Virus record (IMG/VR): IMGVR_UViG_3300025009_000019
Length of the DNA: 53,374 nt
Reading direction: 5' to 3' (one strand)
From: a virus
Shown: positions 1 through 53,374 of the stretch, one piece after another
How the letters are laid out: the number at the start of each line of letters is the position of its first letter
How positions within the stretch are numbered: position 1 is the stretch's first letter
The notes under the pieces: generated by a model
Seen by the model: only the letters and a program-made list of their open reading frames with translations
Database searches by the model: none
Told to the model about the DNA's origin: nothing
Made by a program: the position numbers and the translations under genes

Positions 1-127
1 CTTTTTTGTTTGATTTTGATTGTCGAGTGTCTTTTGACGGCTCGTTATTTTGTTGAGTGTTCTTCAACGGCTCAATTTTTCCTATGCTAATTGTCGGGGT
101 TGCAAAATTACTACCAAGTGGAACAGC
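1..127. repeat. Terminal 127-bp sequence identical to 53248..53374 (circular-contig overlap, or a direct terminal repeat)
   Basis: Read directly: cttttttgtttgattttgattgtcgag...ccaagtggaacagc occurs at both ends, and a minus-strand ORF continues in frame across the junction. Confidence 0.9.
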
Positions 128-805
128 TGACCCCTCAACTATTTTAGCTTCTGTAACCGCCCAGAAATAACCTTTTGCAATTGCTTCTTCTTTGTTTGCA
201 ATAATATTGATGTATTTATCCCAAACTGCTTTTTCTTCAATATCATATTTATTTTCAGAATCCATTGCCATTTCAATCTTGACGTATCGCATTCCTACGG
301 AGTGATTTTTAACACGTCCTTTTGAATATTGTTCTGCCATATATTCGTTTCGGTTCTTTTCAATTTCAGCCGCAAAAATTAATGCTTGAGTATTTCCTGA
401 AAAATCAAAACCTAAATCTTCCCAACTTACTTGTTTTACTTTTGCTGTAACCTTATCCGATATGATATTTCTAAAAGACATTTTATGTTCTTCTAACAAA
501 TATAAATTCTTTTGCTCTTTTATTGATTTACTCCAAATTCCGTCAATATGAACGTCTCCATGACTATCCAATAAATTAGTAGTATTAATTACAGCATTTA
601 CCGTAAATTTTGATAAATCGGTAATATCTAATGTTGTTTCGGATTTTGAAACTATTTCGGAATTTTCAATGATTTCGGCTAATCCAAAATTCACACTATC
701 TGCGAATTTTGTAACTGATTTTTTCGCAGTTAAAAAGATGTTTTTATTTTCTCTTAAATAAGAGTATAATTGTTCTTTTGTTTCAAATGTTGGAATTTCA
801 ATCAT
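1..805 (-). CDS. Prohead maturation protease, HK97-family-like. The gene crosses the circular junction and its stop codon is at 53231-53233.
   Basis: Absent from the ORF track because it runs into the window edge. My translation from the ATG at 805 reads MIEIPTFETKEQ...LLDSHGDVHIDG...VEGSAVPLGSNFAT. It lies between the portal and capsid genes. Confidence 0.65.
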   Translation of the reverse strand, partial: MIEIPTFETKEQLYSYLRENKNIFLTAKKSVTKFADSVNFGLAEIIENSEIVSKSETTLDITDLSKFTVNAVINTTNLLDSHGDVHIDGIWSKSIKEQKNLYLLEEHKMSFRNIISDKVTAKVKQVSWEDLGFDFSGNTQALIFAAEIEKNRNEYMAEQYSKGRVKNHSVGMRYVKIEMAMDSENKYDIEEKAVWDKYINIIANKEEAIAKGYFWAVTEAKIVEGSAVPLGSNFATPTISIGKIEPLKNTQQNNEPSKDTRQSKSNKK

Positions 806-951
806 TTTTTTACAATTTCGTTTGATTTGACAATTTTTTCTTTGTCTTTTTTTAACTTCTTTTTATCAATTTTCGTTTCCATAACATACGATTTACTCGC
901 AAAAATAAAAAACGAATAATTAAAATGCAAATTTGCCGTTTTATCCAAATA

Positions 952-2232
952 TTAATATTGCTTAGTCGGTTCAACATAAGGCTGATTTATTGGTTTTAAT
1001 CCTCCTGCGATATAATACATATCCATTTCAGGAAGTGTTGAGCGTTCGCCACCATTTTCCTCAATAATTTGATTTGGTGTTTTTTGTCCACTTTCAAGCT
1101 GAATTTTATGAGTTTCTGCTAACAATTTACTATCTTTTCGTAAACTTTCTACGCTTGAAAAATCAGGCTCAATTGTAAAATCTTCTTTCCAAAAATATTT
1201 TAACGAGTTTGTCAAGTCTACATAAAAATCGTTTAATTCAGGAACTAAACAGTTTGACCACAATTGCTTTTCAAATAACAAAATGTTATCTCTAGTTGAA
1301 GCACCCGTATTTTTTAGCAAAGAAATATTGAAATTCAAAGCAACTCCAACCGCCTCAAACGAACTTAAATTTGTTTCATTAATTTGCAATTCTGAAATAG
1401 GCAAGCCCATTTGTATATAATCTACGGCTTCGTTCGTAATCATCACTTTATTTTGGTCAGCACCCAATCCAAAACTATTGTAATATTCTTGATACAACCC
1501 CTTTTTATCTCGAATCGGCATATCTGCAACTTTAGAACTTAGTACACCCATAGCACCCCTTGACTGTAAGATGCTCATTTGTGCCTCATAACCGCTTATT
1601 AGCGAGTTAATAGGCATCTTTGAACATAACAAAGGACTTACCCCCAATAAGTATTGACCATTGCTGAAATTTAGATTTATTCTTTTTCGATGCAAAATAT
1701 TATTTGCATCAATTAATTTCGCATCAATTCCATTTGATAAATATTTATAACCAGTTACTTTATTCGTTCTAAAATCTGCCGTTTGAACATTGTCTTTTGT
1801 GATTATTTGGGTTAAATATGTAGGCAAATTAAATAATGATTGAGGCTTAAAACCAACGCATTGGTAAATATTCATAAACGAATTTCCAACTACATAATCA
1901 TAAGCAAAATTTTGTTTCAAAAATTCGTGCCAACTTTGATAGTCATTCGGTTTTTTTAACAAATCTAAAATCTGATGTTTGGTAATGATTTCGCCTTTTG
2001 CATTTTTCATTATAAACGGAACTTTAGACTTTGCCGTTATTAAATAATTAATGACTCCGTACACTTCGGGTGTTGATGTGAAAGCCTTTATCAATGCCTC
2101 GTCCGATTGCAATGTATTCAAATAATCAAAACCGAAATTAAGATTAATATTTCCTAAAGCATTTCCGTACGATTTTACAATCGCTTTCGGAGTTTCTTTT
2201 GTATATCTTTTATTAACGTCTTTTAATATCAT
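952..2232 (-). CDS. Portal protein
   Basis: 426-aa ORF immediately upstream of the protease and capsid genes. Size and position fit an HK97-type portal. Confidence 0.6.
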   Translation of the reverse strand: MILKDVNKRYTKETPKAIVKSYGNALGNINLNFGFDYLNTLQSDEALIKAFTSTPEVYGVINYLITAKSKVPFIMKNAKGEIITKHQILDLLKKPNDYQSWHEFLKQNFAYDYVVGNSFMNIYQCVGFKPQSLFNLPTYLTQIITKDNVQTADFRTNKVTGYKYLSNGIDAKLIDANNILHRKRINLNFSNGQYLLGVSPLLCSKMPINSLISGYEAQMSILQSRGAMGVLSSKVADMPIRDKKGLYQEYYNSFGLGADQNKVMITNEAVDYIQMGLPISELQINETNLSSFEAVGVALNFNISLLKNTGASTRDNILLFEKQLWSNCLVPELNDFYVDLTNSLKYFWKEDFTIEPDFSSVESLRKDSKLLAETHKIQLESGQKTPNQIIEENGGERSTLPEMDMYYIAGGLKPINQPYVEPTKQY

Positions 2233-2355
2233 TTTGTTTCTGTTTTAATTATTTTTTGCATCAAATTATCGTGAAAAATTAAACCAAACTTATAGATTGT
2301 TGGAAATAACCAAATCGGAAAACTCAATAAGACAAGCACCCACAACGGCACATTT

Positions 2356-3288
2356 TTAATTATTCGATTTAATATTGTTCTCATTTTTATCTGCAAATTT
2401 GATTGAAAATACTTGATTACGATTATTTTTTAAATGTTTTACGATTGAAATGTCAATAGGATATACGCTAATTCTACGCAATATTTCAGAGTTAAATATA
2501 TTATAGTCAGTTATTAATAATGTATTGCTTAGCATATTGTCATAGACTAACACATTTGTAATATCGGACGGCAACAAATTCGTTTCTAGTTGATATTCTA
2601 TTTTTATTTTGTCTTGAATTTGCTGTAAAACATAGTTTGAATTTACATAATTTACTACTTCTAGTTTTGGCGTTTTTTTGCCGAAATTTCCTTTAATTCT
2701 GTAAGAGTTATACCAACCATTTGGTAATTCGGGAAGCAATAAAGAAAAATCGAAAGGACTTGATAAAATTCCCCCTGTTTGATAACTTTCAATTCTTACG
2801 GTATCGTTTGCCAAGTAGTCAGAATATGGCATCAATCTATAATTGTGAGTAAAATATTCCTTAGACGTTCCGATTTGCGTGTACAATACTTTAAAATAAT
2901 AATTTCCATATCCGAAAACTTCTTTAATCTTAAACCAATCCGCAACGAATCCAACATACAATGGAGCTAAAGAAAAACTATCGTAAAAGTCGCCGTAAGT
3001 ATTATTATCGACATCATCGACTTTAACACCATCTTTATACATCTCTAATGTGATTGTATCGGTAGCGACTATTTTTTGAAATAATGGTAAAGTTGATTTA
3101 TCATTTTTCCACCAATCTACACCGTCCACCGTAGCAAATACCTTCTCATAATATTCACAGTCGAACTGACAATAACAAATGTCATTAGTTGGTATCTCAA
3201 GTATTTTAGGTATAATAGAACCGAATAATTTACTTACTATTCCATTATTAACATCAATCGATGTGTATGTTAGGTTTAATTGTATCAT
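2356..3288 (-). CDS. Hypothetical virion (tail or baseplate) protein
   Basis: 310-aa ORF, start/stop-coupled to the upstream structural gene. Confidence 0.5.
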   Translation of the reverse strand: MIQLNLTYTSIDVNNGIVSKLFGSIIPKILEIPTNDICYCQFDCEYYEKVFATVDGVDWWKNDKSTLPLFQKIVATDTITLEMYKDGVKVDDVDNNTYGDFYDSFSLAPLYVGFVADWFKIKEVFGYGNYYFKVLYTQIGTSKEYFTHNYRLMPYSDYLANDTVRIESYQTGGILSSPFDFSLLLPELPNGWYNSYRIKGNFGKKTPKLEVVNYVNSNYVLQQIQDKIKIEYQLETNLLPSDITNVLVYDNMLSNTLLITDYNIFNSEILRRISVYPIDISIVKHLKNNRNQVFSIKFADKNENNIKSNN

Positions 3289-4916
3289 GTTACTGGTGTT
3301 TCAATTAATCTTGATGAAATATTATAAGATGATCCACTTTCTAGTTTAGTATAATCGATTAAGCAATTTGCGTTTATTGTAGTAGTATCCCCAATACTTA
3401 TAATATCTTCATTTGGGTTTAATATCAATAAATTGTCAATCATTGAACTTCGTAAACTTGACAATTCGTAAATTTCTAATCCATTTTGTCCTGTTTTTTC
3501 AAGTCTAATTATTGCACAATATTCCTCAATCGCTCCAATAACCCCAGTTAATTTTGTAAACTCAACTTGAATCTCGGTGTACCTATCTGTTAATATTGCT
3601 CCAATTAAAGGCGTTGCCGTTGCAAAATCTACCGTCTCAATTTCGCAGCTCCAATTGTCGCTTTCATCATAATCTCGAATTTTCAAAGGAGGACTTAATA
3701 ATTCGTAATCGGTTTGACCTTGCACGCCTAAAGAGTTTAATCCAGTTACATTTGCCGATAAAGAAATTTTAATCGAATAGCTTTGTTTTTCGGAATAGTT
3801 GCTTGATTTTTTGTTTAAATTATTGTTCGGTTTTGTCGAATCATAAAACACGGTGTCGGCATCTAGTTGCTTTTGCCAATCAGCCCAAGTTAATTTTAAG
3901 GCTACAATTATGCGATAATACTGTTTTGTGCCAACAAGTGAACCTTTAATGATTTTCACGTAGTTAAATTGGTCGCCACTAGCTAATTTGAATCCTCGAA
4001 TAGTATTAATATTAAACTGCTGTACTCCGCCAACAACTACGGTATTAGCTATAGGAATAACGAAAGAATCAAGCTCGAAAAACGATTGAGTTAAATTGTT
4101 ATAAGCTAGTAATTTTAGTTTTAACTCTTGAATTAAAACATCTTTTGCCGTGTCAATCCAAAATTGCGAATATTCGGCAATTATACCATCTTCAATATAA
4201 AAGCCGCCTTTTGCTTCATAAAGTGCTAAACTTGTAGCAGAACCTAAACCGCTTGATAAAGTATCAAACCAGCCCATTTTAGCTATATTTGAACCATCAT
4301 CATAATCGTTTATCGTTTCAATCGTGCCTTGTAAAATACCGTTAACATAAGCATTATATTCCGTTGCCGTAAGCTCTAAATTATATATATAATCATCTGT
4401 ACCTATTGAGCTTTCGTTTTGAACCTCGATATTAAAAGTGTCCCCCAATGAGCAAGATATGTGCATTAAATTAGCTCCATAAGTAGCATGTTGATACATT
4501 TTAGCTTCTAATGGAACGCCCAAACTAATAAAAGTATCATTTATAAATTTTACCCAATTATTATAAGTATTTGCACCAGCATAAACGGCTGGTGTTGCCG
4601 TAAATCCTGCAACACTAAAATAATTGTCGTTTATGATTAATCGTAAAATAGAAATAGGCTCGCTTAAATACTCAACACCATTAACAATAATGCTATTAAT
4701 AGTATATGTCTGGTCGTGCAAATGAACCCATGCCAAAGAATCGAATAAAGCATTAAATACTTGATTTTCTGTTTTAAGCGTGTATAATTGCGAAATATCT
4801 CCATTGATATAAACAAGGCTTCCATGAACAGCACCAGTAGGCAACGCACCAGTATAACCATGTATTGACGGAAATACGCTCGGATTGACGGAAATTAGAT
4901 TATAACCTGCTGCCAT
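3285..4916 (-). CDS. Hypothetical tail or baseplate protein
   Basis: 543-aa ORF in the tail module, overlapping its neighbours by a few nt. Confidence 0.5.
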   Translation of the reverse strand: MAAGYNLISVNPSVFPSIHGYTGALPTGAVHGSLVYINGDISQLYTLKTENQVFNALFDSLAWVHLHDQTYTINSIIVNGVEYLSEPISILRLIINDNYFSVAGFTATPAVYAGANTYNNWVKFINDTFISLGVPLEAKMYQHATYGANLMHISCSLGDTFNIEVQNESSIGTDDYIYNLELTATEYNAYVNGILQGTIETINDYDDGSNIAKMGWFDTLSSGLGSATSLALYEAKGGFYIEDGIIAEYSQFWIDTAKDVLIQELKLKLLAYNNLTQSFFELDSFVIPIANTVVVGGVQQFNINTIRGFKLASGDQFNYVKIIKGSLVGTKQYYRIIVALKLTWADWQKQLDADTVFYDSTKPNNNLNKKSSNYSEKQSYSIKISLSANVTGLNSLGVQGQTDYELLSPPLKIRDYDESDNWSCEIETVDFATATPLIGAILTDRYTEIQVEFTKLTGVIGAIEEYCAIIRLEKTGQNGLEIYELSSLRSSMIDNLLILNPNEDIISIGDTTTINANCLIDYTKLESGSSYNISSRLIETPVT

Positions 4917-5190
4917 TTTTGAATCTATTATTTATATCAATACTTAAATCAATTCTTATTTTCGTTCCAAACTCATCTACACGCTCGCCAAAATGATTAC
5001 ACAGATAATTTTTTATTTTGCCGTAATGCTTTAAATCTACATTTTGCAACAATATATCAAAATCCCATTTATTGCCGTGTTCGTGTACTTTTTCAGTTAT
5101 ACGGCTACCGTGAGCAATCAATATCGCTTGCGGTTCAATTTCTAAAATAGTTGCTTTTATTTCGGCAAATATACCTAGTTTGTCTATCAT
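4900..5190 (-). CDS. Minimal nucleotidyltransferase (Pol-beta superfamily) candidate
   Basis: The 96-aa protein contains AHGSRITEKVHEHGNKWDFDILL, which matches the hG[GS]-x13-DhDh NTase signature. Confidence 0.4.
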   Translation of the reverse strand: MIDKLGIFAEIKATILEIEPQAILIAHGSRITEKVHEHGNKWDFDILLQNVDLKHYGKIKNYLCNHFGERVDEFGTKIRIDLSIDINNRFKNGSRL

Positions 5191-6626
5191 ATTATAATAT
5201 CGTTTGTATGTTGATAAATAATAATTTCATCGCACCCTATCAAATCGGGTATGTCAGCCGACAAATCGAAATTATTAACGTCTGCTAATAAATTAACTCT
5301 ATTTGAATAGACTGAATCCAACGAGCTATCACCTATTAAAATACCTATTAAAAAATATGACTCCGCACTTAAACGTGATTGTTGTGCTTCGGCAAATTCG
5401 ACATCAATTTCAATAACTTGTTTTCCTGAATCGTTTGCTGACACTATTCTTTTTATTATTTCTGTGCCAACTTCCGCAGCTACATCAACAACACATCGCA
5501 AACCGTCATACATGAAATTTGTCTCTAAATCTGTGTAGGTATCTTCATACTCATTTTCGCTTGGTAAATATGAGACATATCCAACAATAGCTTCGTCTCC
5601 ACCTGCTACAATATTACCTACTTTACTAACAATAATTATAACTGTTGTTTTACTACCAATTATTAATCCACTTGCTGAATTTCCTGTTGATGTTTCGATA
5701 TAGCTTACTGAATCAATCGAATAAACATTTTCGTAACCGTTGAAATTTTCGTTAAAATCTCCGATTGAACCTTTCATTAAATCGACAATCTTAATTTTAG
5801 ACGTGTTGGGGTTCGATAATGCCGTTCTGAAATCGGTCTTATACACATATTTACATGAATTTAAACCGACTAAATCCTCACGAATAACTCCGTTTTGTAA
5901 ATTTTCAAGGTCGCCGTCTAAGTACCAAGGAGCGATTAAAAATATATGTTCTATCTCAAATTGTTGTTCATATCCTGAATCTTGAATGAATTTTACTCGA
6001 CAAGTTCCATCAACCCAATCTCTATAAGCTCCTAATGGCAACATATCAACGTATGTTGTTAATCGGTCGCCCTCTCCATCATCTAAACCAACTGCTCCAC
6101 TATAATATGCTTGGTCGTTTCCTGAGACCCTAGAAATTACGTTAAAATTTTCATCGTTTGGAATCAAACCATATGAATAAATCAAAGATGTTAGCCAACT
6201 TTTCCCATGCAAAAAACCACTTGATAAAATACCTGTGTTTTGCGGTGCTGCGGGTACTGACAATTGAACAATGCAATATAAATCTTCGACATACTCAACA
6301 GCGGCATCATTAGTTGTTGTTGAACTTCCTGCTAAATCGGTCGCCACAAAGTCCACGTTATCACCTATTGCGATACCGTCTTGAATAAACGAGCCGGCTT
6401 GTCGTTCTATTTTATATTTATCAGAGCCTAAAGTCGTAACACTCCATAAATACGTCATGTCGCCTTGAGCAAACCATTTAATCCCAATTTTTTGAACGAA
6501 CTTTATTTTCTCCATAACTGAGCCTGAGCAGTTATAAGTAAAATCAGTCGTTTCAGTTGCAAAATCTAAATCGTTTTTTAACTGATTGAAATATTTTTGT
6601 TCGTATATGGTTATCTGTACACTCAT
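5187..6626 (-). CDS. Hypothetical tail or baseplate protein
   Basis: 479-aa ORF in the tail module. Confidence 0.5.
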   Translation of the reverse strand: MSVQITIYEQKYFNQLKNDLDFATETTDFTYNCSGSVMEKIKFVQKIGIKWFAQGDMTYLWSVTTLGSDKYKIERQAGSFIQDGIAIGDNVDFVATDLAGSSTTTNDAAVEYVEDLYCIVQLSVPAAPQNTGILSSGFLHGKSWLTSLIYSYGLIPNDENFNVISRVSGNDQAYYSGAVGLDDGEGDRLTTYVDMLPLGAYRDWVDGTCRVKFIQDSGYEQQFEIEHIFLIAPWYLDGDLENLQNGVIREDLVGLNSCKYVYKTDFRTALSNPNTSKIKIVDLMKGSIGDFNENFNGYENVYSIDSVSYIETSTGNSASGLIIGSKTTVIIIVSKVGNIVAGGDEAIVGYVSYLPSENEYEDTYTDLETNFMYDGLRCVVDVAAEVGTEIIKRIVSANDSGKQVIEIDVEFAEAQQSRLSAESYFLIGILIGDSSLDSVYSNRVNLLADVNNFDLSADIPDLIGCDEIIIYQHTNDIII

Positions 6627-6829
6627 TTATTGAACTCCTTTAATTTATCTACAAAATCAACAACTTTTAATTCGTTTTTTTTAGCTAGTTTTAAACTGTT
6701 TTCTAAAAATTCCCTTTGTTCTTTATTGTCAATTTTGGTTAATTCGTTCATAATTCTATGGAAAATATAATCTTGATTTTTGCTTAAAATCTCAATGTTT
6801 TTTAACGCTTCTTTAAATTGCTTTTCCAT
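6623..6829 (-). CDS. Small hypothetical protein
   Basis: 68-aa helical protein, coupled to flanking genes. Confidence 0.45.
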   Translation of the reverse strand: MEKQFKEALKNIEILSKNQDYIFHRIMNELTKIDNKEQREFLENSLKLAKKNELKVVDFVDKLKEFNK

Positions 6830-8580
6830 TATGGCTCAATTTTAATTTCTTTTAGGTTGTAAGTATAAGGTTCTCGAATCCAAAATGAACATATTGCAAA
6901 GTCTCCATTAATATTGTATTCTATTTTTTCCATTTTGCCAACTTTACCATCTTGCGTGTAAAAGTACGAATTATTTATAAAATTCAAAAAATCATTAAAA
7001 CCAAACGGTATTTTAATATTTTCGTAGATTTTCTTTTGACCGAAGTATGAATTTTCGACCATTGACCGCCCAAAATAATAATTATCATACAAATATTTTG
7101 CAGATAATAAATTTCTTTGCTGCAAATTGTCGCCAGAATATCGTAATAATTTAGGTAAATTATAATTATTTGAGCTAATTTTTAAAATATTTACTTTGTC
7201 TTTTATTGACTTTTCTAGGTTGCCATTTCCTCCAAACGTATCAATAACTCCGTCCATGACATTTGCAACCGTTCGTAAGAATTTTTCAAAGGCGTTTAAG
7301 CTAGTTTTCTTATTGCCTAAAGCACAATTAACCGTAATACGCTCCAATCCTTTTAATGCTTTGCGTTTCTTTACATCAATTATTTTTGCCTCTGTAATGA
7401 CTTCGTAAACCGTTCCTAAAAAATTATCAATTGTCCAATCATCTGAACTATCTGTATTAAATTCGACTAAGAAATTTGCATTAAAATCGGTGTTGTATTT
7501 TGTTGGTCTTAATTGTACGTTTGGCAATACGAAAGTAGATTGTTTAAGCCAAAAATCAGAGTATTCATTGTGAAAATGCAAAACATCATCTACAATAGCA
7601 AATCTGCCGTTAAAAGTCGTTCTAACTAGGTTAAACATATCGATAACAGAGTAGCCGTAATCGGTTACGTTTGGTATTCCTTTTTCTGTGCCGTGTACAC
7701 GTTCAACAAAGCCTTTTATTCCGACTTCGTCAAATTGCAAATTAGACGGTAAATAATAGATTTTCGACATATCAGAAACGGTTGTTTCAAATGAGTAGCC
7801 TAAATATCTTGCAACCTCTGATATTAATTTTTCTAAGCTAATTGTTTTGGCTTTTCGCTTCGGCAATACGAAAGTATTTATTAAATTTTTGCCTAAATCA
7901 ACAACCGTTGCTAATAATAACGCTGTATAAGCGACTTGTATAATAGCAACAGCAACAGCATACAATGCAGCACTTATTCCACTACCTATTGAAGCCTGAG
8001 CGACCAACGCTTGAGCAACTGCGATTTTTTCCGATGTATCTTTGCTTGCTTCGGCAATTTCTTTAAGCATTAAATACATTATAATTGAGGTCGTTAAAAT
8101 TTCAAACGAATTGATTTTCTTTTCAACTACGTATTCTATTTCTTTATAATCTGAATTTTTAAAATAGCCTTGATTTTCTAACCATCCGTAAGTCAAGGCT
8201 GATAACCTATCGTCTAAGGAATTTAAGCCGTTATCCTTTTTTATTTTGGATTTAATCGTTTTTGAAAATTCGTCAATCTCAATATTACTAGCCAAGTCAA
8301 CCATTCCCGAAAATATAAGCTCGTTATTCGTGTCGTTAAATCCGATAATTTTAAATTCGGGGCTTTCAAAAATTCCAACGCCACCAGTCAACCCGTCGTC
8401 AATATGTGCTATTAACTTTGTGTAAGCATCTAAAACGAATGTAAACGTATCTGTACTTATGTTTGCTTGTACGTTATCGTTGTCGAACTGAGCTAAGATG
8501 TTCATATCTTGCCATTCAGTAGGGGCATTAATTTCTGCTCCTGACAATTCAAATTTAACACGTCCTTTTTTGCCGTACAT
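6829..8580 (-). CDS. Hypothetical tail protein (distal-tail candidate) with an internal Ala-rich hydrophobic stretch
   Basis: 583-aa ORF directly downstream of the tape measure gene. Contains the segment AVAQALVAQASIGSGISAALYAVAVAIIQVAYTALLLATVV. Confidence 0.45.
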   Translation of the reverse strand: MYGKKGRVKFELSGAEINAPTEWQDMNILAQFDNDNVQANISTDTFTFVLDAYTKLIAHIDDGLTGGVGIFESPEFKIIGFNDTNNELIFSGMVDLASNIEIDEFSKTIKSKIKKDNGLNSLDDRLSALTYGWLENQGYFKNSDYKEIEYVVEKKINSFEILTTSIIMYLMLKEIAEASKDTSEKIAVAQALVAQASIGSGISAALYAVAVAIIQVAYTALLLATVVDLGKNLINTFVLPKRKAKTISLEKLISEVARYLGYSFETTVSDMSKIYYLPSNLQFDEVGIKGFVERVHGTEKGIPNVTDYGYSVIDMFNLVRTTFNGRFAIVDDVLHFHNEYSDFWLKQSTFVLPNVQLRPTKYNTDFNANFLVEFNTDSSDDWTIDNFLGTVYEVITEAKIIDVKKRKALKGLERITVNCALGNKKTSLNAFEKFLRTVANVMDGVIDTFGGNGNLEKSIKDKVNILKISSNNYNLPKLLRYSGDNLQQRNLLSAKYLYDNYYFGRSMVENSYFGQKKIYENIKIPFGFNDFLNFINNSYFYTQDGKVGKMEKIEYNINGDFAICSFWIREPYTYNLKEIKIEP

Positions 8581-8582
8581 GT

Positions 8583-11003
8583 CTAGATTTTTAGTTTCTG
8601 AATATTACGCTCCACTTTATACTTGCTTATAATTGTTTCAACAATAGCTTTATTCGTAGCATCATAATCACGACCCATATAAGCTGGCTTGTTTTCAATT
8701 GATTGCTGTAAATCGTCTAGTTTTTGAATGATTTGTTTATTGCTTTGAAATCGCTCACTTATCATAATTTCTCGGTCTCTTATTTTTTTCTCTTTAACCG
8801 CCGTAGCAATATCATCAAACGCAAAATTATTGCCCAAAGTATTACGAATTTCGGTTGCTGGTTTTTCGGGCATAATCAATTCTTTTTTGTGAATTTTCCA
8901 TAACATACCTCCATCTTTGTCAAGGTCTCCTCCGTCTCCTGTATCAATAGCTCCATCAAGTGCCGACGGTAAAACAGAAATAAAAGCACGTAACAAGGTA
9001 ATATCTTTAATTGTGTTTGTTAGTGCTGACTTCGGGTCTTTATCGGCATTTGCAGAGTATGTTTTAAAAGCCGTCATTGCAAGTTCTATTCTTTGCTGTC
9101 TCTTCAATTCATTTTCTCTTTTTCGTTCTAATTCGGCTTGTTTTTGTATTTCGTAAGCTAAATTTGCCGTTGATGTTTCTGTTTGTTTTTCAGCTAAACT
9201 ACTCAAAAAAGATACTCGTTTTTCGTTTGCTTCAATTTCTTTGTCGATTAACGTAATACGTTTCTCATTTGATTTTTTATAGATTTCGTCAATTACTTCG
9301 ACTGACTTTTGTGCCATTTCTTTGCGATTTTCGATACGCTCTTTTTCTTTTTCCTCTTCGTCGTCTAGTTTTTTAGATGTCTCATCAGCAGTAGCTAAAA
9401 GACTAGCTAAAAAGTTTTCCGTCCAAGTTTTGTTTTTTTCGTCTAATTCTTTTTTCTTTTCTATTGATATCTGAATATCTTGGTCGGTTCTTGATAATAA
9501 ATATTTTGTATTATCTAATTCATCGTTATAATCTTCTAATGCTTTTGTTTGGTCTTTTGTCGCTTTGGTTTCTTTTTCTTTAGAAGCAATCATGTTGTTG
9601 GTATAAACTTCGGCTCTTTTAGTTTTATTTTCGCTTTCTGTTTGAGCGTTAATGTAGTCAACCCATGCTTTAATTGCCGGCTCTACAATCTCATCTGTGC
9701 CTTTTCCGTAAGTGTTTAAAAGATGTGTATATTGTTTAATATGGGTTTGTGTAGCTTTATCTTGATTATAAAATATTTTTAAGTATTTTTCAGAGGCATC
9801 AATTTGCTCTTGCGTAAAATTTTGTAAATTTTTAGTTTGCTGAATAATCAAGGCATTTTGATAGTTTTTAGATTGTTCTCTAATACCGTCCATATCATTG
9901 TACGACTCTGCAAACAACTTAAATTCATGCTCAGTCATACCCATTTTACTTTTAACTTGAAATATAGCAGCTTCGTATGCTTTTTGCTTAACTGCTAAAT
10001 TCTTTTCTAAATAGTCGTTTTCTAGTTTAAGTAATTCGTTACCTATTTCTATACGTTCTTCTTCTGATAATCTTGCATTTCTTAATTTCTTCTCAAGTTT
10101 TGAATATTCCAAATTCTTTTCAGCTTCGGCAATACTTAAAGCATAATTTCGCTCCGTCATTTCGTCCATTAATTGCTCATACTTTTTCCCCTCTTTATAT
10201 GCTTTGCTTAAATTACCGAAGAAATTATCCCAATTACCAGTATTAATGTTCCGTAAAAATGTATCATAAGCAAATGACATCCCGCTCATATTTTCTCGGA
10301 AAAGGTCTCCACTTGTTTGAGTTACGGTAACAAAATCCATAAAACCTTTTTTCAGCATTTCAAAGCCTGCTGTAATTCCGACAAATCCTAATCCTGTTTT
10401 TAATAAATTACCAAAATTAGATAATGCTTTGCCGTAATCACCTACACTCCTTTGATTTTGTCCTACTTGAGCATCAACATCTTTTAACTCTTTATCTAGT
10501 TTTTCAATGCTTTTGCGAAGCTCTGTTGTTCCTTTTTCTGCTCCTTTTCCTGATACTGCTAAATCTTTATATCTATTTCTTAATTCATTTAATAACCTTG
10601 CTTTTTTCTGATATGATCCGATTAATCCGCTTTCTTCCTTTGCAGCTTCTCTATTTACTTTTTTTTGTTCGTTTAATGCTAGTCTGCTTTTTTCAATCTC
10701 AACGGCTAGTTGTGTTTGATTTTTTATTAACTCTTTTTCAAGTTTAATTTTTTCTTTTTCTAGTAAATTTAAAGCCTCAACGCTCGTTTTAGTTTCTCGA
10801 TACCCTTTCTCAATATCTTGCTGACCTTTTAATGTATTTATATTGCTATTATTGACAGCTTTTGATATCTCTGAAATGTCTATTTTAAGCATCTTAGCGA
10901 TGTCGTCAACTGCCTTTAAAGAATTTTTTAACAACTCAAATTCTTTTCTTAGTTGCTCAATTGCACCATCTTCGGCAAGGTCTGTATATTTAATTTTTGC
11001 CAT
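8583..11003 (-). CDS. Tape measure protein
   Basis: 806-aa, highly charged coiled-coil sequence with a hydrophobic patch (GLGFVGITAGFEMLKKGF). It is the longest tail-module gene. Confidence 0.6.
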   Translation of the reverse strand: MAKIKYTDLAEDGAIEQLRKEFELLKNSLKAVDDIAKMLKIDISEISKAVNNSNINTLKGQQDIEKGYRETKTSVEALNLLEKEKIKLEKELIKNQTQLAVEIEKSRLALNEQKKVNREAAKEESGLIGSYQKKARLLNELRNRYKDLAVSGKGAEKGTTELRKSIEKLDKELKDVDAQVGQNQRSVGDYGKALSNFGNLLKTGLGFVGITAGFEMLKKGFMDFVTVTQTSGDLFRENMSGMSFAYDTFLRNINTGNWDNFFGNLSKAYKEGKKYEQLMDEMTERNYALSIAEAEKNLEYSKLEKKLRNARLSEEERIEIGNELLKLENDYLEKNLAVKQKAYEAAIFQVKSKMGMTEHEFKLFAESYNDMDGIREQSKNYQNALIIQQTKNLQNFTQEQIDASEKYLKIFYNQDKATQTHIKQYTHLLNTYGKGTDEIVEPAIKAWVDYINAQTESENKTKRAEVYTNNMIASKEKETKATKDQTKALEDYNDELDNTKYLLSRTDQDIQISIEKKKELDEKNKTWTENFLASLLATADETSKKLDDEEEKEKERIENRKEMAQKSVEVIDEIYKKSNEKRITLIDKEIEANEKRVSFLSSLAEKQTETSTANLAYEIQKQAELERKRENELKRQQRIELAMTAFKTYSANADKDPKSALTNTIKDITLLRAFISVLPSALDGAIDTGDGGDLDKDGGMLWKIHKKELIMPEKPATEIRNTLGNNFAFDDIATAVKEKKIRDREIMISERFQSNKQIIQKLDDLQQSIENKPAYMGRDYDATNKAIVETIISKYKVERNIQKLKI

Positions 11004-11425
11004 TATTTCTTAAAACTATTAATTAAACAAACGAAAGAGTAAATACTCTCTTTATAAATATCGATATATCTATTACTCATTTTTTGCACATCTGAATAAA
11101 TATCTTTAAACGTATAATTTGCAAATGTAGATTGAATTTCTTGAATTTTAGCATCGGACAACATCGCAAAGGTCAATTTATCACGCTCGCCATTAGCAAC
11201 TTTTGCATATAATTCTGTTGCTTCTTTCATCAATCTGATATATTCCAATTGCTTTTCGTTTGTACCAAATTCTGTCAAATACTCATCGCATATTTCTAAC
11301 CATAATTCAGCTAAATTTAACGAGTGTTTTTCTTTTGGATTTTTTAATAAATAGGTCAAATCATTCGTTTCGTGAATTTTATACCAGTTAAATATAGGCA
11401 AATTATGTATAGATGTATAGTTCAT
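11003..11425 (-). CDS. Hypothetical protein, paralog of 12424..12864 (tail-assembly-chaperone position)
   Basis: The N-terminus MNYTSIHNLPIFNWYKIHETNDLTYLLKNP aligns with MNYYHRISTLPMLRFHLINKTGDLTLLLKSP. Confidence 0.5.
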   Translation of the reverse strand: MNYTSIHNLPIFNWYKIHETNDLTYLLKNPKEKHSLNLAELWLEICDEYLTEFGTNEKQLEYIRLMKEATELYAKVANGERDKLTFAMLSDAKIQEIQSTFANYTFKDIYSDVQKMSNRYIDIYKESIYSFVCLINSFKK

Positions 11426-11874
11426 ATTAATTTCATTATTTCAGCTTGAATTAACGGCAATAGATATTCTTGCAATTTCACGGTGTTTTCATCGGTTAAA
11501 CCTACAATATCAATTCCGAAGTCTTCGTATAGATTTGACTTTTTGCCTGTTTTTGTATCGAATTTATCAGGGTTTGCAACTATTTCAATATCTTCTTTAT
11601 ATACTTTTACTTCAAAACTTTCGTAAAATTCGCCTGTTTCAAATAAAGTGATTCTATCATATGGCAAACCACTATCAATTTTACGGTCAATGGTAAATGG
11701 AGCATAGTCTCCTAGTGATTTACCTTTACTGTCGATACCTTTTTCGTAGAGCTGTTCTTTCGTGTTTAGTTCTATTACAAACCAACGGACATCAAATCGA
11801 GAGAATATGTCCTGCATTAAATTGCTAAGGCTTAACTTTATAAATCTGTCGCACATTTCTAATACATCGCTCAT
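11422..11874 (-). CDS. Hypothetical protein (start moved to internal Met, MSDVLEMC...)
   Basis: The ORF track extends to 11919, but that N-terminal extension is hydrophobic junk. Confidence 0.45.
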   Translation of the reverse strand: MSDVLEMCDRFIKLSLSNLMQDIFSRFDVRWFVIELNTKEQLYEKGIDSKGKSLGDYAPFTIDRKIDSGLPYDRITLFETGEFYESFEVKVYKEDIEIVANPDKFDTKTGKKSNLYEDFGIDIVGLTDENTVKLQEYLLPLIQAEIMKLI

Positions 11875-11930
11875 AAATGCAAATATACGACATCGAAAAG
11901 CAAAAAGCAAGATGGACAAAAAAGATGCTG

Positions 11931-12239
11931 TTAACCTCTTTCAAATATCTTTAAAAATAGATGTGTTCCGCCAAAACAAAGCAAAACATTAAGATTTATG
12001 CCGTAAAATAACATAAATAAAATTAACGTAATCCAAAAATTCATACAATAAATACAAAGTCCAAGCGGTTTAAGAAATTGCCGTTTTGTCTTATTTTTAC
12101 GCCACTTTATCCAATAATAAACGAGCCTTAAATAATACCTTCTTAGTATCATATCGCTGTCGAAACAATCGTTTATGAACTTGTTCACTCCTGATACAAG
12201 TAGGCAAAATATAAGCAACTCTACAGCCTCGTTTGCCAC
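11931..12239 (-). CDS. Small multi-pass membrane protein
   Basis: 102 aa with several hydrophobic segments (LLIFCLLVSG, FWITLILFMLFYGINLNVLLCFGG). Confidence 0.45.
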   Translation of the reverse strand: MANEAVELLIFCLLVSGVNKFINDCFDSDMILRRYYLRLVYYWIKWRKNKTKRQFLKPLGLCIYCMNFWITLILFMLFYGINLNVLLCFGGTHLFLKIFERG

Positions 12240-12244
12240 GACAA

Positions 12245-12427
12245 TTATTTTTTACTTTTTGCGACATTTGCTATTTTTAATCGGTCTTTTATTGATATTT
12301 GTTTTTTCAAAACAGCATCGGCATGTTGTTTTTGAAAGAAAAATGTCATTCCAATTTTGAAGGCAAATTTAGTTGCTTCCCAAATTAATGCAAACAATGA
12401 TATTGTAATTACAGTTTCTAAGTTCAT
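12245..12427 (-). CDS. Small membrane protein
   Basis: 60 aa with an N-terminal TM segment (TVITISLFALIWEATKFAF). Confidence 0.4.
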   Translation of the reverse strand: MNLETVITISLFALIWEATKFAFKIGMTFFFQKQHADAVLKKQISIKDRLKIANVAKSKK

Positions 12428-12864
12428 ATATTTTTATTCATTTTATTTATTGCCTTAAACCAAGTTACGACAGTTTCCTCCATCGGGTCAAATTTACGAC
12501 CATGATGTTTTTCTAAAGCGGTTTGCATAGTCGCAATGTCGCCACCTTCCAACATATTTATAAGGTCGTCAGCTTCTTTTTTTATTACCTCTGCGAATGT
12601 TTTCAAATATTTTTTATCATCATTCATAGCCTCAACGGCTAAATTAGCATATTTCTTTTTTAGAAATTTCCAATATAATAAATTTTCATGTAGCTTGAAA
12701 TAGTCTAAAAATTCTGTATAAATACGATTCCAAACAACCTCGAATTCTATGTCTTTTGGTAATAATAAATCGGGGCTTTTTAGTAAAAGAGTAAGGTCTC
12801 CTGTTTTATTTATCAAGTGAAAACGCAACATCGGAAGCGTAGAAATTCGATGATAATAATTCAT
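12424..12864 (-). CDS. Hypothetical protein, paralog of 11003..11425
   Basis: See 11003..11425. Confidence 0.5.
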   Translation of the reverse strand: MNYYHRISTLPMLRFHLINKTGDLTLLLKSPDLLLPKDIEFEVVWNRIYTEFLDYFKLHENLLYWKFLKKKYANLAVEAMNDDKKYLKTFAEVIKKEADDLINMLEGGDIATMQTALEKHHGRKFDPMEETVVTWFKAINKMNKNI

Positions 12865-12919
12865 TTTTTAACATTTGGTTTTCCAAAAGTAGTGAATTAT
12901 TTAATTTTATCAAATTTAT

Positions 12920-13171
12920 TTATGTCAAATTATTTTTTAATTTTTGATTATGTTCTTCCGCTAATTTAATAACAGCATCTAATTCACTCATTGCTTTTTG
13001 TAATTCTTCATCTTGGAAAATAAAAAATTTTGTTAATTTTACAATTAAATCTAATCCTTTTTTAGCAGAAATTTTATCACTTTTAGAACCAGAATTAATA
13101 GTCGCTAAACCTGTTTGGCATATTCCTAAAATTAACTCACTTTCTTCTCGAGTAAATTTAACATGTTCCAT
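12920..13171 (-). CDS. Small hypothetical protein
   Basis: 83-aa ORF. Confidence 0.45.
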   Translation of the reverse strand: MEHVKFTREESELILGICQTGLATINSGSKSDKISAKKGLDLIVKLTKFFIFQDEELQKAMSELDAVIKLAEEHNQKLKNNLT

Positions 13172-13175
13172 AGTA

Positions 13176-13439
13176 TTATTTTAATGTTGGTTCGTAATTC
13201 TCAATTCTTGCAATATATTTTTTTGCTAGTAAATTAAACATATTATATTGATTTTTTAAATGTTCTAAATATTGTTTATTCGCCTCTTTTTTGAAATAAT
13301 CTAAGCTAATATTTTTATCTGCGATAATATTAATTTTGCAATCATATAAATTAAACTCAAATAAATCTAATCCGTTGTAATTTAATAACATTTTTGCTTC
13401 AATATTATTTTTTCTTAAATATTCAATTATTTCTTTCAT
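13176..13439 (-). CDS. Small hypothetical protein
   Basis: 87-aa ORF. Confidence 0.45.
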   Translation of the reverse strand: MKEIIEYLRKNNIEAKMLLNYNGLDLFEFNLYDCKINIIADKNISLDYFKKEANKQYLEHLKNQYNMFNLLAKKYIARIENYEPTLK

Positions 13440-13627
13440 AATTTAAAGTTTTCTATCTTTCAATCTAATTATGGCTTACGTTTTAATTGTTCTACAAACT
13501 TAATAATATTTATTTAATGATGTACATTCGTTCGTCAAAGATATTAGTATATTCATCAAAATAAAAAGCCGAATAAAACTAATTACTCGGTTTTTTTTAC
13601 TAACCAAAAATTAAAACTATGGAAAAC

Positions 13628-13777
13628 CTACTTTTTTTTAATTTTTCCTCCTAACTCAATATAAGCCTTTTTGATAGGATATTCTTTCAATAAGTCCTTA
13701 TAAGTCTCGGTAAACTGCTTTAAAGTCATTTTACGAACCTCAATAGGATTGAACCAAGTATTTCCTAACTTTATCAT
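13628..13777 (-). CDS. Possible 49-aa ORF (MIKLGNTWFNPIEVRKMTLKQF...)
   Basis: Hand translation. Its ATG lies 1 nt after the stop of 13779..14720. It is below the ORF-track size cutoff. Confidence 0.3.
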   Translation of the reverse strand: MIKLGNTWFNPIEVRKMTLKQFTETYKDLLKEYPIKKAYIELGGKIKKK

Positions 13778-13778
13778 A

Positions 13779-14720
13779 CTAAGCTAATGTTGCTGAAATT
13801 GTTGTATGTTCGTAGCCTGTTTTTATTAAATCAACTTTAATCACATCGGCTGCTGTTTGTGCTGAAAATACAAACGTATAAACACCATCTGACACCTCTG
13901 TAACTGACGTTATTGCAACATCGGCTGCGGTTGTTACGTTTCTTACTTTCTCGGCAACCGCTGTTGAGTATGACTTAAAGTCAGTTACTAATAATCCTGT
14001 AACTGGTATTTTTGTTTTAGCAGTTCCATAATCTAATTTTAAAGCTACGGTAAAGCCTGTCGTTGATTCGCCTGAAACTACTGCATTAACGTCTAATAAA
14101 GAATCAATTGCTAAAGCTGAAAATCCTAATTCTGTAACTGTCAAATTAGCTAAATTAGCTTCATTTACCAATCTTGAAAATTCTAAATTAAGAATGATTT
14201 TTTGTAAGGTTTTATCTTTTGCTCGTTCCAACATTGCATAAAATGCACCTGTATTTATTTTTATCGGTTCTAAATAAAGACCATCGCTTGAAACTTCGCC
14301 CTCAATACCATTTTCAGTATTAATGATATAAATTCCAACATCTGAATTGCAACGGATAGAATTTAATTTGCCAAGCATTACAGCCGATTGCTTCATAATC
14401 GAAGCCTTAAGCGTTCGTAATCCGTTTGAAACGAAGTATTTCTCATCGCTTTCCATTGTCTCATAATTCGGGTCTGCCATTGGCATATCGACATTATCAA
14501 GAACTTGCGAAGGATACCATCTTTTTGAGCGGTCTGCATTATTAACCAAAGCAACATATTCAGCAGAACCAAACGTAGAAGCTAATGTTATTCTGTTTTG
14601 CGTTCCATCGTCCGCATAAATCGATACGAATACTAATTTTCGTGCTACTCCTAGCAACTCTTGACAAACTGGAGCACCTAGATTTAATATTCCAGCTCCA
14701 CACGTACATATTTCTGACAT
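13779..14720 (-). CDS. Abundant structural protein candidate (major tail/tube protein?)
   Basis: 313-aa ORF, the first gene after the terminase, preceded by a consensus promoter. The C-terminal third is Thr/Val-rich and beta-like. Confidence 0.4.
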   Translation of the reverse strand: MSEICTCGAGILNLGAPVCQELLGVARKLVFVSIYADDGTQNRITLASTFGSAEYVALVNNADRSKRWYPSQVLDNVDMPMADPNYETMESDEKYFVSNGLRTLKASIMKQSAVMLGKLNSIRCNSDVGIYIINTENGIEGEVSSDGLYLEPIKINTGAFYAMLERAKDKTLQKIILNLEFSRLVNEANLANLTVTELGFSALAIDSLLDVNAVVSGESTTGFTVALKLDYGTAKTKIPVTGLLVTDFKSYSTAVAEKVRNVTTAADVAITSVTEVSDGVYTFVFSAQTAADVIKVDLIKTGYEHTTISATLA

Positions 14721-14747
14721 AATATTTTTGTTTTAAATTTAACTTTA

Positions 14748-14779
14748 CAAAAATAAAATATTAAATGTGTAATTGCAAA
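14748..14779 (-). promoter_or_regulatory. Bacteroidetes-type promoter (TTTG-N20-TATTTTTG)
   Basis: In the minus sense, TTTG is at 14779-14776 and TATTTTTG at 14755-14748, about 30 nt upstream of the ATG at 14720. Confidence 0.45.
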
Positions 14780-14858
14780 TTTCGTGATTTATCCAAATTT
14801 TAGAAACGAAAAAAATAGCAACAAAATTAATTATTGTTCTGATGGGGGTTAATGTAAA

Positions 14859-16019
14859 TTAGCGTTGAAATTTAGAAAGGCTATAACGTATCGAGTCATT
14901 CAGATGGTCTTGACCACCAATTGGAACGTTTAAAATTGTTCCGTCTTTCTCTTTTTGCCACTTATAATTCTGAATTTCTGTGATAAGATTTGGCGAATTA
15001 TTATTTAAAAACATTCGATAATTTTTGATTTTTGATATTCCATAATTGATGCTTCCAGCTCCTTTTATCGCAGGAATAATATTTAATCCTAAAATTCTTA
15101 ATTCAGTAATTGACTTAGGTTCGGCACTATCAGCAACGATATAGCAATTTTTATCTAAATGTTTTAATCGTTCGTAAATATCAGGATTTGTTAAACCTTT
15201 TTCATAAAGAATTTCAGTAATGTACAAATTATGACCATCTATAATAACCTCACATACAGCGGTTTCGTCATTTGAGTACCCAAAATCTAACCCATAGATT
15301 TTAAAATCATAAGCCGATGGAACATTATCAAAAAACTCATATTCTTTGAAAATTGTTTCTTCACTTGCCGAACGTAAACCAAGTCCATAAACATTCCACA
15401 TAAACTTATCGGCTGTTCCTTGTAAAATATTAAAATCGGTTGGTTCGTATGATTTTAGTTTTTGCTTTTCAATTGCTGAAATATACGGATTATCAATTAA
15501 TGTCGAATGACAATATGCAACATTTGAGCGTTTTAAAATCCTATCATAAACCCAATGCTTTTCGGCTTTTGGATTATAATCTCCCCACCAAAAGACCCTA
15601 CATCTTTGTTCAGCCAAATCAAACATCATTTTTTGAATATCTAACATTTCGTTGAAATACCAAAAATCAGCTCCAGCACCTTCAAATTTTGATGGTTTAT
15701 CTGCTCCAATGAAATTAATTTGATTATCGAAAAGTTTGAAAGAGGCTACTTCTTTGCTATCTTCAAAAGGACTTGAAAATCCAAAATCTTTTAATCGTTT
15801 GTGAAAATCTAAATAAAGGGTAGTTTTAAATGAGTTATAAGTATCTCTAACAATATTTATAATTTTATTATTTTCGGTACAACCCAAATAAATAATAAAA
15901 TCAACGGAACTTATCGTTTTCCCGCTACGAGAACTTCCTTCTAAAATAGCTCCGATAAAATGCTTATTTTCATAAGTTTCGCGTAGAAACTTTAGATTTT
16001 TATTCGTCCTGCATTTCAT
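14859..16019 (-). CDS. Terminase large subunit
   Basis: Walker A motif GSSRSGKT near the N-terminus; C-terminal nuclease-like DFGYSNDETA and ADSAEPKSI motifs. Confidence 0.7.
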   Translation of the reverse strand: MKCRTNKNLKFLRETYENKHFIGAILEGSSRSGKTISSVDFIIYLGCTENNKIINIVRDTYNSFKTTLYLDFHKRLKDFGFSSPFEDSKEVASFKLFDNQINFIGADKPSKFEGAGADFWYFNEMLDIQKMMFDLAEQRCRVFWWGDYNPKAEKHWVYDRILKRSNVAYCHSTLIDNPYISAIEKQKLKSYEPTDFNILQGTADKFMWNVYGLGLRSASEETIFKEYEFFDNVPSAYDFKIYGLDFGYSNDETAVCEVIIDGHNLYITEILYEKGLTNPDIYERLKHLDKNCYIVADSAEPKSITELRILGLNIIPAIKGAGSINYGISKIKNYRMFLNNNSPNLITEIQNYKWQKEKDGTILNVPIGGQDHLNDSIRYSLSKFQR

Positions 16020-16458
16020 CTATTGTTGGGAATAAATCTGCTTTTGATTTCTTAATGTCGTTTAAAGTTATATCTGTTTTCGTTTTTTCAGTCATTCCAT
16101 AATCAGCACTTAAAACAAATTTAACAATTGATGCATTCAGTTTGTCGAAAGCACCAAATTTTTTTAGTTTTGTTTTCTCAATTAATTGAGCTTTTTTGTG
16201 TAATTCTAAAAACGACGAATATTTATCCGATAAATAACTTAAAATATCAGCGTATAATTTACCCGTATAATCTTCTTCTTTAGCAACTAAATGAATAAAT
16301 TCGTCAAAGAAAATATTTTCGTCAGCTTCCATTAGCCAAGCGATTAAATTGTTTCCTAATCTTAAAGCATCTGTTTCAGTCCACTTTTCAGCTACTTTAT
16401 TATCGGCTGTAAACTTTACGCCATCTTTTCCATTAATATTTTTATATCCACCGGGCAT
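16000..16458 (-). CDS. Terminase small subunit candidate
   Basis: 152-aa ORF overlapping the TerL start by 20 nt. Confidence 0.45.
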   Translation of the reverse strand: MPGGYKNINGKDGVKFTADNKVAEKWTETDALRLGNNLIAWLMEADENIFFDEFIHLVAKEEDYTGKLYADILSYLSDKYSSFLELHKKAQLIEKTKLKKFGAFDKLNASIVKFVLSADYGMTEKTKTDITLNDIKKSKADLFPTIDEMQDE

Positions 16459-16459
16459 T

Positions 16460-17137
16460 TTAGAAATTTTTATAAATCTCGTGTTTTTTTCTTAATTTTT
16501 GACCAAAATAAAAAGTTTCACATAAATCTTTATCGAAATCAAACATTTCGTCTGAATGGAAAATATTATATTGTTCAACTTGAGCGTTCATACTAAAATT
16601 TCCACTACCATCAATTACAAATTTTTTATTTCCGCATTGCAATAAATGAACTTTTGAATGTACCCAATAAAACGCTAAATTACAATTTTCTTTGTTTTGA
16701 AACAAATCTTTTAATAATTTATAAATTTTAGGTATTCTAAAAATTGCAGTTTCAGTCATAATTATTTGCAATTTTAGTATTTTTTTTGTTTCCAAAAGTT
16801 CTAATAAAGTATAAATTGTTTTTTCATCAATTGTATAAGTTTGAATTGAAAGAAAATCTAAAACGCCGTATTTTTCGATAAATTGTAAAAATATTGAAAA
16901 AGCATTTAGTTGTGATTGTGTGCGAATTGATAAAACGCTGTTTTTTTTAGGAATTTCAAAACTTCCTTTTGATTTTAAAATTGATTGAAAAAATTGTAAA
17001 TTTTCTTGAGCAATAAATTTCACTTCGTCCAAATCTTGAGTAATATTCTCTTTTTTGAAAGTGTTTAAATCCTGCTCTTTTTTAGTTGAAAAACGAGTAT
17101 TTTTATAGTGGCTATCTTTTATTTTACAATCTAACAT
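16460..17137 (-). CDS. Phospholipase-D-superfamily (Nuc-like) protein with a variant HxK motif
   Basis: Contains HSKVHLLQ...DGSGNFS, which resembles HxK(x)4D...GSxN with Q in place of D. Confidence 0.4.
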   Translation of the reverse strand: MLDCKIKDSHYKNTRFSTKKEQDLNTFKKENITQDLDEVKFIAQENLQFFQSILKSKGSFEIPKKNSVLSIRTQSQLNAFSIFLQFIEKYGVLDFLSIQTYTIDEKTIYTLLELLETKKILKLQIIMTETAIFRIPKIYKLLKDLFQNKENCNLAFYWVHSKVHLLQCGNKKFVIDGSGNFSMNAQVEQYNIFHSDEMFDFDKDLCETFYFGQKLRKKHEIYKNF

Positions 17138-17227
17138 TTCAGCAAAGATATTTTAACTAATTCTGTTTTCATAAAGCAAATATACGAATCTACAATAGTA
17201 GAAATTTACACAAATATACGATAAATT

Positions 17228-17410
17228 TTAAATAAAGTTCAGAACTTGTTGATTTTCTGTTATCGGTTCAACATTAGACATTAAGCAAACGCAAGTGTCT
17301 ATTTTTATTCGTTTAGTAAATTGTCTAGGCTCGCAATAAAACACTCCAACGCTTCCATAAGACTTTTTTAACGTCAAAATATTGCCTGATTTTTTATGTA
17401 TGTATTTCAT
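17228..17410 (-). CDS. Small hypothetical protein
   Basis: 60-aa ORF. Confidence 0.4.
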   Translation of the reverse strand: MKYIHKKSGNILTLKKSYGSVGVFYCEPRQFTKRIKIDTCVCLMSNVEPITENQQVLNFI

Positions 17411-17421
17411 TATTTAGATTG

Positions 17422-17455
17422 ATTAAAAACAAGTGCGAAATTGCTCCGCACTTGT
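17422..17455 (-). terminator. Rho-independent terminator candidate
   Basis: Perfect 9-bp stem ACAAGTGCG/CGCACTTGT (17429-37 / 17447-55), followed in the minus sense by UUUUUAAU. Confidence 0.5.
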
Positions 17456-17483
17456 AAAATCCGAAAACATCACTAAACGGATT

Positions 17484-18623
17484 TTATAATGTTTCTGTCC
17501 ATTTTTTAATTATTTCGTCTGACTTTCTTAAATAGTTTTTTTCTTTTAATTGTTCAGGGGTATAATTCACATTTTCGCCAAATGTCCATTTTTTACTCGT
17601 AATATTTCCTTCCCAATCACATAATAGTATTCTTTTAACTTGATATTTAAAACAATCATCGTCGTTAATATGTTGTAATCTTGTCCACATCCATTTAAAC
17701 ACCTTAGATAATTCAGGGTTAATACTTTCTAATAAAAAATCTCTATATTCTTTCCAATTTTTAAAATTTTGTGGTAGTTTTTTAATAGAATAAATTAAAT
17801 TTTCTTTACCATAAATAGCAGCCGTGTGAACTCCATGTAATCGTTCTTCTAATTTATCGTATGTTTCAGGTTCTAATTCTTGTAAATCAGTTAAACATCT
17901 AAAAGCCTTTTCGTGTATTAAATTAGAAACTCTAAAATATCTTAAATTTCCACCAATCATATACATTTTGTCGTATATTTTATTATACTTAAAATTATTA
18001 TCAATTATATATTTCCAAACATCTGTATATCTCCAGTCAATTAATGGATAAGCTCTATGTGGCTCATTTTTTCGTCTTAACCAAAATAAATTACTATCCT
18101 CACCAAACATTACAAAATTTCTATCTGGGCTTTCTTCTGCTCTTAATCCAATTATTGAAACACTTTTACCTTCTAATTTACGAAGATTTTGACCTACCCA
18201 CAAATTAAATTTATGAAATCTTTTAGGATATTTATTTTCTATTTTGTGAATTGCAATAGGGTGTTTTTCTCTAACCCATTTTTCTTCTTCACCCCAAGCC
18301 CATAAAAATAACTGTTGATGACTTGCTGCGTTTGTCATAAAAATAGCAACTTGATACCATAATGGAATTACATTTGGTTGCGTCATTGCCCATTCCATAA
18401 AATCAATTGTGCCTTGATATTCGGCTTCTTGGTCTTGAAAATAAAGAATAAACTTTCTATTTCTTTTTTTCGCCTCTTCGTTTACTAAATGAAATAATGC
18501 TGTACTATCTTTACCACCTGAAAATGATAAAGAAATATTATCATAATTATCGAATAAAAACGATATTCTTTTTAGAGTTGATTCTAATACATTTTCAATA
18601 CCTCTTATTGATGTTCTTCCCAT
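17484..18623 (-). CDS. PAPS-reductase-family protein, IbrA-like
   Basis: PP-loop motif SFSGGKDST near the N-terminus and a long C-terminal extension. Adjacent to a ParB-like gene. Confidence 0.6.
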   Translation of the reverse strand: MGRTSIRGIENVLESTLKRISFLFDNYDNISLSFSGGKDSTALFHLVNEEAKKRNRKFILYFQDQEAEYQGTIDFMEWAMTQPNVIPLWYQVAIFMTNAASHQQLFLWAWGEEEKWVREKHPIAIHKIENKYPKRFHKFNLWVGQNLRKLEGKSVSIIGLRAEESPDRNFVMFGEDSNLFWLRRKNEPHRAYPLIDWRYTDVWKYIIDNNFKYNKIYDKMYMIGGNLRYFRVSNLIHEKAFRCLTDLQELEPETYDKLEERLHGVHTAAIYGKENLIYSIKKLPQNFKNWKEYRDFLLESINPELSKVFKWMWTRLQHINDDDCFKYQVKRILLCDWEGNITSKKWTFGENVNYTPEQLKEKNYLRKSDEIIKKWTETL

Positions 18624-18991
18624 TTTTTAATATATTGAATTGTTTTACAACATTTATATTCTTTTATTATTTTAGCTCCGTTTTTTAAGTGGTATCCAAT
18701 AGATTTATCTGTAACATTACCTTCTATTATATTAATTCCTAATGACTTAATATAATTAAATCTTTCAACATTTAATTTAGAATATATTCCTTTATTTCTA
18801 TAATCTTTTAAAACAAAACCATTTTTTAAAATAGCTTTATTTTTTAATGTCATTAAACCGCAAAAACCAACAATATTTTTATTAATAAAATATCCAAAAT
18901 ATATATTAGTCGAATTATTAAATATTAATCCAGCTTTTTTTGCTTTTGCTATAATTGGTTCTATTTCCTTATTATTTATTATTTTAATCAT
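18605..18991 (-). CDS. GNAT-family acetyltransferase
   Basis: 128 aa with the acetyl-CoA-pocket-like motif VLKDYRNKGIYSKL. Confidence 0.5.
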   Translation of the reverse strand: MIKIINNKEIEPIIAKAKKAGLIFNNSTNIYFGYFINKNIVGFCGLMTLKNKAILKNGFVLKDYRNKGIYSKLNVERFNYIKSLGINIIEGNVTDKSIGYHLKNGAKIIKEYKCCKTIQYIKKWEEHQ

Positions 18992-19536
18992 ATTTCATCA
19001 TATTTTATATCACTTTCAACTTCAACAATTTGTCGTTCAATTGAGTATGGAACTCCTTTAATTTCTGAAGCAATACCACGTAATCCTATTAATCTTTGAA
19101 CTTCTTCAAGTGTCATTCCAAGTTCTTTCATAATTTTTAATTCATCCCAACCATCTTTTAACATTACGACTAAAGATGCTTGCAATTCTACTTCATGTTT
19201 TCCTCTTGCTCTATTATGGCGAATTGTTGAAGCCATTCTATCGCTTAAATCTTTTAATATTACTGAAACTGGCATACATCCGTTTTCTCTATCGAAAATA
19301 TCTTTATGTTTTATCATAATTAAGTGTCTATGATAACCATCAACAAGAATATATTTATCTCTTTCTTTATCATAAAAACAGACAATCGGCATAGTATAAC
19401 CATCACATTTAATACTTTGGTATAATAAATCCATTTCTCTTTTGGCTACGTGATTTGGATTGTAATCATTAGCCTCAATTTTTTCTAATGGTACAGCAAT
19501 TACATTGTATACCGGACTTCTAAAAATTTCTTTCAT
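18988..19536 (-). CDS. ParB/sulfiredoxin-like nuclease-domain protein, IbrB-like
   Basis: Motifs VDGYHRH and TIRHNRARGKH. Translationally coupled to the neighbouring genes. Confidence 0.55.
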   Translation of the reverse strand: MKEIFRSPVYNVIAVPLEKIEANDYNPNHVAKREMDLLYQSIKCDGYTMPIVCFYDKERDKYILVDGYHRHLIMIKHKDIFDRENGCMPVSVILKDLSDRMASTIRHNRARGKHEVELQASLVVMLKDGWDELKIMKELGMTLEEVQRLIGLRGIASEIKGVPYSIERQIVEVESDIKYDEI

Positions 19537-20717
19537 AATATTTCTTTTAATTGTTGCGATGTTTTACTTTTAAAATATTCTAATAATTTTGATTTTCTGT
19601 CGATATTATCATTTATTAATTTTTCTAATCCTATGTTTCCTGTTAAATCATAAAAAATACAATCTTGCTTTTGACCTGTGCGAAAAATACGCCTTTCTAC
19701 TTGCTCACGTTGAGCATAATCCCACGTTTTATCCCAAAAAATAATAACATTATTATCTTGTAAATTTAATCCAAAACTATGCTTTTGCAAACTCATAATC
19801 TTAATATCTTTGTAATATTTTTTTAATGTATTTTGCGTATCAATATATTTTGCATAAATAAGTATTTTTGACTTATCTAATGTTTCAATTAATTTATCAA
19901 CAATAGTAAATTTATCAGGACTTAATGAATAATTATGTTGCATTTTTTGAGTGATTTCTAAAAATATATTATTATTTTTTGCCATTAAAACTTCATTATC
20001 TAAATACTTATTTTTTAGATTATTGTGTTCTTGAATTTCTTCATCTGATAAATTATAATTAATATTTATGTGTTGCTGTCCAATACTTAAAGATAACTTG
20101 CTTTCAAAAATAAACGGTTCAATTAACGAATATAAATAATCAATATTGTGATATTGTTTGATAAATTCTTTAATTATTTTTCCACCTTGTTTAATTTGAA
20201 TATACTCGCAAAAAGTGTTTTTAAATTCTGCGAAAGACATATTTAATATTTTCGGACTTAAAAAATAAATCTGCGAATATAAATCAAGTAAATTTTTGCT
20301 TAGTGGAGTTCCGTTTAGAATTAGTCTAAATTTAGATAGTTTAGATATTTCAATCATTCTCTTTGTCCTTTTTGCATCTGAATTTTTAATCTTTAAACTT
20401 TCGTCAATTATAACAAATGAATTTTCTGATTTTTCTAACTTTTTTAATATTTCTAAATAAATTCTATCTGAATTTTGGATGCTTTCTATTCCGATAATTT
20501 CACAATCTAAACCACCCCACTTATTTAATTCTTTTAATAAATTTTCTTTCGTTTGAAAAGGAGTAAACCATATGATTAAATCAGTTTCGGTGTTTTTTAT
20601 TAATTCTAATGATGAAAGTGTTTTTCCGGTTCCAGCATCCATAAATAACGCACCGCATTTTACGCTTTTTAGCTTATCTATTGCCTTAGATTGACTATTT
20701 AAAAAGACTTTCGTCAT
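19533..20717 (-). CDS. SNF2-family helicase-like ATPase
   Basis: Walker A DAGTGKT, IIDESLKIKN, and the SNF2 motif III-like LILNGTPLSKNLLDLYSQIYFLSP. Confidence 0.6.
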   Translation of the reverse strand: MTKVFLNSQSKAIDKLKSVKCGALFMDAGTGKTLSSLELIKNTETDLIIWFTPFQTKENLLKELNKWGGLDCEIIGIESIQNSDRIYLEILKKLEKSENSFVIIDESLKIKNSDAKRTKRMIEISKLSKFRLILNGTPLSKNLLDLYSQIYFLSPKILNMSFAEFKNTFCEYIQIKQGGKIIKEFIKQYHNIDYLYSLIEPFIFESKLSLSIGQQHININYNLSDEEIQEHNNLKNKYLDNEVLMAKNNNIFLEITQKMQHNYSLSPDKFTIVDKLIETLDKSKILIYAKYIDTQNTLKKYYKDIKIMSLQKHSFGLNLQDNNVIIFWDKTWDYAQREQVERRIFRTGQKQDCIFYDLTGNIGLEKLINDNIDRKSKLLEYFKSKTSQQLKEIL

Positions 20718-20973
20718 AATTTACTTCTTTTTTTTGTTCAATTGGAATGTGATGAATTACTTCAATATCAATATTTTCATCAGTAATTTGTATATTATTT
20801 TTTTCTGCTAAAAATGTAGGAATACAAACACTACCATTTAATTTATTATGAACTTTTAAATTTCTACATAATTTTTTTGGTAGCCATATTTCATTTTCAT
20901 CAATACTGACAAGTATTGCCTTGCCAGTATCGTGTTTTAGTTTATTAAAGTAAATTTTTACTGATTTAATCAT
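20695..20973 (-). CDS. Small hypothetical protein
   Basis: 92-aa ORF. Confidence 0.45.
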   Translation of the reverse strand: MIKSVKIYFNKLKHDTGKAILVSIDENEIWLPKKLCRNLKVHNKLNGSVCIPTFLAEKNNIQITDENIDIEVIHHIPIEQKKEVNYDESLFK

Positions 20974-21383
20974 TACAACGAATTTACTAATTCATCATAA
21001 TATTCTGCCATTTCTAAAACTTCTTCTTTTAAATCTCCATTAAATAATAAAGAAGCAGTTTCGAAACATATTGCTTTTTGTTCGGTTGGCTGTTTGTCTT
21101 TTAGTTTTTCAACTAATTCCGCTTTTACTTCTATGCGATAAATTTCATTTTCAACGCTTTCAATAATTTGTTCTTGTTGTGATTTTATCCAATTATAGCC
21201 TTGACTTTGACAATCAATATAAACATTTACTTTAAAATTTCCGTTTACTTCGTGAACATAAGTTTTAGTTGACATCTTTTTAGTGTTATAACCTCGTTCG
21301 ATGTAAACTCTTTTTAATTCGCCTTTTGTCCAAAATTTACCATTAAGTTTTTCTGCTAATTGTTCTAATGTGATGTTTTTCAT
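20973..21383 (-). CDS. Hypothetical protein
   Basis: 136-aa ORF, the first gene after the promoter at 21409-21440. Confidence 0.5.
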   Translation of the reverse strand: MKNITLEQLAEKLNGKFWTKGELKRVYIERGYNTKKMSTKTYVHEVNGNFKVNVYIDCQSQGYNWIKSQQEQIIESVENEIYRIEVKAELVEKLKDKQPTEQKAICFETASLLFNGDLKEEVLEMAEYYDELVNSL

Positions 21384-21408
21384 AATGTTTTTGTTTTTAA
21401 TTATAGAA

Positions 21409-21440
21409 TAAAGATACTCTATAATTTTATTTGTGCCAAA
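21409..21440 (-). promoter_or_regulatory. Bacteroidetes-type promoter (TTTG-N20-TATCTTTA) with its -33 box inside a 20-nt palindromic operator
   Basis: In the minus sense, TTTG is at 21440-21437 and TATCTTTA at 21416-21409. The operator TGTGCCAAATTTTTAACACA lies at 21432-21451. Confidence 0.4.
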
Positions 21441-21465
21441 TTTTTAACACATTATTTTATGAATA

Positions 21466-21495
21466 TTTGACGAATTTACAAAAATCTTTGACGAA
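21466..21495 (-). promoter_or_regulatory. Two copies of the intergenic motif TTCGTCAAA (minus sense)
   Basis: Plus-strand TTTGACGAA at 21466-74 and 21487-95. The same 9-mer recurs in 5 other intergenic regions. Confidence 0.5.
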
Positions 21496-21522
21496 TGTAT
21501 TATTTTTCCTGATAAACAAAAC

Positions 21523-21708
21523 TTACTTCCGAAAATCTTCATAAATAAAAGTAATTTTAACATCAATTCCATATCTTTGTTTAAATACGTTTATTATACG
21601 TTCTCTTACATTATCTATGTTTTTTACAACCTTTTTAGCCTTTGACTTTCTAATGGTCTTATTTTGGCTCTTTTTGTCGTATATGACGTAAGATGTTATT
21701 GTGAACAT
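21523..21708 (-). CDS. Small hypothetical protein
   Basis: 61-aa ORF. Confidence 0.4.
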   Translation of the reverse strand: MFTITSYVIYDKKSQNKTIRKSKAKKVVKNIDNVRERIINVFKQRYGIDVKITFIYEDFRK

Positions 21709-21710
21709 AG

Positions 21711-21917
21711 CTATTCCTTTTTACTCAACTTTTTAATATTATAACCTGATTGTTCAATTATCAACGTAGTTTTGTGAACTTCTAAAGCTCCGATAATTTC
21801 TTGATAAGTTGTTTTATGGTCTTTTGACGAAACATCTAAATTTGAACAATTTTCAAAAACTTTTATTGTTATTGTAAAAAGTTCTTTTTTGTCGTTTGGT
21901 GCTAATAAATTACTCAT
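21711..21917 (-). CDS. Small hypothetical protein
   Basis: 68-aa ORF. Confidence 0.4.
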   Translation of the reverse strand: MSNLLAPNDKKELFTITIKVFENCSNLDVSSKDHKTTYQEIIGALEVHKTTLIIEQSGYNIKKLSKKE

Positions 21918-21928
21918 GATTTTTTAGA

Positions 21929-22267
21929 TTAAAATGGTGGTAATCCGTCATCAACTACTTCGTTTTGTACTTCAATAGCTTTTTGAACGTCTTTTTTGCC
22001 TTTAGATACGATTTTCCACCCGACTAGATTAACGTAATGATTGCCTTTGTATTCGCTACCTCTGATATTTATGCTTATCTGAACATCTTCGTCAAGGCTG
22101 TACGAATTTAGCAATTTAACAGAATCTTGTACAAATTCGATTTTTATTTCTTGCGGATATTTTTCATCTGTTTTAACGACTAATTCCCGTTTTAAAAATC
22201 CTTTTGTTCCGATTTCTTGCGTTTCGTTTAGCTTTATGATTTTTCCATTAATTACAATTTCAGACAT
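21929..22267 (-). CDS. SSB-like protein (DUF3127-like) with an acidic C-terminal tip
   Basis: 112 aa ending VVDDGLPPF, which resembles the SSB DDDIPF tail. Confidence 0.45.
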   Translation of the reverse strand: MSEIVINGKIIKLNETQEIGTKGFLKRELVVKTDEKYPQEIKIEFVQDSVKLLNSYSLDEDVQISINIRGSEYKGNHYVNLVGWKIVSKGKKDVQKAIEVQNEVVDDGLPPF

Positions 22268-22271
22268 AGTT

Positions 22272-22400
22272 TTACTCGTTTAATTTTATATATTCAAGCA
22301 TTTCTTTTAATGCTTTAGACTTGTTAAAGTTACGTTTTTTCTCATAAAAAGCAATTCTTTTTTCAAGAAATTTTATTAGTTCTTTTTTCGATGGTTTCAT
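22272..22400 (-). CDS. Possible 42-aa ORF (MKPSKKELIKFLEKRIAFYEKK...)
   Basis: Hand translation; below the ORF-track cutoff. Confidence 0.25.
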   Translation of the reverse strand: MKPSKKELIKFLEKRIAFYEKKRNFNKSKALKEMLEYIKLNE

Positions 22401-22544
22401 TTTAGAGTTGAAATTTGTATGTGATCAGCTTCTTTAAATTGCCACTTTAATTGTACCGTCTTCGTTATTTTAAATTCCACTTACGAACATTATGTTATTG
22501 ATTATTAATTATATGATGTTTGGTAACCATTCGGCAACCAACTT

Positions 22545-22590
22545 GTTATAAGCAAGGCAAAGACACTCCGAATAAACGTCCGTGCCAAAC
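22545..22590 (-). ncRNA. Structured element, family A copy 1: 31-nt hairpin (22556-22586) followed by the box GCTTATAAC
   Basis: Minus sense: GGCACGGACGUUUAUUCGGAGUGUCUUUGCC-UUGCUUAUAAC. It is near-identical to 40900-40930 and related to 33880-33925. The stem needs G-U pairs in the minus sense. Confidence 0.5.
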
Positions 22591-22595
22591 TTAAA

Positions 22596-23276
22596 TTAGT
22601 CGTTATAAGTTGACCATTCAGTTTCAATATTTCCCAAATCACATTCAATAGTACAACCCATTGCATATAATTTGAAAAGAAATAAATCAAACCCCCTTAA
22701 TCCTATTTCAGTTATAGGATGCAATGCAGCTCCTTCGATTGTTGGAGAATATAAGCTTTTTGATTTCCCGTCAATCATTAATTTATACCTGCACTGGTAT
22801 CTGTGCGTTTTCTTTTCCGCGCTTTCATCAAATGCTATATGAATAGTGCCATAATCTGAAACTTCATGGATAAAGGCAATTTCTCCGCTTTCACCGTATT
22901 CGTCAGGTATTACTTCCTCTTCTTTATATTTTTCAATAATTTCAGAAAGTTTCCATTCTTTCTTTTCTAAAGCACCAACAAAGTTTTTAATCATTTCTTT
23001 AGCTGGTGCAATTCCGATTTCAACAACACTTTTGTTTAATTCAAATTCTACTAAATCGGTAAGCGTTTTTGAATACTGAACAAAATCGAGTTTTTCAAAA
23101 CCTTCAATTATTTTAGCATTCAATTTTTCTTTGAACGACTTATTTACATCGCTCCAACTTGAAAGGGAATCATTTATAATTCCATTAATAAAACCAGTAA
23201 CTTGTTTTGTTACAATTTCATCAAGTTTACCGTTTTCGGTAAGTTCTTTAATTTTGTCACTAATCAATTTTTCCAT
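22596..23276 (-). CDS. Hypothetical protein, bracketed by the 10-bp inverted repeat GTTATAAGCA/TGCTTATAAC
   Basis: 226-aa ORF. The repeat arms are at 22545-22554 and 23324-23333. Confidence 0.55.
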   Translation of the reverse strand: MEKLISDKIKELTENGKLDEIVTKQVTGFINGIINDSLSSWSDVNKSFKEKLNAKIIEGFEKLDFVQYSKTLTDLVEFELNKSVVEIGIAPAKEMIKNFVGALEKKEWKLSEIIEKYKEEEVIPDEYGESGEIAFIHEVSDYGTIHIAFDESAEKKTHRYQCRYKLMIDGKSKSLYSPTIEGAALHPITEIGLRGFDLFLFKLYAMGCTIECDLGNIETEWSTYND

Positions 23277-23320
23277 TTTTTTTAAGTGTTTATGTATTAA
23301 TAATTTGACTGATAATTAAA

Positions 23321-23460
23321 CCCTGCTTATAACTTCGGCTAACCCGGCAAGTCAGGCAACCGTGGTTTCCGATCGGTGCAGCCCGTGTTAACTTTCGCTC
23401 TGATAGGAAAGTGAATCGCTTCGCACCCTGCCCTGCGTGTAGCCTTTAATGTTAGGCTTC
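23321..23460 (-). ncRNA. GC-enriched structured intergenic element (E2)
   Basis: Minus sense starts GAAGCCUAAC and ends GUUAUAAGC. Contains local hairpins AGCCU-N8-AGGCU and CGG-GUUAG-CCG. Shares GGCAGGG...CCUAUCAG with element 38662-38797. Confidence 0.45.
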
Positions 23461-23463
23461 ATG

Positions 23464-23640
23464 CTAAGAGCGCTCTTCGAACAATTTGCAGGAATCATTA
23501 TCTTCAACAACTCCTGTGTAATTGTCACAATCTTTATCGTTACTAAACTCAATATCGCACTGGTTATTCATGCAATATCTATCTTCAGGCTCTGAAAACA
23601 TCAATTCTGAGTGTTTACAGTTTTTACAAATTCTTTCCAT
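23464..23640 (-). CDS. 58-aa Cys-rich (zinc-ribbon-like) protein
   Basis: Hand translation: MERICKNCKHSELMFSEPEDRYCMNNQCDIEF... Contains CxxC and CxxxxC pairs. Confidence 0.4.
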   Translation of the reverse strand: MERICKNCKHSELMFSEPEDRYCMNNQCDIEFSNDKDCDNYTGVVEDNDSCKLFEERS

Positions 23641-23739
23641 TTTCTTTATGCTATTAGTTTAATAATCTGAAACAAAGCACGAAACGCCAATACTCAACCG
23701 TTACCATAAAACTACACACAATTTCACAATCATTCAAAT

Positions 23740-23928
23740 TTATTTGACTAACGGTTTATTTATTTTGACAAACATCTTTTCTCGAACGATTAAAGTTTTT
23801 TCATCTTCGGTTAAAGTTAAATGATAGTTGCCTAAATTAATCAACTGCTTAACCGCTTTGGCAATAGTTTCGTCAATCGTATAACGTCCGATTGGCTTGC
23901 TTAGTATCTTAGTTTGCAGGTCGGTCAT
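23740..23928 (-). CDS. Small hypothetical protein
   Basis: 62-aa ORF. Confidence 0.4.
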   Translation of the reverse strand: MTDLQTKILSKPIGRYTIDETIAKAVKQLINLGNYHLTLTEDEKTLIVREKMFVKINKPLVK

Positions 23929-24161
23929 TTGTTTTTGTTTATAAATTCATCAACAAATTGTTCAATTGTTAAACCGATATACTCTTCTCCATTTTCACGG
24001 AAAAATACGAAAAAATCGCATAATAATTGCTTTCGCATTTCTAAAATTCTTTCGGCAACAATATCAAAGTCTGATTCCTCAACTACAATATATTTATTTC
24101 CTGCTTCGTCAGTCGTATTAAACGATTCTGATTTTAATATTTCGATTATTGTGTTTTTCAT
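23925..24161 (-). CDS. Small hypothetical protein (start moved to MKNTIIEILK)
   Basis: The track ORF extends to 24236 and would overlap the helicase 3' end by 74 nt. An internal ATG sits 1 nt after the helicase stop. Confidence 0.45.
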   Translation of the reverse strand: MKNTIIEILKSESFNTTDEAGNKYIVVEESDFDIVAERILEMRKQLLCDFFVFFRENGEEYIGLTIEQFVDEFINKNK

Positions 24162-24162
24162 G

Positions 24163-26031
24163 TTAAAATGGTGCTGGTTCGTTGTTTGTGAAATAATTAT
24201 CTGATACGGTCGCTTTGCCTTGACAATCAAACTCATAATTATCTTTTACTTGGCTTTCTATTTGCATTGGCATTTCTGATTGAGAATATTCGTTATCTAA
24301 AACACTTTTATATATAATGTTTCCTAGTTCGTTTACGTTTTCAGTTTGAAATTCGTGGTCTAAATATCTACCCGAATTTTTATCCCACTCAAAATAACAA
24401 TGTTCATTATTTTTACCTAAATGCGAAAATTTACATTTTAATACTTTTATTTTAACTTTATGAGCTTCATAATCTCTGTGTACAAGCAATCCATGCGGGA
24501 GCATATCGTACATTTCTCCACCTCCTTTTATGTCATACATATTTGGCTCATATGATTTACCTTCAAGATTAGACGGCTTTCTTGGGTGTGCAACTAAAAT
24601 AATCAATATATCATATTTTCTTGCAAAATTATCTAGTTCTATTAAATAATCATTTGTATATTCAGTTATATTTTTATTGAGACTATCTTTAAGTCTAACT
24701 TTATTATAAGGGTCAATGACTAATACTTTTATTCCAAACCTTTTTATTAACATTTTAGTCTTTTCTAATACAAATTTTAAATCATAATTCTCTAAATCTA
24801 TAAATTTAAAATTATTATGAATTAAATCAAAAGCATCTGCATATTGTGATGTTTGTAATAAATATTTACTATTTATCCATTTTCCGCAAATTTTCGATAT
24901 TAATTTCCCTGCGTGTATTTCGTTAGGTTTATTTTCAGGGCTTGCATACGCTGTTTTCCAATTGTATAAAGCATTATATCCTAAACACATTTGGTCAACA
25001 AAATCGCTCTTGCCCGATGAAGGCACGCCTGTTATGCCTATTACTTGACCTGTATAAGTTGTGAATATATTATCAAATCCATCAAGTCCTATTCGGAATC
25101 CTTTTTGCATTCCGTTTATTAGATAATTTTCAAAACTTTCTTTCCAGTCTCCTACGGAACTAACTCCGTCTATTGGAACTTCTTTTGCATTTTCTAATAT
25201 TATGCTTAAAGAACTTTTGCCATATTTAACGAGATATTCGTTTGCATCTTTGCAGTCTTTGAAATCGACTAAAAAACATTTTTCTGAACCAAATCTGCGA
25301 ATAAATTCGGTTGTGGTAACTTGTCCAGCTTCGTCATTATCAATCGCTAAATAAATTTTTTCTTTGTTTTCAAAATAATCAATACAGTTGTCTAAATATT
25401 CTAAATTTGGATTTTTTAATGTTGAACCATTTGGGACTGAAATAACATTATCAATATCGCATTCTATAAATGAAAGGACATCAATTTCCCCTTCGCAAAT
25501 TATACATTCTTTTGAATATTTTATTGCATTTAAATTATAAAATATCTTTTCGGCATCTTTAATTAGTTTAAATCCTTTTTCTCCGGTCCTAAACTTACAA
25601 TTTATTAGCTCATTGTCTCGAAAGTAAGGAAATTGAATAGTATTCATTTCTCGCCAATCATTATTCTTTTTCGATGGCATTATTTCAATTCCTTCGCAAA
25701 TTTTCATTTGCCTTAATGTTTGTTGTGATATTTTTCTTCTTTCAAACCATTTTACAACATTTTCTGATAATTCGGTATTGTTTTTCCACGTAGGTTTTGA
25801 GAATATTTTTACAATTGTATTTTCTCGTTTTTTAAACGTATGTAGTTGAAATATTTCGTTGCAATGAAAACACTTACCTAAACCAGTTTCCCAATTTAAT
25901 TTTGCACATTTATCATTTTTCTTTTTACGATTATGCGAACATAAAGGACAAATGCTTTCTTTGGCATTTTCTTGTAATCCGTAAAAATTGTACTTGTCAA
26001 TTGTAAATCCATTAATCTCCATAAGGTACAT
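24163..26031 (-). CDS. Bifunctional primase-helicase (zinc finger + Toprim + DnaB/gp4-like ATPase)
   Basis: Motifs CPLCSH...CFHCNE, Toprim ICEGEIDVLSF and AIDNDEAG, and Walker A GVPSSGKSDF. Confidence 0.7.
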   Translation of the reverse strand: MYLMEINGFTIDKYNFYGLQENAKESICPLCSHNRKKKNDKCAKLNWETGLGKCFHCNEIFQLHTFKKRENTIVKIFSKPTWKNNTELSENVVKWFERRKISQQTLRQMKICEGIEIMPSKKNNDWREMNTIQFPYFRDNELINCKFRTGEKGFKLIKDAEKIFYNLNAIKYSKECIICEGEIDVLSFIECDIDNVISVPNGSTLKNPNLEYLDNCIDYFENKEKIYLAIDNDEAGQVTTTEFIRRFGSEKCFLVDFKDCKDANEYLVKYGKSSLSIILENAKEVPIDGVSSVGDWKESFENYLINGMQKGFRIGLDGFDNIFTTYTGQVIGITGVPSSGKSDFVDQMCLGYNALYNWKTAYASPENKPNEIHAGKLISKICGKWINSKYLLQTSQYADAFDLIHNNFKFIDLENYDLKFVLEKTKMLIKRFGIKVLVIDPYNKVRLKDSLNKNITEYTNDYLIELDNFARKYDILIILVAHPRKPSNLEGKSYEPNMYDIKGGGEMYDMLPHGLLVHRDYEAHKVKIKVLKCKFSHLGKNNEHCYFEWDKNSGRYLDHEFQTENVNELGNIIYKSVLDNEYSQSEMPMQIESQVKDNYEFDCQGKATVSDNYFTNNEPAPF

Positions 26032-26890
26032 TTTCTTGTAATAATTTTACAGTTCCTTCGGCTCTATAATTTAATTCCTTTAGATACATTTCTCTTAACC
26101 CTCTTTTTGGTTCTTCTCCGTCTATTTGGTATATTACAACATCATATTTAATCTTTCCTTTTTGTTGAGATGTTGGTGTTTTATTTTCGGTATTTGCACT
26201 TTCTTTTTTTAACCAATTTTTAGCAGTAAAAAATAATGATGTGTAATTTTTGTTTTTTTTGTAATTCTGTATTTTTTCGTAAATATCCATAATTTGTGAT
26301 TCTGAATATTGCTTTAACAAAATTTCGTGTTCGTCTTTTGTAATTTTTAAATGGTCAAAAGAATAATAAATATTTTCAATTTTGTTTTGTTTTGTTTCGT
26401 TTTCATTTTTACTTTCTAATTCAACTTCTAATTCTAATTCTACTTCTTTTTCAACTTCAACTTCAACTTCAACTTTCGGAAGCCTTTGAAACCCATTGCA
26501 AAGGCTTTCAAACCCTTTCTTATTCCTTTCTAAATCAATGCCTTGCGTTAATTGTTTCATTTCCGATGGCAAACCGTTGTAAATATCAATAGCGGACTTC
26601 ATCATATTTTCATTAAAGTTCTGATGTCGTAAAAAATTGACTAAAACAACGTGATTATTTTTGTACAAAACTTTATTTTTTAAACTAAAATTATTCAAAT
26701 ATTTCTCGATATTTTCTTTTGAAATTCCAGTTTCAAATGACATTTTTTTAATCGAAATTTCATAAACCCCAAGCATATTTGTTTTATCATTTGTCAATAA
26801 ATAAATAAACAATAACTTCTCGTTTGCCGACAATTCCTCAACCCAAGTGTCGTTCCAAAATGATGTTGATATACTGCGTAATTTGCTCAT
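26012..26890 (-). CDS. Replication organiser/initiator-like protein with a (E-V/L)n linker
   Basis: The N-terminal winged-helix-like region (FWNDTWVEELSANEKLLFIYLLTN) is typical of phage replication proteins. Lies upstream of the primase-helicase. Confidence 0.45.
   Translation of the reverse strand: MSKLRSISTSFWNDTWVEELSANEKLLFIYLLTNDKTNMLGVYEISIKKMSFETGISKENIEKYLNNFSLKNKVLYKNNHVVLVNFLRHQNFNENMMKSAIDIYNGLPSEMKQLTQGIDLERNKKGFESLCNGFQRLPKVEVEVEVEKEVELELEVELESKNENETKQNKIENIYYSFDHLKITKDEHEILLKQYSESQIMDIYEKIQNYKKNKNYTSLFFTAKNWLKKESANTENKTPTSQQKGKIKYDVVIYQIDGEEPKRGLREMYLKELNYRAEGTVKLLQENVPYGD
26414..26473. repeat. Ten tandem hexamers TTCNAN, the last four being perfect TTCAAC copies
   Basis: Read directly. 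Encodes the VEVEVEVEKEVELELEVELE stretch of the replication protein. Confidence 0.8.
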
Positions 26891-26924
26891 TTTTAATATT
26901 TTTCAAAATTGTAAATAAAAAATT

Positions 26925-27071
26925 TTAAACCTCAATCAAGGTTTGATTAAGTAAAGTTTTCGTTTTAACGGATTTATCCTTAATCCAATTATATACTGTT
27001 TGGATTGTTACGCCTTTTAGTTTTGCGTAATCTTTAATCGTTTCGTAACTTTTATCGTTTATTTTAATCAT
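26925..27071 (-). CDS. 48-aa helix-turn-helix DNA-binding protein (Xis/AlpA-like)
   Basis: Hand translation: MIKINDKSYETIKDYAKLKGVTIQTVYNWIKDKSV... Confidence 0.4.
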   Translation of the reverse strand: MIKINDKSYETIKDYAKLKGVTIQTVYNWIKDKSVKTKTLLNQTLIEV

Positions 27072-27152
27072 ATTCAAATTTTTTCTCCAAAAACAAGCCC
27101 CTTTCAGAGCTTAAAAATCAAAAGTAATACAAATCATTTAAAAATGCAAATA

Positions 27153-27338
27153 TTAGTTATCATCATCGGTTGTTAATTCATATTTTGCATTTGGGTTCGG
27201 CTTGCTTTCAAAATTAGCACCGCAACCCGGACAAACTCCTCCATTTTCTACATAATATTCGCAATACTCGCATTTTCCTTCAGCCTGACAAATATATTTA
27301 TAATTCAAACAAAGGCATAAAGTTGTTTTATTTTCCAT
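27153..27338 (-). CDS. Cys-rich zinc-ribbon protein
   Basis: 61 aa with CxC, CxxxxxC, CxxC and CPGC motifs. Confidence 0.45.
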   Translation of the reverse strand: MENKTTLCLCLNYKYICQAEGKCEYCEYYVENGGVCPGCGANFESKPNPNAKYELTTDDDN

Positions 27339-27340
27339 AG

Positions 27341-27709
27341 CTATTTTAAATATTGGTCAATAATTTGTTTTGCCATTTCAAAAGTCCAAACAAACAAAGA
27401 AGCATAACCTCGCTCTTTTAGTTTTATGTGCATTTCATTTTGTTCAATTAAGTGAGCATCTGTTTTTAAATGTCCGTTCTTTTTTTGGTATGGACTTTCT
27501 TTTTTAACCTCTAAAAATAAACCGTGAAAATTGTCGTTTGGTTGCAATATTTGAATGTCAGGAAACCCATTTGAACTCCTTAATTTTTTCAATTGTATTG
27601 CTTGACCCATCGTTAACTTTATTCCGCTTAAATCGGTATTAAAAATTATTTTAGGATATTGCAACTTAATATAAGTGCAAATTTGAGCGTGCAGTTCTTT
27701 TTCAGTCAT
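27341..27709 (-). CDS. VRR-NUC / PD-(D/E)xK nuclease (resolvase-like)
   Basis: Motifs GFPDIQIL...LFLEVKKE. Confidence 0.5.
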   Translation of the reverse strand: MTEKELHAQICTYIKLQYPKIIFNTDLSGIKLTMGQAIQLKKLRSSNGFPDIQILQPNDNFHGLFLEVKKESPYQKKNGHLKTDAHLIEQNEMHIKLKERGYASLFVWTFEMAKQIIDQYLK

Positions 27710-27939
27710 TATTCATTGTGTATTTTGTATAAATAATCTTCTTTAAAAATCTCATTATGTGCTTTGTTGTGGCAATCTCGACATAATGCAATAAGGTTTT
27801 TTATTTCGTCTTTTCCGCCTCGTGATTTATATTTAATATGGTGTATATCAATCGCCTTACTTTTGCATACCTCACAAAGTATAATATCAGTTTCGCAATA
27901 ATCGTAATATTCGAGATATATTTTAACGTGCTTTTTCAT
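27709..27939 (-). CDS. HNH endonuclease
   Basis: Motifs CEVCKS...HHIKYKSRGG...NLIALCRDCHNKAHN. Confidence 0.7.
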   Translation of the reverse strand: MKKHVKIYLEYYDYCETDIILCEVCKSKAIDIHHIKYKSRGGKDEIKNLIALCRDCHNKAHNEIFKEDYLYKIHNE

Positions 27940-28183
27940 ATTTCACATTCAAAACCATTTCAGCTAATTCGCAAAGCCACTTTTCTATGTTTTTATGTTC
28001 CTCACTATCTCGATTATAGTTAGTTTGCAAACCGCCGAATGAACGATACAAACCTTTAAACTCGTCCTTTACAACGCCGTCAGCTATTGTGTATGAAAAA
28101 TCAAAATGATTGTTTTGAATAAACACGGTTTTATCGTCAACCTTGGTTAGTTTGTAATTTTTAAAAATTTCATTTTTTTTCAT
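27923..28183 (-). CDS. Small hypothetical protein
   Basis: 86-aa ORF. Confidence 0.4.
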   Translation of the reverse strand: MKKNEIFKNYKLTKVDDKTVFIQNNHFDFSYTIADGVVKDEFKGLYRSFGGLQTNYNRDSEEHKNIEKWLCELAEMVLNVKYEKAR

Positions 28184-28391
28184 TTAGTAAATTTATTTGG
28201 TTTATTAATATTATTATTTGGCTGCATTTTTCAATAATAATTTGTTTTGCTTCTTGATTAGCATATGTACATTGAACACCCATGCCGCAATTAGTAAATT
28301 CAACATAATTAAGGTTTTCCCCTATTATTTCAGTCATATCTTTATTCTGAATTATTTCGTATTTATTATTCTCCATTTTCCAAATCTTCAA
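28170..28391 (-). CDS. Small hypothetical protein
   Basis: 73-aa ORF. Confidence 0.4.
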   Translation of the reverse strand: MKIWKMENNKYEIIQNKDMTEIIGENLNYVEFTNCGMGVQCTYANQEAKQIIIEKCSQIIILINQINLLNEKK

Positions 28392-28566
28392 TTAAGTTTC
28401 TTAATATATATTTTTGTCTCGAATAGTAATCCCAATTTTTCGACTTTTTCGCAAATCTAGAAGTTTGCCAACCGTCAACAAAAGTCGAGGTTCTATTTTT
28501 GTCTAAAATCTTTTCAACTTTTTCGAGTTCTTTTTTTAGTTTTTCTAAGTCGTTATTGCTTTTCAT
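28366..28566 (-). CDS. Small hypothetical protein
   Basis: 66-aa ORF. Confidence 0.4.
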   Translation of the reverse strand: MKSNNDLEKLKKELEKVEKILDKNRTSTFVDGWQTSRFAKKSKNWDYYSRQKYILRNLIEDLENGE

Positions 28567-28984
28567 CGTTATACATTTCCATTAAGTAGTCAATATTCGG
28601 GAATCGTAAATCTACACCTCTTTCGCTGAAAAACAAAGTAATTACATCAATAATTTCGTTAATTTGTTGAGTGTTAATTTTCTTTGTTCTTTCAATTTTA
28701 AACAAAGCAACTTGCAAAGGTCGCCAAACGTACTCTTTTACTAATTCAGTTGTATATCTAAGCTCGAATATCTCGCCAACTATTGAGGTGTATTGATATT
28801 GTAAACCAAGCTCGTTTAACTGTTCCGCAATCATTGTAAAATACAAATGCAAGGCTCTATTTTGTTGCGTTGTTCGACTATTGCTAACCTCTGTAAGTTC
28901 AATTATAGCCCCTTTTTCGATTAGCTTGCTGAATCGTTCTTTGGCTTCTTTTAATCCGGTTGGGTGCTTTAAATTGTGTCTCAT
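28553..28984 (-). CDS. NinB/Orf-like recombination protein candidate (start moved to MRHNLKHP)
   Basis: RTTQQNRALHLYFTMIAEQLNE resembles the NinB signature. The internal ATG overlaps the upstream stop (ATGA). Confidence 0.35.
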   Translation of the reverse strand: MRHNLKHPTGLKEAKERFSKLIEKGAIIELTEVSNSRTTQQNRALHLYFTMIAEQLNELGLQYQYTSIVGEIFELRYTTELVKEYVWRPLQVALFKIERTKKINTQQINEIIDVITLFFSERGVDLRFPNIDYLMEMYNDEKQ

Positions 28985-29382
28985 TTTACTTCTCCAAAAT
29001 AACAAACGCCTCCACCATATAAGCATATCTTTGGAAATTCATCTTTGTACCATTCGTTGTGTTTTGACAATAAATCATCATCATCATATATGTCTGACAT
29101 TGTTATTGTTATTCCATGGTCTTCTCTATAGTTTTCAATAAAATCTTCATCATAAATTTCCCCTATTTCTTCTAACAAATAATTCTGGACCTCCTCTAAC
29201 ACTTGATTCTCGTCTCTTTTCCATCTTTGGTTGTCGACATAAGCCAAGAAACCTTGCTTAAAGCCATTTATCTGCCCATTGTAGAAAAATTCAATCAGTT
29301 GTTTGCCATTTCCGAATTTTTTTTCAACTAAATGAAATTCGTATCCTTGTTTCTTTTCGATGTATTTTTCAGCTTTATTCAT
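28981..29382 (-). CDS. Acidic hypothetical protein
   Basis: 133-aa ORF. Confidence 0.45.
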   Translation of the reverse strand: MNKAEKYIEKKQGYEFHLVEKKFGNGKQLIEFFYNGQINGFKQGFLAYVDNQRWKRDENQVLEEVQNYLLEEIGEIYDEDFIENYREDHGITITMSDIYDDDDLLSKHNEWYKDEFPKICLYGGGVCYFGEVK

Positions 29383-29422
29383 ATCTCGAAATTACTTATT
29401 AAATCAATATCTTTTTTGAAAT

Positions 29423-29431
29423 TTTGACGAA
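29423..29431 (-). promoter_or_regulatory. TTCGTCAAA motif copy
   Basis: Plus-strand TTTGACGAA in the intergenic region 29383-29459. A degenerate copy, TTTGATTAACG, lies nearby. Confidence 0.4.
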
Positions 29432-29459
29432 CGGTTGTAATAATTTGATTAACGTCATT

Positions 29460-29786
29460 TTATAAAGCTGCAATTAGTTCATTCAATTTATCGGAATCTT
29501 TTATCGTATACCATAAATCTTTTAATTCTTTTTTGGTTTCTTTTAATTCCTTTTCAATTTTGGACTGTTTTGGATTTTCTATTTCAGCGTTAAAATATTC
29601 AACAGCTTGATTTTCTTGCATAAATTCACGGAAAATCTTTCCATTATGCCATATTTGAATTCCTCCGTAATATGTTAATCGCATCTCTTTTTCCGTTGCC
29701 GGACATATTGCAAACCGCATAGTTTCGTTGTTCTTATATTTATGAATGTCTTTTACTTCTAGTTTTAATTTTTCTAATTTGCTCAT
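29460..29786 (-). CDS. Hypothetical protein
   Basis: 108-aa ORF. Confidence 0.45.
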   Translation of the reverse strand: MSKLEKLKLEVKDIHKYKNNETMRFAICPATEKEMRLTYYGGIQIWHNGKIFREFMQENQAVEYFNAEIENPKQSKIEKELKETKKELKDLWYTIKDSDKLNELIAAL

Positions 29787-29983
29787 TTTATTACAAGGTT
29801 TTTATTTTGAAACAATTTATTTCGTCTTAACTCAATTAATTTAGCTCTACAAACTGCATAAGGTACGTTTTTAACGATTATCTCACTACCATAGTATAAA
29901 CACCATAGCAATTTACTTTTAGGCTTTTTAAACGGCTTAAATATTCGTTTGTATGTTTCTGCGTAGTCGTTACTCGTTTCCAT
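29783..29983 (-). CDS. Small hypothetical protein
   Basis: 66-aa ORF. Confidence 0.4.
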   Translation of the reverse strand: METSNDYAETYKRIFKPFKKPKSKLLWCLYYGSEIIVKNVPYAVCRAKLIELRRNKLFQNKNLVIK

Positions 29984-30278
29984 TTGTTTGTTTTAAATCT
30001 AAAATTCTCAATCCTAGAGTGTAAGATTTATAGTTGATTTCATCTTCATTTTTTGAGTTATCGTCTTGCCATCGCAATATCTGATTTTTCGGCTGGCGAG
30101 TATTAATATCTAACACAATATCAGGCATATTAAAATAGTATGTTTCATTAAACGAGGCACAGCTCCCGACATCGTCTCCAATCCAAAAATCAAAGTCTAA
30201 ATCATGTTTATAAGCGAATCTCGCAACATACTCATTACATAGGTTTTCGTACTGTTTTTTAAGTTCATTTAGCTTCAT
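29970..30278 (-). CDS. Hypothetical protein
   Basis: 102-aa ORF. Confidence 0.45.
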   Translation of the reverse strand: MKLNELKKQYENLCNEYVARFAYKHDLDFDFWIGDDVGSCASFNETYYFNMPDIVLDINTRQPKNQILRWQDDNSKNEDEINYKSYTLGLRILDLKQTNGNE

Positions 30279-30362
30279 TTTAGTTTAAATTTAAGTGGTC
30301 GTTTTTTTCGTAGCATATCCAGCATACTAATACTGATATTACTATTTTAGCTAGTAGTGGTA

Positions 30363-31043
30363 TCATAATTTAATTTCGTTTTCGTTGTAAAATAGTTCGT
30401 TTATAACCTTTCTACATTCAATTACTCTTTGTTCAATCTTTTTAATATCTGATTCGTTTCGTTCAATGTCGAAAGATTTAATCTTAAATTTATCGTCAAT
30501 ATCAGGATATGTCATTTTATCGTGAAACTGTTTGTAAATTTCTAAGTCTAATTCATCGTAACCATTCGCATAACAATATCGTTTTGCTTCGCTTAAAATT
30601 AAGTGTTCAGGCGTGTCTGTAAGTGTATATATTAATTTAGCTTTACTTTTACCAGTTAACCACATATATCCTTGTAATTGCCAATAATAAACATCGTTTG
30701 GCACTTCATTCTCAAAGAATGGAAATGTAAAGCAACTCCATGAGTTTTTGACATCAATTATTAAATCATCAATTATAATATCCGGTTCACCTTTGCAAAA
30801 TTCGTTTTCAAACTTTTTATCGTTTTTCAAAAGTAATGGATAACCTAAATAATTAGCAATCATATCAATACCTTCGTCTTCATTTTCTTTTCCTTTTTGG
30901 GTATATTTAGACGTAAACTCATTTCTGCGATTGAATATTTGTTCTATTAACCATTCTTTGCAATATGTTTCGCCTGTTTTGCCAAGTCCTTTTATCCCCA
31001 TTATTTTAGAAATGGAGCTACATCTTATCTTAAAGTCGTTCAT
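30363..31043 (-). CDS. YqaJ/lambda-exonuclease-like PD-(D/E)xK recombination exonuclease
   Basis: Motifs KGKENEDEGI...GEPDIIIDDLIIDVKNS. Confidence 0.55.
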   Translation of the reverse strand: MNDFKIRCSSISKIMGIKGLGKTGETYCKEWLIEQIFNRRNEFTSKYTQKGKENEDEGIDMIANYLGYPLLLKNDKKFENEFCKGEPDIIIDDLIIDVKNSWSCFTFPFFENEVPNDVYYWQLQGYMWLTGKSKAKLIYTLTDTPEHLILSEAKRYCYANGYDELDLEIYKQFHDKMTYPDIDDKFKIKSFDIERNESDIKKIEQRVIECRKVINELFYNENEIKL

Positions 31044-31045
31044 AA

Positions 31046-31510
31046 TTATTTCGTTAAAATGGTTTCGACTTCTTTACTTATATCATACTTTGCACGCCAT
31101 TGTTCTACGGTATATTGTTTATCTTCAATAGTTTTTTTAATCGAAGCAAATTTAGCGTGTTTTTCATTTAAAACCTCTTTAGTTGGCTTTTCAGGTCTTA
31201 TTCGTAAACATTCAACCGTTTCGCCTTTAAGCGATGCCGTAGTTATGTAAAGCGTAATTTCTTTATTTACCCAATCTTCAATATAAGGAGTTCCGTAAAT
31301 TTTAGAAATCATTTTCGCATTCGTTTTATTGATAATAAACGGCTTTTGACCTTTTAGATATGCAACTGTACATTCTTCTTTACGACCTCCGTCTCCTGTT
31401 ACTTGTTCTCTTATAACTTTTTCGATAGTTACTTTCATATCTTTACCATCAATAAGGCTATAAGCACCGATATAATTCGGGTTTGTGAGTTGTTTCCAAT
31501 GTGTTTTCAT
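31046..31510 (-). CDS. Hypothetical protein (in the position of a single-strand annealing or binding protein)
   Basis: 154-aa ORF coupled to the exonuclease gene. I could not read any diagnostic motif. Confidence 0.4.
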   Translation of the reverse strand: MKTHWKQLTNPNYIGAYSLIDGKDMKVTIEKVIREQVTGDGGRKEECTVAYLKGQKPFIINKTNAKMISKIYGTPYIEDWVNKEITLYITTASLKGETVECLRIRPEKPTKEVLNEKHAKFASIKKTIEDKQYTVEQWRAKYDISKEVETILTK

Positions 31511-31514
31511 AGTT

Positions 31515-31694
31515 TTATAGTTTGATTAGTTTTTTAGCATTTTCCACAGCAAGAAATTCAATAAATTCAGCTTTCGTGAACTTTTTGAGTTTTTGCTCTT
31601 TTTGTTTTGCGTTTACTTTTTTCAACGCTTCTTTGAAAATCGCATCGTTGAACTTCGATAGTTCTAGACGGATTGAAATTGTTTGTTTTGTCAT
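31515..31694 (-). CDS. 59-aa ribbon-helix-helix-like protein candidate
   Basis: Hand translation: MTKQTISIRLELSKFNDAIFKEALKK... Confidence 0.35.
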   Translation of the reverse strand: MTKQTISIRLELSKFNDAIFKEALKKVNAKQKEQKLKKFTKAEFIEFLAVENAKKLIKL

Positions 31695-31839
31695 AGTTTA
31701 ATTAGTTATGAAATTTCTTGTAGCCATTGGCTGTCATTTCCACTAAAGAATTGAAAGCTGATTCAATTCTTTCTTCAACTATTTTTTCCGCTTCTTTGTA
31801 TGTTAACTTTTTCATAGGTCTTAGTTTTAAATGTTTATA

Positions 31840-31871
31840 CGAAAGTACACAAAATAAAAATGTGTGTCAAA
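31840..31871 (-). promoter_or_regulatory. Bacteroidetes-type promoter (TTTG-N20-TACTTTCG) with its -33 box inside a palindromic operator
   Basis: In the minus sense, TTTG is at 31871-31868 and the -7 box at 31847-31840. The operator TGTGTCAAATTTTTAACACA (31863-31882) matches 21432-21451 at 19 of 20 positions. Confidence 0.4.
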
Positions 31872-31896
31872 TTTTTAACACACATTTTTTAATAGT

Positions 31897-31905
31897 TTTG
31901 ATGAA
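31897..31905 (-). promoter_or_regulatory. Variant TTCATCAAA motif copy
   Basis: Plus-strand TTTGATGAA, upstream (minus sense) of the promoter at 31840-31871. Confidence 0.35.
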
Positions 31906-31929
31906 CGTATTGTTTTTGGTAACAAATGG

Positions 31930-33213
31930 TTAAATTTTACTCAAATTGTCGTTAATAAATGTTGATGTTTTACCGAGTAATATTTTAACATTTTCTAAAA
32001 CTGCAACGGCTTCTTTGCTTGATAAAATAGGCATTTGCATGCTTGAAATTTGTTTTGCAAGTTCTGATAATTTTTCTTTGTCAGGTGCTAATTGTTTGGC
32101 TTTTAATTGTTTTTCTTCACGTTCTTTTTTGTCAGCTTCTTCTTTTAAGCGTTTGTTATTTTCAGCTTTTAAACGTGCATTTTCGTGATTTTGTTTACGA
32201 ATAATTTCGTCTTGTTTTGCTTTTTCTTCTTGTGCTTTTTTATCGTCAATTTCTTTTTGTTTTCTTGCTTTTTCCTGCTCTTGTTTATCAAATTCCCATT
32301 GTTGATTTGCTCCAATTTTTATATCGGAAAATTCTTTTTGATATTCTTTTTCGTCTAATATCAACATTTTATTATAATCTCTAACGAAATTAATATACGG
32401 TCGCAACTCGTTGGTTCTTTTAATATCACGCTCTTTTTTGTCTTCGGCTTCTTTTTTCAATCGCAAATTTTCAGCCTCAATTGCTTTTTGCTTTTCTTCG
32501 CGTGACGCTCTTTCTTTAATTGCTAAATTAACGATTTTTATAAATTCATCTTCGGAAATTTCGCCAAAATTTAAACTTTCGTAATTTTCAATAAACCCTA
32601 CTAACCGGATAGTTTTTGCTTTTCTTTCTTCGTTCAATTTTGCTTTTCGTTCAATTTCTAATCGTTCGGCTTCGGCTTGTTTTTCCGCTTCGATTTTTTT
32701 ATTATAATTTAATTCAACACCAGCAATGTAATTTTCAAACATATCGTTCGACATCGAGCCTAATCCTAAAGGTAAATCACTTGTAAATTTAGCAAGTCGT
32801 TCGCCTCGCTCAATCTCTAAATCTGCGATTCGTTGTTTTTCGATAGTTTCAAAATATTTTGCTTTTTCGGTCAATGGAGTTTCGTAACTTTCATTGATTT
32901 GATATTGTTGACGTTTTAAGGCATCGTAAAGTTGACCAGCACGCAAGAATACATCTTTCCCTACTTTATGCCAAACATCAATTCCTTGCGTTCTATTTTT
33001 TACGAATTTTTGATTTAATTCTTTAAATTTAACTATATTTTCTTTTGTTATTTCTAATTTTGACAAAACATTAAATTCGTCAATTAATAAATTTCTTTGT
33101 TCAATTACAACTGCTAATCCTGCTGTAATTTCAGTTAATTGATTTTCACTTAAATTGAATTTTTCAACCTCAACTGATTTTTTAATTTCTGCGATTAAGA
33201 TTTCTTGTTCCAT
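31930..33213 (-). CDS. Coiled-coil protein (DUF1351-like position in the recombination module)
   Basis: 427 aa with a Lys/Glu-rich C-terminal half. Confidence 0.4.
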   Translation of the reverse strand: MEQEILIAEIKKSVEVEKFNLSENQLTEITAGLAVVIEQRNLLIDEFNVLSKLEITKENIVKFKELNQKFVKNRTQGIDVWHKVGKDVFLRAGQLYDALKRQQYQINESYETPLTEKAKYFETIEKQRIADLEIERGERLAKFTSDLPLGLGSMSNDMFENYIAGVELNYNKKIEAEKQAEAERLEIERKAKLNEERKAKTIRLVGFIENYESLNFGEISEDEFIKIVNLAIKERASREEKQKAIEAENLRLKKEAEDKKERDIKRTNELRPYINFVRDYNKMLILDEKEYQKEFSDIKIGANQQWEFDKQEQEKARKQKEIDDKKAQEEKAKQDEIIRKQNHENARLKAENNKRLKEEADKKEREEKQLKAKQLAPDKEKLSELAKQISSMQMPILSSKEAVAVLENVKILLGKTSTFINDNLSKI

Positions 33214-33214
33214 T

Positions 33215-33523
33215 TTATTTTTTAGTTTTAGTTAATATATTTTCGTTTAAAAATACTTTGTTTTTACTTATGATATATTGGTAATCTTGCTTTGAAATGA
33301 AATTAAGCAATATCGTTAATTGTTCAATAAATTCTGAATCAGTTTGTAAATCAGGCATAGTAATTTCGATTCCGTTGTCGATTATTGCCATTATAAATTC
33401 GTTCGGATTGTCAAATACCCAATATTCAGAATAATACAGCGAATATTGGGTATAGCCTTTGTGTTTTTCAACAAGAATATTATACTCGTGAGAATCTTTT
33501 TTGTAAACTTTTACTACTTTCAT
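33215..33523 (-). CDS. Hypothetical protein
   Basis: 102-aa ORF. Confidence 0.45.
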   Translation of the reverse strand: MKVVKVYKKDSHEYNILVEKHKGYTQYSLYYSEYWVFDNPNEFIMAIIDNGIEITMPDLQTDSEFIEQLTILLNFISKQDYQYIISKNKVFLNENILTKTKK

Positions 33524-33574
33524 ATTTCTAATTTTACCGAAATTTAAATATTACGTTTTTATCTGCGAAATTTA

Positions 33575-33604
33575 TTTGACGAATGAATTTGATTATTTGA
33601 TGAA
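33575..33604 (-). promoter_or_regulatory. Two copies of the TTCGTCAAA / TTCATCAAA motif
   Basis: Plus-strand TTTGACGAA at 33575-83 and TTTGATGAA at 33596-604. Confidence 0.45.
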
Positions 33605-33608
33605 CGGA

Positions 33609-33836
33609 TTAAAACGGTAGTATTTCTCGCTCAGGTTTAAAAAGCATCGGTTTTAATTTAGTCAACGAAATAAACGTTTTTCCAAACCAATAACCAATAC
33701 ATCTATTATTATAAGATTGCTTTATTTGCCTATCGGTTTTTAAATTATATAGCAAATTATCGTTTCCAAATCCATAGCCGTCAACATCTTTTATTAACCA
33801 TTTTATTTTTATATGTTTTTCAATAGATAATTTCAT
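33609..33836 (-). CDS. 75-aa protein, possibly NUMOD4-like DNA-binding (start moved to MKLSIEKH)
   Basis: IKWLIKDVDGYGFGNDNLLYNLKTDRQIK loosely resembles the W..I.gy.gY.vS..G.v motif of homing-endonuclease N-terminal domains. The track ORF extended to 34049 runs through a non-coding element. Confidence 0.35.
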   Translation of the reverse strand: MKLSIEKHIKIKWLIKDVDGYGFGNDNLLYNLKTDRQIKQSYNNRCIGYWFGKTFISLTKLKPMLFKPEREILPF

Positions 33837-33879
33837 TGATACTGAATTGTTTATGACTTGGTAAACTTTCAACAACCAA

Positions 33880-34071
33880 CTTGTTAGGCACAAGCGGGTA
33901 CGATAAACGACCGTAGATAATTTTGCTGCAAAAAGACAAGAAAATGGAAACAGCCGACCCACAAAACAGCACATTTGCAAACCGCTCCAGCCGACACAAA
34001 ACCAAAGTTTGCAAAAGAGCTGTTTTCTTGCCGACGCACCCAAGCCCACCCACCACCCTATTGGATGACAA
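33880..34071 (-). ncRNA. Non-coding structured region E3: family-A-like hairpin plus box (33880-33925) and a G/U-rich (minus sense) element colinear with 38093-38237
   Basis: CTTGTTAGGCAC (33880-91) is the reverse complement of 38238-49. The 8-mers AGCACATT, CAAAACCA and AAAGAGCT occur in the same order as in E4. Confidence 0.45.
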
Positions 34072-34121
34072 GTTGAAAGACTGTTAATAAATTTTTGATA
34101 ATAGATACTTTTTATTTATAG

Positions 34122-34156
34122 GGACATATTATATTTGGACAATATTTGTCAGGACT
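34122..34156 (+). promoter_or_regulatory. Candidate C-box operator and -7 box upstream of the controller gene
   Basis: GGACATATTATATTTGGACAATATTTGTCAGGAC contains repeated GGACA, the inverted GACA-N5-TGTC, and TATATTTG (34130-37) matching TAnnTTTG. Confidence 0.35.
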
Positions 34157-34164
34157 AAAATGTT

Positions 34165-34479
34165 ATGATACAAAAAGAATCTTTTGGAGAGTTAATTAGA
34201 AAACTTAGGGAAGGTGAGGGACTTCCTCTTAGGAAAGTTGCAGCCCAGCTTGACATTGACCCATCGACACTTGGGAAAATAGAAAGAAATGAACGAACTG
34301 CGAATAAAGAAATGATTGAAAAATTGGGTGAAATTTTTTCAATAGACTCAGAACAACTACTAATCTCATTTTTGAGTGACAAAGTTGCTTTTGAATTAAT
34401 GAAAGAAGACTGTGCTAATGATGTCCTAAAGGTTGCAGAAGAGAAGGTTAAGTATTTTAAGAAGACAACTAAAATCTAA
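34165..34479 (+). CDS. XRE-family HTH controller (C) protein of the R-M island
   Basis: LRKVAAQLDIDPSTLGKIERNER is a classic HTH. It is the first gene of the only plus-strand operon. Confidence 0.6.
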   Translation: MIQKESFGELIRKLREGEGLPLRKVAAQLDIDPSTLGKIERNERTANKEMIEKLGEIFSIDSEQLLISFLSDKVAFELMKEDCANDVLKVAEEKVKYFKKTTKI

Positions 34480-34494
34480 TAGGTTCGAGTAAAA

Positions 34495-36831
34495 ATGACA
34501 GTAAAAGAAAAATCATATATTCTACAAGAAGAAGCTCCACAATTAATGGTTTCCGACCAACAATTGGAATTGTTTCGTGATTTGGAATTAGCAAAATACA
34601 ACGATAGTGATTTATATAACGGCAAATCTAAAAATAAATTAAATGTAGTTTCTCTATTTACTGGTGCTGGTGGGTTAGACATAGGTTTTAAAGAAGCAGG
34701 GTTTAACTGTGTATTTGCATCTGATATTATGCCTCAAGCAGAGACTACTTACAATTATAATTTTCCATCAACACCTTTCGTAAGAAAAGACGTCAGGTTG
34801 CTTTCTAAGGAAGAAATAGAGAATTTGATTGGTAAAAACAAAATTGATGTGCTAATTGGTGGACCTCCTTGTCAAGGTTTCTCAAATATGGGGAATAAAA
34901 ATTCATCAGACCCTAGAAATTATCTGTTTGAAAATTATGTGAAGATTGTGGAGACAATACAACCCAAATGTTTTCTTTTTGAAAATGTGAAAGGATTATT
35001 TACAATGTTTGAAGGTCGTTTTTTTGATAAAGTCGTAAATGCATTTTTAGAAATTGGTTATAATGTTTCTTACTCTATGATTGATTCGTCTAAATATGGC
35101 GTACCTCAAAAAAGGGAGAGGATAATAATTTTCGGTACTAAGATTAATAGGTCATTTAGATTCCCTAAACCAAATTCAAAATCATTTGGTAGAATAAGTG
35201 CCTTTTCAAATGTTGGTGAAGCTATAAACGATTTAATGCAACTAGAAAATAGATACCCAAATCATGTTCCATTAAATCACAATGAAATAGTTGTTCAAAG
35301 ATATAAACTTATCCCAGAAGGTGGAAAATTGCCAAAACCTGAGGAACTTCCTGAAGAAATTAGAAGGAAAAATTTTGGAAATACATACACAAGATTAAAC
35401 AGAAAGGAAGTCTCATCAACAATAGTTCCTGGCAATAATGCTTTACCTGTTCATCCAGTTTTAAATAGGAGTTTGACAGCTCGTGAAGCTGCAAGAATTC
35501 AAACGTTTCCTGATTATTTTATTTTTAGAGGGGATAGACGTTCCCAATGTATTCTTGTTGGTAATGCTGTGCCTCCATTACTTGCAGCCAAGTTGGCAGA
35601 ATGCGTTGCAAATTTTATTAATGAAATTGAATATGATGGAATAAGTCCTGATGGTCAAGCAAAAGTTGGCACTAAATTTTCTCGTCATAAAGTTAACACA
35701 GTAAAGAAAAATGGGCGTGCAAATTTAAAATTCGCTGATTTATTTAGTGGTGTTGGTGGTTTTACGCAAGGCTTAGAAGCTGCTGGACTTGAATGTGTTT
35801 TAGGTGCAGATTTTGATGAATATGCTGTTGAAGCATATCGTAGAAACCATTCTTCCCATGAATGTTTGAAAATAGACCTAGCTGACCCTAAAAATCAAAA
35901 GATAGTAGCTGATAGGTTGAAAAAAGAAAAAGTTGATTTAATAGTTGGAGGGCCTCCTTGTCAAGGATTTTCTATTTTTGGGAAAAGACGATTTGTAAAC
36001 ACAAAGAATCATGATTTAAAAAAAGACAAAAGAAACGATTTGGTGTTTGCATTTGCAAATATTGTAATAAGGTCAAATGCAAACTGGTTTATTATGGAAA
36101 ATGTTCCAGGTATTCTTTCAGCACATAGTGGTTCTTATGTTGAGGAAGTAAGAAATTATTTTTTAAAACATAAATATAAAACGGAAATAAAAATCATAAA
36201 TGCAGCAGATTATGGTGTTCCTCAGTTGAGAAAGCGCTTTATTTTGTTTGGTACTAAGACAGACCTCATGATTCCATTTCCAAAACCAAAATATTTTGAA
36301 ACACCTGAATCATGGCAACTGCCATACAGAACAGTTGGTGAAGTTTTAACTGACTTATCTAACGAAAAAACATTAGGCAAATATCAAAATCATTTTGCAC
36401 CAAACCATTCTCCAATAATTGTGGAAAGATTTTCATACATAAAAGAAGGACAAAAATTGGAAATTGAATCTTTACCAGAACACTTGAAGAATGGTACTAA
36501 GACTGGCAAACCAATGGCAAACTACAGTCATGTTTTTAAACGTTTACATAGGAAAAAACCTGCTGGCACTATTGTTCCTGGTCATAATGCATTCCCTGTT
36601 CATCCAACATTAAATAGAACTTTAACTGTGAGGGAAGCTGCAAGAATTCAAACGTTTCCAGATAATTATGAATTTGTTGGTCCAATAATAAATCAATGTT
36701 TACAAGTAGGTAATGCTTTCCCTTGTTTAGTCGCTCAAATTTTTGGGGAAAGGCTTAGAACAGTAATAAATAAAGAATGGAGTGAAGAAAGTGCGACTCA
36801 TTTAGCTAAATACTCAATGTTAGAAAAATAA
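34495..36831 (+). CDS. Fused double C5-cytosine DNA methyltransferase (two complete Dcm-like domains)
   Basis: Domain 1: FTGAGGLDIGF, GGPPCQGFS, FENVKGL, QKRERIIIFG, GNAVPP. Domain 2: FSGVGGFTQGL, GGPPCQGFS, MENVPGI, QLRKRFILFG, GNAFPC. Confidence 0.85.
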   Translation: MTVKEKSYILQEEAPQLMVSDQQLELFRDLELAKYNDSDLYNGKSKNKLNVVSLFTGAGGLDIGFKEAGFNCVFASDIMPQAETTYNYNFPSTPFVRKDVRLLSKEEIENLIGKNKIDVLIGGPPCQGFSNMGNKNSSDPRNYLFENYVKIVETIQPKCFLFENVKGLFTMFEGRFFDKVVNAFLEIGYNVSYSMIDSSKYGVPQKRERIIIFGTKINRSFRFPKPNSKSFGRISAFSNVGEAINDLMQLENRYPNHVPLNHNEIVVQRYKLIPEGGKLPKPEELPEEIRRKNFGNTYTRLNRKEVSSTIVPGNNALPVHPVLNRSLTAREAARIQTFPDYFIFRGDRRSQCILVGNAVPPLLAAKLAECVANFINEIEYDGISPDGQAKVGTKFSRHKVNTVKKNGRANLKFADLFSGVGGFTQGLEAAGLECVLGADFDEYAVEAYRRNHSSHECLKIDLADPKNQKIVADRLKKEKVDLIVGGPPCQGFSIFGKRRFVNTKNHDLKKDKRNDLVFAFANIVIRSNANWFIMENVPGILSAHSGSYVEEVRNYFLKHKYKTEIKIINAADYGVPQLRKRFILFGTKTDLMIPFPKPKYFETPESWQLPYRTVGEVLTDLSNEKTLGKYQNHFAPNHSPIIVERFSYIKEGQKLEIESLPEHLKNGTKTGKPMANYSHVFKRLHRKKPAGTIVPGHNAFPVHPTLNRTLTVREAARIQTFPDNYEFVGPIINQCLQVGNAFPCLVAQIFGERLRTVINKEWSEESATHLAKYSMLEK

Positions 36832-36835
36832 TATT

Positions 36836-38092
36836 ATGTCAGTAAATCATCATCTTCTTGCAAAAGCAACAACTGATTCAGTTTTAGCAAATTTTAAATC
36901 AGGTGCATGGAAATGTTGCACAGATGTAGGTTTAGATTTTTATAGAGTTGGTTGTGATAGCAGTTTCCCTTCTCCTGATGCAGCCTTCTACGATGATGCA
37001 AAAAAGTTAATGGTAACATTTGAGTTCAAGCCACCCACAGAAACTAAAAGAGGTATTTTGACGGGGTTGGGTCAATCTATTGCATATTTAAATAGTAGCA
37101 ACTTGTCATACCTTATTGTGCCACAAACATTAGAGGATTATGATATTGGTGGCTACATGACAAATTTATATCAAAACCAAATTGAAGAAAGTCTACCAGT
37201 CGGTTTAATTGTTTATGAGAACAATGCACCAACAAAAGTTTCGCTTATTCATAATGTAAATACTCTAACTAAAACAAAGGAATTTAAAGCTATAGCAAGT
37301 GGTAGGTTTTGGGCAAAACACTTAGATATGCCAATACCTTTATTTCATTTAATTCTCCATTGCTATTATTTAAAAAAAATAGGCCAAATTACTGGCGATG
37401 CATTTGCTTATTGTTGGGAAACATATTTAGTTCCAAATAGTGTTTTAAAAACATTAACTCCAACTGCAATTAAGGATATGAATGGAGATTTCATTGAAAC
37501 TTTGTCTGGAAGAAAGAATATTATCTTTTTTGAGAAGAAAATAGCAGCACTTAAAAAGTTATCTGGAGCAACTAAAGGAAAGGCTATAGCAGACTTACGA
37601 CAAGATGCTGATACATCATTTATTGGAGATAATTATTACAATTCTATTAAGAAAAATTTTGTTACATTTTTAAAACATATTGGAGTAGTTGATTCAATTG
37701 GTCATTTAACAGAGGAGGGTTTTAAACTTTATCATTTAGGCTTAGTTAATGGTCCAAACAGTAAAATATTCCAAGACTACTTTACACAAACGGTTTTAAT
37801 TACTGGTCACCATTTAGATTTGATTTTTGATTTGGACAACTTATGTAATCAATTCAGGGGCAAATATGAGATTATGAAAATCAGAGAAATAATGCTGGAA
37901 GATTATGAGGCGAGAGGAATGATTAAAAGAAATCCAAATAGAAAAGCTGGTGATGAAAGTAAGGTTGAGTTTCTAAAATATGAATTTATTTTATGGAATT
38001 CATTAAATTTAACAGTAAAGACAAATGGTACACCTGATGTTTCTTTTAATTGGAAAAAAATAACAGAAGTTTGTTCTATGCCTGATTTATAA
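36836..38092 (+). CDS. Restriction endonuclease candidate (N-terminal PD-ExK motif)
   Basis: SPDAAFYDDAKKLMVTFEFKPP gives D...ExK. It starts 4 nt downstream of the methyltransferase stop. Confidence 0.5.
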   Translation: MSVNHHLLAKATTDSVLANFKSGAWKCCTDVGLDFYRVGCDSSFPSPDAAFYDDAKKLMVTFEFKPPTETKRGILTGLGQSIAYLNSSNLSYLIVPQTLEDYDIGGYMTNLYQNQIEESLPVGLIVYENNAPTKVSLIHNVNTLTKTKEFKAIASGRFWAKHLDMPIPLFHLILHCYYLKKIGQITGDAFAYCWETYLVPNSVLKTLTPTAIKDMNGDFIETLSGRKNIIFFEKKIAALKKLSGATKGKAIADLRQDADTSFIGDNYYNSIKKNFVTFLKHIGVVDSIGHLTEEGFKLYHLGLVNGPNSKIFQDYFTQTVLITGHHLDLIFDLDNLCNQFRGKYEIMKIREIMLEDYEARGMIKRNPNRKAGDESKVEFLKYEFILWNSLNLTVKTNGTPDVSFNWKKITEVCSMPDL

Positions 38093-38237
38093 GCCCACGC
38101 TTCGTAGTCAAGCACATTGGCTGGTCGCACAAAAATCCAACACGCGACCAAAACCAGCCAAAGAGCTTGCCTACCCAAACGCACGTGGAAACATTGCAGC
38201 AAATTGACAGATAAAATGATAAAAATAAAAATCGCCA
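38093..38237 (-). ncRNA. Non-coding structured region E4, colinear with part of E3
   Basis: Hairpin GGTCGC-N15-GCGACC nested in CTGG/CCAG. Shares ordered 8-mers with 33968-34021. An AT-rich tract at 38195-38235 follows the E5 stem in the minus sense, giving a terminator-like U-run. Confidence 0.4.
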
Positions 38238-38375
38238 GTGCCTAACAAGCGGTCATAAAACATTGGGGGTTAAGTGGTTAATCGAGCGTTCTACCTCGCA
38301 TCAAGGTTCGGTATCGGGGGATACATTCGCAGCTCCGAAAACCCCAACGTTTCATACCGCCGTCCGTTATAGGCA
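38238..38375 (-). ncRNA. Structured RNA candidate E5, homolog of E7
   Basis: 19-bp closing stem 38249-68 / 38342-60 has two G-U pairs and one bulge in the minus sense (A-C mismatches in the plus sense). Outer boxes are TGCCTATAAC (minus sense, 38375-66) and GTTAGGCA. Inner hairpin GUAUC-CCCC-GAUAC. A roughly 60-nt core is conserved with 40046-40179. Confidence 0.55.
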
Positions 38376-38645
38376 ATACGGTTTGGTGCATTTAATAAAC
38401 TTTGGTTTTTTGTTCAAATAAATGAATTCGTTCCACCAACCAGTACAAGGTAATATCCAATATTGAAAACTATACCATTGGTAGGTTTTTGTTTTCCCCC
38501 CAGTTCCTCTTGATGCTATATTACCATCTGCCATTAAATCGAAACTATGTAATGTATAGTTTTCAATTCGCTTCTCAGTACATTTTGTAAGTCGAACAAA
38601 AAACCACTGAAAGAAAAATACGTTTACTGCTTTTAATTTAGTCAT
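38367..38645 (-). CDS. Hypothetical 92-aa protein, exactly bracketed by the 10-bp inverted repeat GTTATAGGCA/TGCCTATAAC
   Basis: The stop codon lies inside the box at 38366-75. The partner box at 38662-71 lies 16 nt upstream of the ATG. Confidence 0.45.
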   Translation of the reverse strand: MTKLKAVNVFFFQWFFVRLTKCTEKRIENYTLHSFDLMADGNIASRGTGGKTKTYQWYSFQYWILPCTGWWNEFIYLNKKPKFIKCTKPYCL

Positions 38646-38661
38646 ATCGTTAAAATTGCAC

Positions 38662-38797
38662 TGCCTATAACAACAAATATAAAACAGCAGGGCAGTATTA
38701 CTGAATTATAATGTGTGCTACTATTCATCATTTGTGGTCGGCTGATAGGGTTTTGCACTTAATCCCTGCCGTTTCATATTTGCAGCCGTTACCTGCA
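38662..38797 (-). ncRNA. Structured RNA candidate E6
   Basis: 18-bp stem 38675-92 / 38764-81 is perfect in the minus sense with two G-U pairs. The 5' box is TGCAGGTAAC (minus sense) and the 3' box GTTATAGGCA. Confidence 0.55.
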
Positions 38798-38819
38798 AGT
38801 GTAAGAAACTGCACAGCCA

Positions 38820-40004
38820 TTAATGAGCCTTGAAATTATAGAGTGGTTTAATCACTCCGATAATATCAACGGTTTCAGTAATTGCAGATTTAATTTCATC
38901 AATTGATTTATAAGCCTGTGGAGCTTCATCCAAAGTTTCAGTAACAACCGAAGTTGTATAAACATCTTTCATTGTTTCAACAAAATCAGCCATATTAATA
39001 GCTTCTTTTGCTTTGCTTCGGCTCATTAATCTACCTGCTCCATGAGGTGCTGAATAGTTCCAGTTTTCATTTCCTTTGCCAATACACAATAAAGAACCAT
39101 CACGCATATTAATTGGAATAAGCAATGTTTCCCCATTTTCAGCAGAAACCGCACCTTTTCTCAAAATCATGCGTTTAAAATCAATGTAGTTGTGTATTGT
39201 TTCAAATCGTTCAGCTTCTTGCAAACCAGCTTCTTTTAAAATAATTTCAGCCATTGTTTCACGGTTCAAAGTCGCAAATTTTTGAACAATAGCCATATCA
39301 TTCATATAGTCGGCAAAGTTATTACCAGTTAAAAAGGCTAAATCCTTATCGGTTACAGGCTTTTTAATCTTCTTAATTTCGGCTGCAATTTCTTTTTCTC
39401 TACCTTCTGCTTTTAGTTTGTCAATTGCATTTTTAACAACTTTGCTCATTTCATTGGCATTTTGAAAGGCTTTATCTTGGTAATACTTACAAGTATCACC
39501 GCCTAATTTTCGGCTTCCTGAATGTATAATCAAATACAGTTCGCCAGTTATTTCATGTTTGCCGACTTCAATAAAATGGTTTCCACCACCAAGCGAACCA
39601 ATTGAAAGCACTGCACGGCTTAAATTAACGTGTTTTTCACAGCGTAAATTTGTAAAGTCGAAATCTTTCTTTGATTTTTCGTGAACACTAAAACCACAAG
39701 GCACTTTAGTTTTAATTACTTCGTCCAGTTTTTCAAAGTCAATTTCTTTGTTTTTGAGCTTAATTGTAAGCATTCCGCAACCAATATCAACACCTACCAA
39801 ATTTGGAGTTACTTTGTCGGTTATAGTTATTGTTGTACCAACTGTACAACCTTTACCAGCGTGTGCATCAGGCATAATTCGCACATTTGCATTTTCATAC
39901 GCTTCAAAGTTTACCAGTTTTTTAATTTGGTCATACGCTTCAAATTCAAATGTTTCAGCGAATATTAGCGTTTCAATTCCTTTGTTATTTTTAATCGTTT
40001 TCAT
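38820..40004 (-). CDS. rtcB: RNA 3'-phosphate/2',3'-cyclic-phosphate to 5'-OH ligase RtcB
   Basis: Motifs DAHAGKGCTVGTT, GGGNHFIE, HSGSRKLG and PHGAGR in a 394-aa protein. Confidence 0.85.
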   Translation of the reverse strand: MKTIKNNKGIETLIFAETFEFEAYDQIKKLVNFEAYENANVRIMPDAHAGKGCTVGTTITITDKVTPNLVGVDIGCGMLTIKLKNKEIDFEKLDEVIKTKVPCGFSVHEKSKKDFDFTNLRCEKHVNLSRAVLSIGSLGGGNHFIEVGKHEITGELYLIIHSGSRKLGGDTCKYYQDKAFQNANEMSKVVKNAIDKLKAEGREKEIAAEIKKIKKPVTDKDLAFLTGNNFADYMNDMAIVQKFATLNRETMAEIILKEAGLQEAERFETIHNYIDFKRMILRKGAVSAENGETLLIPINMRDGSLLCIGKGNENWNYSAPHGAGRLMSRSKAKEAINMADFVETMKDVYTTSVVTETLDEAPQAYKSIDEIKSAITETVDIIGVIKPLYNFKAH

Positions 40005-40045
40005 ATCGTAAAATTAAGAATATTAATAAATTAGTACAAACACCA

Positions 40046-40179
40046 GCAGGTAACACAAGCTATAACCAATAAAGGTTTTAGTGGTTAATCAAACGTTGTA
40101 GCTCGCATCCAGTTCGGTATCGGTTGATAGTGCATCGCTCCGTAATCCTTTACTGGTAATAGCCACAAACGTTACCTGC
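40046..40179 (-). ncRNA. Structured RNA candidate E7, homolog of E5, immediately upstream of rtcB
   Basis: Self-closing 9-bp boxes GCAGGTAAC / GTTACCTGC (40046-54 / 40171-79). 17-bp stem 40059-75 / 40147-63 with one G-U and one U-U in the minus sense. Conserved core CGGAGC..UAUC-NNCC-GAUACCGAAC..GAUGCGAG..GAUUAACCACU. Confidence 0.55.
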
Positions 40180-40182
40180 AAT

Positions 40183-40476
40183 TTATTTTACCCCACGCTC
40201 CTTCTGCATTTGTTCCAGTCGTTCTTGAAATCGGCTTTTCTTGCCTACCTCTGTAAAGTTTTTAATTTCGCTCTTGTTTTTAACTGCGAACACAGCACTT
40301 GCAATAAACATCAATAGTGCTACTCCTGCACATATTAAAATCATCCAAACGCTCCACCAATTAAAAACTTTGTCCTTCACCAAGTAGAGTATAAATTCTA
40401 CTATCGCCCAAATTGATGATGCTACTGCTCCTAAGTAGGCAAGAAAAGCCGTTACTCCTGTTAATATTGTTTTCAT
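40183..40476 (-). CDS. 97-aa membrane protein (three hydrophobic segments)
   Basis: Hydrophobic segments GVTAFLAYLGAVASSIWAIVEFILYLV and WMILICAGVALLMFIASAVFAV. Confidence 0.5.
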   Translation of the reverse strand: MKTILTGVTAFLAYLGAVASSIWAIVEFILYLVKDKVFNWWSVWMILICAGVALLMFIASAVFAVKNKSEIKNFTEVGKKSRFQERLEQMQKERGVK

Positions 40477-40517
40477 TTTTAAATTTGTTTAATGCCTCCC
40501 TTAGTAAAATAAACTGA

Positions 40518-40620
40518 CAGGTAACAAGGGCTTGGCAAAATGCCACCAATCAGCTTTGTGCCTTGAATTTTATCGGTTGCTTGGTGGCACTATCGCCAAG
40601 CCCCGTCCGTTATAGCCAAT
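40518..40620 (-). ncRNA. Structured RNA candidate E8
   Basis: Nested perfect stems GGGCTTGGC/GCCAAGCCC (40528-36 / 40595-603) and TGCCACCAA/TTGGTGGCA (40541-49 / 40581-89). Shares the 13-mer CCGTCCGTTATAG (40603-15) with E5 (38360-72). Confidence 0.55.
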
Positions 40621-40868
40621 TAAAAAATCCACATCGCATTATCAATTGCAGCTCGATGACAAATTGAACAGGCTACACTTCCGCTTTTAACTGATTTATA
40701 ATTATCATCATACCATATACCAGCTTCTTTTATATCTTCAAAAAAATACTGTTTATCAAAAGCTTCGTAAACCATAGCATTTTCATTACATACATGGTCA
40801 GTTGGTTCGCCTCCGCACATTATTGCAGTAGATTCGCCTAAGTCTATTATTTTACATCCTTGTCTCAT
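40620..40868 (-). CDS. 82-aa Cys-rich protein
   Basis: Motifs MCGGEPTDHVCN...ACSICH. Confidence 0.45.
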   Translation of the reverse strand: MRQGCKIIDLGESTAIMCGGEPTDHVCNENAMVYEAFDKQYFFEDIKEAGIWYDDNYKSVKSGSVACSICHRAAIDNAMWIF

Positions 40869-40873
40869 TTATT

Positions 40874-40943
40874 GGTTATAGCTTCATCGTTAGTAGCAAG
40901 GCAAAGACGCTCCGATTGAACGTCCGTGCCAAGCATTTAGATT
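40874..40943 (-). ncRNA. Structured element, family A copy 3 (hairpin 40900-40930) plus TAAC-type boxes
   Basis: Minus sense GGCACGGACGUUCAAUCGGAGCGUCUUUGCC-UUGCUACUAAC. Differs from copy 1 by a C/U change that keeps a pair (G-C versus G-U). Confidence 0.5.
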
Positions 40944-41066
40944 TTAGTCTGTGATAATTGACAATTGTCCACAGGCTGCGCCATTTTCAATCTCACTTTG
41001 AGTTGCTACGGCAACGGCAAAATCATAGCCGTTTTCTTCTAATTGACTTTTAATTTGTTCAGTCAT
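40944..41066 (-). CDS. Possible 40-aa ORF (MTEQIKSQLEENGYDFAVAV...)
   Basis: Hand translation. Starts 11 nt after the radical-SAM stop. Confidence 0.25.
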   Translation of the reverse strand: MTEQIKSQLEENGYDFAVAVATQSEIENGAACGQLSIITD

Positions 41067-41077
41067 TGCTTTATGTA

Positions 41078-41860
41078 TTAAATTAAATTAATTCCCTCTA
41101 CTACTCCACTTCCAAGCCCATTCTTTTCAGAAGTAGTATTCGGGTTTATTGGGCTTATTTTTATGAAAAATTTATCTTTATCAAAATGTTGTTTAATCTT
41201 TTTAATATCAAAGTCTTTTTCTTCTACCAGCGTTAAGTTTATGGTAGTTTTCAAATTGCTTTCGGTTCTTACATTTCCAAGTTGCTCAATGGTCATTTTG
41301 TTTTTGAATGGTATTAGCCAATTCCTATGCTCTTCATCCAAGCTATGCAAAGAAAGTTGCAGCGTCAGATTGTCTTTTATCCAAGTAAAATCAGCATCTT
41401 TCAAACCAATAGTTGAAATATAGTGGTGTGTATTTGGGTAGTGTTGGCTTATTTTTTCAATTGCCTTTTTTACGTTTTCAATATTTAAAAACGGTTCTCC
41501 CATTCGGGTATAGTTTATTTTAAACTCTTTACTATCCAATGGGTTTATGTTGTTTTTAGCAATTATAAACTCAACTTGGGTTGTAATTTCTTGCCAAGTC
41601 AAATTACGCCAACTTTTCATTTGTCCAGTTGCACAAAATTTGCATCTTACAGGGCATCCACTCATTACGCTTACTCCAACCATCCAGCGTTCCGAACGGT
41701 CGCTTAATTCGTAATTGTCTAGCATATTTTGCTTTCTACCTATTGCATCTTTTGTATAGTAAGGTAAAAAAGTATCGGTAGTTTCAATTAACATTCCGTC
41801 CTCTAATTCGAGGCAATAAACGCTACCGTTTTTAAAGTTCTTTTGTTTTTTAATTTTCAT
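41078..41860 (-). CDS. RlmN/Cfr-like radical-SAM enzyme, short form lacking both methyl-transfer cysteines
   Basis: The cluster SGCPVRCKFCATGQ and the motifs MGEPFLN, ISTIG, LQLSLHS and IKISPINP parallel RlmN GCALECKFC, MGMGEPLLN, LSTSG, LAISLHA and INLIPWNP. The C118-equivalent is Gly/Val, and the protein ends before the C355 region. Confidence 0.6.
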   Translation of the reverse strand: MKIKKQKNFKNGSVYCLELEDGMLIETTDTFLPYYTKDAIGRKQNMLDNYELSDRSERWMVGVSVMSGCPVRCKFCATGQMKSWRNLTWQEITTQVEFIIAKNNINPLDSKEFKINYTRMGEPFLNIENVKKAIEKISQHYPNTHHYISTIGLKDADFTWIKDNLTLQLSLHSLDEEHRNWLIPFKNKMTIEQLGNVRTESNLKTTINLTLVEEKDFDIKKIKQHFDKDKFFIKISPINPNTTSEKNGLGSGVVEGINLI

Positions 41861-41907
41861 TGTATCAATATTTTAAGATTAATAATAAAAACAATGGCAC
41901 TTGGTTT

Positions 41908-41998
41908 CCTAACCGATGGCTTGTCAAACACTGTATCTTATTTTCATAAGCGAAACTTGTACAGGCAAAGCCACTGTTCTTATTCTAAACCGTTAGCC
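41908..41998 (-). ncRNA. Structured RNA candidate E10
   Basis: Minus sense: 5' box GGCUAAC-GGUU, stems GUGGCUU/AAGCCAU and CUGUA/UACAG, GNRA-capped hairpin CUUAU-GAAA-AUAAG, and 3' box GUUAGG. Confidence 0.45.
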
Positions 41999-42010
41999 TA
42001 ACCGCTACCG

Positions 42011-42301
42011 CTACCGATTAACCATATTAATACTCTTTTCTTTTTTCAATTCCTCTAAACAAACCGCTTCAATCATGTCGAAGTGGTCTTTATCAATGAT
42101 GTGAGTGATGTCGATTAGTCGCTTTACACGCTCATTATCGTTGTGAACAATTACCTCAATACTATCTAGGTCAATCTCGAAGTCTTGACATGAACAAATA
42201 TCGGCATCTGATTCCTCGTTTTGAACGAAGCCTTTGCACAACAACGGTATAATATTATTGTAACCGTCATTGTAGTTTATTTCCAATCTAAAGTTATCCA
42301 T
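42011..42301 (-). CDS. Acidic hypothetical protein
   Basis: 96-aa ORF. Confidence 0.45.
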   Translation of the reverse strand: MDNFRLEINYNDGYNNIIPLLCKGFVQNEESDADICSCQDFEIDLDSIEVIVHNDNERVKRLIDITHIIDKDHFDMIEAVCLEELKKEKSINMVNR

Positions 42302-42303
42302 TT

Positions 42304-42522
42304 TTATACGTGTTTAGTAAATGAAGCATAACACGCAATTACTACGCTATGTAGCTCTGTTATTTCTTCTAAATTCAACTGCGAAATATTGTGAAATATC
42401 TCTTGCTTTTCAGTTGTACAAGTTAATTTAGGTTCTTTACCGTCTTCTTTTTCAATCTCAATTTGAAATCTTCCGAAGTCATACTCGATTGTACGAGTTG
42501 TTCGTTTGTGTTTTAGTTCCAT
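42304..42522 (-). CDS. Small hypothetical protein
   Basis: 72-aa ORF. Confidence 0.4.
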   Translation of the reverse strand: MELKHKRTTRTIEYDFGRFQIEIEKEDGKEPKLTCTTEKQEIFHNISQLNLEEITELHSVVIACYASFTKHV

Positions 42523-42523
42523 T

Positions 42524-42739
42524 TTATTTAGTTTTTAAAATTATTTCTGCGTAAAGTTCCATGCTTCTATGTATCATTCTGTCTAGCGTTTGCACTCCAA
42601 CACTCTGTCGCATAACAAACGTCAAACATTCTGACCGTATTTGTTCACGTGAATAGCCGTCATTTATCATTTTCGTTTTTTGATTAATAAATTCAAGCGT
42701 TTTATTTACATGGGTGTCCATTGGGTGTCTTAATTCCAT
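42524..42739 (-). CDS. Small hypothetical protein
   Basis: 71-aa ORF. Confidence 0.4.
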   Translation of the reverse strand: MELRHPMDTHVNKTLEFINQKTKMINDGYSREQIRSECLTFVMRQSVGVQTLDRMIHRSMELYAEIILKTK

Positions 42740-42841
42740 TTTTATTTTATTAATGTTAGTAAATTATCAATAATACTTTCAAGTCCGCACATTAACAATA
42801 CAGCTATTACTACGACTGTATAAGCTAATATTTTTTCTACT

Positions 42842-43036
42842 TTATTTTTCATCGTATTGAATTTTTATGTTAGTGTAAATTTTTCCTTTTTCGTCTGTTA
42901 TTTTTTTAATTTCTAAACTCCACCCACTTTTATATGCAAAATCTAAAGCCGACAATATGCAATACTCAATAGAAAAAGCGTGAATTGTTTCGATATTTCC
43001 ATTCGCAAATTCGACTTTAAATTGTGTTCGTTTCAT
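42842..43036 (-). CDS. Small hypothetical protein
   Basis: 64-aa ORF. Confidence 0.4.
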   Translation of the reverse strand: MKRTQFKVEFANGNIETIHAFSIEYCILSALDFAYKSGWSLEIKKITDEKGKIYTNIKIQYDEK

Positions 43037-43038
43037 GG

Positions 43039-43209
43039 TTATTGTTCTATATGGTTATAAATTAATTTCATTACCCAAGCGTTTTCAAACTCATAAATTC
43101 CGCATATTTCGCAAGCCTCTTGTTCGGTGTCGTAATAGTTTATTTGACCTTTATCATTCTTCATAAAACCCATATCTCTAAGGTCTATAATCACATATTG
43201 TCCTTCCAT
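43039..43209 (-). CDS. Possible 56-aa ORF (MEGQYVIIDLRDMGFMKNDKG...)
   Basis: Hand translation. It is the first ORF after the terminator and motif region. Confidence 0.3.
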   Translation of the reverse strand: MEGQYVIIDLRDMGFMKNDKGQINYYDTEQEACEICGIYEFENAWVMKLIYNHIEQ

Positions 43210-43272
43210 TTTTAAATTAAGTTTAGTTTATGATTACGAAAATAATCATTATATCAATACGAAAATCTAAAT

Positions 43273-43302
43273 TTTGACGAACGTATTTATAATTTTGACG
43301 AA
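43273..43302 (-). promoter_or_regulatory. Two copies of the TTCGTCAAA motif
   Basis: Plus-strand TTTGACGAA at 43273-81 and 43294-302, just downstream (minus sense) of the endolysin terminator. Confidence 0.5.
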
Positions 43303-43304
43303 TG

Positions 43305-43335
43305 TAAATAAAAAAGGCTCGAATTAACAAGCCTT
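43305..43335 (-). terminator. Rho-independent terminator after the endolysin gene
   Basis: Minus sense AAGGCU-UGUUAAUUCG-AGCCUU followed by UUUUUAU. The stem overlaps the stop codon. Confidence 0.5.
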
Positions 43336-43765
43336 ATAATATTGGTGTGAAATATAAATCACATTCCGCTTTTCGTCTGCGAACTAATCCATTTAATACT
43401 TTGCCTTTTGCTGTGATGTAATGCTCCGTAAACCACTTTTGTATATAAATATCTAATGCCTTTTCATTAATCAACTTAAATAGTGTTTCCGAGCCTCCTG
43501 TATTATAGCAATAAGAAACTAAGGCATCGAACTGATTTTGATTAACAACCACCTTTAAATGATTATTAACGTACTTTTCCCATTGTTCAATGTCCTCTTT
43601 TAGTCTAAATTCGGCTTGCTCTCTAGTTATTTCCATTCCCATAGTTATGTTTTTAGTCGTTCCGTAACCAATTGTAACAACACCAGCAGGACATAAATAG
43701 GCTTTTAAACTTAAAGATTCAAACTCTTTGATTAAATTAATTCCTCTTTCGCTTATCTTTTGCAT
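43334..43765 (-). CDS. Endolysin, T4-lysozyme-like (GH24)
   Basis: GINLIKEFESLSLKAYLCPAGVVTIGYGT matches the E-x8-(D/C)-x5-T lysozyme N-terminal signature region. Confidence 0.7.
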   Translation of the reverse strand: MQKISERGINLIKEFESLSLKAYLCPAGVVTIGYGTTKNITMGMEITREQAEFRLKEDIEQWEKYVNNHLKVVVNQNQFDALVSYCYNTGGSETLFKLINEKALDIYIQKWFTEHYITAKGKVLNGLVRRRKAECDLYFTPIL

Positions 43766-43976
43766 ACTTATTTAGTTTTTTATATAATTCTCGATATGGT
43801 TTTAACGATGGCTTTCTAAACCCTATTGGATTAACGTATCGACTAATCTCATTAAGATTCTCAACTTCGTTGTCAAGTTGTTTATAAATCTCGTTTATGT
43901 TGTTTAGCCTCTCGCTTATCAACTCGTTTAGCTTTTTTCTCAACACGTTTCTCTTTTCTAGTTTTATCCGGTTCAA
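43737..43976 (-). CDS. Coiled-coil small protein (overlaps 43882..44139 by 95 nt; one of the two may be mis-called)
   Basis: 79-aa ORF. Confidence 0.3.
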   Translation of the reverse strand: MNRIKLEKRNVLRKKLNELISERLNNINEIYKQLDNEVENLNEISRYVNPIGFRKPSLKPYRELYKKLNKYAKDKRKRN

Positions 43977-44139
43977 TTACCGGTTCATTATTTACCTCAA
44001 TCGGTGCTTTGTTTCCTTTTACCTTAATATCATTGTCAATATTAGTAACCTCGTCAGGTTTGCTTAAATTATCTTTAAAAATATAGCCCCAAATAAACCC
44101 TAAAGTTAGATAAAATATTATTTTCTGCCACCATTTCAT
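43882..44139 (-). CDS. Small N-terminally membrane-anchored protein (holin or spanin candidate)
   Basis: TM segment WWQKIIFYLTLGFIWGYIF followed by a Lys-rich tail. Confidence 0.4.
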   Translation of the reverse strand: MKWWQKIIFYLTLGFIWGYIFKDNLSKPDEVTNIDNDIKVKGNKAPIEVNNEPVIEPDKTRKEKRVEKKAKRVDKREAKQHKRDL

Positions 44140-44142
44140 AAC

Positions 44143-44556
44143 TCAAATTTTGTGTTCAGTTCCTTTTTCATTCAAATTTTTAGGAGCAAGAACATTATTC
44201 AATACAAATCTTATAATCACTTGTATTGGTTGAAGATACCATAGTGTTGAAGTTGTAGGCATCTTTGCGATAAACATTCCAAGTATTGTTAATATGCTAC
44301 TTAAAATCCATATAATCCAAGTCCAGATTGAGCTTTCGGATTCGGGCTTGTTTTCGTACTCGTTTTGAATTTCAGTATATAATTCTGCTCTGAATAAAGA
44401 ATCTTGCAACAATGCAAGTGCTTCATTTTTTAATTCACTTTTTAAAGAATCGGAGATAACAAATTCTTTATTTTCTACTGTAATTTGTGGTTTTGGCTGT
44501 GCAAAGCTAACTGTTAAAGTTAGAACTAATGCGATTGATAAGATTAAATTTTTCAT
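44143..44556 (-). CDS. Signal-peptide protein with C-terminal TM segments (lysis-module candidate)
   Basis: N-terminus MKNLILSIALVLTLTVSFAQ, later IWTWIIWILSSILTILGMFIA. Confidence 0.45.
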   Translation of the reverse strand: MKNLILSIALVLTLTVSFAQPKPQITVENKEFVISDSLKSELKNEALALLQDSLFRAELYTEIQNEYENKPESESSIWTWIIWILSSILTILGMFIAKMPTTSTLWYLQPIQVIIRFVLNNVLAPKNLNEKGTEHKI

Positions 44557-44951
44557 TTGTTTTGTGTTGTTTGTTTGTTAAATAAATCTAAATATTTTTT
44601 CAAATCTTTTGAGTTCAAATATATGAAATCAGTTTTTTTGTTCGTGTTGGCAATTTCGGTCTTTATGTCTTTTAAAGCATTAAGAATTTCTATATTAGTT
44701 GTCCTTTGTTCATCTTGCGACTGGTCAATTCTCTTGTTGGTATTTTCATTTTTTTCATTGCAAAATTTATTTATATTTTCGCAGTTCTCAAATAGCATTT
44801 TATCATTATTCAATAGCGTTTTATTTGTTTCAGGCTGGCTTATAATTGTTTTGCCATAATATATAAAACTTGTTAACATACCTAATAAAACTGCTGTAAA
44901 TACAGGCTGTAATATACCGCTGAAAAACTTAGAATTAAAGAATTTTGTCAT
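44553..44951 (-). CDS. N-terminally membrane-anchored protein (holin or spanin candidate)
   Basis: Hydrophobic segment GILQPVFTAVLLGMLTSFIYY. Confidence 0.4.
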   Translation of the reverse strand: MTKFFNSKFFSGILQPVFTAVLLGMLTSFIYYGKTIISQPETNKTLLNNDKMLFENCENINKFCNEKNENTNKRIDQSQDEQRTTNIEILNALKDIKTEIANTNKKTDFIYLNSKDLKKYLDLFNKQTTQNK

Positions 44952-45049
44952 AACTAGACATATATATTAATTAAATAAATAGTCGCAATAAATATAAAAA
45001 TAATTATGTAAACAAACAAAACATATTTTATTCCGAAATTTCGCATAAC

Positions 45050-46105
45050 TTATTCAAAATGATTTACTGTGATATCAATTGTAACCGAGTAGATTGTTAA
45101 ATCATTGCCGTTCGTTTTGTTTCTTGCTTGAATTACGTACTTGTCTAATGGCTGACAATCGACATCATACTCAATTATTTTCCAACTACTATAATTGTTA
45201 GCACCTCCACTTAATGCCATTCCATAAGTTATAAATCCTGTTCTAACATTAACAACTCTAAGCCATACATCATCGTTTGCACTAGAAGTGGTTGCATTCA
45301 TATTTACTTTAATATCCATGTGGCAATTTCTTGTGCCTTGATATTGCATTGTATCGTTTGTTAATCGTTCTACTTGATAACTTTCAATATCTGATAATCC
45401 TGTAAATGATTTCCAACCCCATTGTTCTAAAGCTAGTGTAAATCCAGAAGTATCACGTTTAGAGAAAAAAGCATGTGGGTTTTCGTTTAGCAAATAGCCA
45501 GTTGACTGCATCGTTCCTGTTACTGTAAAATCTCCTTTTATTCTCGTACTTGCATATATAGAGCCTGTATCGGCTGCAATATCGAAATTCATTAATACAC
45601 TTGCTAAAGTCGTTGAGTTGGCTATTTGGAAACGATTTGAAGATGTTCCACTCAACAAACCTAACCCGGTTTGTCCTGAATTATTTCCAATAAATATATT
45701 ATTGTCGCCTGTGGTCATTGTCCAGCCACCAGCGTAGCCGATATACACATTATTGTCGCCGTCCGTGTTGTTATTTCCGCACAAATACCCAAAAAACACA
45801 TTGTTAGCACCACGGCAACCACTACCAGCCATATAGCCAAATGCACTATTATACTGTTTGTTTGTGTTTGCACCAGCACCTAAAGCACCGTAACCGATTG
45901 CAGTATTCCGACCGCTAGCATGTTCTATTCTATTCTGACCTGCACCTATCCATGTAGATTTTAAAGTATTTTCAAAATAAATTTCGGGCGTTGTAATTTT
46001 TCCTGTTGCGGAAATTTCGGGAGCGTAGAATGTGCCTAAACCATTTATCTGTCCTACTGAAATTAAGCTAACTAAAGCTAATAAAATTGTTAATATTGTT
46101 TTCAT
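45050..46105 (-). CDS. Fibre-like protein with YadA-head-like Gly/Asn repeats and a signal peptide
   Basis: N-terminus MKTILTILLALVSLISVGQ, then repeats such as NTAIGYGALGAGANT, NSAFGYMAGSG, NNVFFGY, NNVYIGYAGG and NNIFIGNNSG. Confidence 0.5.
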   Translation of the reverse strand: MKTILTILLALVSLISVGQINGLGTFYAPEISATGKITTPEIYFENTLKSTWIGAGQNRIEHASGRNTAIGYGALGAGANTNKQYNSAFGYMAGSGCRGANNVFFGYLCGNNNTDGDNNVYIGYAGGWTMTTGDNNIFIGNNSGQTGLGLLSGTSSNRFQIANSTTLASVLMNFDIAADTGSIYASTRIKGDFTVTGTMQSTGYLLNENPHAFFSKRDTSGFTLALEQWGWKSFTGLSDIESYQVERLTNDTMQYQGTRNCHMDIKVNMNATTSSANDDVWLRVVNVRTGFITYGMALSGGANNYSSWKIIEYDVDCQPLDKYVIQARNKTNGNDLTIYSVTIDITVNHFE

Positions 46106-48354
46106 TCTGTTACTAAGATTTGATTATTAATTGTTACTATTTTACCGTTGCTAATTAAGGGGTATCGAATGTTTCTAGGATAAGCACCTAAATCCCAAAT
46201 GTTGCCTTGGTTTATGGTTGTTGGTGCAAGTGGTTGTCTATTTTCTAATAAGCCAATATTGTAAGGATATGGAAGTTTTAAACCACTACCTAAAGCGACT
46301 GAGCCGTTTTTTAAACGATATTCGTTTGTTAAACTTGGATTTGCATTGATTGAGTTCGCTAACCAACTTGAATCTTGACATTCTGCTAATGCTGTATAAT
46401 TCTGACCGCCGACCCAAAGAATCTCATTTGAGCCATAAACTAAAGCGTTTTCTATTGTGATGCCGTTGCGTTCCGTTCCATCTTGAATAACTAGATAATA
46501 CGCGATTGAAGTATTTACTAAATCCGTAAAGTAAAGATTGTTTCTAAATGTTAAATTTTTGCTCCATCGAATTGAATCTGCAATTTCTTCATTGTTGCCT
46601 TGCACGTAAAACCCAATCATGCTATTAGTAGAGTGGTTAATGTCGTTAACGACTGTATTATTATAAATATTGCAGTCGCTCATTCCTGCGAAGTGAAAAC
46701 CTCTTGTACAGTTAATCGCAAGGTTGTAAAACACTCCGCCTGATGTATAAGGTAAGTTATTTTTGCCGTTCTTTATAACGTAACCGTATTGACCGTCCTC
46801 GCTTATGTTATACTTAATAACAGCATTGTAGCCGTTATTGTAGAAAATATTATGATAAAAGCCTGTTGCCAATGGATTGTAATTGAATCCAGCAATAACA
46901 TGATTTCCGATAATTTCGCAACCATTCCACACATTCGTAGTAGTGTCCTCTGCTCCGACAAATAATCCGTTTCCAGTCATATAATTACTATAAGAGTAGT
47001 TATAATTCATTTTACAAGGCTGTACGTTGTAAACCCCTGAATAATGAGTAAAGTAAGCGTTTGAAAATGCCGTAGGAAAATTACAGATAAACGAATTAGA
47101 AATACACTCGAATCCAACATTATAAACACGAATAAAAGCGTTTCCTGTTGCGATATTGTTTATAAAATAACAATCGTAAATATATAGCGTGTAGCCTGTT
47201 GAAGTGTCTAATTTAGTGATATAGCTTTCAATCGCTGTATCATCGCTAATTAGAGTATCATGTCGCATTGAAAGGCTGTCGCCTGCATGAGTTAAAGCTA
47301 TTTGAAAAGCATCATTTTTAACTTTATATGTGTTTCCTTTGCTTATGCAAGAAGCCGAACCAATACGAAATATAGGTTGACCATTTAGATTTGTGCAAAG
47401 ATTATTAGTTAATACCAACGGCAATGTACATTTAGAATCGTAGTTGTTCATTAAATAACATGAGGTAATCGTTATACCGGGTAACCATCGCATTTTATTA
47501 GTTACACAATTGTTCATCGTCCAACCTGTTGACGTAGTTGTTCGATAATTCAAATATGAATTTAAGTTTAAATAATTGTTGCTTAAATATACTTCTTGGT
47601 CTGTTCCGTTGTCAAATATAAAATACGTTCTAGTTCCGTCATTTGCGTATGTCATTCCGCTAATTGAAGTACCAGAAGCATTGCTCAATAGAAAGGCATA
47701 AGCACTTGAACCGCCTTGTTCGTTTTGCCAATAACCAACTCCTTTTAAATGTACCGTTTTACCGACTGAAATAAAAGAAGTCTCGTTGTAAACTTGTTGA
47801 GAATAAATATAAATAGTGTCGCCAGCAGTCGCAGCCGTAACCGCTAATTGAACAGTTGCATAAGTCTTTCCTGCTCCGACTTCTAAAGCCGTTAAATCTT
47901 TGTCAGGAACTCCAAAATAAACACTTGCGTACTTGATATTTAATCCGGTTAACGCAGTGTCGTAAATCGCTATTTCAGTTATTTGTTTAGGTACATCTTC
48001 GCAACCGTTAACATCTAAAACAGCATTTGTAAACTTAAAATAAATTTGGTTTAAATAGTCAACATTGCCAAATACTGTGCAAGGGTGTACATTCCTATTA
48101 AAGAAAACAGTATCTACGGCTATTGAATTGTGATATTGCGTAAATGTAGCTTTTGTTTTTAACGGTATTCCTTGAATATATCCGTTAATCGACCAATCAA
48201 TATTGCTTAACTTTATGGTGTCTGTTCCAATAGCTATAAGAGTGTCAGTTCCAACAACTATAATATTATTAGTCGAAGCGTTCCAATACTTAGTAGTTGT
48301 CGGCATTTGAGCCAACAAAGCAAACGGAAATAATATTAAAAAAAATAGTTTCAT
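46102..48354 (-). CDS. Large beta-helix-like protein (depolymerase or tail-spike candidate) with a signal peptide; start moved to MKLFFLILFPFALLAQ
   Basis: The internal ATG shares one base with the upstream stop (TAATG). Asn/Gly/Thr-rich periodic sequence. Confidence 0.5.
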   Translation of the reverse strand: MKLFFLILFPFALLAQMPTTTKYWNASTNNIIVVGTDTLIAIGTDTIKLSNIDWSINGYIQGIPLKTKATFTQYHNSIAVDTVFFNRNVHPCTVFGNVDYLNQIYFKFTNAVLDVNGCEDVPKQITEIAIYDTALTGLNIKYASVYFGVPDKDLTALEVGAGKTYATVQLAVTAATAGDTIYIYSQQVYNETSFISVGKTVHLKGVGYWQNEQGGSSAYAFLLSNASGTSISGMTYANDGTRTYFIFDNGTDQEVYLSNNYLNLNSYLNYRTTTSTGWTMNNCVTNKMRWLPGITITSCYLMNNYDSKCTLPLVLTNNLCTNLNGQPIFRIGSASCISKGNTYKVKNDAFQIALTHAGDSLSMRHDTLISDDTAIESYITKLDTSTGYTLYIYDCYFINNIATGNAFIRVYNVGFECISNSFICNFPTAFSNAYFTHYSGVYNVQPCKMNYNYSYSNYMTGNGLFVGAEDTTTNVWNGCEIIGNHVIAGFNYNPLATGFYHNIFYNNGYNAVIKYNISEDGQYGYVIKNGKNNLPYTSGGVFYNLAINCTRGFHFAGMSDCNIYNNTVVNDINHSTNSMIGFYVQGNNEEIADSIRWSKNLTFRNNLYFTDLVNTSIAYYLVIQDGTERNGITIENALVYGSNEILWVGGQNYTALAECQDSSWLANSINANPSLTNEYRLKNGSVALGSGLKLPYPYNIGLLENRQPLAPTTINQGNIWDLGAYPRNIRYPLISNGKIVTINNQILVTE

Positions 48355-49100
48355 TAATTGTTGCTTCTTGAAACTTCTACAAACGTGTCTATTGCTACAC
48401 ATTTTAAATAAATATTGTCGTAAATTCCCATAGTAAAATTGACGTTTCCATTCAAATAAAAGTTGCCACCGTCATTTATTGTTACCGTAAAAGTATCTGA
48501 ACCTCCTCTTATCTCATAAATAGCATCTACAACCTCATTATCTAATGTTGTAACCGTTATACTTGATGTTCCAATATAAACGTATGAATTTCCTCCACTA
48601 ACATCAGGGGTTGTATCTCCATCTGCTATTGTATCGGTTGGACTTACAAACGTTCCGTCTAGTGCGATTATGCTTGACGAAATCGTTGATGTACCTGAAA
48701 TACCGCCTGCACTTATTATAACGCCATACGGACTTATACTCATACTTCCTATATCTCCATTTAGCTCTGTTTTTAATTTTATAAATGGCGTAGATATATC
48801 ACTTTCAATTGTTACAATTGCTGTATCTGGGGTATCTATTTTTCTCTGATACATAATGATTTCTTGCAAAGAATCTAATAATATTGGACTTACTATGTTT
48901 ATATTTTCTCTAAAAAATATTTCGCCCCAAATTGTATCGCCACTTGTCGAAACTTTGCCTGTATCTAAAGCATTTATACGATTACTTAACGAGGTTGTAT
49001 CATTTGCCGATTTATCTAACTCGATAATAACACCTTCATTTTGTGCAAATATATTTAGCGATAATACGATAAATATTAATAATAATGTGTTTTTTAACAT
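48354..49100 (-). CDS. Signal-peptide protein
   Basis: N-terminus MLKNTLLLIFIVLSLNIFAQ. Confidence 0.5.
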   Translation of the reverse strand: MLKNTLLLIFIVLSLNIFAQNEGVIIELDKSANDTTSLSNRINALDTGKVSTSGDTIWGEIFFRENINIVSPILLDSLQEIIMYQRKIDTPDTAIVTIESDISTPFIKLKTELNGDIGSMSISPYGVIISAGGISGTSTISSSIIALDGTFVSPTDTIADGDTTPDVSGGNSYVYIGTSSITVTTLDNEVVDAIYEIRGGSDTFTVTINDGGNFYLNGNVNFTMGIYDNIYLKCVAIDTFVEVSRSNN

Positions 49101-49786
49101 GATGTAATTTTTTTAATTGGTAATGTGAAATTTAATCCTGACCCGCTAAAATGCTGGTCTAATATTCTATCGGTAAAGCCTTTATCTTTTAAAAATGTAC
49201 CCCAATCGGCAAATAATGGATTGCTAATATTGCTAGGTCGGTAAACTCTACTATCGTTGTTTAAAACGTCAATAAACGAAAAAACAATCTCTTGAGTTTT
49301 GTCAATGACATTTCTATAATGATTTTCAGTCGTCCAATCTTGAACCTGAGAATATTTCATAAAATACATATCTAATTGGACATCGAAATCAATTGAACTA
49401 TTTACGTCATTGTCAATTTTTTGATTCAAAAGCTCGAATAAAAATATAAAAATACCCCTTGATTTTTCTTTTAATAAAAATTCATTATTAACAGCTAAAG
49501 GCGTGCCGTAATAATAAAATGGACTTGCTGCCTTCCAATAAGTTACAGTTGATAAATTAGTCGTACTTTCGACTGTAAATTTATTCGTTAAAACGTCAAT
49601 TGTTTTTATTTTAAAAAGTTGTGTTGCTGAAATTTGAGGAAAAATAAGCTCGTCATTAACTGCTAAACTTTTCAAATCAGCAGTTATAAACGTGTAGATA
49701 TTTACAGCTTTTACAACATTACTTATAGTTGACGTTTCTCTTAATTGGTCAACCAACAAGCCAACTAAATCAACTGTTTGTAACAT
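49094..49786 (-). CDS. Hypothetical virion protein
   Basis: 230-aa ORF. Confidence 0.45.
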   Translation of the reverse strand: MLQTVDLVGLLVDQLRETSTISNVVKAVNIYTFITADLKSLAVNDELIFPQISATQLFKIKTIDVLTNKFTVESTTNLSTVTYWKAASPFYYYGTPLAVNNEFLLKEKSRGIFIFLFELLNQKIDNDVNSSIDFDVQLDMYFMKYSQVQDWTTENHYRNVIDKTQEIVFSFIDVLNNDSRVYRPSNISNPLFADWGTFLKDKGFTDRILDQHFSGSGLNFTLPIKKITSC

Positions 49787-49787
49787 T

Positions 49788-50174
49788 TTATTTACGTGTT
49801 TTTCGTTCTATAATAGTCTTTATTGTTCCCGACGTCATTGCTCCTTTTGTTATTCTAAATCCGACATAAGTAAAAGGAATATACACATCGGAAACAGCAT
49901 AAATAGTATCGGTTGCAATCGTCCATGTCATTGACGTTTTTACTAATTTTACGGTATCGGAATAACTGTTTAAAAATTCGTAAGTTCCACCACTGCCAGC
50001 TAATCCATCAATTACAACCGCAAAACCTAAAGACGTATTATAATAACATATATCTCTAGTAAAAAAAATTGTCGTGTCGGTTGTTAAATCGGCAATATTT
50101 ACCGTTTTTGTAACTTGACTATTTGCTGTCAAAAATGAGCAAAATATCGCTAAAATTAAAATAATTTTTTTCAT
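49788..50174 (-). CDS. Signal-peptide protein
   Basis: N-terminus MKKIILILAIFCSFLTANSQ. Confidence 0.5.
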   Translation of the reverse strand: MKKIILILAIFCSFLTANSQVTKTVNIADLTTDTTIFFTRDICYYNTSLGFAVVIDGLAGSGGTYEFLNSYSDTVKLVKTSMTWTIATDTIYAVSDVYIPFTYVGFRITKGAMTSGTIKTIIERKTRK

Positions 50175-50848
50175 ATTCCTAAATGATTAATTTTTTCTTT
50201 AATTGTAAAATTCCAATTTGGATAAGTAGTTGCATCAATTTCATTCATTGCATAAATGAAGTTGTATGCTGTTGGTTTCAATAATTCTGTATAATAGTCA
50301 GTTATAACATTTCTATCATGCAATAAATAATTTTGATACCTTTTTGAACGTAAAATTGCATTTTTACCTATTAATCTTTCAATATCATAACCGTATAAGT
50401 CCAAACCGCTATTCCACGCTTTTCGTGATTTCGTGTTTAAATCCGAAATTGTTGCACGCTCTGAATTTTGACCGTTTTGCTTATTCGCTCCCGATGTTGA
50501 AGTATGTAAAAAGTCATTTTCTAAATACTCGCAATAAACAAAAAAGGCTAATAAAGATTTCTTTTCTGCATTAATTAAACCGCCCCATTTTACTATTACT
50601 GTCCGACCTTCGCCATCAACAACCGTGTATTCTTTTCCGTCTCGCAAATCTAACCATTTTTGTAATGGTGTTGTTTCTGCTAATCCTAAAATAAACGATT
50701 TATAAAGGTCGTAGCCTAATAAATCGACTAAGATTTTTTCCTCCGTTTGTTCAATCAACAAATCGAAATCATCGTTTAAATCTCCTTCGGTTATAGCCGT
50801 TGGTAACTTTATAGAGCCTTTATAATATGTACTATCGGTGAACGACAT
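50171..50848 (-). CDS. Hypothetical head-completion or connector candidate
   Basis: 225-aa ORF downstream of the capsid module. Confidence 0.35.
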   Translation of the reverse strand: MSFTDSTYYKGSIKLPTAITEGDLNDDFDLLIEQTEEKILVDLLGYDLYKSFILGLAETTPLQKWLDLRDGKEYTVVDGEGRTVIVKWGGLINAEKKSLLAFFVYCEYLENDFLHTSTSGANKQNGQNSERATISDLNTKSRKAWNSGLDLYGYDIERLIGKNAILRSKRYQNYLLHDRNVITDYYTELLKPTAYNFIYAMNEIDATTYPNWNFTIKEKINHLGI

Positions 50849-51192
50849 TATTTTTTTGCTGGTCTGCCTTTTGCTTTCGGTTTAATTTCTATTTTATCTT
50901 CTTTGGGTTCAATTTCGTCTTTTTCTTCAACAACTTCAACTTTTTCAATTGTTTCAGTTTCTTCAATAACTTTCGGCTCTTCAACTAAATTTTCAACTGT
51001 TTTTGAGTTTTTTAATTCCAACAATTCAGTTTTTAATTGTTCAATTTCGCTGTTTAACAAACCAATTAACTCATTGTCAACTTCATTTTCTGATATTTCT
51101 TCAATTTCAAAAGCTGAAATTCCTTTTGTATTTTTTGCTTGTTTGAAAAAGGTCAAAACCTTTCGTTCGTTTCCTTCAATTATAATTTTCAT
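50848..51192 (-). CDS. Acidic Glu-rich protein with a basic C-terminal tip
   Basis: 114 aa ending PKAKGRPAKK. Confidence 0.4.
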   Translation of the reverse strand: MKIIIEGNERKVLTFFKQAKNTKGISAFEIEEISENEVDNELIGLLNSEIEQLKTELLELKNSKTVENLVEEPKVIEETETIEKVEVVEEKDEIEPKEDKIEIKPKAKGRPAKK

Positions 51193-51194
51193 AA

Positions 51195-51635
51195 CTAATA
51201 TTTATTAATATACCAATTTTTAATAAAATACGTAACTTTTGCAGTTTGGACACTATCCACAGCCGTTGTTTTAACTCGCAAATGATTACCCATAAATTGA
51301 TTAATATTCGACATTATAAAGGTCGTGTCATTTCCTGCAACATTTGTAACTGAAAATACAGTAGAATCGTTCTCATACAATGGCAACCAATCGTAACCAC
51401 CTACGGAATATTCTAAAGTTGTTGTTGTTTTTGGAAATCCTGCGATACTATCGACTTTAACTAATACGCTGAAATTATAAGGCTTGTCGCCAAACATATT
51501 AAAGTCATACGTTTTAATTCCGTCTTTATTAATCGTGTCAGAGGATTGACCAAGTACTTTTTTGCCTTCATAAATTTGAGCTGATAAACTCAAGGTAAAG
51601 GCGAATAAAACTAAAATAATTGCTAATTTTTTCAT
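51195..51635 (-). CDS. Signal-peptide protein
   Basis: N-terminus MKKLAIILVLFAFTLSLSAQ. Confidence 0.5.
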   Translation of the reverse strand: MKKLAIILVLFAFTLSLSAQIYEGKKVLGQSSDTINKDGIKTYDFNMFGDKPYNFSVLVKVDSIAGFPKTTTTLEYSVGGYDWLPLYENDSTVFSVTNVAGNDTTFIMSNINQFMGNHLRVKTTAVDSVQTAKVTYFIKNWYINKY

Positions 51636-51671
51636 TTGATATGTGTTTTTAAAATTTAACGTCTTATACTA

Positions 51672-51700
51672 CGAAAACCCCGCTATTTTCATGGCAGGGC
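51672..51700 (-). terminator. Rho-independent terminator after the capsid gene
   Basis: Minus sense CCCUGC-CAUGAAAAUA-GCGGGG followed by UUUUCG. Confidence 0.5.
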
Positions 51701-51718
51701 ATTCGATTTATATTGTAA

Positions 51719-53218
51719 CTATGGTTTAGTTAATTCAGTAATTGCACTTGCAAAACTTCCATAAATAAACATATACTTGTTGTATATTGGCAATATAACC
51801 TCTTCGGAAATTATTGCAGCAACCTCATTGTTTAGTTTATAAGAAACATCGTCTGCAAATTCTAAAGTCATTGCGGTAAATTCTAAAAGCTCAATAGCTT
51901 TTTGAAAGTCTCCAACCAAGAAATAACCTGCTGGCATAGCGTTGGTTTCAACAATTGGAACATTCGCAATATAGGTAATACCGTTTCTAACTTCAATCAT
52001 CGAACCTTTGATATAATTATCATCAGTTGCTTTTAAAGTACGAATTATTGCCATTTGCATCGGGTTCAAAACTACTCCGCTTGCAAAATACTCGCCTCTT
52101 GATAATATTGCAATTGCAGCAATAATTACATCAATTTCTTGAGGATTGTCAATTTTAAAATACAAAGCATTTTTAGCCGTTGCCGTCCAGTTCGCAATAC
52201 CAGCATCAGCAGTGTATGCTTGATTTAACAATACTTGCGTTGAATTAACTACGTTTACGATATGGTCGCCATCATAAGTTGCACCAGTCGAACTTGCAAC
52301 TGATAAAATATCGCCATTTTTTAAGCCATGAACAGCAGCAAAAGTTGCTAATGTATTAGCTGTTCCGTCATATCCTGCGATAGAACTGAAAGCTCCACCA
52401 GCATAAGTTGCGTAAGTCAAATCAAAAGCAGTTGCATTTTTACAAATACCGCTTAAGTTGTTTCCTGCTCCATCTCCAAATAAAATTTGAAAATCTTCAA
52501 CGAATTTCAAAGCATCTGGCAATTTACTTGACAAATGATAAACTAACCAAGAAACAGATTTTAACATACGTTTAGAAATTTTAATGTATGTTCCTAATCG
52601 TTTTGTTCCAATTGAGTTTTCACGAACTTTAAAAGCACTTTCATTAAGTGTTCCATTTTCGGCTTCCATTGCAACATTTTTATCCCAGTCGTAAACTTCA
52701 GGGAATGTATGGTTTGGATTGTCGGTTGGCATAACTGGCATAATGTCACGGATATTCAAACGTCTGTTTGCTGGTTCGTCAAGAACTCTTTGCGATGTGC
52801 TTGAAATCATAATTACGTTTCCAGTATAATCAGCGGTTAAATCAACTGTTTTTAGTTCAATTTCGCCTGATTTGCCTGTAAACCCTCGTTTAGTGTACTC
52901 TTTAAATCTTTCGCTTGTTAAAGCTTCTTTTACTAACTGTTTGAAAGTCTTTTTTGAGTTTTCAACTTTGCCTGCATTTTCTTTCATTGCTGTCAATTCA
53001 GCACCTTGAGTTTTTGCGGTTTCTTTCATTTCTGAAAGTTCTTTTTTAAGTGCTTCAATTTCTTCTTTGTTTGCACTTTTTACTTCCTCTGGTGTAGCTT
53101 TTTTTGCTAATTCTAATTCCATATTTTCCAAATGAGCTTTCATAGCATTGTGATATGTTGCTCTTTGATTATCGTCCATTGCCGATAATTCTTCTGCTGT
53201 TTTAAATGTAAATTTCAT
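51719..53218 (-). CDS. Major capsid protein, HK97-fold candidate with an N-terminal coiled-coil (delta/scaffold-like) domain
   Basis: 499-aa ORF starting 12 nt downstream of the protease stop. The first ~100 aa are a charged helical region. Confidence 0.6.
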   Translation of the reverse strand: MKFTFKTAEELSAMDDNQRATYHNAMKAHLENMELELAKKATPEEVKSANKEEIEALKKELSEMKETAKTQGAELTAMKENAGKVENSKKTFKQLVKEALTSERFKEYTKRGFTGKSGEIELKTVDLTADYTGNVIMISSTSQRVLDEPANRRLNIRDIMPVMPTDNPNHTFPEVYDWDKNVAMEAENGTLNESAFKVRENSIGTKRLGTYIKISKRMLKSVSWLVYHLSSKLPDALKFVEDFQILFGDGAGNNLSGICKNATAFDLTYATYAGGAFSSIAGYDGTANTLATFAAVHGLKNGDILSVASSTGATYDGDHIVNVVNSTQVLLNQAYTADAGIANWTATAKNALYFKIDNPQEIDVIIAAIAILSRGEYFASGVVLNPMQMAIIRTLKATDDNYIKGSMIEVRNGITYIANVPIVETNAMPAGYFLVGDFQKAIELLEFTAMTLEFADDVSYKLNNEVAAIISEEVILPIYNKYMFIYGSFASAITELTKP

Positions 53219-53230
53219 TTTTGATAAATT

Positions 53231-53374
53231 TTAGAGATTAAATAATACTTTTTTGTTTGATTTTGATTGTCGAGTGTCTTTTGACGGCTCGTTATTTTGT
53301 TGAGTGTTCTTCAACGGCTCAATTTTTCCTATGCTAATTGTCGGGGTTGCAAAATTACTACCAAGTGGAACAGC
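53231..53374 (-). CDS. 3' end of the prohead protease gene (same gene as 1..805)
   Basis: The frame carried across the junction reads ...SKSNKKVLFNL-stop, with the stop codon at 53231-53233. Confidence 0.6.
   Translation of the reverse strand, partial: AVPLGSNFATPTISIGKIEPLKNTQQNNEPSKDTRQSKSNKKVLFNL
53248..53374. repeat. Second copy of the terminal 127-bp sequence
   Basis: Identical to 1..127. Confidence 0.9.

Follow-up and report, generated by a model that had tools for sequence, protein, structure and literature searches.

A probable phage-native, integron-like array of mobile gene cassettes in a viral genome without its own recombinase gene

Hairpin-separated accessory genes in the window

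The window, meaning the whole 53,374-nt stretch of viral DNA that was analysed (IMG/VR record IMGVR_UViG_3300025009_000019), carries hairpin elements of the form TAAC...GTTA, 90–127 nt long, between the accessory genes at positions 42002–33883. A first-pass annotation had described stems and inverted boxes here, and a check of the sequence found every one of them in its place. The features of this main array are given below; the bit scores are those of R1, a covariance model of the hairpin family built in this analysis.

41992–42002, minus: left boundary of the main array, GTTAGGCTAAC (GTTA 42002–41999, TAAC 41995–41992), from the sequence
41910–41995, minus: Ea, degenerate hairpin with TAAC and GTTA kept and the stem decayed (R1 14.4 bits, E 0.34, filters off)
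40889–41909, minus: radical-SAM cassette, ORF 41078–41860 (Pfam Radical_SAM)
40944–41066, minus: small ORF of the radical-SAM cassette
40900–40930, minus: Eb, GC hairpin internal to the radical-SAM cassette
40899–40889, minus: terminal TTGCTACTAAC of the radical-SAM cassette
40868–40888, minus: hairpin 5′-arm remnant GATGAAGCTATAACCAATAAA, joined to the orf82 start (from comparison with the family consensus)
40620–40868, minus: orf82, cassette ORF of unknown function, for which no protein family was found
40522–40612, minus: Ec, divergent 91-nt hairpin with the ends TAACGGAC...CTTGTTA (R1 13.9 bits)
40175–40521, minus: orf97 module, 97-aa membrane ORF 40183–40476, boxes GTTACCTG / CAGGTAAC
40051–40174, minus: Ed, consensus-type hairpin of type A (R1 146.5 bits)
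38792–40050, minus: rtcB module, ORF 38820–40004 (Pfam RtcB), boxes GTTACCTGC / GCAGGTAAC
38668–38791, minus: Ee hairpin (R1 53.5 bits)
38367–38667, minus: orf92 module, ORF 38367–38645 with the TAA of TAAC as its stop codon, boxes GTTATAGGCA / TGCCTATAAC
38243–38369, minus: Ef hairpin, interior related to type A (R1 99.8 bits)
33887–38242, plus: inverted R-M module (Pfam), bracketed by GTTAGGCAC / GTGCCTAAC
34165–34479, plus: HTH C-protein of the R-M module
34495–36831, plus: fused double C5-methyltransferase of the R-M module
36836–38092, plus: 418-aa ORF of the R-M module
33848–33886, minus: terminal half-site and attI-like backbone site, TAAC followed by AAGTTGGTTGTTGAAAGTTTACCAAGTCATAAACA

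The 3′ box of Ec pairs with the 5′ box of Ed. The inverted R-M island has the box pair CTTGTTAGGCAC / GTGCCTAACAAG, and GC skew is reversed across it. The distance from the terminal site to the ATG (33836) of the following 75-aa gene is 46 nt. When the elements were folded as minus-strand RNA, low z scores were obtained for Ec (40520–40625, −4.8), Eb (short hairpin, 40885–40950, −4.2), Ef (38235–38380, −3.9), Ee (38655–38800, −3.6), and Ed (40040–40185, −3.5), while the score of the degenerate copy Ea (41880–42015, −1.35) was not significant.

The arrayed region is larger than the first-pass annotation recognised, as an additional small array is present at 23703–22545:

23677–23703, minus: collapsed hairpin remnant TAACGGTTGAGTATTGGCGTTTCGTGC, the start of the small array
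23464–23640, minus: small Cys-rich cassette ORF, ending ...TTAGCATGAAGCC followed by TAAC
23330–23454, minus: hairpin of type B, a second subfamily also found in contigs L009 and L023 (R1 20.4 bits)
22545–23329, minus: 226-aa ORF cassette (ORF 22596–23276, phrog_2600), the ORF bracketed by the boxes GTTATAAGCA / TGCTTATAAC
22556–22586, minus: Eb-like GC hairpin of the 226-aa ORF cassette
22555–22545, minus: terminal TTGCTTATAAC of the 226-aa ORF cassette
22512–22544, minus: second copy of the attI-like backbone site, AAGTTGGTTGCCGAATGGTTACCAAACATCATA

The type-B hairpin region is 79.5% identical over 190 nt to L009 6393–6575. Both arrays of the window terminate in box′-TAAC followed by the same backbone sequence of ~33 nt.

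A hairpin family with covarying stems and complementary boxes

The hairpins of the window are members of a large, unnamed, widespread, and array-forming family. Exact 17- and 18-mers of Ed retrieved ~60 homologous copies from IMG/VR, JGI/ENA metagenomes, and one Bacteroidetes MAG, and more than 50 contigs carry copies with ~90% identity to Ed. Among viral and metagenomic contigs, R1 detected more than 140 copies, arranged in same-strand arrays of up to nine with a spacing of ~0.5 kb. The median of the inter-hairpin intervals was 494 nt (n = 89), and in 81 of these intervals the longest ORF was on the hairpin strand. A search of the hairpins against Rfam matched no family.

The alignment of the family contained 95.9% paired cells, with compensatory changes at 18 of the 19 pairs of the long stem and a covariation score of 0.59 compared with 0.125 after shuffling. 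The structure of the hairpin is thus under selection. G.U pairs are fixed at two stem positions (98/105 and 102/104 sequences). The earlier remark that the long stems rely on G-U pairing in the coding sense applies to the family, since, with DNA parameters, the coding strand gave the better fold in 98 of 115 copies. No extrahelical bulged bases are conserved in the family alignment, and none of the classical kind were seen. The copies of type A have a strongly conserved interior of 65 nt, for which recombination offers no reason, and many copies of the family are followed by a conserved leader of ~50 nt.

Beyond its GTTA, each hairpin is followed by bases whose reverse complement precedes the TAAC of the next. 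At least six perfectly complementary bases beyond GTT/AAC were found in 50% of 78 adjacent hairpin pairs from many contigs, compared with 1% of random pairs (n = 4872) and 2% when the two flanks of a single hairpin were compared. One of the box pairs reads GCCTAAC/GTTAGGC, and the terminal inverted repeats also contain T.G wobbles in the coding sense. The first-pass annotation expected ORF-bracketing inverted repeats to exceed chance. This was so for the boxes abutting hairpins, but not for a naive genome-wide count of GTT plus 6-mer and complementary 6-mer plus AAC within 5 kb, which gave 67 pairs against 63 ± 8 in dinucleotide shuffles. The boxes are significant only because they abut hairpin ends.

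Shared cassettes and a linked tyrosine recombinase

Unrelated phage contigs also contain the rtcB and radical-SAM cassettes, with identity that stops exactly at TAAC. Contig L028/L114 shares with the window only 40182–38788, that is, Ed and the rtcB module, at 72.5% identity and ending at TAAC. The radical-SAM cassette matches positions 2042–3040 of L009, an unrelated 64.6-kb viral contig, with 95% identity over 999 nt; here the identity ends exactly after TAAC, and on the 5′ side it begins ~20 nt into the module instead of at GTTA. The breakpoints of shared cassettes coincide exactly with the cores, and the same ORF module occurs beside different hairpins with breakpoints exactly after GTTA or before AAC. 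As they are found at both hairpin ends, neither neighbouring hairpin strictly accompanies the ORF, which is not predicted by the classical one-crossover integron model. The cargo across the arrays includes DNA methyltransferases, YopX, Bro-N, MazG, R-M, and RtcB, which are typical phage accessory or anti-defence genes.

The absence of an integrase, also claimed earlier, was confirmed for the window: tblastn with two related recombinases gave no matches, the recombinase-family HMM gave none at E ≤ 1, and the 13 Pfam families found among 43 ORFs included no integrase, resolvase, or transposase. Meanwhile, related contigs encode an Xer-like tyrosine recombinase of 271–290 aa located 3′ of the array. 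It is closest to XerA, XerC, and XerD and lacks the insertion specific to integron integrases (IntI). Eleven distinct recombinase contexts were examined (L112, L113, L114, L023, and L115–L121), and in nine of them the gene was immediately preceded by hairpins on its own strand. Eight of these nine have box′-TAAC 40–63 nt before the recombinase start codon, followed by a shared motif resembling ..CATAAACAC; the arrays of L112, L114–L117, and L119–L121 have the same end geometry as the main array of the window. The ninth is L023, in which the recombinase gene is split. In L118, the homologue is in a prophage of a 3-Mb chromosome with no detectable hairpins. The context of the recombinase in L113 is unclear. 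Two of the recombinases share only 25% identity. The linkage recurs, but it has no experimental support, and the conserved position of the recombinase gene, with the accessory region on one side and the structural genes on the other, could alone place it beside the arrays.

Interpretation of the arrays

We consider it probable that the region 42002–33883 is an orphan array of mobile gene cassettes belonging to a phage-native, integron-like system with its own recombinase, in phages whose hosts are probably Bacteroidota. The family of arrays, the cassette rule across contigs, the covarying stems, and the recurrence of cassettes in other contigs bear out the integron-like layout proposed earlier, and the reading of an integrase-less cassette array in a virulent-looking phage is supported. 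As in integron arrays, mostly single-ORF cassettes of ~0.5 kb on one strand are separated by imperfect palindromes of 60–140 nt that have ...AAC and GTT... as their two ends, the outer halves of the cores are complementary across the cassette, and a terminal half-site is present beside a tyrosine recombinase gene (in relatives); as in CALINs, which are attC clusters without an integron integrase, the recombinase is absent from the genome. The layout is that of a bacterial integron, but the hairpin family and the recombinase of the related phages are not classical. The hairpins are distinct and conserved in sequence, with fixed G.T wobbles in place of bulged extrahelical bases; the boxes reach 6–7 (up to ~12) nt beyond GTT/AAC; the ORFs point towards the recombinase gene, not away from it; ORF modules are reassorted at either end of the hairpins; the insertion specific to IntI is missing from the recombinase; and integrons are rare in the phylum of the probable hosts. 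The earlier integron assignment thus holds for the cassette array, but that the system is an integron in the strict sense has not been shown.

In the sedentary chromosomal integrons, the Vibrio cholerae repeats are attC sites of ~120–130 nt, highly similar across the array and related genomes. The sites described here are similarly long and alike, but they occur in phage genomes with several subtypes per array, and not in bacterial chromosomes beside a bona fide IntI. CTX-phi integrates at dif via XerCD on folded single-stranded DNA, a precedent for an Xer-type tyrosine recombinase using a one-strand hairpin; it inserts a whole phage genome into the host chromosome and has nothing like a cassette array.

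CALINs in virulent phages were published in 2023 (Qi et al., PMC9892861), and this precedent, the layout, the integron-type GTT/AAC cores, and the GCCTAAC/GTTAGGC pair would all suit ordinary attC sites that came from a bacterial integron and are recombined by a host IntI. One published site, P12002L_attC1 of Polaribacter phage P12002L (NC_028924), was in fact described as a canonical attC on the basis of a HattCI prediction alone (PMC9892861). It is a short form of the present family, TGCTAAC GGCTAC GGCTAAACGG...CCGTTTTAGCC AT TGTTAGGC, located between methyltransferase genes, 55–60 nt long, and without the ~65-nt interior of Ed and Ef. This sole published family member was, however, the only one of six sites that failed to recombine in the assay with IntI1 and attI1 (PMC9892861). 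R1 detected at least five short-form copies in P12002L, at least four of which were apparently reported neither by IntegronFinder nor by HattCI with Infernal, as inferred from the text and the Figure 2 legend of PMC9892861. Bacteroidetes are nearly devoid of integrons (PMC9024848), so that a host IntI is unlikely as the driver; moreover, the cargo is of the phage type, the linked recombinase is not IntI, and bulged extrahelical bases are not conserved. We regard this explanation as unlikely. A mechanism at the mRNA level appears doubtful, though it has more in its favour. Here the hairpins would be intercistronic processing, stability, or termination signals of the RNase III type, box–box′ pairing would loop out ORFs, and modules would be swapped by homologous or microhomology recombination between conserved elements. 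Such exchange has reportedly been proposed for the promoter–stem-loop cassettes of T4-type phages. The orientation of the hairpins with the genes and the better folding of the coding strand agree with this, as do the fixed G.U pairs, which become A.C mismatches on the opposite strand, the T.G wobbles of the terminal repeats, and the conserved interior and leader. It leaves unexplained the exact-base breakpoints at TAAC/GTTA between hairpins of different sequence, the half-site ending the array at a fixed distance from the recombinase gene, the two identical terminal backbone sites of the window, and an inverted module that kept its boxes; Rfam has no matching family. The PeSL of T4-type phages, which take part in modular shuffling, and the T7 intercistronic RNase III hairpins are likewise conserved intergenic stem-loops flanking small accessory genes, but they serve transcription, RNA processing, or homology for general recombination and lack cassette-specific complementary boxes, a terminal half-site, and a linked recombinase. 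Of the RNA alternative raised earlier, the strand asymmetry therefore stands, while the mobile units, terminal half-sites, and linked recombinase are not accounted for; an RNA-level role as a secondary function is not excluded.

Selfish miniature elements (MITE, REP, or IS200/IS605 type) inserting beside a TAAC target between immobile genes are a very improbable explanation. Long terminal inverted repeats with a conserved interior, a fixed flanking tetranucleotide, many near-identical copies across contigs, and an IS605 OrfB/TnpB gene in one array locus (L022) are reminiscent of such elements, but target-site duplication is absent, a flank is complementary to that of the next element and not to its own, the units recurring in other genomes are ORF modules, and no HUH transposase is linked to the arrays.

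In the preferred reading of a phage-native cassette system, a module is the unit delimited by GTTA-box and box′-TAAC. The hairpin-forming site between modules has four parts: an R-type stem of TAACG/TGTTA with the boxes, a short unpaired spacer, the covarying stem of 19 bp, in which G.T wobbles are conserved, and an interior that varies from 0 to 70 nt. Crossover may take place in the folded single strand, at its invariant AAC/GTT cores, and would probably be catalysed by the small Xer-like tyrosine recombinase encoded immediately 3′ of the array in related phages; the action of this enzyme on the sites, the single-stranded substrate, and the polarity of crossover are inferred. Such site-specific recombination would allow modules to be excised, inserted, and reassorted among phages. 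As the recombinase gene is absent from this phage, both of its arrays, the main one and that at 23703–22545, would be open to rearrangement only in trans, as could happen during co-infection.

Hairpin elements between the accessory genes of a phage genome

The window spans 53.4 kb and represents an entire, circularly permuted phage genome, whose source metagenome is of groundwater or sediment type, and identical contigs of ~53.3 kb were found in SRR1658472 and SAMN03203004. Its G+C content is 30%, nearly all of its genes lie on the minus strand, and their products include portal, capsid, terminase, lysozyme, Toprim primase-helicase and exonuclease. A blastn search of the isolated phages in INPHARED revealed no close relative of this genome, only matches to the rtcB and radical-SAM genes. 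The IMG/VR relatives of a flanking 427-aa protein were only 26–30% identical, and all nine contigs with an exact protein match belonged to the same phage and carried the same array. A further product of the phage, a PAPS-reductase/DUF3440 protein, suggests a role in modifying DNA or nucleotides. The arrays of this genome are the following:

42002-33883, minus strand: main array, with radical SAM, orf82, orf97, rtcB, orf92 and an inverted restriction-modification (R-M) island
33886-33883 (TAAC), minus strand: end of the main array, GTGCCTAAC/AAGTTGGTTGTTGAAAGTTTACCAAGTCATAAACA, 46 nt before the ATG of a 75-aa gene
23703-22512, minus strand: second small array, ending TTGCTTATAAC/AAGTTGGTTGCCGAATGGTTACCAAACATCATA

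The elements of the main array start with TAAC(G), end with (T)GTTA and lie between the accessory genes. Ec, Ed, Ee and Ef fold as long hairpins (z-scores from -3.5 to -4.8 relative to dinucleotide shuffles); of the others, Ea is a degenerate hairpin and Eb a short GC hairpin within a cassette. The first-pass annotation had reported long closing stems and four pairs of inverted boxes around the modules, all of which were found in their places when the sequence was checked. For its claim that inverted repeats bracket the accessory genes, a naive genome-wide count of such repeats was not above chance in the shuffle test; the position-specific test was significant. The significance of the repeats thus lies in their position and not in their genome-wide number.

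Several further features of these arrays were recorded. The GC hairpin GGCACGGACGTTNANTCGGAGNGTCTTTGCC is conserved at 40900-40930, at 22556-22586 and at ~2084 of the viral contig L009; in two unrelated cassettes it immediately precedes a terminal TTGCTnnTAAC, and it may act as a terminator or else belong to the site itself. A short tandem GGTAGCGGTAGCGGT occupies 42001-42016 (minus strand), directly upstream of the left boundary of the array, GTTAGGCTAAC. In the methyltransferase of the R-M island (34495-36831, plus strand), two C5-cytosine methyltransferase domains are fused, and stretches of 60–100 nt in the two halves still have a DNA identity of 76–81%. The adjacent 418-aa ORF, presumed to be the endonuclease, had no Pfam or PHROG family.

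Ed and Ef have a common core of ~80 nt. Scans with parts of this core yielded homologous copies in IMG/VR viral contigs, in JGI/ENA metagenomes (anaerobic digesters, sediments and peat among them) and in one GTDB genome, a Bacteroidetes MAG. An early scan of IMG/VR with a motif that was too strict had returned no copies, and blastn of the hairpin consensus against isolated phages gave no match. The consensus of the type-A subfamily is TAACGTTGAAGCTATGACCAGTAAAGG...CCTTTATTGGTTATAGCTTGTGTTA with a conserved interior of 65 nt. Applied to the loci retrieved, the covariance model of the family built in this analysis, R1, detected over 140 copies, in same-strand arrays of up to nine. In the window, it scored Ed at 146, Ef at 100 and Ee at 54 bits, and Ec, Ea and a copy at 23324-23460 were weak. 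The intervals between hairpins (n = 89) had a median of 494 nt, and in 81 of them the longest ORF lay on the hairpin strand. The hairpins are ~60 to 140 nt long; AAC and GTT are almost invariant across 106 copies, and the full RYYY/RRRY consensus is met only sometimes, e.g., in GCCTAAC/GTTAGGC.

The type-A interior (~65 nt; e.g., 40078-40146, alignment A2) is ~90% conserved between contigs from very different environments and has two variants, GGAGCGATGCACTATCAACCGATAC... and GGGCTTCGTGCCTGTCAAAATACAC...; with RNAalifold, no structure of this interior gained support, the copies being too alike for power. Between GTTA and the next start codon there are 45–60 nt that fall into a few recurring A/T-rich leader classes, such as GTTAGCCGTTCGGTTTTTATT and GTTAGCGTTTCGTGCTTTATT. 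These leaders stand downstream of many hairpins (e.g., in L034, L038 and L102, and at 40005-40050 of the window) and may be cassette-borne promoters or translation leaders.

Covariation, complementary boxes and the exchange of modules

In the alignment of 106 copies, 95.9% of the cells were paired, and compensatory changes were seen at 18 of the 19 long-stem pairs. The covariation score was 0.59; shuffles gave 0.125, and slid registers did not exceed 0.12. Fitting the alignment to the model biases it toward pairing, but in view of the effect size and the many pair types this bias is unlikely to explain the covariation, and from these alignments we infer that the hairpin structure is under selection. 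Besides the long covarying stem, the hairpins contain an R-type stem and an asymmetric spacer (3–4 nt versus 1 nt). A G.U (G.T) pair is kept at three positions, in 98 of 105, 87, and 102 of 104 sequences, respectively. As a consequence of the fixed G.U pairs, the coding strand folds better, which was the case in 98 of 115 copies. In integron attC sites, the folded single strand has an R box, an unpaired central spacer, an L box and conserved extrahelical bases by which the strand is chosen. No conserved bulged (extrahelical) bases were seen in the alignment; the strand asymmetry comes instead from two fixed G.T wobbles.

The modules between the hairpins follow a cassette rule. For this, the bases after the GTT of one hairpin were compared with the bases before the AAC of the next. 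At least six consecutive complementary bases were present in 50% of 78 adjacent pairs and in 1% of 4872 random pairs, and the two flanks of the same hairpin reached this level in only 2%. All four clear box pairs of the window obey the rule, and the adjacent pairs that fail it are mostly long intervals, in which a hairpin had probably been missed. The complementary repeats often reach ~12 nt and then include a T.G wobble or a bulge. In integron cassettes, the same complementarity holds between R' and R''. The integron core site is G/TTRRRY (PMC9892861).

Comparison of contigs indicated that the modules are mobile. The only sequence common to the window and the contig L028/L114 is Ed with the rtcB module (40182-38788), which stops at the TAAC of Ee. 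The match of the radical-SAM cassette to L009, an otherwise unrelated viral contig of 64.6 kb, covers 999 nt at 95% identity and breaks off exactly after ...CTTGCTACTAAC, beyond which L009 has a full hairpin and the window a remnant. Elsewhere, one ORF was found downstream of three different hairpins, its homology beginning directly after GTTA, and another upstream of two different hairpins, its homology stopping at ...CACAAC. These exact breakpoints after GTTA and at AAC imply that modules and hairpins reassort at both hairpin ends. Since both kinds occur, assigning the hairpin to the upstream ORF, as in classical integrons, or to the downstream ORF, the polarity of the cassette remains unresolved. 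As cargo, the arrays carry the kind of accessory genes that is typical of phages (five or six DNA methyltransferases, YopX, Bro-N, MazG and GNAT), and most cassettes belong to no known family.

These data bear on what kind of element the hairpins are. The reading of the region as an integron-like cassette array, put forward in the first-pass annotation, is supported by the hairpin family, the box complementarity, the covariation and the shared modules, and we conclude that the finding is real. The same annotation offered an RNA-level system as an alternative. The hairpins may have such a role, possibly beside a role in DNA, and the better folding of the coding strand fits it, but it leaves the mobility data unexplained. 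No match at gathering score to Rfam 15 was obtained anywhere in the window (at E <= 10, only chance-level ones in 33500-44500), and tRNA and tmRNA scans of the window found none; after these empty scans, ribozyme, Y-RNA-like and tRNA-like identities were dropped. An IS200/IS605-type or REP/MITE element, in which the element itself is mobile, has flanks that are unrelated or duplicated and is linked to an HUH transposase, does not fit, as it is the flanks of neighbouring elements that are complementary to each other, and the ORF modules rather than the hairpins that recur elsewhere. No HUH transposase was found in the arrays. An IS605 OrfB/TnpB-type gene was noted in a 72-kb viral contig (L022, 956-2071), a few kb from a hairpin array. 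A Pfam search of ten flanking ORFs detected no integrase among them.

Terminal sites and the recombinase linked to related arrays

No tyrosine recombinase was found in the window, which bears out the earlier statement that the genome has no integrase. In two related contigs (L028/L114 and L010/L112), the array ends with box'-TAAC, and ~50 nt further a tyrosine recombinase of 271–283 aa begins on the same strand; the two enzymes are only 25% identical to each other. There are ~60 close homologues of 275–300 aa. The DNA context of six more (L115, L116, L117, L119, L120 and L121) was examined, and in all six box'-TAAC stands 40–63 nt before the start codon and is followed by a CATAAACAC-like motif. 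Hairpins directly upstream of the recombinase are clear in five of them and weak in L121. A split copy of the recombinase lies downstream of the array in L023, and the context in L113 was ambiguous. Another homologue (47% identical) lies midway through a prophage-like region on a bacterial chromosome (L118; ERZ21862665 ctg8794l, 3.04 Mb), with no detectable hairpins around it.

The family nearest to these recombinases is archaeal XerA, followed by XerC/D, with scores below every curated cut-off, and among solved structures XerA and XerD come closest, before IntI4. On the integron integrase model TIGR02249, they reached 83–101 bits against a cut-off of 265, in an alignment of two pieces that skips model positions ~180-237, the region of the IntI-specific insertion. 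This insertion is essential to integron function (PMC8138268).

The second array of the window begins with a collapsed hairpin at 23703; its other parts are a small Cys-rich ORF, a hairpin of type B (23454-23330), a subfamily also present in L009 and L023, and a 226-aa ORF (phrog_2600). Both window arrays end in the same backbone sequence, so that there are two AAGTTGGTTG... sites without a recombinase gene. The occurrence of this sequence twice, each time directly after a cassette half-site, argues for site-specific insertion. In an integron, attI adjoins the 5' end of the recombinase gene, and the array begins there. The window sites and the CATAAACAC-like sites of the relatives are attI-like, although this function has not been shown; the sequence of the window sites had no match in IMG/VR. 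From the terminal half-sites, the rtcB unit and the 3' breakpoint of the radical-SAM cassette, we favour, as an inference, a crossover between TAA and C on the coding strand. The coding strand, which is also the better-folding one, would then match the recombinogenic strand of integrons. Given the breakpoints after GTTA, such a crossover cannot be the whole story.

Relation to integrons and implications for phage accessory regions

Integron attC sites are imperfect palindromes of ~57–141 nt (RYYYAAC/GTTRRRY), and the hairpins share with them the AAC/GTT ends, the length range and the complementarity of the distal bases. A CALIN is defined by at least two attC sites within ~4 kb and no integron integrase nearby, a criterion that rests on the attC model; in the window, which has no integrase, several hairpins lie at distances below 1.5 kb. 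Unlike a complete integron, the system has no IntI-type recombinase, as the window has none and the enzymes of the relatives lack the IntI insertion, and the array ORFs point toward the recombinase gene and not away from it. As the recombinase feature fails and conserved extrahelical bases were not seen, membership of the integron family is not shown. The region is best described as an orphan array that belongs to an integron-like cassette system of phages.

Qi et al. (2023) described 17 CALINs in phage genomes, those of virulent phages included, and five of six tested phage attC sites recombined with IntI1 (PMC9892861). The one failing site, P12002L_attC1 of a Polaribacter phage, was a prediction of HattCI alone and yielded no recombinants in the IntI1 x attI1 assay (PMC9892861). 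We found that it is a short-form member of the present hairpin family and that R1 detects at least five family copies in P12002L, flanking methyltransferase genes, of which the published pipelines had called one (HattCI only). This is indirect evidence that at least one large family of such sites escapes the attC detectors now in use. In Bacteroidetes, integrons occur hardly at all (PMC9024848). Our literature search, which was not exhaustive, found no paper on the hairpin family, its arrays or the linked recombinase.

Integrons are the textbook gene-capture device of bacteria and are treated as a bacterial invention tied to IntI. The arrays may represent an analogue of the phages' own, probably in phages of Bacteroidota, built from a recombinase, an attI-like site and the hairpins; as a whole, we give this proposal slightly less than an even chance. 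The recombinase, a compact Xer-like enzyme of the tyrosine type that lacks the IntI insertion, would act on an attI-like site upstream of its gene and on a dedicated family of G.T-marked hairpin sites, accessory and anti-defence genes would be captured and shuffled directly from phage to phage, and orphan arrays, including the two in the window, would be serviced in trans. Cassette capture would then have been invented here independently, or the system would be related to the Xer-like ancestor of integrons.

If this proposal is true, it would explain in concrete molecular terms how the accessory regions of phages, with their methyltransferases, R-M systems, RtcB and many genes of unknown function, come to be modular mosaics. 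It would also mean that hairpin-based cassette capture is possible with a simpler recombinase, and the hairpin model would serve as a search marker for thousands of small phage genes selected for mobility, many of them probably counter-defence genes.

Follow-up and report, generated by a model that had tools for sequence, protein, structure and literature searches.

Introduction

Type II restriction-modification (R-M) operons can be controlled by a C protein, as in the PvuII, AhdI and Esp1396I systems. Such operons begin with the gene of a small helix-turn-helix (HTH) protein, whose promoter is overlapped by palindromic boxes, and they have the gene order C-M-R. The type IIS enzyme PaqCI has separate nuclease and recognition domains, and its catalytic residues are D54/E73/K75 (PMC10201449).

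Integron gene cassettes, such as those with the Vibrio VCRs, carry attC sites with the boxes RYYYAAC and GTTRRRY, a G↓TT crossover (arrows mark crossover points and breakpoints) and an imperfect hairpin (PMC5027507). In sedentary chromosomal integrons a remnant of the cassette's own R' stands at its start, the arrays are polar and lie beside a tyrosine recombinase with a fixed attI, and the attC sites form a conserved family (PMC5027507). Clusters of attC sites without an integrase (CALINs) are known in virulent and temperate phages, and the cassettes of a phage of Polaribacter (Bacteroidota) encode methyltransferases (Qi et al. 2023, PMC9892861). Both R-M integron cassettes and phage attC sites have been published before; the case described here is a well documented one.

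The stretch of DNA analysed here, termed the window (IMG/VR record IMGVR_UViG_3300025009_000019, 53,374 nt), represents a circular groundwater phage genome of 53,247 bp. We consider it probable that positions 33884-38366 are an integron-type gene cassette with an R-M operon, moved into the phage by site-specific recombination.

A plus-strand R-M operon in a minus-strand genome

The otherwise minus-strand genome is interrupted at 34165-38092 by a plus-strand island encoding a controller, a double C5-methyltransferase and a nuclease, with the following features:

34121-34155, plus strand: putative C-box/operator and promoter, GGGACATATTATATTTGGACAATATTTGTCAGGAC, conserved upstream of the controller gene in loci L015, L019 and L041
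34165-34479, plus strand: controller (C) protein, 104 aa, HTH_3 (Pfam E 1.8e-9)
34495-36831, plus strand: fused double C5-cytosine DNA methyltransferase, 778 aa, two PF00145 stretches
36836-38092, plus strand: predicted restriction endonuclease, 418 aa, N-terminal PD-(D/E)xK domain and C-terminal helical recognition domain, PaqCI-like

A preliminary description had presented these three ORFs as the only plus-strand genes in 53 kb. All three are found at the positions listed, and every other plus-strand ORF of at least 90 aa is nested within a longer minus-strand ORF. Over the whole window, the sign flip of the GC skew is confined to 34-38 kb. Transcription converges at the right end of the island, as had been noted, with a minus-strand 92-aa ORF (38367-38645) facing it.

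The grouping of the three genes into one system proved equally sound. The methylase and nuclease genes are kept side by side in Acinetobacter, Ruminococcus, Bacteroidota and others. Across all bacterial contexts analysed, which span several phyla, the nuclease gene lies directly 3' of the double C5-methyltransferase gene, and in about half of these contexts an HTH controller gene precedes the pair. Recurrence of the pair across many bacterial phyla indicates a genuine R-M operon, an identity also reflected in Pfam, NCBIfam and PADLOC matches.

The methyltransferase comprises two DNA_methylase stretches (Pfam E 7.7e-142). The two full motif sets reported earlier are present, with FxGxG, PCQ, ENV, QxRxR, REAARIQTFP and GNAxP each occurring twice, so that the C5 catalytic set is complete. 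The halves are 38% identical to each other and match two different PADLOC MTase_II models. Fusion of two different methyltransferase domains in one protein fits one predicted activity per strand.

The controller matches the PADLOC Control_protein models weakly, and its orthologues, 71-76% identical, occupy the same position in bacterial cassettes. Within the putative C-box region lie the palindrome GACAATATTTGTC and, at 34130, a TAnnTTTG motif, and we infer from sequence that 34121-34155 acts as operator and promoter. The small upstream HTH protein, the palindromic boxes overlapping its own promoter and the C-M-R order are shared with the PvuII, AhdI and Esp1396I operons. Unlike in those operons, the operator of the island (GGAC/GACA...TGTC type) matched no characterised C-box group, and its regulation is putative. 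Taken as a unit, 33884-38366 holds an entire type II R-M operon, presumably self-regulated and probably of type IIS.

The nuclease resembles a type IIS enzyme

The D...ExK motif that had been read in the 418-aa ORF is strongly conserved, as D48, E63 and K65 are invariant across 64 homologues. The AlphaFold model of the protein (pLDDT 88.9) matches PaqCI structures (8em1 / 8epx) over its full length in Foldseek, with an E value of 1e-14 and a TM score of 0.66 against 8em1, and its catalytic residues align with E73/K75 of PaqCI. The predicted fold places the nuclease domain at the N terminus and a separate recognition domain behind it. This full-length match lends independent support to the type IIS-like reading, which had previously been drawn from the doubled methyltransferase. 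As in PaqCI and other BspMI-type type IIS enzymes, the PD-(D/E)xK domain precedes a C-terminal helical recognition domain, with the catalytic D...ExK equivalently placed. In contrast to PaqCI, the phage nuclease is partnered with a fused double m5C methyltransferase; it is also ~90 residues shorter and only 12-14% identical in sequence. Type IIS status, which is probable, rests on fold similarity together with the doubled methyltransferase.

Alternatively, the 418-aa protein might be no partner of the methyltransferase but a repair nuclease, a modification-dependent nuclease or a PD-(D/E)xK protein of another kind, which would leave the methyltransferase an orphan. The protein has no Pfam or NCBIfam family match, RefSeq labels its homologues hypothetical, and its sequence similarity to known restriction enzymes is marginal (PADLOC REase_II, E 1.4e-6), all of which leave some room for such a reading. 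We nevertheless regard it as very improbable. Across phyla, the gene strictly adjoins that of the double methyltransferase; the predicted fold matches a characterised type IIS enzyme from end to end, with the catalytic residues aligned; and a controller protein and putative C-box accompany the gene, as is typical for toxic nucleases. A nuclease with a catalytic core that adjoins a methyltransferase, in an adjacency kept across genomes, is what a type II R-M system should display.

Cassette borders and a near-identical bacterial copy

A near-identical copy of the island is present on a Bacteroidota contig (L023), which encodes a T9SS-sorted protein and is too short to reveal a neighbouring integrase. 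Positions 7048-11532 of this contig are 99.93% identical to the phage over 4485 bp, with 3 nt differences, all adjacent, and the flanks are unrelated. The identity has its left breakpoint exactly at G↓TTAGGCAC and its right one exactly at CCGTCCG↓T, placing the shared unit between 33883/4 and 38366/7 and defining two features:

33884-38366, plus strand: mobile R-M gene cassette, 4483 bp, TTAGGCAC...CCGTCCG, delimited by identity to L023
33873-33883, plus strand: phage target site CAACCAACTTG, whose last letter is the G of the G↓TT crossover, with identity to L023 beginning at 33883

Such a copy in an unrelated genomic context substantiates the earlier proposal that the island was acquired as a mobile cassette, and it is direct evidence for cassette travel between bacterial arrays and phage genomes. 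The boundaries originally proposed have to be revised. The perfect 12-bp inverted repeat CTTGTTAGGCAC / GTGCCTAACAAG exists at 33880-91 / 38238-49, and extends to 17 nt at 88%, but it does not bound the cassette: given the extent of the shared unit, its left arm straddles the left junction and its right arm lies ~120 nt inside the right end. The repeat is the split attC core R'/R'' (GTTAGGC / GCCTAAC) rather than a transposon-like terminal repeat. The target site has a paralogue at 22535-22545, within a 60-nt pair (22489-22548 with 33827-33886), and an exact 14-mer is common only to these two sites.

An assembly chimera, in which phage and bacterial contigs were joined via repeated hairpin elements, is hardly credible as the origin of the island. 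Metagenome assemblers can mis-join at repeats, and the right end of the island does belong to a repeat family found elsewhere in the phage; the left junction, however, is unique sequence, and two mis-joins would be needed that together restore a circular 53,247-bp genome. Moreover, two sequencing runs, each assembled on its own, both gave a phage contig of 53,374 bp; the left junction is present in both contigs (L025 and L026), and the complete island in L025.

Internal hairpins

The colinear ~100-nt elements that had been described as flanking the island are real, with a core hairpin of 65-75 nt, but they do not mark the cassette boundary either, since the extent of the shared unit makes both internal:

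33963-34026, plus strand: hairpin-L, AAAACAGC-ACATT-TGCAAAC...GTTTGCA-AAAGA-GCTGTTTT (folding z -3.3)
38104-38174, plus strand: hairpin-R, a further member of the hairpin-L family, immediately 3' of the nuclease stop codon (folding z -5.1)

Their signature GCACATT...AAAGAGC occurs twice, against 0.03 occurrences expected by chance. The stem sequences of the two hairpins differ with pairing kept, and homologues of hairpin-L with compensating stems are found in L023 (~2717-2785) and L041 (~4476-4525). Hairpin-L is followed by TTTTCTT and lies upstream of the putative controller promoter. Judged from sequence, both hairpins are terminator-like, and hairpin-L may serve as a terminator or in an insulator-like manner.

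We also considered an IS200/IS605-type or PATE element. Such elements lack inverted repeats, have hairpins a few to ~20 nt from their ends, and insert 3' of a short target. This was rejected: the shared unit runs 80 nt past hairpin-L and 190 nt past hairpin-R and ends in an attC-type site, and no TnpA gene is present.

attC-like sites and phage cassette arrays

The right end of the R-M cassette coincides with an attC-like site, and the phage has further sites of this kind:

38238-38366, plus strand: attC-like site H1 of the R-M cassette (covariance model R1, 129 bits; covarying stem)
38367-38788, plus strand: next cassette, 422 nt, with a 92-aa ORF (minus) and attC-like H5 at 38659-38802 (R1, 62 bits)
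38789-40171, plus strand: RtcB cassette, 1383 nt, with RtcB (minus; Pfam) and attC-like H2 at 40042-40185 (R1, 131 bits)
40172-40609, plus strand: cassette with a 97-aa membrane ORF (minus) and the shorter attC-like H3 at 40517-40612 (hairpin scan, -36.5 kcal/mol)
22546-23451, plus strand: candidate cassette of a second array, with a 226-aa ORF (minus) and hairpin H4 at 23325-23458 (sequence reading, motif positions)

The R'' of H1 is GTGCCTAAC at 38238-46, and circularisation of the cassette would give G↓TTAGGCAC as R'. Both core boxes agree with the attC consensus (GCCTAAC at 38240-46, G↓TTAGGC at 33883-89), and in the predicted fold of the reconstituted site the R box comprises 9 bp. Typical attC sites form imperfect hairpins of 57-141 nt in which the central spacer is unpaired, some bases are extrahelical and the terminal structure varies. 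The H1 hairpin is imperfect, ~135 nt long, and its spacer is asymmetric (AA vs CGTCC); 14 of the 22 stem pairs in the family covary. No attC-typical extrahelical bases could be assigned with confidence in these sites, and Rfam scans gave no match, Rfam itself having no attC family.

Cassette starts and ends show a consistent relationship. For 14 of 17 consecutive element pairs, R'' read as its reverse complement agrees across 9-12 nt with the beginning of the cassette to which it belongs. Its agreement with the R' that now lies downstream extends over only 3-6 nt in nearly all cases. In the phage, this match spans 10 nt in the 38367-38788 cassette and 9 nt in the RtcB cassette, and the R'' of H3 reads CAGGTAAC. 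In the second array, the R'' of H4, CCTGCTTATAAC, is complementary to the candidate cassette start GTTATAAGCA; model R1 does not detect H4, leaving this the weaker candidate. Each cassette thus starts with its own TTRRRY, and the breakpoints with L023 fall at the G↓TT of R'. The Chitinophagales orthologue (L041) has a different attC with the same start/R'' logic.

The island aside, all ORFs of the phage cassettes are antisense to attC polarity, and those of bacterial arrays are sense. The complementarity between R'' and cassette start is strand-symmetric as a test, and therefore sets no polarity for the other phage cassettes.

Recombinase and attI

No tyrosine recombinase is detectable within the window, and no integrase was found beside the phage array. 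Model R1 does detect arrays in Bacteroidota and Ignavibacteria genomes, and in many Bacteroidota genomes arrays of this attC family are tied to an IntI/Xer-like recombinase with a fixed attI. Among 80 loci of relatives of the L031-type recombinase, R1 matches occur in 27, and all 60 matches lie downstream of the recombinase gene and on its strand. The first cassette begins 95-120 nt past that gene, at a conserved ...TATAnAnAG↓TTA, for 17 of 23 loci. The best match of the recombinase is the integron integrase model TIGR02249, at 215 bits (NCBIfam cut-off 265), with a XerA model scoring about equally. The phage target site at 33873-33883 bears no resemblance to the bacterial attI consensus.

Another conceivable route for the island is homologous or illegitimate recombination, with conserved intergenic hairpins as the points of exchange, a modular shuffling of the kind proposed for promoter/stem-loop cassettes of T4-type phages. 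Lack of an integrase in the phage would fit such exchange, as would the hairpin elements, which are highly conserved inside (H2 is 94% identical to its L029 counterpart) and might provide patches of homology. It is an improbable route, though, because the phage left junction holds no hairpin element, yet identity starts exactly at G↓TT. Nor does homologous exchange predict that each cassette start is complementary to its own R'' over 9-12 nt, which is the trace that a circular intermediate leaves when it is opened at one fixed point; the polar arrays tied to a recombinase with a fixed attI also argue against it.

Site-specific recombination of an integron-type cassette therefore remains our preferred reading. 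Like the Vibrio VCR cassettes, the R-M cassette has the RYYYAAC/GTTRRRY boxes, the G↓TT crossover and a ~135-nt imperfect hairpin with an asymmetric unpaired spacer; like sedentary chromosomal integrons, the system shows own-R' remnants at cassette starts, polar arrays beside a tyrosine recombinase with a fixed attI, and a family-conserved attC. Unlike in classical integrons, the recombinase is co-oriented with the array and scores below the curated IntI threshold, one attC family spans several Bacteroidota families, and the R-M cassette is large (4.5 kb, three genes) with its own putative promoter.

Proposed mechanism

For the scheme that follows, we infer the R-M enzymatic activity, the asymmetry of its site, the acting recombinase, the direction of transfer and the benefit to the phage. 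The cassette would derive, by excision or copying, from a cassette array in a Bacteroidota chromosome, its ~135-nt imperfect attC-like hairpin with the boxes GCCTAAC and GTTAGGC serving as recombination site. A host IntI/Xer-like tyrosine recombinase may then have joined it to the phage site CAACCAACTTG↓TTATAGGC through a G↓TT crossover. This site borders a small array of similar cassettes (92-aa ORF, RtcB, 97-aa ORF) that was already present in the phage, which itself has no integrase.

Once in place, and by analogy with the respective families, the controller would bind the palindromic boxes in its own promoter and delay nuclease expression, and each methyltransferase half would methylate one strand of an asymmetric site. 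The 418-aa enzyme, acting like PaqCI, is predicted to bind this site with its C-terminal domain and to cut nearby with its N-terminal PD-(D/E)xK domain. Phage DNA would become m5C-methylated and shielded from the identical system in cassette-carrying hosts, and the nuclease would be free to attack unmethylated competitor or host DNA.

Role in the phage

Host-DNA degradation or exclusion of competitors, put forward in the preliminary description, is speculation as a role for the operon. With a near-identical copy in a host, escape from that same R-M system is at least as plausible. Several observations are compatible with use of the operon as a weapon against host DNA or co-infecting phages: none of the three genes is disrupted, residues 330-331 of the phage nuclease follow the family consensus from which the bacterial L023 copy departs, the operon has its own putative promoter, C-box and flanking hairpins, and of the phage contigs from separate assemblies one contains the complete island and a second its left junction. 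We still consider this role rather unlikely. Acquisition was very recent, with 3 nt differences in 4.5 kb leaving little time for selection, and the absence of nuclease homologues from 50,697 phage records and from the viral structure library speaks against an established phage function. The main benefit might instead be self-methylation against the same host system, or the operon might be a neutral or selfish passenger.

Like the CALINs of other phages (PMC9892861), this genome combines several attC-type sites and cassettes with the lack of an integron integrase. In contrast to those clusters, for which methyltransferase genes alone were reported, the cassette here is a complete R-M system with its nuclease, the recombination junctions can be placed exactly from a chromosomal copy of 99.93% identity, and the other cassettes are antisense to attC polarity.

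These features allow a more tentative proposal, to which we give somewhat less than an even chance: that the phage lineage is an integrase-less integron platform, in which RtcB, several small ORFs and other accessory genes are inverse-polarity cassettes read by phage transcription, and into which the integrases of Bacteroidota hosts load new cassettes in the course of infection, in this case an entire R-M system. If this is true, lytic-type phages would be regular shuttles of a Bacteroidota-wide cassette pool sharing one conserved attC family.

A restriction-modification operon in a circular phage genome

The window is a complete phage genome in circular assembly, with bases 1-127 recurring exactly at 53248-53374, which gives a circularly closed genome of 53,247 bp. 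At 127 nt, the overlap is as long as the assembly k-mer stated in the contig names (k127). In PRJNA268031 (Rifle groundwater), each of two metagenome runs gave a contig of equal size. PHROG matches in the window cover a portal, large terminase, major head protein, tape measure and primase/helicase. The preliminary description placed the only plus-strand genes in the restriction-modification (R-M) island. Indeed, every credible gene of the window is on the minus strand except three, and the sign change of the GC skew is confined to 34-38 kb. These three genes are as follows.

34165-34479, plus strand: controller, 104 aa; HTH_3, with weak matches to R-M controller-protein models
34495-36831, plus strand: double C5-methyltransferase, 778 aa; PF00145 twice
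36836-38092, plus strand: nuclease, 418 aa; P47-D48...E63-x-K65, PaqCI fold match

The methyltransferase had been described as a fused double enzyme, and it does contain two complete domains, with motifs I, IV (PCQ), VI (ENV), VIII, IX and X all present twice. The halves share 38% identity and hit different type II methyltransferase models. This doubled form fits an asymmetric recognition site. Upstream of the controller gene lie palindromic GGAC/GACA...TGTC boxes, in a block that is kept in orthologous cassettes.

In the GC-rich flanks of the island, ARAGORN detected no tRNA, and an Rfam family or group I intron was discarded after searches at gathering and permissive thresholds. Elsewhere in the window, a PAPS-reductase/DUF3440 protein (17484-18623), an SNF2-type helicase (19533-20717) and a radical-SAM protein (41078-41860) may provide extra DNA- or nucleotide-modification functions apart from the R-M island. 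Frequently tandem, AT-rich intergenic repeats with the core TTTGACGAA(T/C)G / TTTGA(T/C)GAAC occur at 21464-21517, 23736-23773, 29419-29476, 31860-31905, 33568-33611 and 43269-43326, and are candidate minus-strand phage promoters or regulator-binding sites.

A probable PaqCI-like nuclease family

The 418-aa protein matches no family in Pfam or NCBIfam, and its homologues are labelled 'hypothetical' in RefSeq. These form more than 400 clusters, almost all of 411-422 aa, and P47-D48...E63-x-K65 is invariant across 64 aligned members. An AlphaFold model built from this alignment is confident (pLDDT 88.9, pTM 0.80), and a PDB fold search with it returned significant matches to PaqCI chains only, over the full length (E 1e-14, TM 0.66). 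PaqCI is a type IIS enzyme with an N-terminal nuclease domain (D54/E73/K75) and a C-terminal recognition domain (PMC10201449). A marginal sequence match aligns residues 59-100 with PaqCI 69-111, placing E63/K65 on E73/K75, and a PADLOC model for type II REases covers residues 56-143 (E 1.4e-6). The protein thus shares with PaqCI the full-length fold, the N-terminal nuclease domain and the catalytic E/K positions, and its predicted architecture is that of a PaqCI-type type IIS enzyme.

In all bacterial contexts examined, which include Acinetobacter pittii, Ruminococcus, several Bacteroidota-type contigs and a small Acinetobacter plasmid, the nuclease gene lies directly 3' of a gene for a 733-780-aa double C5-methyltransferase; an HTH gene precedes the pair in about half of them. 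Paired with a double m5C methylase, the 418-aa family probably consists of type IIS restriction enzymes of the PaqCI kind. The claim of a complete R-M cassette is borne out by this constant adjacency, and the three phage genes form a genuine controller-methyltransferase-nuclease (C-M-R) operon, which is intact in the phage.

The Acinetobacter plasmid is pBspH11 (NZ_CP055279.1), a 7-kb plasmid of the New England Biolabs enzyme-producer strain Acinetobacter sp. NEB 394, in which the gene pair occupies 3297-6776 (54% identity) and the second gene is annotated as hypothetical. The paper on this strain gives no m5C motif; the strain itself is a handy source for determining the specificity of the family. 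MhoVII was rejected as a guide to the enzyme or its site, being an m6A system. Unannotated and widespread, the 418-aa enzyme is a candidate for a new specificity with practical use.

Junctions of the mobile unit at base resolution

Acquisition as a mobile cassette, proposed earlier, is now demonstrated by a near-identical copy amid unrelated flanks. A JGI contig (L023) matches window 33883-38367 with 99.93% identity over 4485 bp, the flanks being unrelated on both sides. It is assigned to Bacteroidota on its first gene, whose CUB-protein product bears a T9SS sorting domain. The phage and bacterial copies differ solely at three neighbouring bases of the nuclease gene (L023 10989-10991, window 37824-37826), where I330/F331 of the phage become K/L in the bacterium. 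The family consensus is LIFDL, so that the phage nuclease retains the consensus at both residues where L023 departs; the K/L change may reflect either an error of assembly or a mutation that attenuates the host copy.

Junctions of the cassette (caret, point of recombination)
Phage window, left: CAACCAACTTG^TTAGGCAC
Phage window, right: CCGTCCG^TTATAGGCAAT
L023, left: CCACGGGAACG^TTAGGCAC
L023, right: CCGTCCG^TCAGACTG

Comparison of these junctions defines the unit as TTAGGCAC...CCGTCCG (33884-38366), recombined between G and T, with the phage target site CAACCAACTTG^TTATAGGC. A long imperfect hairpin, with GTGCCTAAC (38238-46) at its start, occupies the last ~130 nt of the cassette. In a circular form of the cassette, which would carry the junction CCGTCCGTTAGGCAC, G^TTAGGCAC would be the pairing partner of this box. 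Integron attC sites have the core consensus RYYYAAC/GTTRRRY with a defined crossover position (PMC5027507), and the phage boxes GCCTAAC/GTTAGGC match both. The 12-bp inverted repeat reported at the island boundaries is therefore a split attC-type R'/R'' pair of core boxes, and its three extra bases come from the phage target.

The colinear ~100-nt elements said to bound the island are two copies of one hairpin, but both lie inside the cassette. IS200/IS605-like ends were considered for them and rejected, since the shared unit extends well past both. The left copy, with a T-run behind it, precedes the promoter of the controller gene, and the right copy comes immediately after the nuclease ORF ends. 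A Bro-N gene of L023 and the orthologous nuclease gene of a Chitinophagales locus also have a copy 3' of their stop codons. Unpaired ACATT and AAAGA(G) are conserved between the two hairpins, while their stems differ yet compensate. We infer that they are terminator or insulator elements shielding the operon from antisense phage transcription.

The cassette-free phage site is predicted to read CAACCAACTTGTTATAGGCAA; this 21-mer was not found in viral contigs, and neighbour-gene searches for phage relatives with an empty site returned non-syntenic mosaics only. More distant bacterial copies (L015-L021) have only 34035/34079-38092 in common with the window, at ~79% identity and with different flanks, and model R1 detects no attC-like element in them.

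A conserved family of attC-like elements

A strict RYYYAAC...GTTRRRY regular-expression scan missed real sites because integrated sites have hybrid R' boxes, and a less stringent scan by folding energy gave too much noise where loci are GC-rich. The elements were finally detected with a covariance model (R1). Homologous elements are present in the phage, L023, a related viral contig (L029) and 11 Bacteroidota or Ignavibacteria genomes, and in a 13-sequence alignment 14 of the 22 stem pairs show compensatory changes. No extrahelical bases were identified in them. R1 finds three copies in the window, all on the plus strand (38234-38380, 38659-38802 and 40042-40185), and arrays in bacterial loci with cassette-like spacing of ~600 nt to several kb.

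Among 17 consecutive pairs, 14 have an R'' whose reverse complement agrees over 9-12 nt with the sequence that starts at the preceding element's G; agreement with the element's own downstream R' extends over only 3-6 nt in nearly all cases. Such complementarity marks cassettes as starting with a remnant of their own recombination site; it is no guide to the polarity of the remaining phage cassettes, in which the ORFs run antisense to the elements. An R-M cassette orthologue from Chitinophagales (90% identity in the nuclease) likewise shows it, with an attC-like hairpin that is different and shorter.

Cassette ORFs are sense to attC polarity in bacterial arrays (L023, L031, L032, L034, L036, L040) and antisense in both viral contigs (window 38234-40612, L029), the R-M island being the sole exception. 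Strand choice in recombination or selection for phage transcription read-through could account for the antisense arrangement. RtcB (RNA ligase, 38789-40171) forms a 1383-nt cassette between two attC-like elements. In six other viral contigs (L009-L014) DNA similarity begins and ends essentially at the ORF ends (38819-40007), and RtcB therefore behaves among these phages like a mobile unit of one gene. Directly 3' of cassette starts, the motif GTTAnnnGCAAGG leads into a small hairpin whose loop is of the GA(T/A)TAAAC type; the copies at window 22545-22588 and 40889-40932 are 89% identical, and a weaker one lies at 33883-33920.

A dedicated recombinase and its attI site

In one bacterial locus (L031), a tyrosine recombinase gene lies upstream of the attC-like elements. 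Among NCBIfam models, the protein scores highest with integron integrase, about as high as with a XerA model, and at 215 bits against a cut-off of 265 this type of recombinase falls outside curated IntI. Relatives are abundant in Bacteroidota (at least 573 matches). Across 80 recombinase loci, R1 gave 60 matches in 27 loci, all downstream and on the recombinase strand, and none in the 8 kb upstream of the recombinase gene. In 17 loci out of 23, a conserved ...TATAnAnAG^TTA site 95-120 nt past this gene marks the start of the first cassette and is an attI. This placement and the fixed attI tie the attC-like family to a dedicated recombinase platform.

No tyrosine recombinase is detectable in the window. 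A phage target mimicking the bacterial attI was rejected, as the target bears no resemblance to the ...TATAnAnAG^TTA consensus; insertion probably occurred in trans at a secondary G^TT site. The target region has a 60-nt paralogue at 22489-22548, beside another candidate cassette. L029 holds two further attC-like copies (2804-2947 and 3336-3477) and, on the minus strand at 9679-10530, encodes a 283-aa Xer-like tyrosine recombinase ~500 nt from the copy at 11035-11178; a phage-borne recombinase may therefore exist in part of this group. Many Bacteroidota contigs (L049-L128, e.g. L053, L063, L069, L075, L080, L092 and L103) end within 100-1000 nt after the recombinase gene. Contigs would stop in this way where repeated attC arrays interrupt assembly, and metagenome-assembled genomes therefore probably show too few of these arrays.

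Implications for phage and host

Homologues of the 418-aa protein are absent from 50,697 phage records, PHROGs and a viral structure library; this absence and the 3-nt divergence from L023 point to a very recent host-to-phage transfer. As a co-occurring bacterium carries the same system, the phage would gain most immediately from self-methylation against it. Competitor exclusion or damage to unmethylated host DNA by the phage operon is possible.

R-M systems in integron cassettes and virulent phages with integrase-less attC clusters have been reported, among them a Polaribacter phage whose cassettes encode methyltransferases (PMC9892861). Compared with these cases, the window adds a complete R-M system including the nuclease, exact junctions via a near-identical chromosomal copy, and a Bacteroidota-wide attC family with recombinase and attI. 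The cargo is a full restriction system, beyond a mere protective methylase, and the conserved attC family with its recombinase/attI platform is experimentally tractable in Bacteroidota. The window and L023 provide a concrete integron-type cassette common to a bacterial chromosome and a phage, with junctions at base resolution, and therefore support the proposal that phages move integron cargo between cells.

Follow-up and report, generated by a model that had tools for sequence, protein, structure and literature searches.

Which function should be given to the structured elements around the rtcB gene of this phage? An earlier note had picked out two of them, E5 and E7, and taken them for functional noncoding RNAs, possibly working together with RtcB. 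The window analysed here (the whole stretch of 53,374 nt) is a phage genome of ~53 kb with at least five related hairpins, E5 and E7 being two of them; the phage carrying them is probably a virulent Bacteroidota phage. We consider it likely that E5 and E7 are attC-type sites in integrase-less (CALIN-like) cassette arrays. The features concerned are collected in Table 1.

Hairpins, boxes and gene units in the window

Both elements proved to be real and homologous, on the minus (gene-sense) strand and at the places given for them. The description of them as flanking rtcB holds in part: E7 lies 5' of the gene, 40 nt upstream, but the element directly 3' is E6, a third and more divergent member of the family, and E5 follows only after the next gene. 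Folded as single strands, E5 and E7 are more stable than shuffled sequences (z = -3.5 and -3.3, respectively), none of 200 shuffles being as stable. The long stem of E5 (GCGGTATGAAACGTTGGGG/CCCCAATGTTTTATGACCGC) has a single bulged G in its 3' arm and encloses a loop region of 73 nt, and no bulged base is seen in E6 or E7. As the earlier note had stated, the closing stems differ and yet pair: the quoted stems do so, and the arms of E5 and E7 are 53–55% identical with pairing kept, against 75% identity (55/73) in the interior of 71–73 nt. E9 is a degenerate junction which also holds 17 nt reverse-complementary to part of the E7 3' arm.

Table 1. Hairpins, gene units and array ends in the window (positions from its first letter; boxes given 5' then 3' for hairpins).
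Feature	Position	Strand	Boxes or ends	Basis or remark
E5, attC-like hairpin	38235..38376	-	TGCCTATAAC, GTTAGGCAC	family model 110.7 bits, in training set
E6, attC-like hairpin	38659..38798	-	GCAGGTAAC, GTTATAGGCA	directly 3' of rtcB; fold and family model
E7, attC-like hairpin	40043..40181	-	GCAGGTAAC, GTTACCTGC	5' of rtcB; family model 135.4 bits, in training set
E8, shorter attC-like hairpin	40514..40619	-	GGCTATAAC, GTTACCTGT	family model 17 bits, E 0.08, outside training set
Fifth family member	23322..23461	-	AGCCTAAC, GTTATAAGCA	second small array; family model 32.3 bits, E 5e-5, outside training set
E9, degenerate junction	40870..40945	-	TGCTACTAAC	short hairpin GGCACGGACG...CGTCTTTGCC plus the box
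ORF92 gene unit	38366..38671	-	GTTATAGGCA...TGCCTATAAC	ends 10/10 complementary
rtcB gene unit	38788..40054	-	GTTACCTGC...GCAGGTAAC	inverted boxes at ends
ORF97 (small membrane protein) gene unit	40171..40525	-	GTTACCTGT...GCAGGTAAC	
226-aa protein (phrog_2600) gene unit	22545..23333	-	GTTATAAGCA...TGCTTATAAC	ends 10/10 complementary
Large unit, opposite gene orientation	33883..38246	+	GTTAGGCAC...GTGCCTAAC	
End of array 1	33847..33891	-	last box GTGCCTAAC, then AAGTTGGTTGTTGAAAGTTTACCAA	no hairpin after
End of array 2	22510..22554	-	last box TGCTTATAAC, then AAGTTGGTTGCCGAATGGTTACCAA	second copy of the array 1 terminal site

The boxes of ~10 nt are complementary across each gene unit and not across each hairpin. 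The 3' box of E6 is the exact complement of the 5' box of E5, and the 3' box of E8 matches the 5' box of E7 instead of its own. Over 12 junctions, the 3' box of one element and the 5' box of the next agree at 6.4 of 8 variable positions, compared to 2.7/8 for the two boxes of the same hairpin and 3.0/8 for non-adjacent pairs, only 0.3% of which reach seven or more. With a crossover inside the box, a cassette is expected to start with the complement of the box beside its own attC, and such complementarity across the gene is the hallmark of integron gene cassettes. Against the GTTRRRY consensus the boxes behave unevenly; GTTAGGC fits, and many others (GTTACCT, GTTATAG) break the RRRY part.

The genes enclosed in this way comprise RtcB, an RlmN/Cfr-like radical SAM enzyme, methyltransferases and small unknown proteins, a cargo that looks like accessory or counter-defence genes. 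The large unit in opposite orientation encodes an HTH regulator, a double DNA methyltransferase and a 418-aa unknown protein, and is probably a restriction-modification-type cassette. Both arrays end in a common sequence: the window contains just two copies of the 12-mer AACAAGTTGGTT, and both follow immediately on the final box of an array. This shared array-end sequence (AAGTTGGTTG...) has the appearance of an attI-like landing site. No recombinase domain was found in the genes neighbouring these terminal sequences. A 427-aa ORF near the landing site, tried as a PcfJ-like candidate, was not PcfJ-like.

A family of covarying hairpins and its distribution

The family shares one junction layout: after a ...TAAC box, a short spacer without pairing leads into the long covarying stem, and beyond the variable loop region the stem returns and is followed by a GTTA... 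box. TAAC and GTTA do not vary in 18/18 family sequences, element lengths range from 62 to 142 nt, and the spacer is asymmetric in every element inspected (3–7 nt in one arm, 0–4 nt in the other). In the 18-sequence alignment 92% of the cells of the long stem are paired and 13 of its 16 pairs show compensatory changes, a covariation score (0.53, against 0.04–0.13 in slid controls) reached by none of 500 shuffles, so that the stem covariation asserted in the earlier note is borne out. A G.T pair is nearly invariant (16/17 members), and the gene-sense strand gives the more stable fold in 21 of 24 members. The inner-stem sequence TATGAAA/TTTTATA, with its fixed G.T pair, is kept across the family, as are the loop motifs GG-AYTRCG-RAG, CTRTC and ACCAC. 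The conserved interior described before is in this sense correct for E5 and E7, but the UAUC-NNCC-GAUA hairpin singled out within it is common to these two only, and the family keeps its CTRTC half without the partner.

The family covariance model had no match in 982 kb of unrelated phage loci; endolysin-anchored relatives (80 loci), too distant for synteny, were used as a negative control. Exact E5/E7 core motifs gave only chance matches in IMG/VR and GTDB genomes, falling within genes of unrelated organisms that are mostly rich in GC. Scans of the elements with Rfam (gathering and permissive thresholds) and with ARAGORN for tRNAs were negative. BLAST of the array against GenBank phages retrieved matches to rtcB and one radical SAM gene only, and homologs of ORF92 (50–80% identity) in one Bacteroidota chromosome and another phage had no elements in their context.

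Further arrays were matched by the family model in metagenomic phage contigs. In L116, L117, L121 and L141 the elements are 370–900 nt apart, all on the gene strand. Contigs sharing rtcB (92–98% at the amino acid level) lose homology exactly at the TAAC/GTTA boxes, and the rtcB unit, 92–94% identical in DNA, is bordered on either side by hairpins that differ between the window, L104, L116, L117 and L141. L116 and L119 have a hairpin plus rtcB in common and diverge from the 5' box onwards. Overall, the junction contexts of the rtcB unit number at least five, several coming from a single sample series (Ga0172379-81), and gene units and hairpins occur in new combinations among related phages. These metagenomic variants suggest ongoing shuffling and not relics. 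One hairpin body (92% identical) sits between unrelated genes in L116 and L117, which, together with the several copies per genome, would suit small non-autonomous mobile palindromes (MITE- or REP-like) inserting between genes. We regard this explanation as very improbable, given that direct target-site duplications are absent, that boxes of the same hairpin are unrelated while those across a gene are complementary, and that no HUH or RAYT-type transposase appeared among the ORFs scanned.

The model also matched two cultured Polaribacter phages, with copies flanking methyltransferase genes. In Danklef_1, members lie on both sides of a methyltransferase gene with boxes GTTACCTGTA/TACAGGTAAC. 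In P12002L the matches include the published P12002L_attC1 (PMC9892861), and element 2 of L121 has nearly the same sequence as this site (compared by eye). Besides DNA methyltransferases, the family adjoins unrelated small ORFs.

This distribution bears directly on the proposal that E5 and E7 are stable RNAs tied to RtcB as ligase substrate, guide, self-processing or circularised RNA. The position of E7 just upstream of rtcB, the interior shared with E5 and the covarying stems are all in its favour, and the negative Rfam result is compatible with a new RNA. However, RtcB homologs 70–93% identical lack the element in numerous phages as well as in a Bacteroidota chromosome, copies of rtcB 97–98% identical carry different hairpin bodies, and the fifth copy in the window lies 15 kb from rtcB. 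The same family flanks methyltransferases and unrelated ORFs, which speaks against any RtcB-specific role, and the UAUC...GAUA hairpin is not conserved in it. Neither a conserved co-occurrence with rtcB nor a match to a Y RNA or tRNA-like model was found. We therefore consider this proposal, largely refuted by the distribution of the elements, extremely unlikely; RtcB is simply one cassette among others, the reading as an RtcB-linked noncoding RNA is not supported, and a false lead is removed. The earlier note had said that its reading would fall if homologs lacked compensatory changes or if the elements belonged to a known family with an unrelated role: compensatory changes are present, and the second outcome has in effect come about, the kind being attC.

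Evidence for and against attC sites

That the elements are not simple terminators was rightly seen, but their anatomy points to a DNA recombination site instead of a functional noncoding RNA. This reading rests on boxes that pair across genes, homology breaks at TAAC/GTTA and a terminal site common to both arrays. Imperfect inverted repeats forming a hairpin, for which attC sites span about 55–140 nt, are given by the folds and by the family consensus structure, and the spacer motifs TAACG... and ...TTGTTA agree with those in the bottom strands of five attC sites validated by experiment. An independent call comes from HattCI, which identified P12002L_attC1 as an attC site (PMC9892861). Other results point the opposite way. 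A covariance model built from the five validated sites, tiny and dominated by one sequence type, had no match to E5–E8, and the family model, in turn, missed the validated attC sites of phage TJE1. The published assay with IntI1 in E. coli yielded recombinants for five other phage attC sites but none for P12002L_attC1 (PMC9892861). No integrase was found among the scanned ORFs of the window (Pfam, PHROGs and NCBIfam, with a PDB sequence search of large unknown ORFs) or in the short metagenomic contigs. A complete integron, with intI beside attI at the head of the array, is not seen here; the attI-like sequence is present twice with no recombinase domain nearby. Integrons are rare in Bacteroidetes (PMC9024848), and integrase-less attC arrays have already been reported in phages (Qi et al., 2023; PMC9892861).

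Here the strand that carries the genes is the one resembling the attC bottom strand, the reverse of the usual cassette orientation, e.g., in phage TJE1. The opposite assignment, with the gene strand as attC top strand, was set aside: it would leave the last gene unit of each array without a hairpin, the L116/L119 pair ties the hairpin to the downstream gene instead, and the spacer motifs agree with validated bottom strands. The hairpins also differ on both sides of one rtcB unit, which the classical model of one crossover per attC does not predict. Symmetric homologous exchange would explain this, if the elements were cis-acting hairpins of polycistronic mRNA between accessory genes (for processing, stability or insulation), shuffled by phage homologous recombination with the boxes as short homology arms, much like the promoter-stem-loop cassettes of T4-type phages. 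The elements do sit in transcribed intergenic spacers, they fold specifically in the gene-sense strand and keep pairs of the G.U type, and the phage has genes for a RecE-like exonuclease and NinB, with RecT present in L116. Yet each gene unit has private 10-nt inverted boxes, which do not arise from homologous exchange over shared sequence, and the breaks at AAC/GTT triplets, the landing sequence common to both array ends, the missing T-run behind the stems and the HattCI call all stand against mRNA hairpins, an explanation that we hold to be unlikely.

Relation to known cassette systems and possible mechanism

As attC-type sites, the elements share with the attC/CALIN arrays of phages (Qi et al., 2023; PMC9892861) imperfect hairpins of 62–142 nt with outer boxes AAC...GTT, an unpaired spacer, a long inner stem and a variable terminal region, as well as one hairpin per gene, box complementarity across cassettes, methyltransferase cargo and the lack of an integrase in virulent phages; one member of the family is a published site of that study. 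The family is nevertheless distinct from reported phage attC in its long conserved loop region and in having genes on the folding strand. It differs too in its conserved loop motifs and inner stem with a fixed G.T pair, in hairpins exchanged on both sides of the gene unit, in a landing site that the phage itself appears to carry, and in escaping the model of validated, proteobacterial-type attC, as P12002L_attC1 escaped IntI1.

In sedentary chromosomal integrons, such as that of Vibrio cholerae with its repeats, the species-specific attC sites are ~120–130 nt long and mutually homologous over their full length, with unrelated genes in between. A family of this kind would explain a conserved core without any RNA function. 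Those chromosomal arrays lie beside intI and attI in bacteria, and most of their genes are on the top strand, whereas ours are carried by phage genomes, in a phylum with few integrons. T4-type phages reportedly carry mobile regulatory cassettes made of a promoter and a stem-loop, with repeated stem-loops flanking small accessory ORFs. They resemble our arrays in the modular shuffling of plastic regions in virulent phage genomes. They are said to move by homologous recombination between identical promoter-bearing repeats, and differ in being without private inverted boxes per gene and without the AAC/GTT crossover logic.

If E5 and E7 are attC-type sites, the private box pairs would be what remains once a circular cassette has been opened and integrated through crossing over within the box. 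The folding strand, which is gene-sense (minus), would be the counterpart of the recombinogenic bottom strand of classical attC, and each hairpin would belong to the gene downstream of it in that orientation. Each array would begin at its attI-like site (CAACCAACTTG|TTA, + strand), and the cassettes may be cut and joined by a site-specific recombinase not visibly encoded by the phage, the candidates being a host integrase of the integron type or some enzyme that escaped recognition. More tentatively, Bacteroidota phages could possess an integron-like platform of their own, combining a dedicated landing site in the phage backbone, private attC-like hairpins and a recombinase not recognisable as an integron integrase, phage- or host-encoded. 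The hairpins, folding on the coding strand with their conserved loop motifs, would then let virulent phages trade counter-defence genes (methyltransferases, RtcB, restriction-modification modules) during infection.

The question raised is which enzyme recombines these sites. The family covariance model is a searchable tool for cassette boundaries in phage genomes, and the repeated hairpins explain assembly breaks at these sites. If the sites are active, virulent Bacteroidota phages would swap accessory and counter-defence genes as discrete cassettes, in a phylum where integrons are rare.

The hairpin family and its phage

The window represents an almost complete phage genome of ~30% G+C, with ORFs encoding portal, large terminase, HK97-type capsid, endolysin, primase-helicase and a RecE-like exonuclease, and circularly permuted assemblies of 53.3–53.4 kb are found in three public samples. 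Its host is probably a member of the Bacteroidota, since the closest capsids are those of Polaribacter and Cellulophaga phages (37% identity). Most genes, including rtcB (38820–40004), lie on the minus strand. One block on this strand (17484–20717) encodes a PAPS-reductase/DUF3440 protein, a ParB-like nuclease and a SNF2-family helicase, possibly a module for DNA modification or anti-defence.

The earlier note described two structured elements around rtcB, E5 and E7. Both are real: their closing stems are present when the minus strand is read, no shuffle out of 200 was as stable (z = -3.5 for E5, -3.3 for E7), and the conserved interior with differing but pairing stems was confirmed (75% identity over 71–73 nt; arms 53–55%, still paired). 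Neither had a match in Rfam (gathering and permissive thresholds) or ARAGORN; the earlier note, too, had matched them by eye to no ribozyme, tRNA or Y-RNA consensus. There are, however, more than two copies. E6, E8 and a fifth copy follow the same plan (see table; the covariance model was trained on E5, E6, E7 and four metagenomic relatives), namely a ...TAAC box, 3–7 unpaired nt, a long stem, a loop region, the returning stem, 0–4 unpaired nt and a GTTA... box.

Positions of the hairpins, array ends and first cassette in the window
Feature	Position	Strand	Remarks
E5	38235-38376	minus	closing stems as in the earlier note
E6	38659-38798	minus	third element, directly 3' of rtcB
E7	40043-40181	minus	closing stems as in the earlier note
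E8	40514-40619	minus	fourth element, one gene upstream; 17 bits in covariance model
Fifth copy	23322-23461	minus	covariance model, 32 bits, E 5e-5; 15 kb from rtcB
Array 1 end	33891-33847	minus	GTGCCTAAC then AAGTTGGTTGTTGAAAGTTTACCAA
Array 2 end	22554-22510	minus	TGCTTATAAC then AAGTTGGTTGCCGAATGGTTACCAA
First cassette of larger array	33883-38246	plus	HTH regulator, double methyltransferase, 418-aa protein; canonical orientation

The stem covariation claimed earlier also holds. In an alignment of 18 family sequences 92% of cells are paired and 13 of the 16 long-stem pairs show compensatory changes, a covariation score reached by none of 500 shuffles (0.53 vs 0.04–0.13 in slid controls). A conserved core within covarying stems had been taken as the signature of a non-coding RNA; we read it instead as a cassette junction hairpin, the covariation reflecting a hairpin of DNA. 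The structure is strand-specific, with one G.T pair in 16 of 17 sequences, and 21 of 24 members are more stable as the gene-sense strand (mean difference 2.4 kcal/mol). Loop-region motifs common to the whole family are GG-AYTRCG-RAG, CTRTC and ACCAC, while the UAUC...GAUA hairpin, present in E5 and E7 as described, is private to these two.

Boxes complementary across genes

The 5' box of E5 (TGCCTATAAC) is exactly complementary to the 3' box of E6 (GTTATAGGCA), 300 nt away across ORF92, and it is the 5' box of E7, not E8's own, that matches the 3' box of E8. Over 12 junctions in six genomes, a 3' box matches the next element's 5' box at 6.4 of the 8 variable positions, compared with 2.7 for the two boxes of one hairpin and 3.0 for non-adjacent pairs, of which only 0.3% reach 7/8. 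Boxes thus match across genes and not across hairpins, and every gene unit has private inverted ends, GTTxxxxxxx...xxxxxxxAAC. This is the decisive feature, and it is what characterises the gene cassettes of integrons. In a circular cassette the hairpin would be closed by the unit's two boxes, and a crossover inside the box would open the circle for insertion into the array, the private inverted ends remaining.

The idea of an RNA linked to RtcB found no support among the very many close relatives of this protein. Homologs at 70–93% identity occur in other phages, very large phage-like contigs and a Bacteroidota chromosome, none with a family element beside it, and nearly identical rtcB copies have different hairpins. 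Family hairpins are present upstream of rtcB in contigs whose RtcB is 92–98% identical, but their bodies are not the same, being distinct in each of the window, L104/L115, L116/L119, L117 and L141 (metagenomic contigs). Four of these five contexts have essentially one and the same 42-nt rtcB leader and boxes, GTTACCTGC...GCAGGTAAC; L141, the most distant copy, differs in leader and boxes alike. Downstream of rtcB, similarity between contigs ends directly after CACTTGCAGGTAAC(G); L116 and L119 have hairpin and rtcB in common and diverge at the 5' box, and L116 and L117 share one hairpin body (92% identity over 130 nt) between unrelated genes. Natural variants thus break at the boxes.

The leader GTGTTTGTACTAATTTATTAATATTCTTAATTTTACGATATG (40005–40045, minus) is almost invariant among the window, L104, L116 and L117. 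Each gene unit may have its own promoter, because this leader has TTTG and, ~20 nt on, TAATTTTA, resembling by eye a Bacteroidetes -33/-7 promoter. Short-read assembly graphs evidently fall apart at the repeated junction hairpins: two independent assemblies (Logan contigs L006 and L007) both begin inside E7, at element position 102, and many close rtcB relatives sit on contigs of just 1–5 kb. One RtcB relative (P0064, 688 aa, 82% identity over 81% of the query), on a 289-kb contig, has an intein-splicing domain (PF14890). In another phage (L098) the same ~45-nt sequence, AGCATATTATTGTTATAGAGTAAAATAAAAG.AAATAACATATG, precedes rtcB and the next gene (7950–8000, 9195–9245), a different kind of repeated intergenic module.

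Orientation and cargo of the arrays

The gene-sense strand is suggested to be the counterpart of the attC bottom strand, because the spacer motifs TAACG... (5' end) and ...TTGTTA (3' end) agree with the bottom-strand sequences of five attC sites validated by experiment (printed in Qi et al., 2023; PMC9892861), L116 and L119 tie the hairpin to the downstream rtcB, and both arrays end alike; each hairpin would therefore go with the gene downstream. After the last box both arrays end on one sequence with no hairpin, and the 12-mer AACAAGTTGGTT occurs in the window only at these two ends. Read on the plus strand, CAACCAACTTG and TTA are followed by cassettes, each with a hairpin at its end, which, with the polarity we infer, is the layout of attI then cassettes. 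The first cassette of the larger array has its genes in the canonical orientation, and in all the other cassettes they are reversed.

The only plus-strand block of the region (34165–38092) encodes an HTH regulator of 104 aa, a 778-aa protein in which a C5-cytosine methyltransferase domain is fused to a second methyltransferase domain, and the 418-aa protein, for which no family was detected; the layout of this cassette-like unit resembles a phage-carried controller-methylase-endonuclease restriction-modification system. A radical SAM protein (260 aa; 41078–41860, minus), followed by a 40-aa ORF (40944–41066, minus), is closest to RlmN/Cfr RNA methyltransferases, below cut-offs, and its gene has a DNA-level match in a crAss-like Bacteroides phage; counting RtcB, the array has two RNA-directed enzymes.

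Just upstream of ORF82, 17 nt (40870–40886) are the exact reverse complement of part of the E7 3' arm (TTATTGGTTATAGCTTG), with which they would pair better than E7's own 5' arm, and this suggests a past rearrangement between junctions. At 23673–23720 (minus), GGTAACGGTTGAGTATTGGCG... resembles a family element reduced to its 5' box and 5' arm, and probably represents a junction of the small second array that has decayed. A ~45-nt hairpin, GGCACGGACGTT.A.TCGGAG.GTCTTTGCCTTGCT, found twice (22555–22590 and 40890–40935, minus), stands each time just before a terminal ...TAAC box and may be a terminator or else a junction that has degenerated.

Relatives in other phages and departures from the integron

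The covariance model detected runs of four elements in L116, five in L117 and two each in L121 and L141, spaced 370–900 nt and always on the gene strand, and gave no hit across 982 kb of unrelated phage loci. The cultured Polaribacter phage P12002L gave six intergenic matches, of which four flank genes for methyltransferase or Mom-like proteins and one (30000–30063) is the published P12002L_attC1; element 2 of L121 has, by eye, nearly this sequence and is likewise 5' of a methyltransferase. The boxes GTTACCTGTA...TACAGGTAAC delimit the adenine methyltransferase gene gp56 in the cultured Polaribacter phage Danklef_1, and a family hairpin lies on either side of it. The published P12002L_attC2 body is present twice in P12002L (29215–29243 and 37241–37269), each copy immediately behind the box that closes a gene unit (that of methyltransferase gp35 and that of Mom-like gp53) and oriented opposite to the present family.

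Several features depart from the textbook integron. No tyrosine recombinase was detectable among the scanned window ORFs or in the metagenomic contigs, and integrons are rare in Bacteroidetes (PMC9024848). A small model of validated attC sites did not score E5–E8, nor did the family model score the attC sites of phage TJE1, in which, unlike here, genes are not on the bottom-like strand; with IntI1, P12002L_attC1 alone among the phage sites assayed failed (PMC9892861). Besides, one and the same gene unit can have other hairpins on either side of it, an outcome not expected if every site had a single crossover point. Perhaps both boxes serve for crossover, as is plausible where a hairpin has few bulged bases, or the shuffling may be increased by homologous exchange between shared boxes.

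Overall, we consider it likely that E5 and E7 are hairpins of the attC type at cassette junctions, RtcB being one cargo gene of several. Virulent phages with clusters of attC sites have already been published (PMC9892861); the present hairpin family has distinctive features.

Follow-up and report, generated by a model that had tools for sequence, protein, structure and literature searches.

Accessory-gene cassettes between attC-like hairpin repeats in a Flavobacteriia-type siphophage, including a split RlmN/Cfr-type radical-SAM enzyme

Organisation of the locus

The window, i.e. the whole analysed stretch of 53,374 nucleotides (IMG/VR record IMGVR_UViG_3300025009_000019), contains at 38.1–42.0 kb a hypervariable accessory-gene stretch of a Flavobacteriia-type siphophage, whose nearest cultured relative by primase-helicase is Cellulophaga phage phi10:1. 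All genes and elements listed for positions 38820–41860 are located on the minus strand (Table 1). Intergenic stretches between the genes fold far better than shuffled sequences (z = −3.2 to −5.7), and their structures rank among the strongest in the whole 53-kb window. In agreement with the initial annotation, no tRNA genes were found in the window. Nor was there a match to Rfam, Y-RNA-like families included.

Table 1 Genes and repeat elements of the accessory stretch, in window coordinates
Feature	Position	Strand	Basis
Element E1, degenerate hairpin-repeat copy	41875–42001	−	R2 15.9 bits; weak fold, z = −1.7
Radical-SAM core subunit, 260 aa, RlmN/Cfr-like, class A radical-SAM methylase fold	41078–41860	−	Profile and structure matches
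40-aa ORF (MTEQIKSQLEENGYDFAVAVATQSEIENGAACGQLSIITD), detached C-terminal tail of the radical-SAM enzyme	40944–41066	−	RlmN Cys355-type AACGQL motif
Short GC-rich hairpin (GGCACGGACGTTCAATCGGAGCGTCTTTGCC), end of the radical-SAM cassette	40895–40930	−	z = −4.0
Orphan 5′ half of an A-type repeat (TACTAACGATGAAGCTATAACCAATAAA)	40868–40897	−	Inverted repeat I10; compared with 5′ arm of L002 element
82-aa Cys-rich protein, independent small phage gene	40620–40868	−	38 homologous clusters, none named
Element C, short-interior family member, termini TATAACGGACGGGGCTTGGCG...GCCAAGCCCTTGTTAC	40517–40618	−	Fold and terminus alignment
97-aa hydrophobic (membrane-type) protein	40183–40476	−	Weak holin-like matches
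Element A, A-type, 135 nt	40046–40180	−	R1 154 bits, R2 133 bits; z = −3.2
RtcB RNA ligase, 394 aa, short phage type	38820–40004	−	Pfam, PHROG, motifs; single-gene cassette behaviour
Element E, starting 22 nt past the RtcB stop	38663–38797	−	R2 107 bits; z = −3.5
92-aa conserved hypothetical protein, real gene	38367–38645	−	45 homologous clusters, 44–91% identity
Element B, GGCGGTATGAAACGTTGGGG subtype	38238–38375	−	R1 119 bits, R2 97 bits; z = −3.9
Hairpin with 22-bp arms, lying between element B and the convergent 418-aa ORF	38104–38174		Inverted repeat I4

RtcB and the small proteins

The ligase gene was matched by Pfam PF01139 (E 7e-60) and over its full length by phrog_1075 (E 2e-132), and in an alignment with P. 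horikoshii RtcB its HAGKG, GGGNHFIE and PHGAGR motifs fall on those for metal binding and the histidine nucleophile, bearing out its annotation as a canonical RtcB. The best-matching bacterial models were the release-factor-H-coupled and PRK09588 types. The protein is a bona fide RNA 3′-P/5′-OH ligase homologue. Neither PrfH, RtcA, archease, Rsr nor a Y RNA adjoins the gene; for archease, Rsr and Y RNA this absence had been annotated correctly. RtcB homologues were present in 642 of 50,697 cultured phage genomes (~1.3%). Known properties of the family make the counter-defence role proposed initially plausible; RtcB would reseal the 2′,3′-cyclic-P/5′-OH breaks left by host ribotoxins in tRNA or rRNA.

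The annotated 82-aa Cys-rich protein belongs to a real family, and had itself no match in Pfam, NCBIfam or PHROG; in other phages its homologues are situated among small early genes with neither RtcB nor the radical-SAM gene nearby. The hydrophobic ORF annotated as a 97-aa membrane protein is likewise present, its Phage_holin_3_6 match (E 8e-4) lying below the cutoff, and a homologue was found in none of the fetched loci. A perfect 17-nt inverted repeat (I8; 40232–40248 and 40435–40451) is placed within this ORF. The 92-aa gene had been overlooked in the first reading; it shares its stop codon with element B, whose opening TAACG supplies the TAA, and homologues elsewhere occur without RtcB or the radical-SAM gene.

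The hairpin-repeat family

All structured elements are members of one hairpin-repeat family, which the first reading had not recognised. The repeat is ~135 nt long and laid out like an integron attC site: its termini (TAACG...GTGTTA) are conserved, and it has an internal loop and a long stem with covarying pairs. In 16 copies, compensatory changes were observed at 17 of 25 stem pairs, with 89.8% of cells paired (70% in shuffles) and a covariation score of 0.495 (0.155), reached by none of 500 shuffles; with 50 copies the count of covarying pairs was 29 of 38, and a particular G·U pair is retained by 49 of the 50. Of 24 copies, 18 start near the end of the upstream ORF, from 9 nt within it to 3 nt past its stop, and in five of these the conserved TAA of TAACG is the stop codon itself. 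An AT-rich spacer of 13–60 nt separates the repeat from the next ATG. Conserved extrahelical bases, canonical terminator tails and a promoter consensus were not detected at the repeats.

Strong copies in the window were confined to 38238–40180 (model R2). Element A is separated by 2 nt from the stop of the 97-aa ORF and by 41 nt from the RtcB ATG; L083, L084 and metagenome contigs have copies of it, at 88–94% identity, in unrelated surroundings. Element E has a 90% identical copy in L084 (5559–5693). For element B, copies in metagenome and Bacteroidota contigs reach 97.7% identity; together with the adjacent 22-bp-arm hairpin it makes up a composite (similarity over 38090–38376) that metagenome contigs L121, L114 and L133 also have, there downstream of RM-like genes. 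No fold in the window is stronger than that of element C (−48.3 kcal mol−1, z = −5.7), which begins ~10 nt past the 82-aa stop codon; its R2 score is weak (10.7 bits), yet its termini align. The orphan half-repeat runs into the beginning of the 82-aa ORF, and 17 nt of it can pair without mismatch with the 3′ arm of element A (40057–40073). The 5′ half of E1 is intact (GGCTAACGGTTTAGAATAAGAACAGTGG), its 3′ terminus being replaced at the junction of the radical-SAM cassette.

Beyond the window, ten copies were found across the 16.8 kb of L002, the locus of the closest radical-SAM relative, and others in L083 and L084. Apart from one weak match in L003 (29 bits), the remaining radical-SAM loci gave none, and neither did the six RtcB-query loci (L087–L092). 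The A-type core motif was detected in 14 genome contigs, ten of which, all Bacteroidota, hold a full element, and in 34 metagenome contigs. Arrays in Bacteroidota chromosomes consist of 4–6 copies in 8–11 kb, every copy abutting an ORF stop, and their cargo includes TIR, AAA/OLD-like and large RM-sized ORFs; some of the cassettes carry defence genes. What had been taken for dedicated ncRNAs are strongly folding elements, as annotated, but generic to the lineage and present in bacterial chromosomes as well.

A related Xer/IntI-like recombinase adjoins the repeats in one bacterial and one phage locus. The protein next to the L096 array scored 208 bits on a 'Xer/integron integrase' model and 197 bits on TIGR02249, under the integron-integrase cutoff and with the IntI-specific insertion unmatched, and is 37% identical to the recombinase of the element-bearing phage contig L083. 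With both proteins as tblastn queries, no recombinase gene was found in the window.

A radical-SAM core with a detached cysteine tail

The most unusual piece of the stretch is a widespread phage RlmN/Cfr-type radical-SAM enzyme consisting of a core and, as a separate free chain, a 40-residue Cys peptide. The assignment of the core as RlmN/Cfr-like was upheld: its best NCBIfam match was RlmN (TIGR00048; 77 bits against a cutoff of 290), the score being far under the cutoffs of both the RlmN and Cfr models, and Foldseek with an AF2 model returned significant matches to RlmN 6fz6 and Cfr 9p0p only (E 2e-8 and 1e-7, TMq 0.64 and 0.57, respectively). The CX3CX2C motif corresponds to C69/C73/C76. 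A Gly occupies the position of the RlmN resolving Cys118, with no other conserved Cys in the core, and the RlmN N-terminal domain and C-terminal tail are missing. As the protein fails three defining RlmN features, the initially assumed modification of A2503 or A37 is not simply transferable.

The 40-aa ORF, overlooked in the first reading, has its own ATG, 11 nt from the stop of the core gene and in another frame. Core and tail, when concatenated, were aligned to residues 117–356 of RlmN 6fz6, through AACGQL. A tail ORF is present in 80 of 81 radical-SAM loci, in all three relative frames and at gaps of 9–59 nt or 1171 nt, and the same split was found in crAss-like phage tikkala and in a Moorella phage. 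More than 2000 proteins of the family end at the identical ...GINLI position, natural N-terminal fusions of the tail exist, and core and tail are both strongly conserved. Thirteen gut-phage loci have two further genes between core and tail, for a second radical-SAM-like protein and for a class I methyltransferase.

Core and tail are predicted to be an undescribed two-component RlmN/Cfr-type variant, because the family lacks both the RlmN resolving Cys and the N-terminal domain. The pair would act as a two-component class A radical-SAM enzyme in which the free peptide supplies the methyl-carrier Cys in trans, and would alkylate adenine, or a similar sp2 carbon, in nucleic acid. Since the resolving Cys is missing, product release would have to differ from that of RlmN and Cfr.

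Inheritance of the genes

The genes of the row are inherited independently. The six closest relatives of the ligase (L087–L092; 70–89% aa identity) have no radical-SAM gene, and their nucleotide similarity to the window is confined to 38819–40007, the ends of the RtcB ORF. Conversely, L002 (97% aa identity to the radical-SAM protein) shares with the window only ~1 kb (40888–41886, 95% nt identity) and is devoid of RtcB and of the 82-aa and 97-aa genes. In the alignment with L002 and L003, homology begins at ATTATTAATC, right after E1; at the other end, the hairpin at 40895–40930 is kept 3′ of the tail ORF in both loci, similarity ending at ...CTACTAAC, before the next G. A second copy of this hairpin, 92% identical, was located at 22551–22588. 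Downstream of the tail, nearly every context has a different set of genes.

Co-occurrence of RtcB and radical-SAM homologues was observed elsewhere, RtcB lying within 8 kb of the radical-SAM gene in 6 of 81 loci and ~0.3–0.7 kb after the tail ORF in L011 and L055. This is roughly a 6-fold or greater enrichment over the frequency of RtcB in cultured phages, and some functional synergy is therefore possible. Both RtcB and the radical-SAM pair may help against RNA-targeting defences; they form no obligatory module.

Interpretation

The genes of the stretch are real, but are separate, independently exchanged cassettes divided by integron-attC-like DNA hairpin repeats. The best explanation for the whole, which we consider probable, is a row of independent cassettes, namely radical-SAM core plus 40-aa Cys tail, 82-aa gene, 97-aa membrane protein gene, RtcB and 92-aa gene, with the repeats as exchange points; cassette ends lie at or a few nt from a ~135-nt repeat copy or one of its short or degenerate variants. 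The repeats would act mainly as DNA, at which cassettes recombine and move between phages and bacteria, and termination or stabilisation of transcripts could be a by-product. Exchange was not a clean crossover between G and TT, as the left boundary of the radical-SAM cassette lies ~12 nt past the GTT in L002 and truncates the window element.

Such imprecise boundaries would also fit repeats that work chiefly as RNA, i.e. 3′-UTR hairpins for termination, RNase III-type processing or protection of mRNA 3′ ends, in the manner of the T7 intergenic RNase III sites or the T4-type PeSL cassettes, exchange being a side-effect of their similarity. The repeats may indeed serve on the RNA level, to terminate transcripts, to be cut by RNase III or to stabilise 3′ ends, since the better-pairing, G·U-bearing strand is the mRNA strand in phages: in all four phage contigs the coding strand is 4–11 kcal mol−1 more stable than its complement. 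The conserved G·U pairs and the placement from stop codon to AT-rich spacer fit as well. In the bacterial arrays, however, 15 copies are opposite to the flanking ORFs and 16 in the same direction, and where the repeat is antisense the G·U-bearing fold is not in the mRNA. The missing terminator tails, the related tyrosine recombinases of L096 and L083 and the match of the repeat termini to attC core sites also argue against a chiefly RNA-level function, which we regard as possible and clearly the less likely reading than exchange at the DNA level.

A further alternative concerns the substrate of the radical-SAM pair, which might C-methylate or hypermodify adenine of the phage genome against restriction. 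The RlmN N-terminal RNA-binding domain is missing, the gene travels in many phages with DNA-metabolism and anti-restriction-type accessory genes, and the proteins inserted between core and tail in the gut phages suggest a multistep pathway. Against this, no DNA-binding domain was detected in the protein, and RlmN and Cfr, the sole characterised relatives, act on RNA (PMC9692996), so that action on DNA appears unlikely.

More doubtful still is the original proposal of a single RNA repair/modification module, in which RtcB religates, the radical-SAM enzyme modifies the target nucleotide and the ncRNAs serve as cofactors, decoys or substrates. Both enzymes are from RNA-acting families, their proximity exceeds the low base rate of phage RtcB, and an A-type element is found just upstream of an RNA ligase gene both in the window (RtcB) and in L084 (RLIG1-like, a different ligase family). 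These elements go with the stop codon of the ORF upstream of them, however, and not with the ligase gene; they are missing from the RtcB-query loci and, among radical-SAM loci, occur only in L002 and weakly in L003, their Bacteroidota arrays adjoin unrelated genes, and no Rfam family, Y-RNA-like ones included, was matched. The closest relatives of each enzyme lack the other, the genes downstream vary, and the 82-aa and 97-aa genes are no conserved partners. The observation behind the initial annotation was hence confirmed and its interpretation only partly supported, the row not representing one RNA-repair machine with its own RNAs.

A C-terminal motif in another frame, 11 nt past the stop codon, could suggest that the radical-SAM gene is an ordinary RlmN gene turned pseudogene by a frameshift, or one broken up by a sequencing error. 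This reading is effectively refuted by the two-ORF layout in 80 of 81 loci with an own ATG per tail and variable frames and gaps, by the common ...GINLI end, by the natural N-terminal fusions and by the strong conservation of both parts.

Comparison with known systems

The ligase shares all catalytic motifs with phage-encoded RtcB (PHROG 1075; Bacillus, Listeria, Clostridioides and Mycobacterium phages) and with PrfH-coupled RtcB2, and differs from these as a single-gene cassette flanked by attC-like repeats. With the class A radical-SAM RNA methylases RlmN and Cfr (PDB 3RFA, 5HR7, 6FZ6, 9P0P), the phage pair has in common the CX3CX2C and MGEP motifs and the partial-barrel fold, and the Cys of its conserved (A/G)ACGQL motif corresponds to the methyl-carrier Cys355. 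In contrast to both, this tail is a separate polypeptide of 39–44 aa, fused N-terminally in some relatives, Cys118 is replaced by Gly, and ~25 aa are inserted ahead of the cluster motif; the helical N-terminal domain of RlmN is missing.

Integron attC sites, including clusters without integrase (CALINs), have been reported in virulent phages (PMC9892861), while integrons are reported to be rare in Bacteroidetes (PMC9024848). Model R2 matches the HattCI-predicted P12002L_attC1 of Polaribacter phage P12002L, and validated phage attC sites share TATAACG...CTTGTTATA termini (PMC9892861). P12002L_attC1, the only family member tested, was the single site in that study without verified recombination by IntI1 (PMC9892861), a point of difference from attC sites. 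With attC sites and CALINs, including the long VCR-type attC of sedentary chromosomal integrons, the repeats share the ...YTAAC and GTTR... termini, a terminal helix, internal loop and long imperfect stem, a length of 60–140 nt, a preceding ORF whose stop is often within TAAC, and arrays of ORF plus site in one orientation with highly similar sites within an array. They differ in the absence of a canonical IntI (the L096 recombinase scoring below cutoff without the IntI-specific insertion) and of conserved extrahelical bases, in an A-type interior conserved across Bacteroidota classes, which is unusual for the variable region of attC, and in phages by better pairing of the coding strand.

Repeated stem-loops are also placed between small accessory genes of hyperplastic regions in the PeSL cassettes of T4-type phages and at the intergenic RNase III sites of T7, where they coincide with gene-shuffling boundaries. 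The repeats described here appear analogous as intergenic stem-loops at such boundaries. They differ in that no promoter consensus was detected, a tyrosine recombinase accompanies them in two loci, the elements are much longer, and the family is shared with bacterial chromosomes.

Organization of the accessory region

The window is that of a tailed phage with 30% G+C and genes for portal, major head protein, tape measure and primase-helicase; by the primase-helicase, its nearest cultured relative is Cellulophaga phage phi10:1 (43% identity). Every gene of the accessory region is located on the minus strand, and the plus-strand block that converges on it is inverted with respect to the rest of the genome. 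The initial annotation had combined the RtcB gene, an RlmN-like radical-SAM (rSAM) enzyme, small proteins and structured RNAs into one RNA repair/modification island. The genes and the structured elements were confirmed and the observation was extended.

Features of the accessory region and the adjoining plus-strand block
Feature	Position (nt)	Strand	Remark
96-aa ORF	42301-42011	-	
Degenerate hairpin repeat E1	41875-42001	-	
260-aa radical-SAM protein	41860-41078	-	
40-aa ORF (rSAM tail)	41066-40944	-	
Short GC-rich hairpin	40930-40895	-	terminates rSAM cassette
82-aa Cys-rich ORF	40868-40620	-	
Hairpin element C	40618-40517	-	
97-aa hydrophobic ORF	40476-40183	-	
Hairpin element A	40180-40046	-	
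RtcB	40004-38820	-	
Hairpin element E	38797-38663	-	
92-aa ORF	38645-38367	-	
Hairpin element B	38375-38238	-	
Further hairpin	38174-38104		
Convergent block	34165-38092	+	104-aa HTH (XRE-type), 778-aa double C5-cytosine methyltransferase fusion, 418-aa protein

The layout of the convergent block resembles a controller-methylase-endonuclease restriction-modification (RM) cassette; its 418-aa protein gave no family match. At the divergent junction ahead of this block, a GC-rich stretch (33941-34080, minus strand, GC 0.49) has a folding energy of -49.5 kcal/mol, which only one other structure in the window surpasses, and falls outside the TAACG repeat family described below. The 97-aa ORF contains a 17-nt perfect inverted repeat (40232-40248 / 40435-40451) close to both of its ends, and a second copy (92% identical) of the hairpin that terminates the rSAM cassette is located far from the island at 22551-22588. 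Scans for sigma-70 promoters and intrinsic terminators gave no enrichment of either.

The RtcB gene

The 394-aa protein, annotated initially as a canonical RtcB, matched the Pfam family PF01139 at 203.8 bits (curated cutoff 27) and phrog_1075 at E 2e-132 over residues 6-393, and that assignment holds. The motifs MPDAHAGKG, VDIGCG, GGGNHFIEV, HSGSRKLG and PHGAGR aligned with the RtcB proteins of P. horikoshii and T. thermophilus, where they correspond to the metal ligands and the histidine nucleophile (PHGAGR) of solved archaeal/bacterial enzymes. Scores were below those of the named bacterial equivalogs (PRK09588, 147.5 bits vs 407; RF-H-coupled TIGR03073, 113.3 vs 271.8). Homologues were present in 642 of 50,697 cultured phage genomes, so that phage RtcB is already known. 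Judged from its sequence, the window protein is an ordinary phage RtcB, for which GTP/Mn-dependent sealing of 3'-P/2',3'-cP with 5'-OH ends is predicted.

In the six closest RtcB relatives in IMG/VR (70-89% aa identity), DNA similarity to the window is confined to 38819-40007 and their available DNA contains no rSAM gene; RtcB therefore behaves as a single-gene cassette. Pfam, NCBIfam and PHROG searches of the genes beside RtcB gave no match to Rsr/Y-RNA, Pnkp/Hen1 or archease partners, no tRNA genes were detected with ARAGORN, and Rfam returned no matches at gathering thresholds or at E<=5, in agreement with what the initial annotation had stated about these partners.

Where the window phage has RtcB, a small RLIG1-type 'RNA ligase' is encoded in the related element-bearing phage contig L084 (8528-9094) and in phi10:1 (23013-23513), the latter of which also carries tRNA-Tyr and tRNA-Phe genes. 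The phage lineage seems to retain some RNA ligase while swapping its family.

A radical-SAM core with a detached cysteine tail

The novel item of the region is the rSAM enzyme, a widespread and putatively two-component RlmN/Cfr-like variant without the resolving cysteine. The 260-aa core protein matched the generic Radical_SAM domain, with RlmN as the best curated model, and its AF2 model (pLDDT 72.6, pTM 0.75) gave RlmN (6fz6) and Cfr (9p0p) as the only significant matches. The core stops exactly at the point where the C-terminal segment of RlmN starts. A separate ORF begins 11 nt past the core stop codon in a different frame and encodes the 40-aa product MTEQIKSQLEENGYDFAVAVATQSEIENGAACGQLSIITD; when core and tail were concatenated, they aligned to RlmN through the AACGQL motif, the site of the methyl-carrier Cys355.

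The tail ORF was present in 80 of 81 viral loci with the core. Each of the 79 tails examined in detail from these 80 loci starts at an ATG of its own, and together the tails occupy all three frames relative to the core. The gap from core stop to tail start is 9-59 nt, except for 1171 nt in 13 loci where genes for a second rSAM-like protein and a class I methyltransferase intervene. A frameshift, a pseudogene and programmed frameshifting are ruled out as explanations by the three frames, the variable gaps, the individual ATGs and the 13 loci with two inserted genes. The 13 loci are from gut phages (L058, 8780-9968; L052, L053, L066-L069, L074-L079), and the inserted genes encode a 255-aa radical-SAM-like protein with an apparent CX11CX2C motif and a 148-aa class I methyltransferase; this pair of genes hints at a multistep modification pathway.

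The rSAM family comprises more than 2000 proteins in metagenomes, nearly all of about 260 aa and 70-97% identical. The core/tail pair was found from gut crAss-like phages, among them Kehishuvirus 'tikkala', to marine Flavobacteriia phages and Moorella phage MTATph1. Among the core homologues, P0124 and P0145 have the Cys tail joined to the N-terminus (circular permutation), P0145 being fused to a second radical-SAM domain as well; in P0122 an intein interrupts the CX3CX2C cluster motif, and in distant relatives of ~300-350 aa the tail is fused C-terminally. The proteobacterial-phage members are 291 aa long (Pectobacterium phage Arno162, 5001-5876), and no AACGQL tail ORF is found immediately downstream of them; seven tRNA genes are located 4 kb upstream of the rSAM gene in Arno162. 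Several phages have an SPFH/prohibitin-family gene close to rSAM-like matches or annotated across them ('tikkala', 7058-8275; Stenotrophomonas and Xanthomonas phage matches H40, H42 and H49). Literature searches for a phage split RlmN-like enzyme retrieved no description.

To our knowledge, RlmN and Cfr are the sole characterised class A radical-SAM methylases. Their mechanism depends on two cysteines in one polypeptide. The phage core shares with them the fold and the CX3CX2C [4Fe-4S] motif, which is invariant (C69/C73/C76), and the original RlmN/Cfr-like assignment holds. In RlmN the methyl-carrier Cys (...ACGQL) belongs to the same polypeptide, whereas in the phage family it is highly conserved on the separate 40-aa ORF. 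The resolving Cys118, 7 residues ahead of the cluster motif, is replaced by Gly throughout the phage family, the window protein included; the canonical RlmN sequences aligned with them have Cys in this column. Cys16, the only other Cys of the window core, was rejected as a stand-in, since the Moorella phage protein has His at this position and the Arno162 protein Leu. The N-terminal helical (HhH-like) domain of RlmN is missing, leaving ~65 N-terminal RlmN residues without counterpart, and the core matches the RlmN profile only over positions 101-249 of 355. Unlike RlmN, the core has a ~25-residue insertion ahead of the cluster motif. Curated cutoffs were not reached (RlmN TIGR00048, 77.3 bits vs 290; Cfr models, ~50-55 vs 468-550). 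Because three defining features fail and the fourth is found only in trans, the window core is not an RlmN.

In E. coli RlmN, Cys355 is methylated and a Cys355-CH2-adenine cross-link is then formed; Cys118, called indispensable, is needed to resolve it, and the C118A variant stays cross-linked to RNA (PMC9692996). By comparison, the phage enzyme is predicted to work like a class A rSAM methylase whose carrier cysteine resides on a second, free peptide, which would be supplied in trans as the methyl(ene) carrier. That the core and the free 39-44-aa 'AACGQL' peptide form a two-component class A rSAM enzyme with a chemistry or target unlike that of RlmN/Cfr is put forward tentatively and is given less than an even chance. 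With the resolving cysteine absent, either a new route would resolve the adduct or the peptide would stay covalently on the target adenine (rRNA, tRNA or DNA); either outcome would give the phage a tool to alter host translation or to mark nucleic acid. A phage family that has kept the carrier cysteine, moved it to a separate peptide and dropped the resolving cysteine poses a testable question about mechanism and about phage action on host or viral nucleic acids.

Independent distribution of the island genes

A dedicated RNA repair/modification module is not supported, as the nearest relatives of RtcB and of the rSAM gene occur without each other. The contig with the closest rSAM relative (L002, 97% aa identity) has only 40888-41886 in common with the window (95% nt identity), and RtcB, the 82-aa gene and the 97-aa gene are all absent from it. 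The first gene past the tail varies in nearly every context. Co-occurrence was found elsewhere in a minority of loci: RtcB lies within 8 kb of the rSAM gene in 6 of 81, adjacent in L011 and L055 and 5 kb off in L014-L016 and L030. This frequency exceeds the ~1.3% of cultured phage genomes with RtcB and is compatible with accessory genes gathering in one plastic region. In Xanthomonas phage JGB6, an rSAM-like match and RtcB are 11 kb apart.

The 82-aa and 92-aa proteins have homologues in 38 and 45 clusters, respectively, which occur in further phages or prophage-like regions that carry neither RtcB nor rSAM. The 82-aa Cys-rich protein was considered as a conserved rSAM partner and found no support from tblastn or gene context; a 'CGG(G)E...C' motif is common to it and to a 150-aa ORF that follows the tail in L058. 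The structured elements, initially taken for dedicated ncRNAs, proved to be one repeat family that stands beside unrelated genes and occurs in Bacteroidota as well. An A-type element precedes RtcB in the window and the RLIG1-like ligase in L084; the idea of a ligase-associated RNA was dropped, since the elements abut upstream stops, follow unrelated genes and form ligase-free arrays. The attractive reading as an RNA repair island with dedicated ncRNAs is thus corrected as unsupported.

A covarying hairpin-repeat family

Elements A and B have the interior GATGCGAG-N11-GATTAACCAC in common, and their stems differ in a compensatory way. Two covariance models of the ~135-nt family, R1 and R2, were built from these elements; across the window and three related phage contigs they detected 16 copies, each of them on the gene strand. 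Covariation was evaluated for these copies and for a 50-copy alignment that takes in bacterial copies.

Pairing and covariation in the repeat family
Measure	16-copy alignment	50-copy alignment
Pairs with double-sided changes	17/25	29/38
Fraction of cells in pairs, real vs shuffled alignment	89.8% vs 70%	85.7% vs 70.3%
Covariation score, real vs shuffled alignment	0.495 vs 0.155	0.396 vs 0.140
Shuffles attaining observed score	0/500	0/500
Covariation score, partners slid	<=0.17	<=0.10

One G.U pair is retained in 49 of 50 copies. The outer part of the repeat consists of a variable ~5-bp closing helix with conserved 5' TAACG and 3' GTGTTA; inside it follow an asymmetric internal loop, an 18-bp covarying stem and an interior that varies or is specific to the subtype. 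Of the two strands, the mRNA strand pairs better in phages, exceeding its complement in stability by 4-11 kcal/mol. For 18 of 24 copies, the start lies in the interval from 9 nt within the upstream ORF to 3 nt past its stop, and in five of these the TAACG supplies the stop codon with its TAA. Rfam (gathering thresholds, E<=5) and ARAGORN gave no match of the elements to known RNA families.

Of the window copies, only A, E and B are strong; the variants C, E1 and 23325-23460 are weak or short. For 38.2-42.0 kb, three strong and three weak or short copies were counted, and ten for L002. The weak member at 23325-23460 (R2, 31 bits) follows a 58-aa ORF far from the island. The repeats were not found in other RtcB loci, in phi10:1 or, bar one weak match, in other rSAM loci.

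Homology of the rSAM cassette begins ~12 nt past GTT in L002, truncates E1 in the window and runs as far as the TAAC of the orphan half-element that follows. The stretch 40868-40884 is a 17-nt perfect complement of 40057-40073, the upstream copy being an orphan 5' half of an A-type repeat. This arrangement suggests that the 82-aa gene, element C, the 97-aa gene and a new 5' half were inserted into, or recombined within, a pre-existing A-type element.

The same repeats in Bacteroidota

The A-type core motif was found in 14 genome contigs and 34 metagenome contigs. The full element is present in ten of the 14 genome contigs, without exception from Bacteroidota (Flavobacterium limi, Psychroflexus, Algoriphagus, a Saprospiraceae MAG, several Bacteroidales and unclassified Bacteroidetes MAGs); in the remaining four the motif falls within unrelated sequence. 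Arrays of 4-6 copies per 8-11 kb were present, with six copies in 8 kb in F. limi (L096), five in L121 and four each in L111 and L114. The array contigs, chromosomal or metagenomic, are L096 (NZ_JAADZV010000009), L121, L111, L114 and L125. Each bacterial copy abuts an ORF stop, yet sits on the strand opposite to the ORFs. Among the genes carried are those for a TIR-domain protein and an AAA/OLD-like ATPase, as well as large RM-sized ORFs. Element B is up to 97.7% identical to metagenome copies, and the composite of the hairpin at 38104-38174 and B is also located 3' of RM-like genes in L121 and L114, by which the HTH-methyltransferase-418-aa block of the window has a bacterial-type arrangement.

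At the edge of the F. limi array, a 310-aa tyrosine recombinase is encoded that scored 208 bits on a 'Xer/integron integrase' model and 197 bits, under the cutoff, on the integron-integrase model TIGR02249, with the IntI-specific insertion unmatched. It is 37% identical to the recombinase of the element-bearing phage contig L083; with either recombinase as query, none was found in the window. The hairpin repeats and the Xer-like recombinase could together represent an integron-like cassette system not recognised so far, which would be common in Bacteroidota, contain defence genes and be shared with their phages. The repeats tie a phage accessory region to chromosomal cassette arrays of Bacteroidota, some with defence genes, and, if they are recombination sites, would provide a direct route of gene exchange between phages and bacterial defence arrays.

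Comparison with integron attC sites

From their termini and pairing pattern, the structured elements are best described as attC-like cassette-boundary repeats with putative recombination activity. An RNA-level role, in which they would act as terminator, processing site or stabiliser, instead or in addition, is a live alternative. It is favoured by the stronger pairing of the mRNA strand in phages and by the imprecise boundaries of the rSAM cassette. Where attC sites have conserved extrahelical bases that determine the choice of strand, the repeat consensus is without a conserved bulge, and the conserved G.U pairs make the strands unequal. An IntI with its specific insertion, as in integrons, was not found in the window, and the recombinases of L096 and L083 are Xer/IntI-like and below the TIGR02249 cutoff. 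Integrons are reported to be rare in Bacteroidetes (PMC9024848).

Clusters of attC without integrase have been reported in virulent phages, including Polaribacter phage P12002L (PMC9892861). On this genome R2 gave eight copies at E<=0.03, six short (58-70 nt) and two long, most of them directly 3' of genes, several of which encode DNA methyltransferases. The match at 30003-30062 (L146) falls on P12002L_attC1, a HattCI prediction and, among the sites tested, the one for which IntI1 recombination was not verified (PMC9892861). Because of these cautions (the attC1 result, the lack of a canonical IntI and of extrahelical bases, the imprecise boundaries and the mRNA-strand pairing), the RNA-level role stays live.

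The description as attC-like repeats draws on the likeness of ends, fold and arrangement. Validated phage attC sequences read TATAACG...CTTGTTATA (PMC9892861, supplement), and the repeat termini match them. As attC core sites (...AAC / GTT...) close an imperfect hairpin, so the repeats keep TAAC and GTTA in nearly all copies; the unpaired spacer and second stem of attC have their counterpart in two covarying helices split by an asymmetric internal loop. ORF-plus-site arrays of uniform orientation, as known for attC, were seen in L002, in the bacterial arrays L096, L121, L111 and L114, and in the window island.
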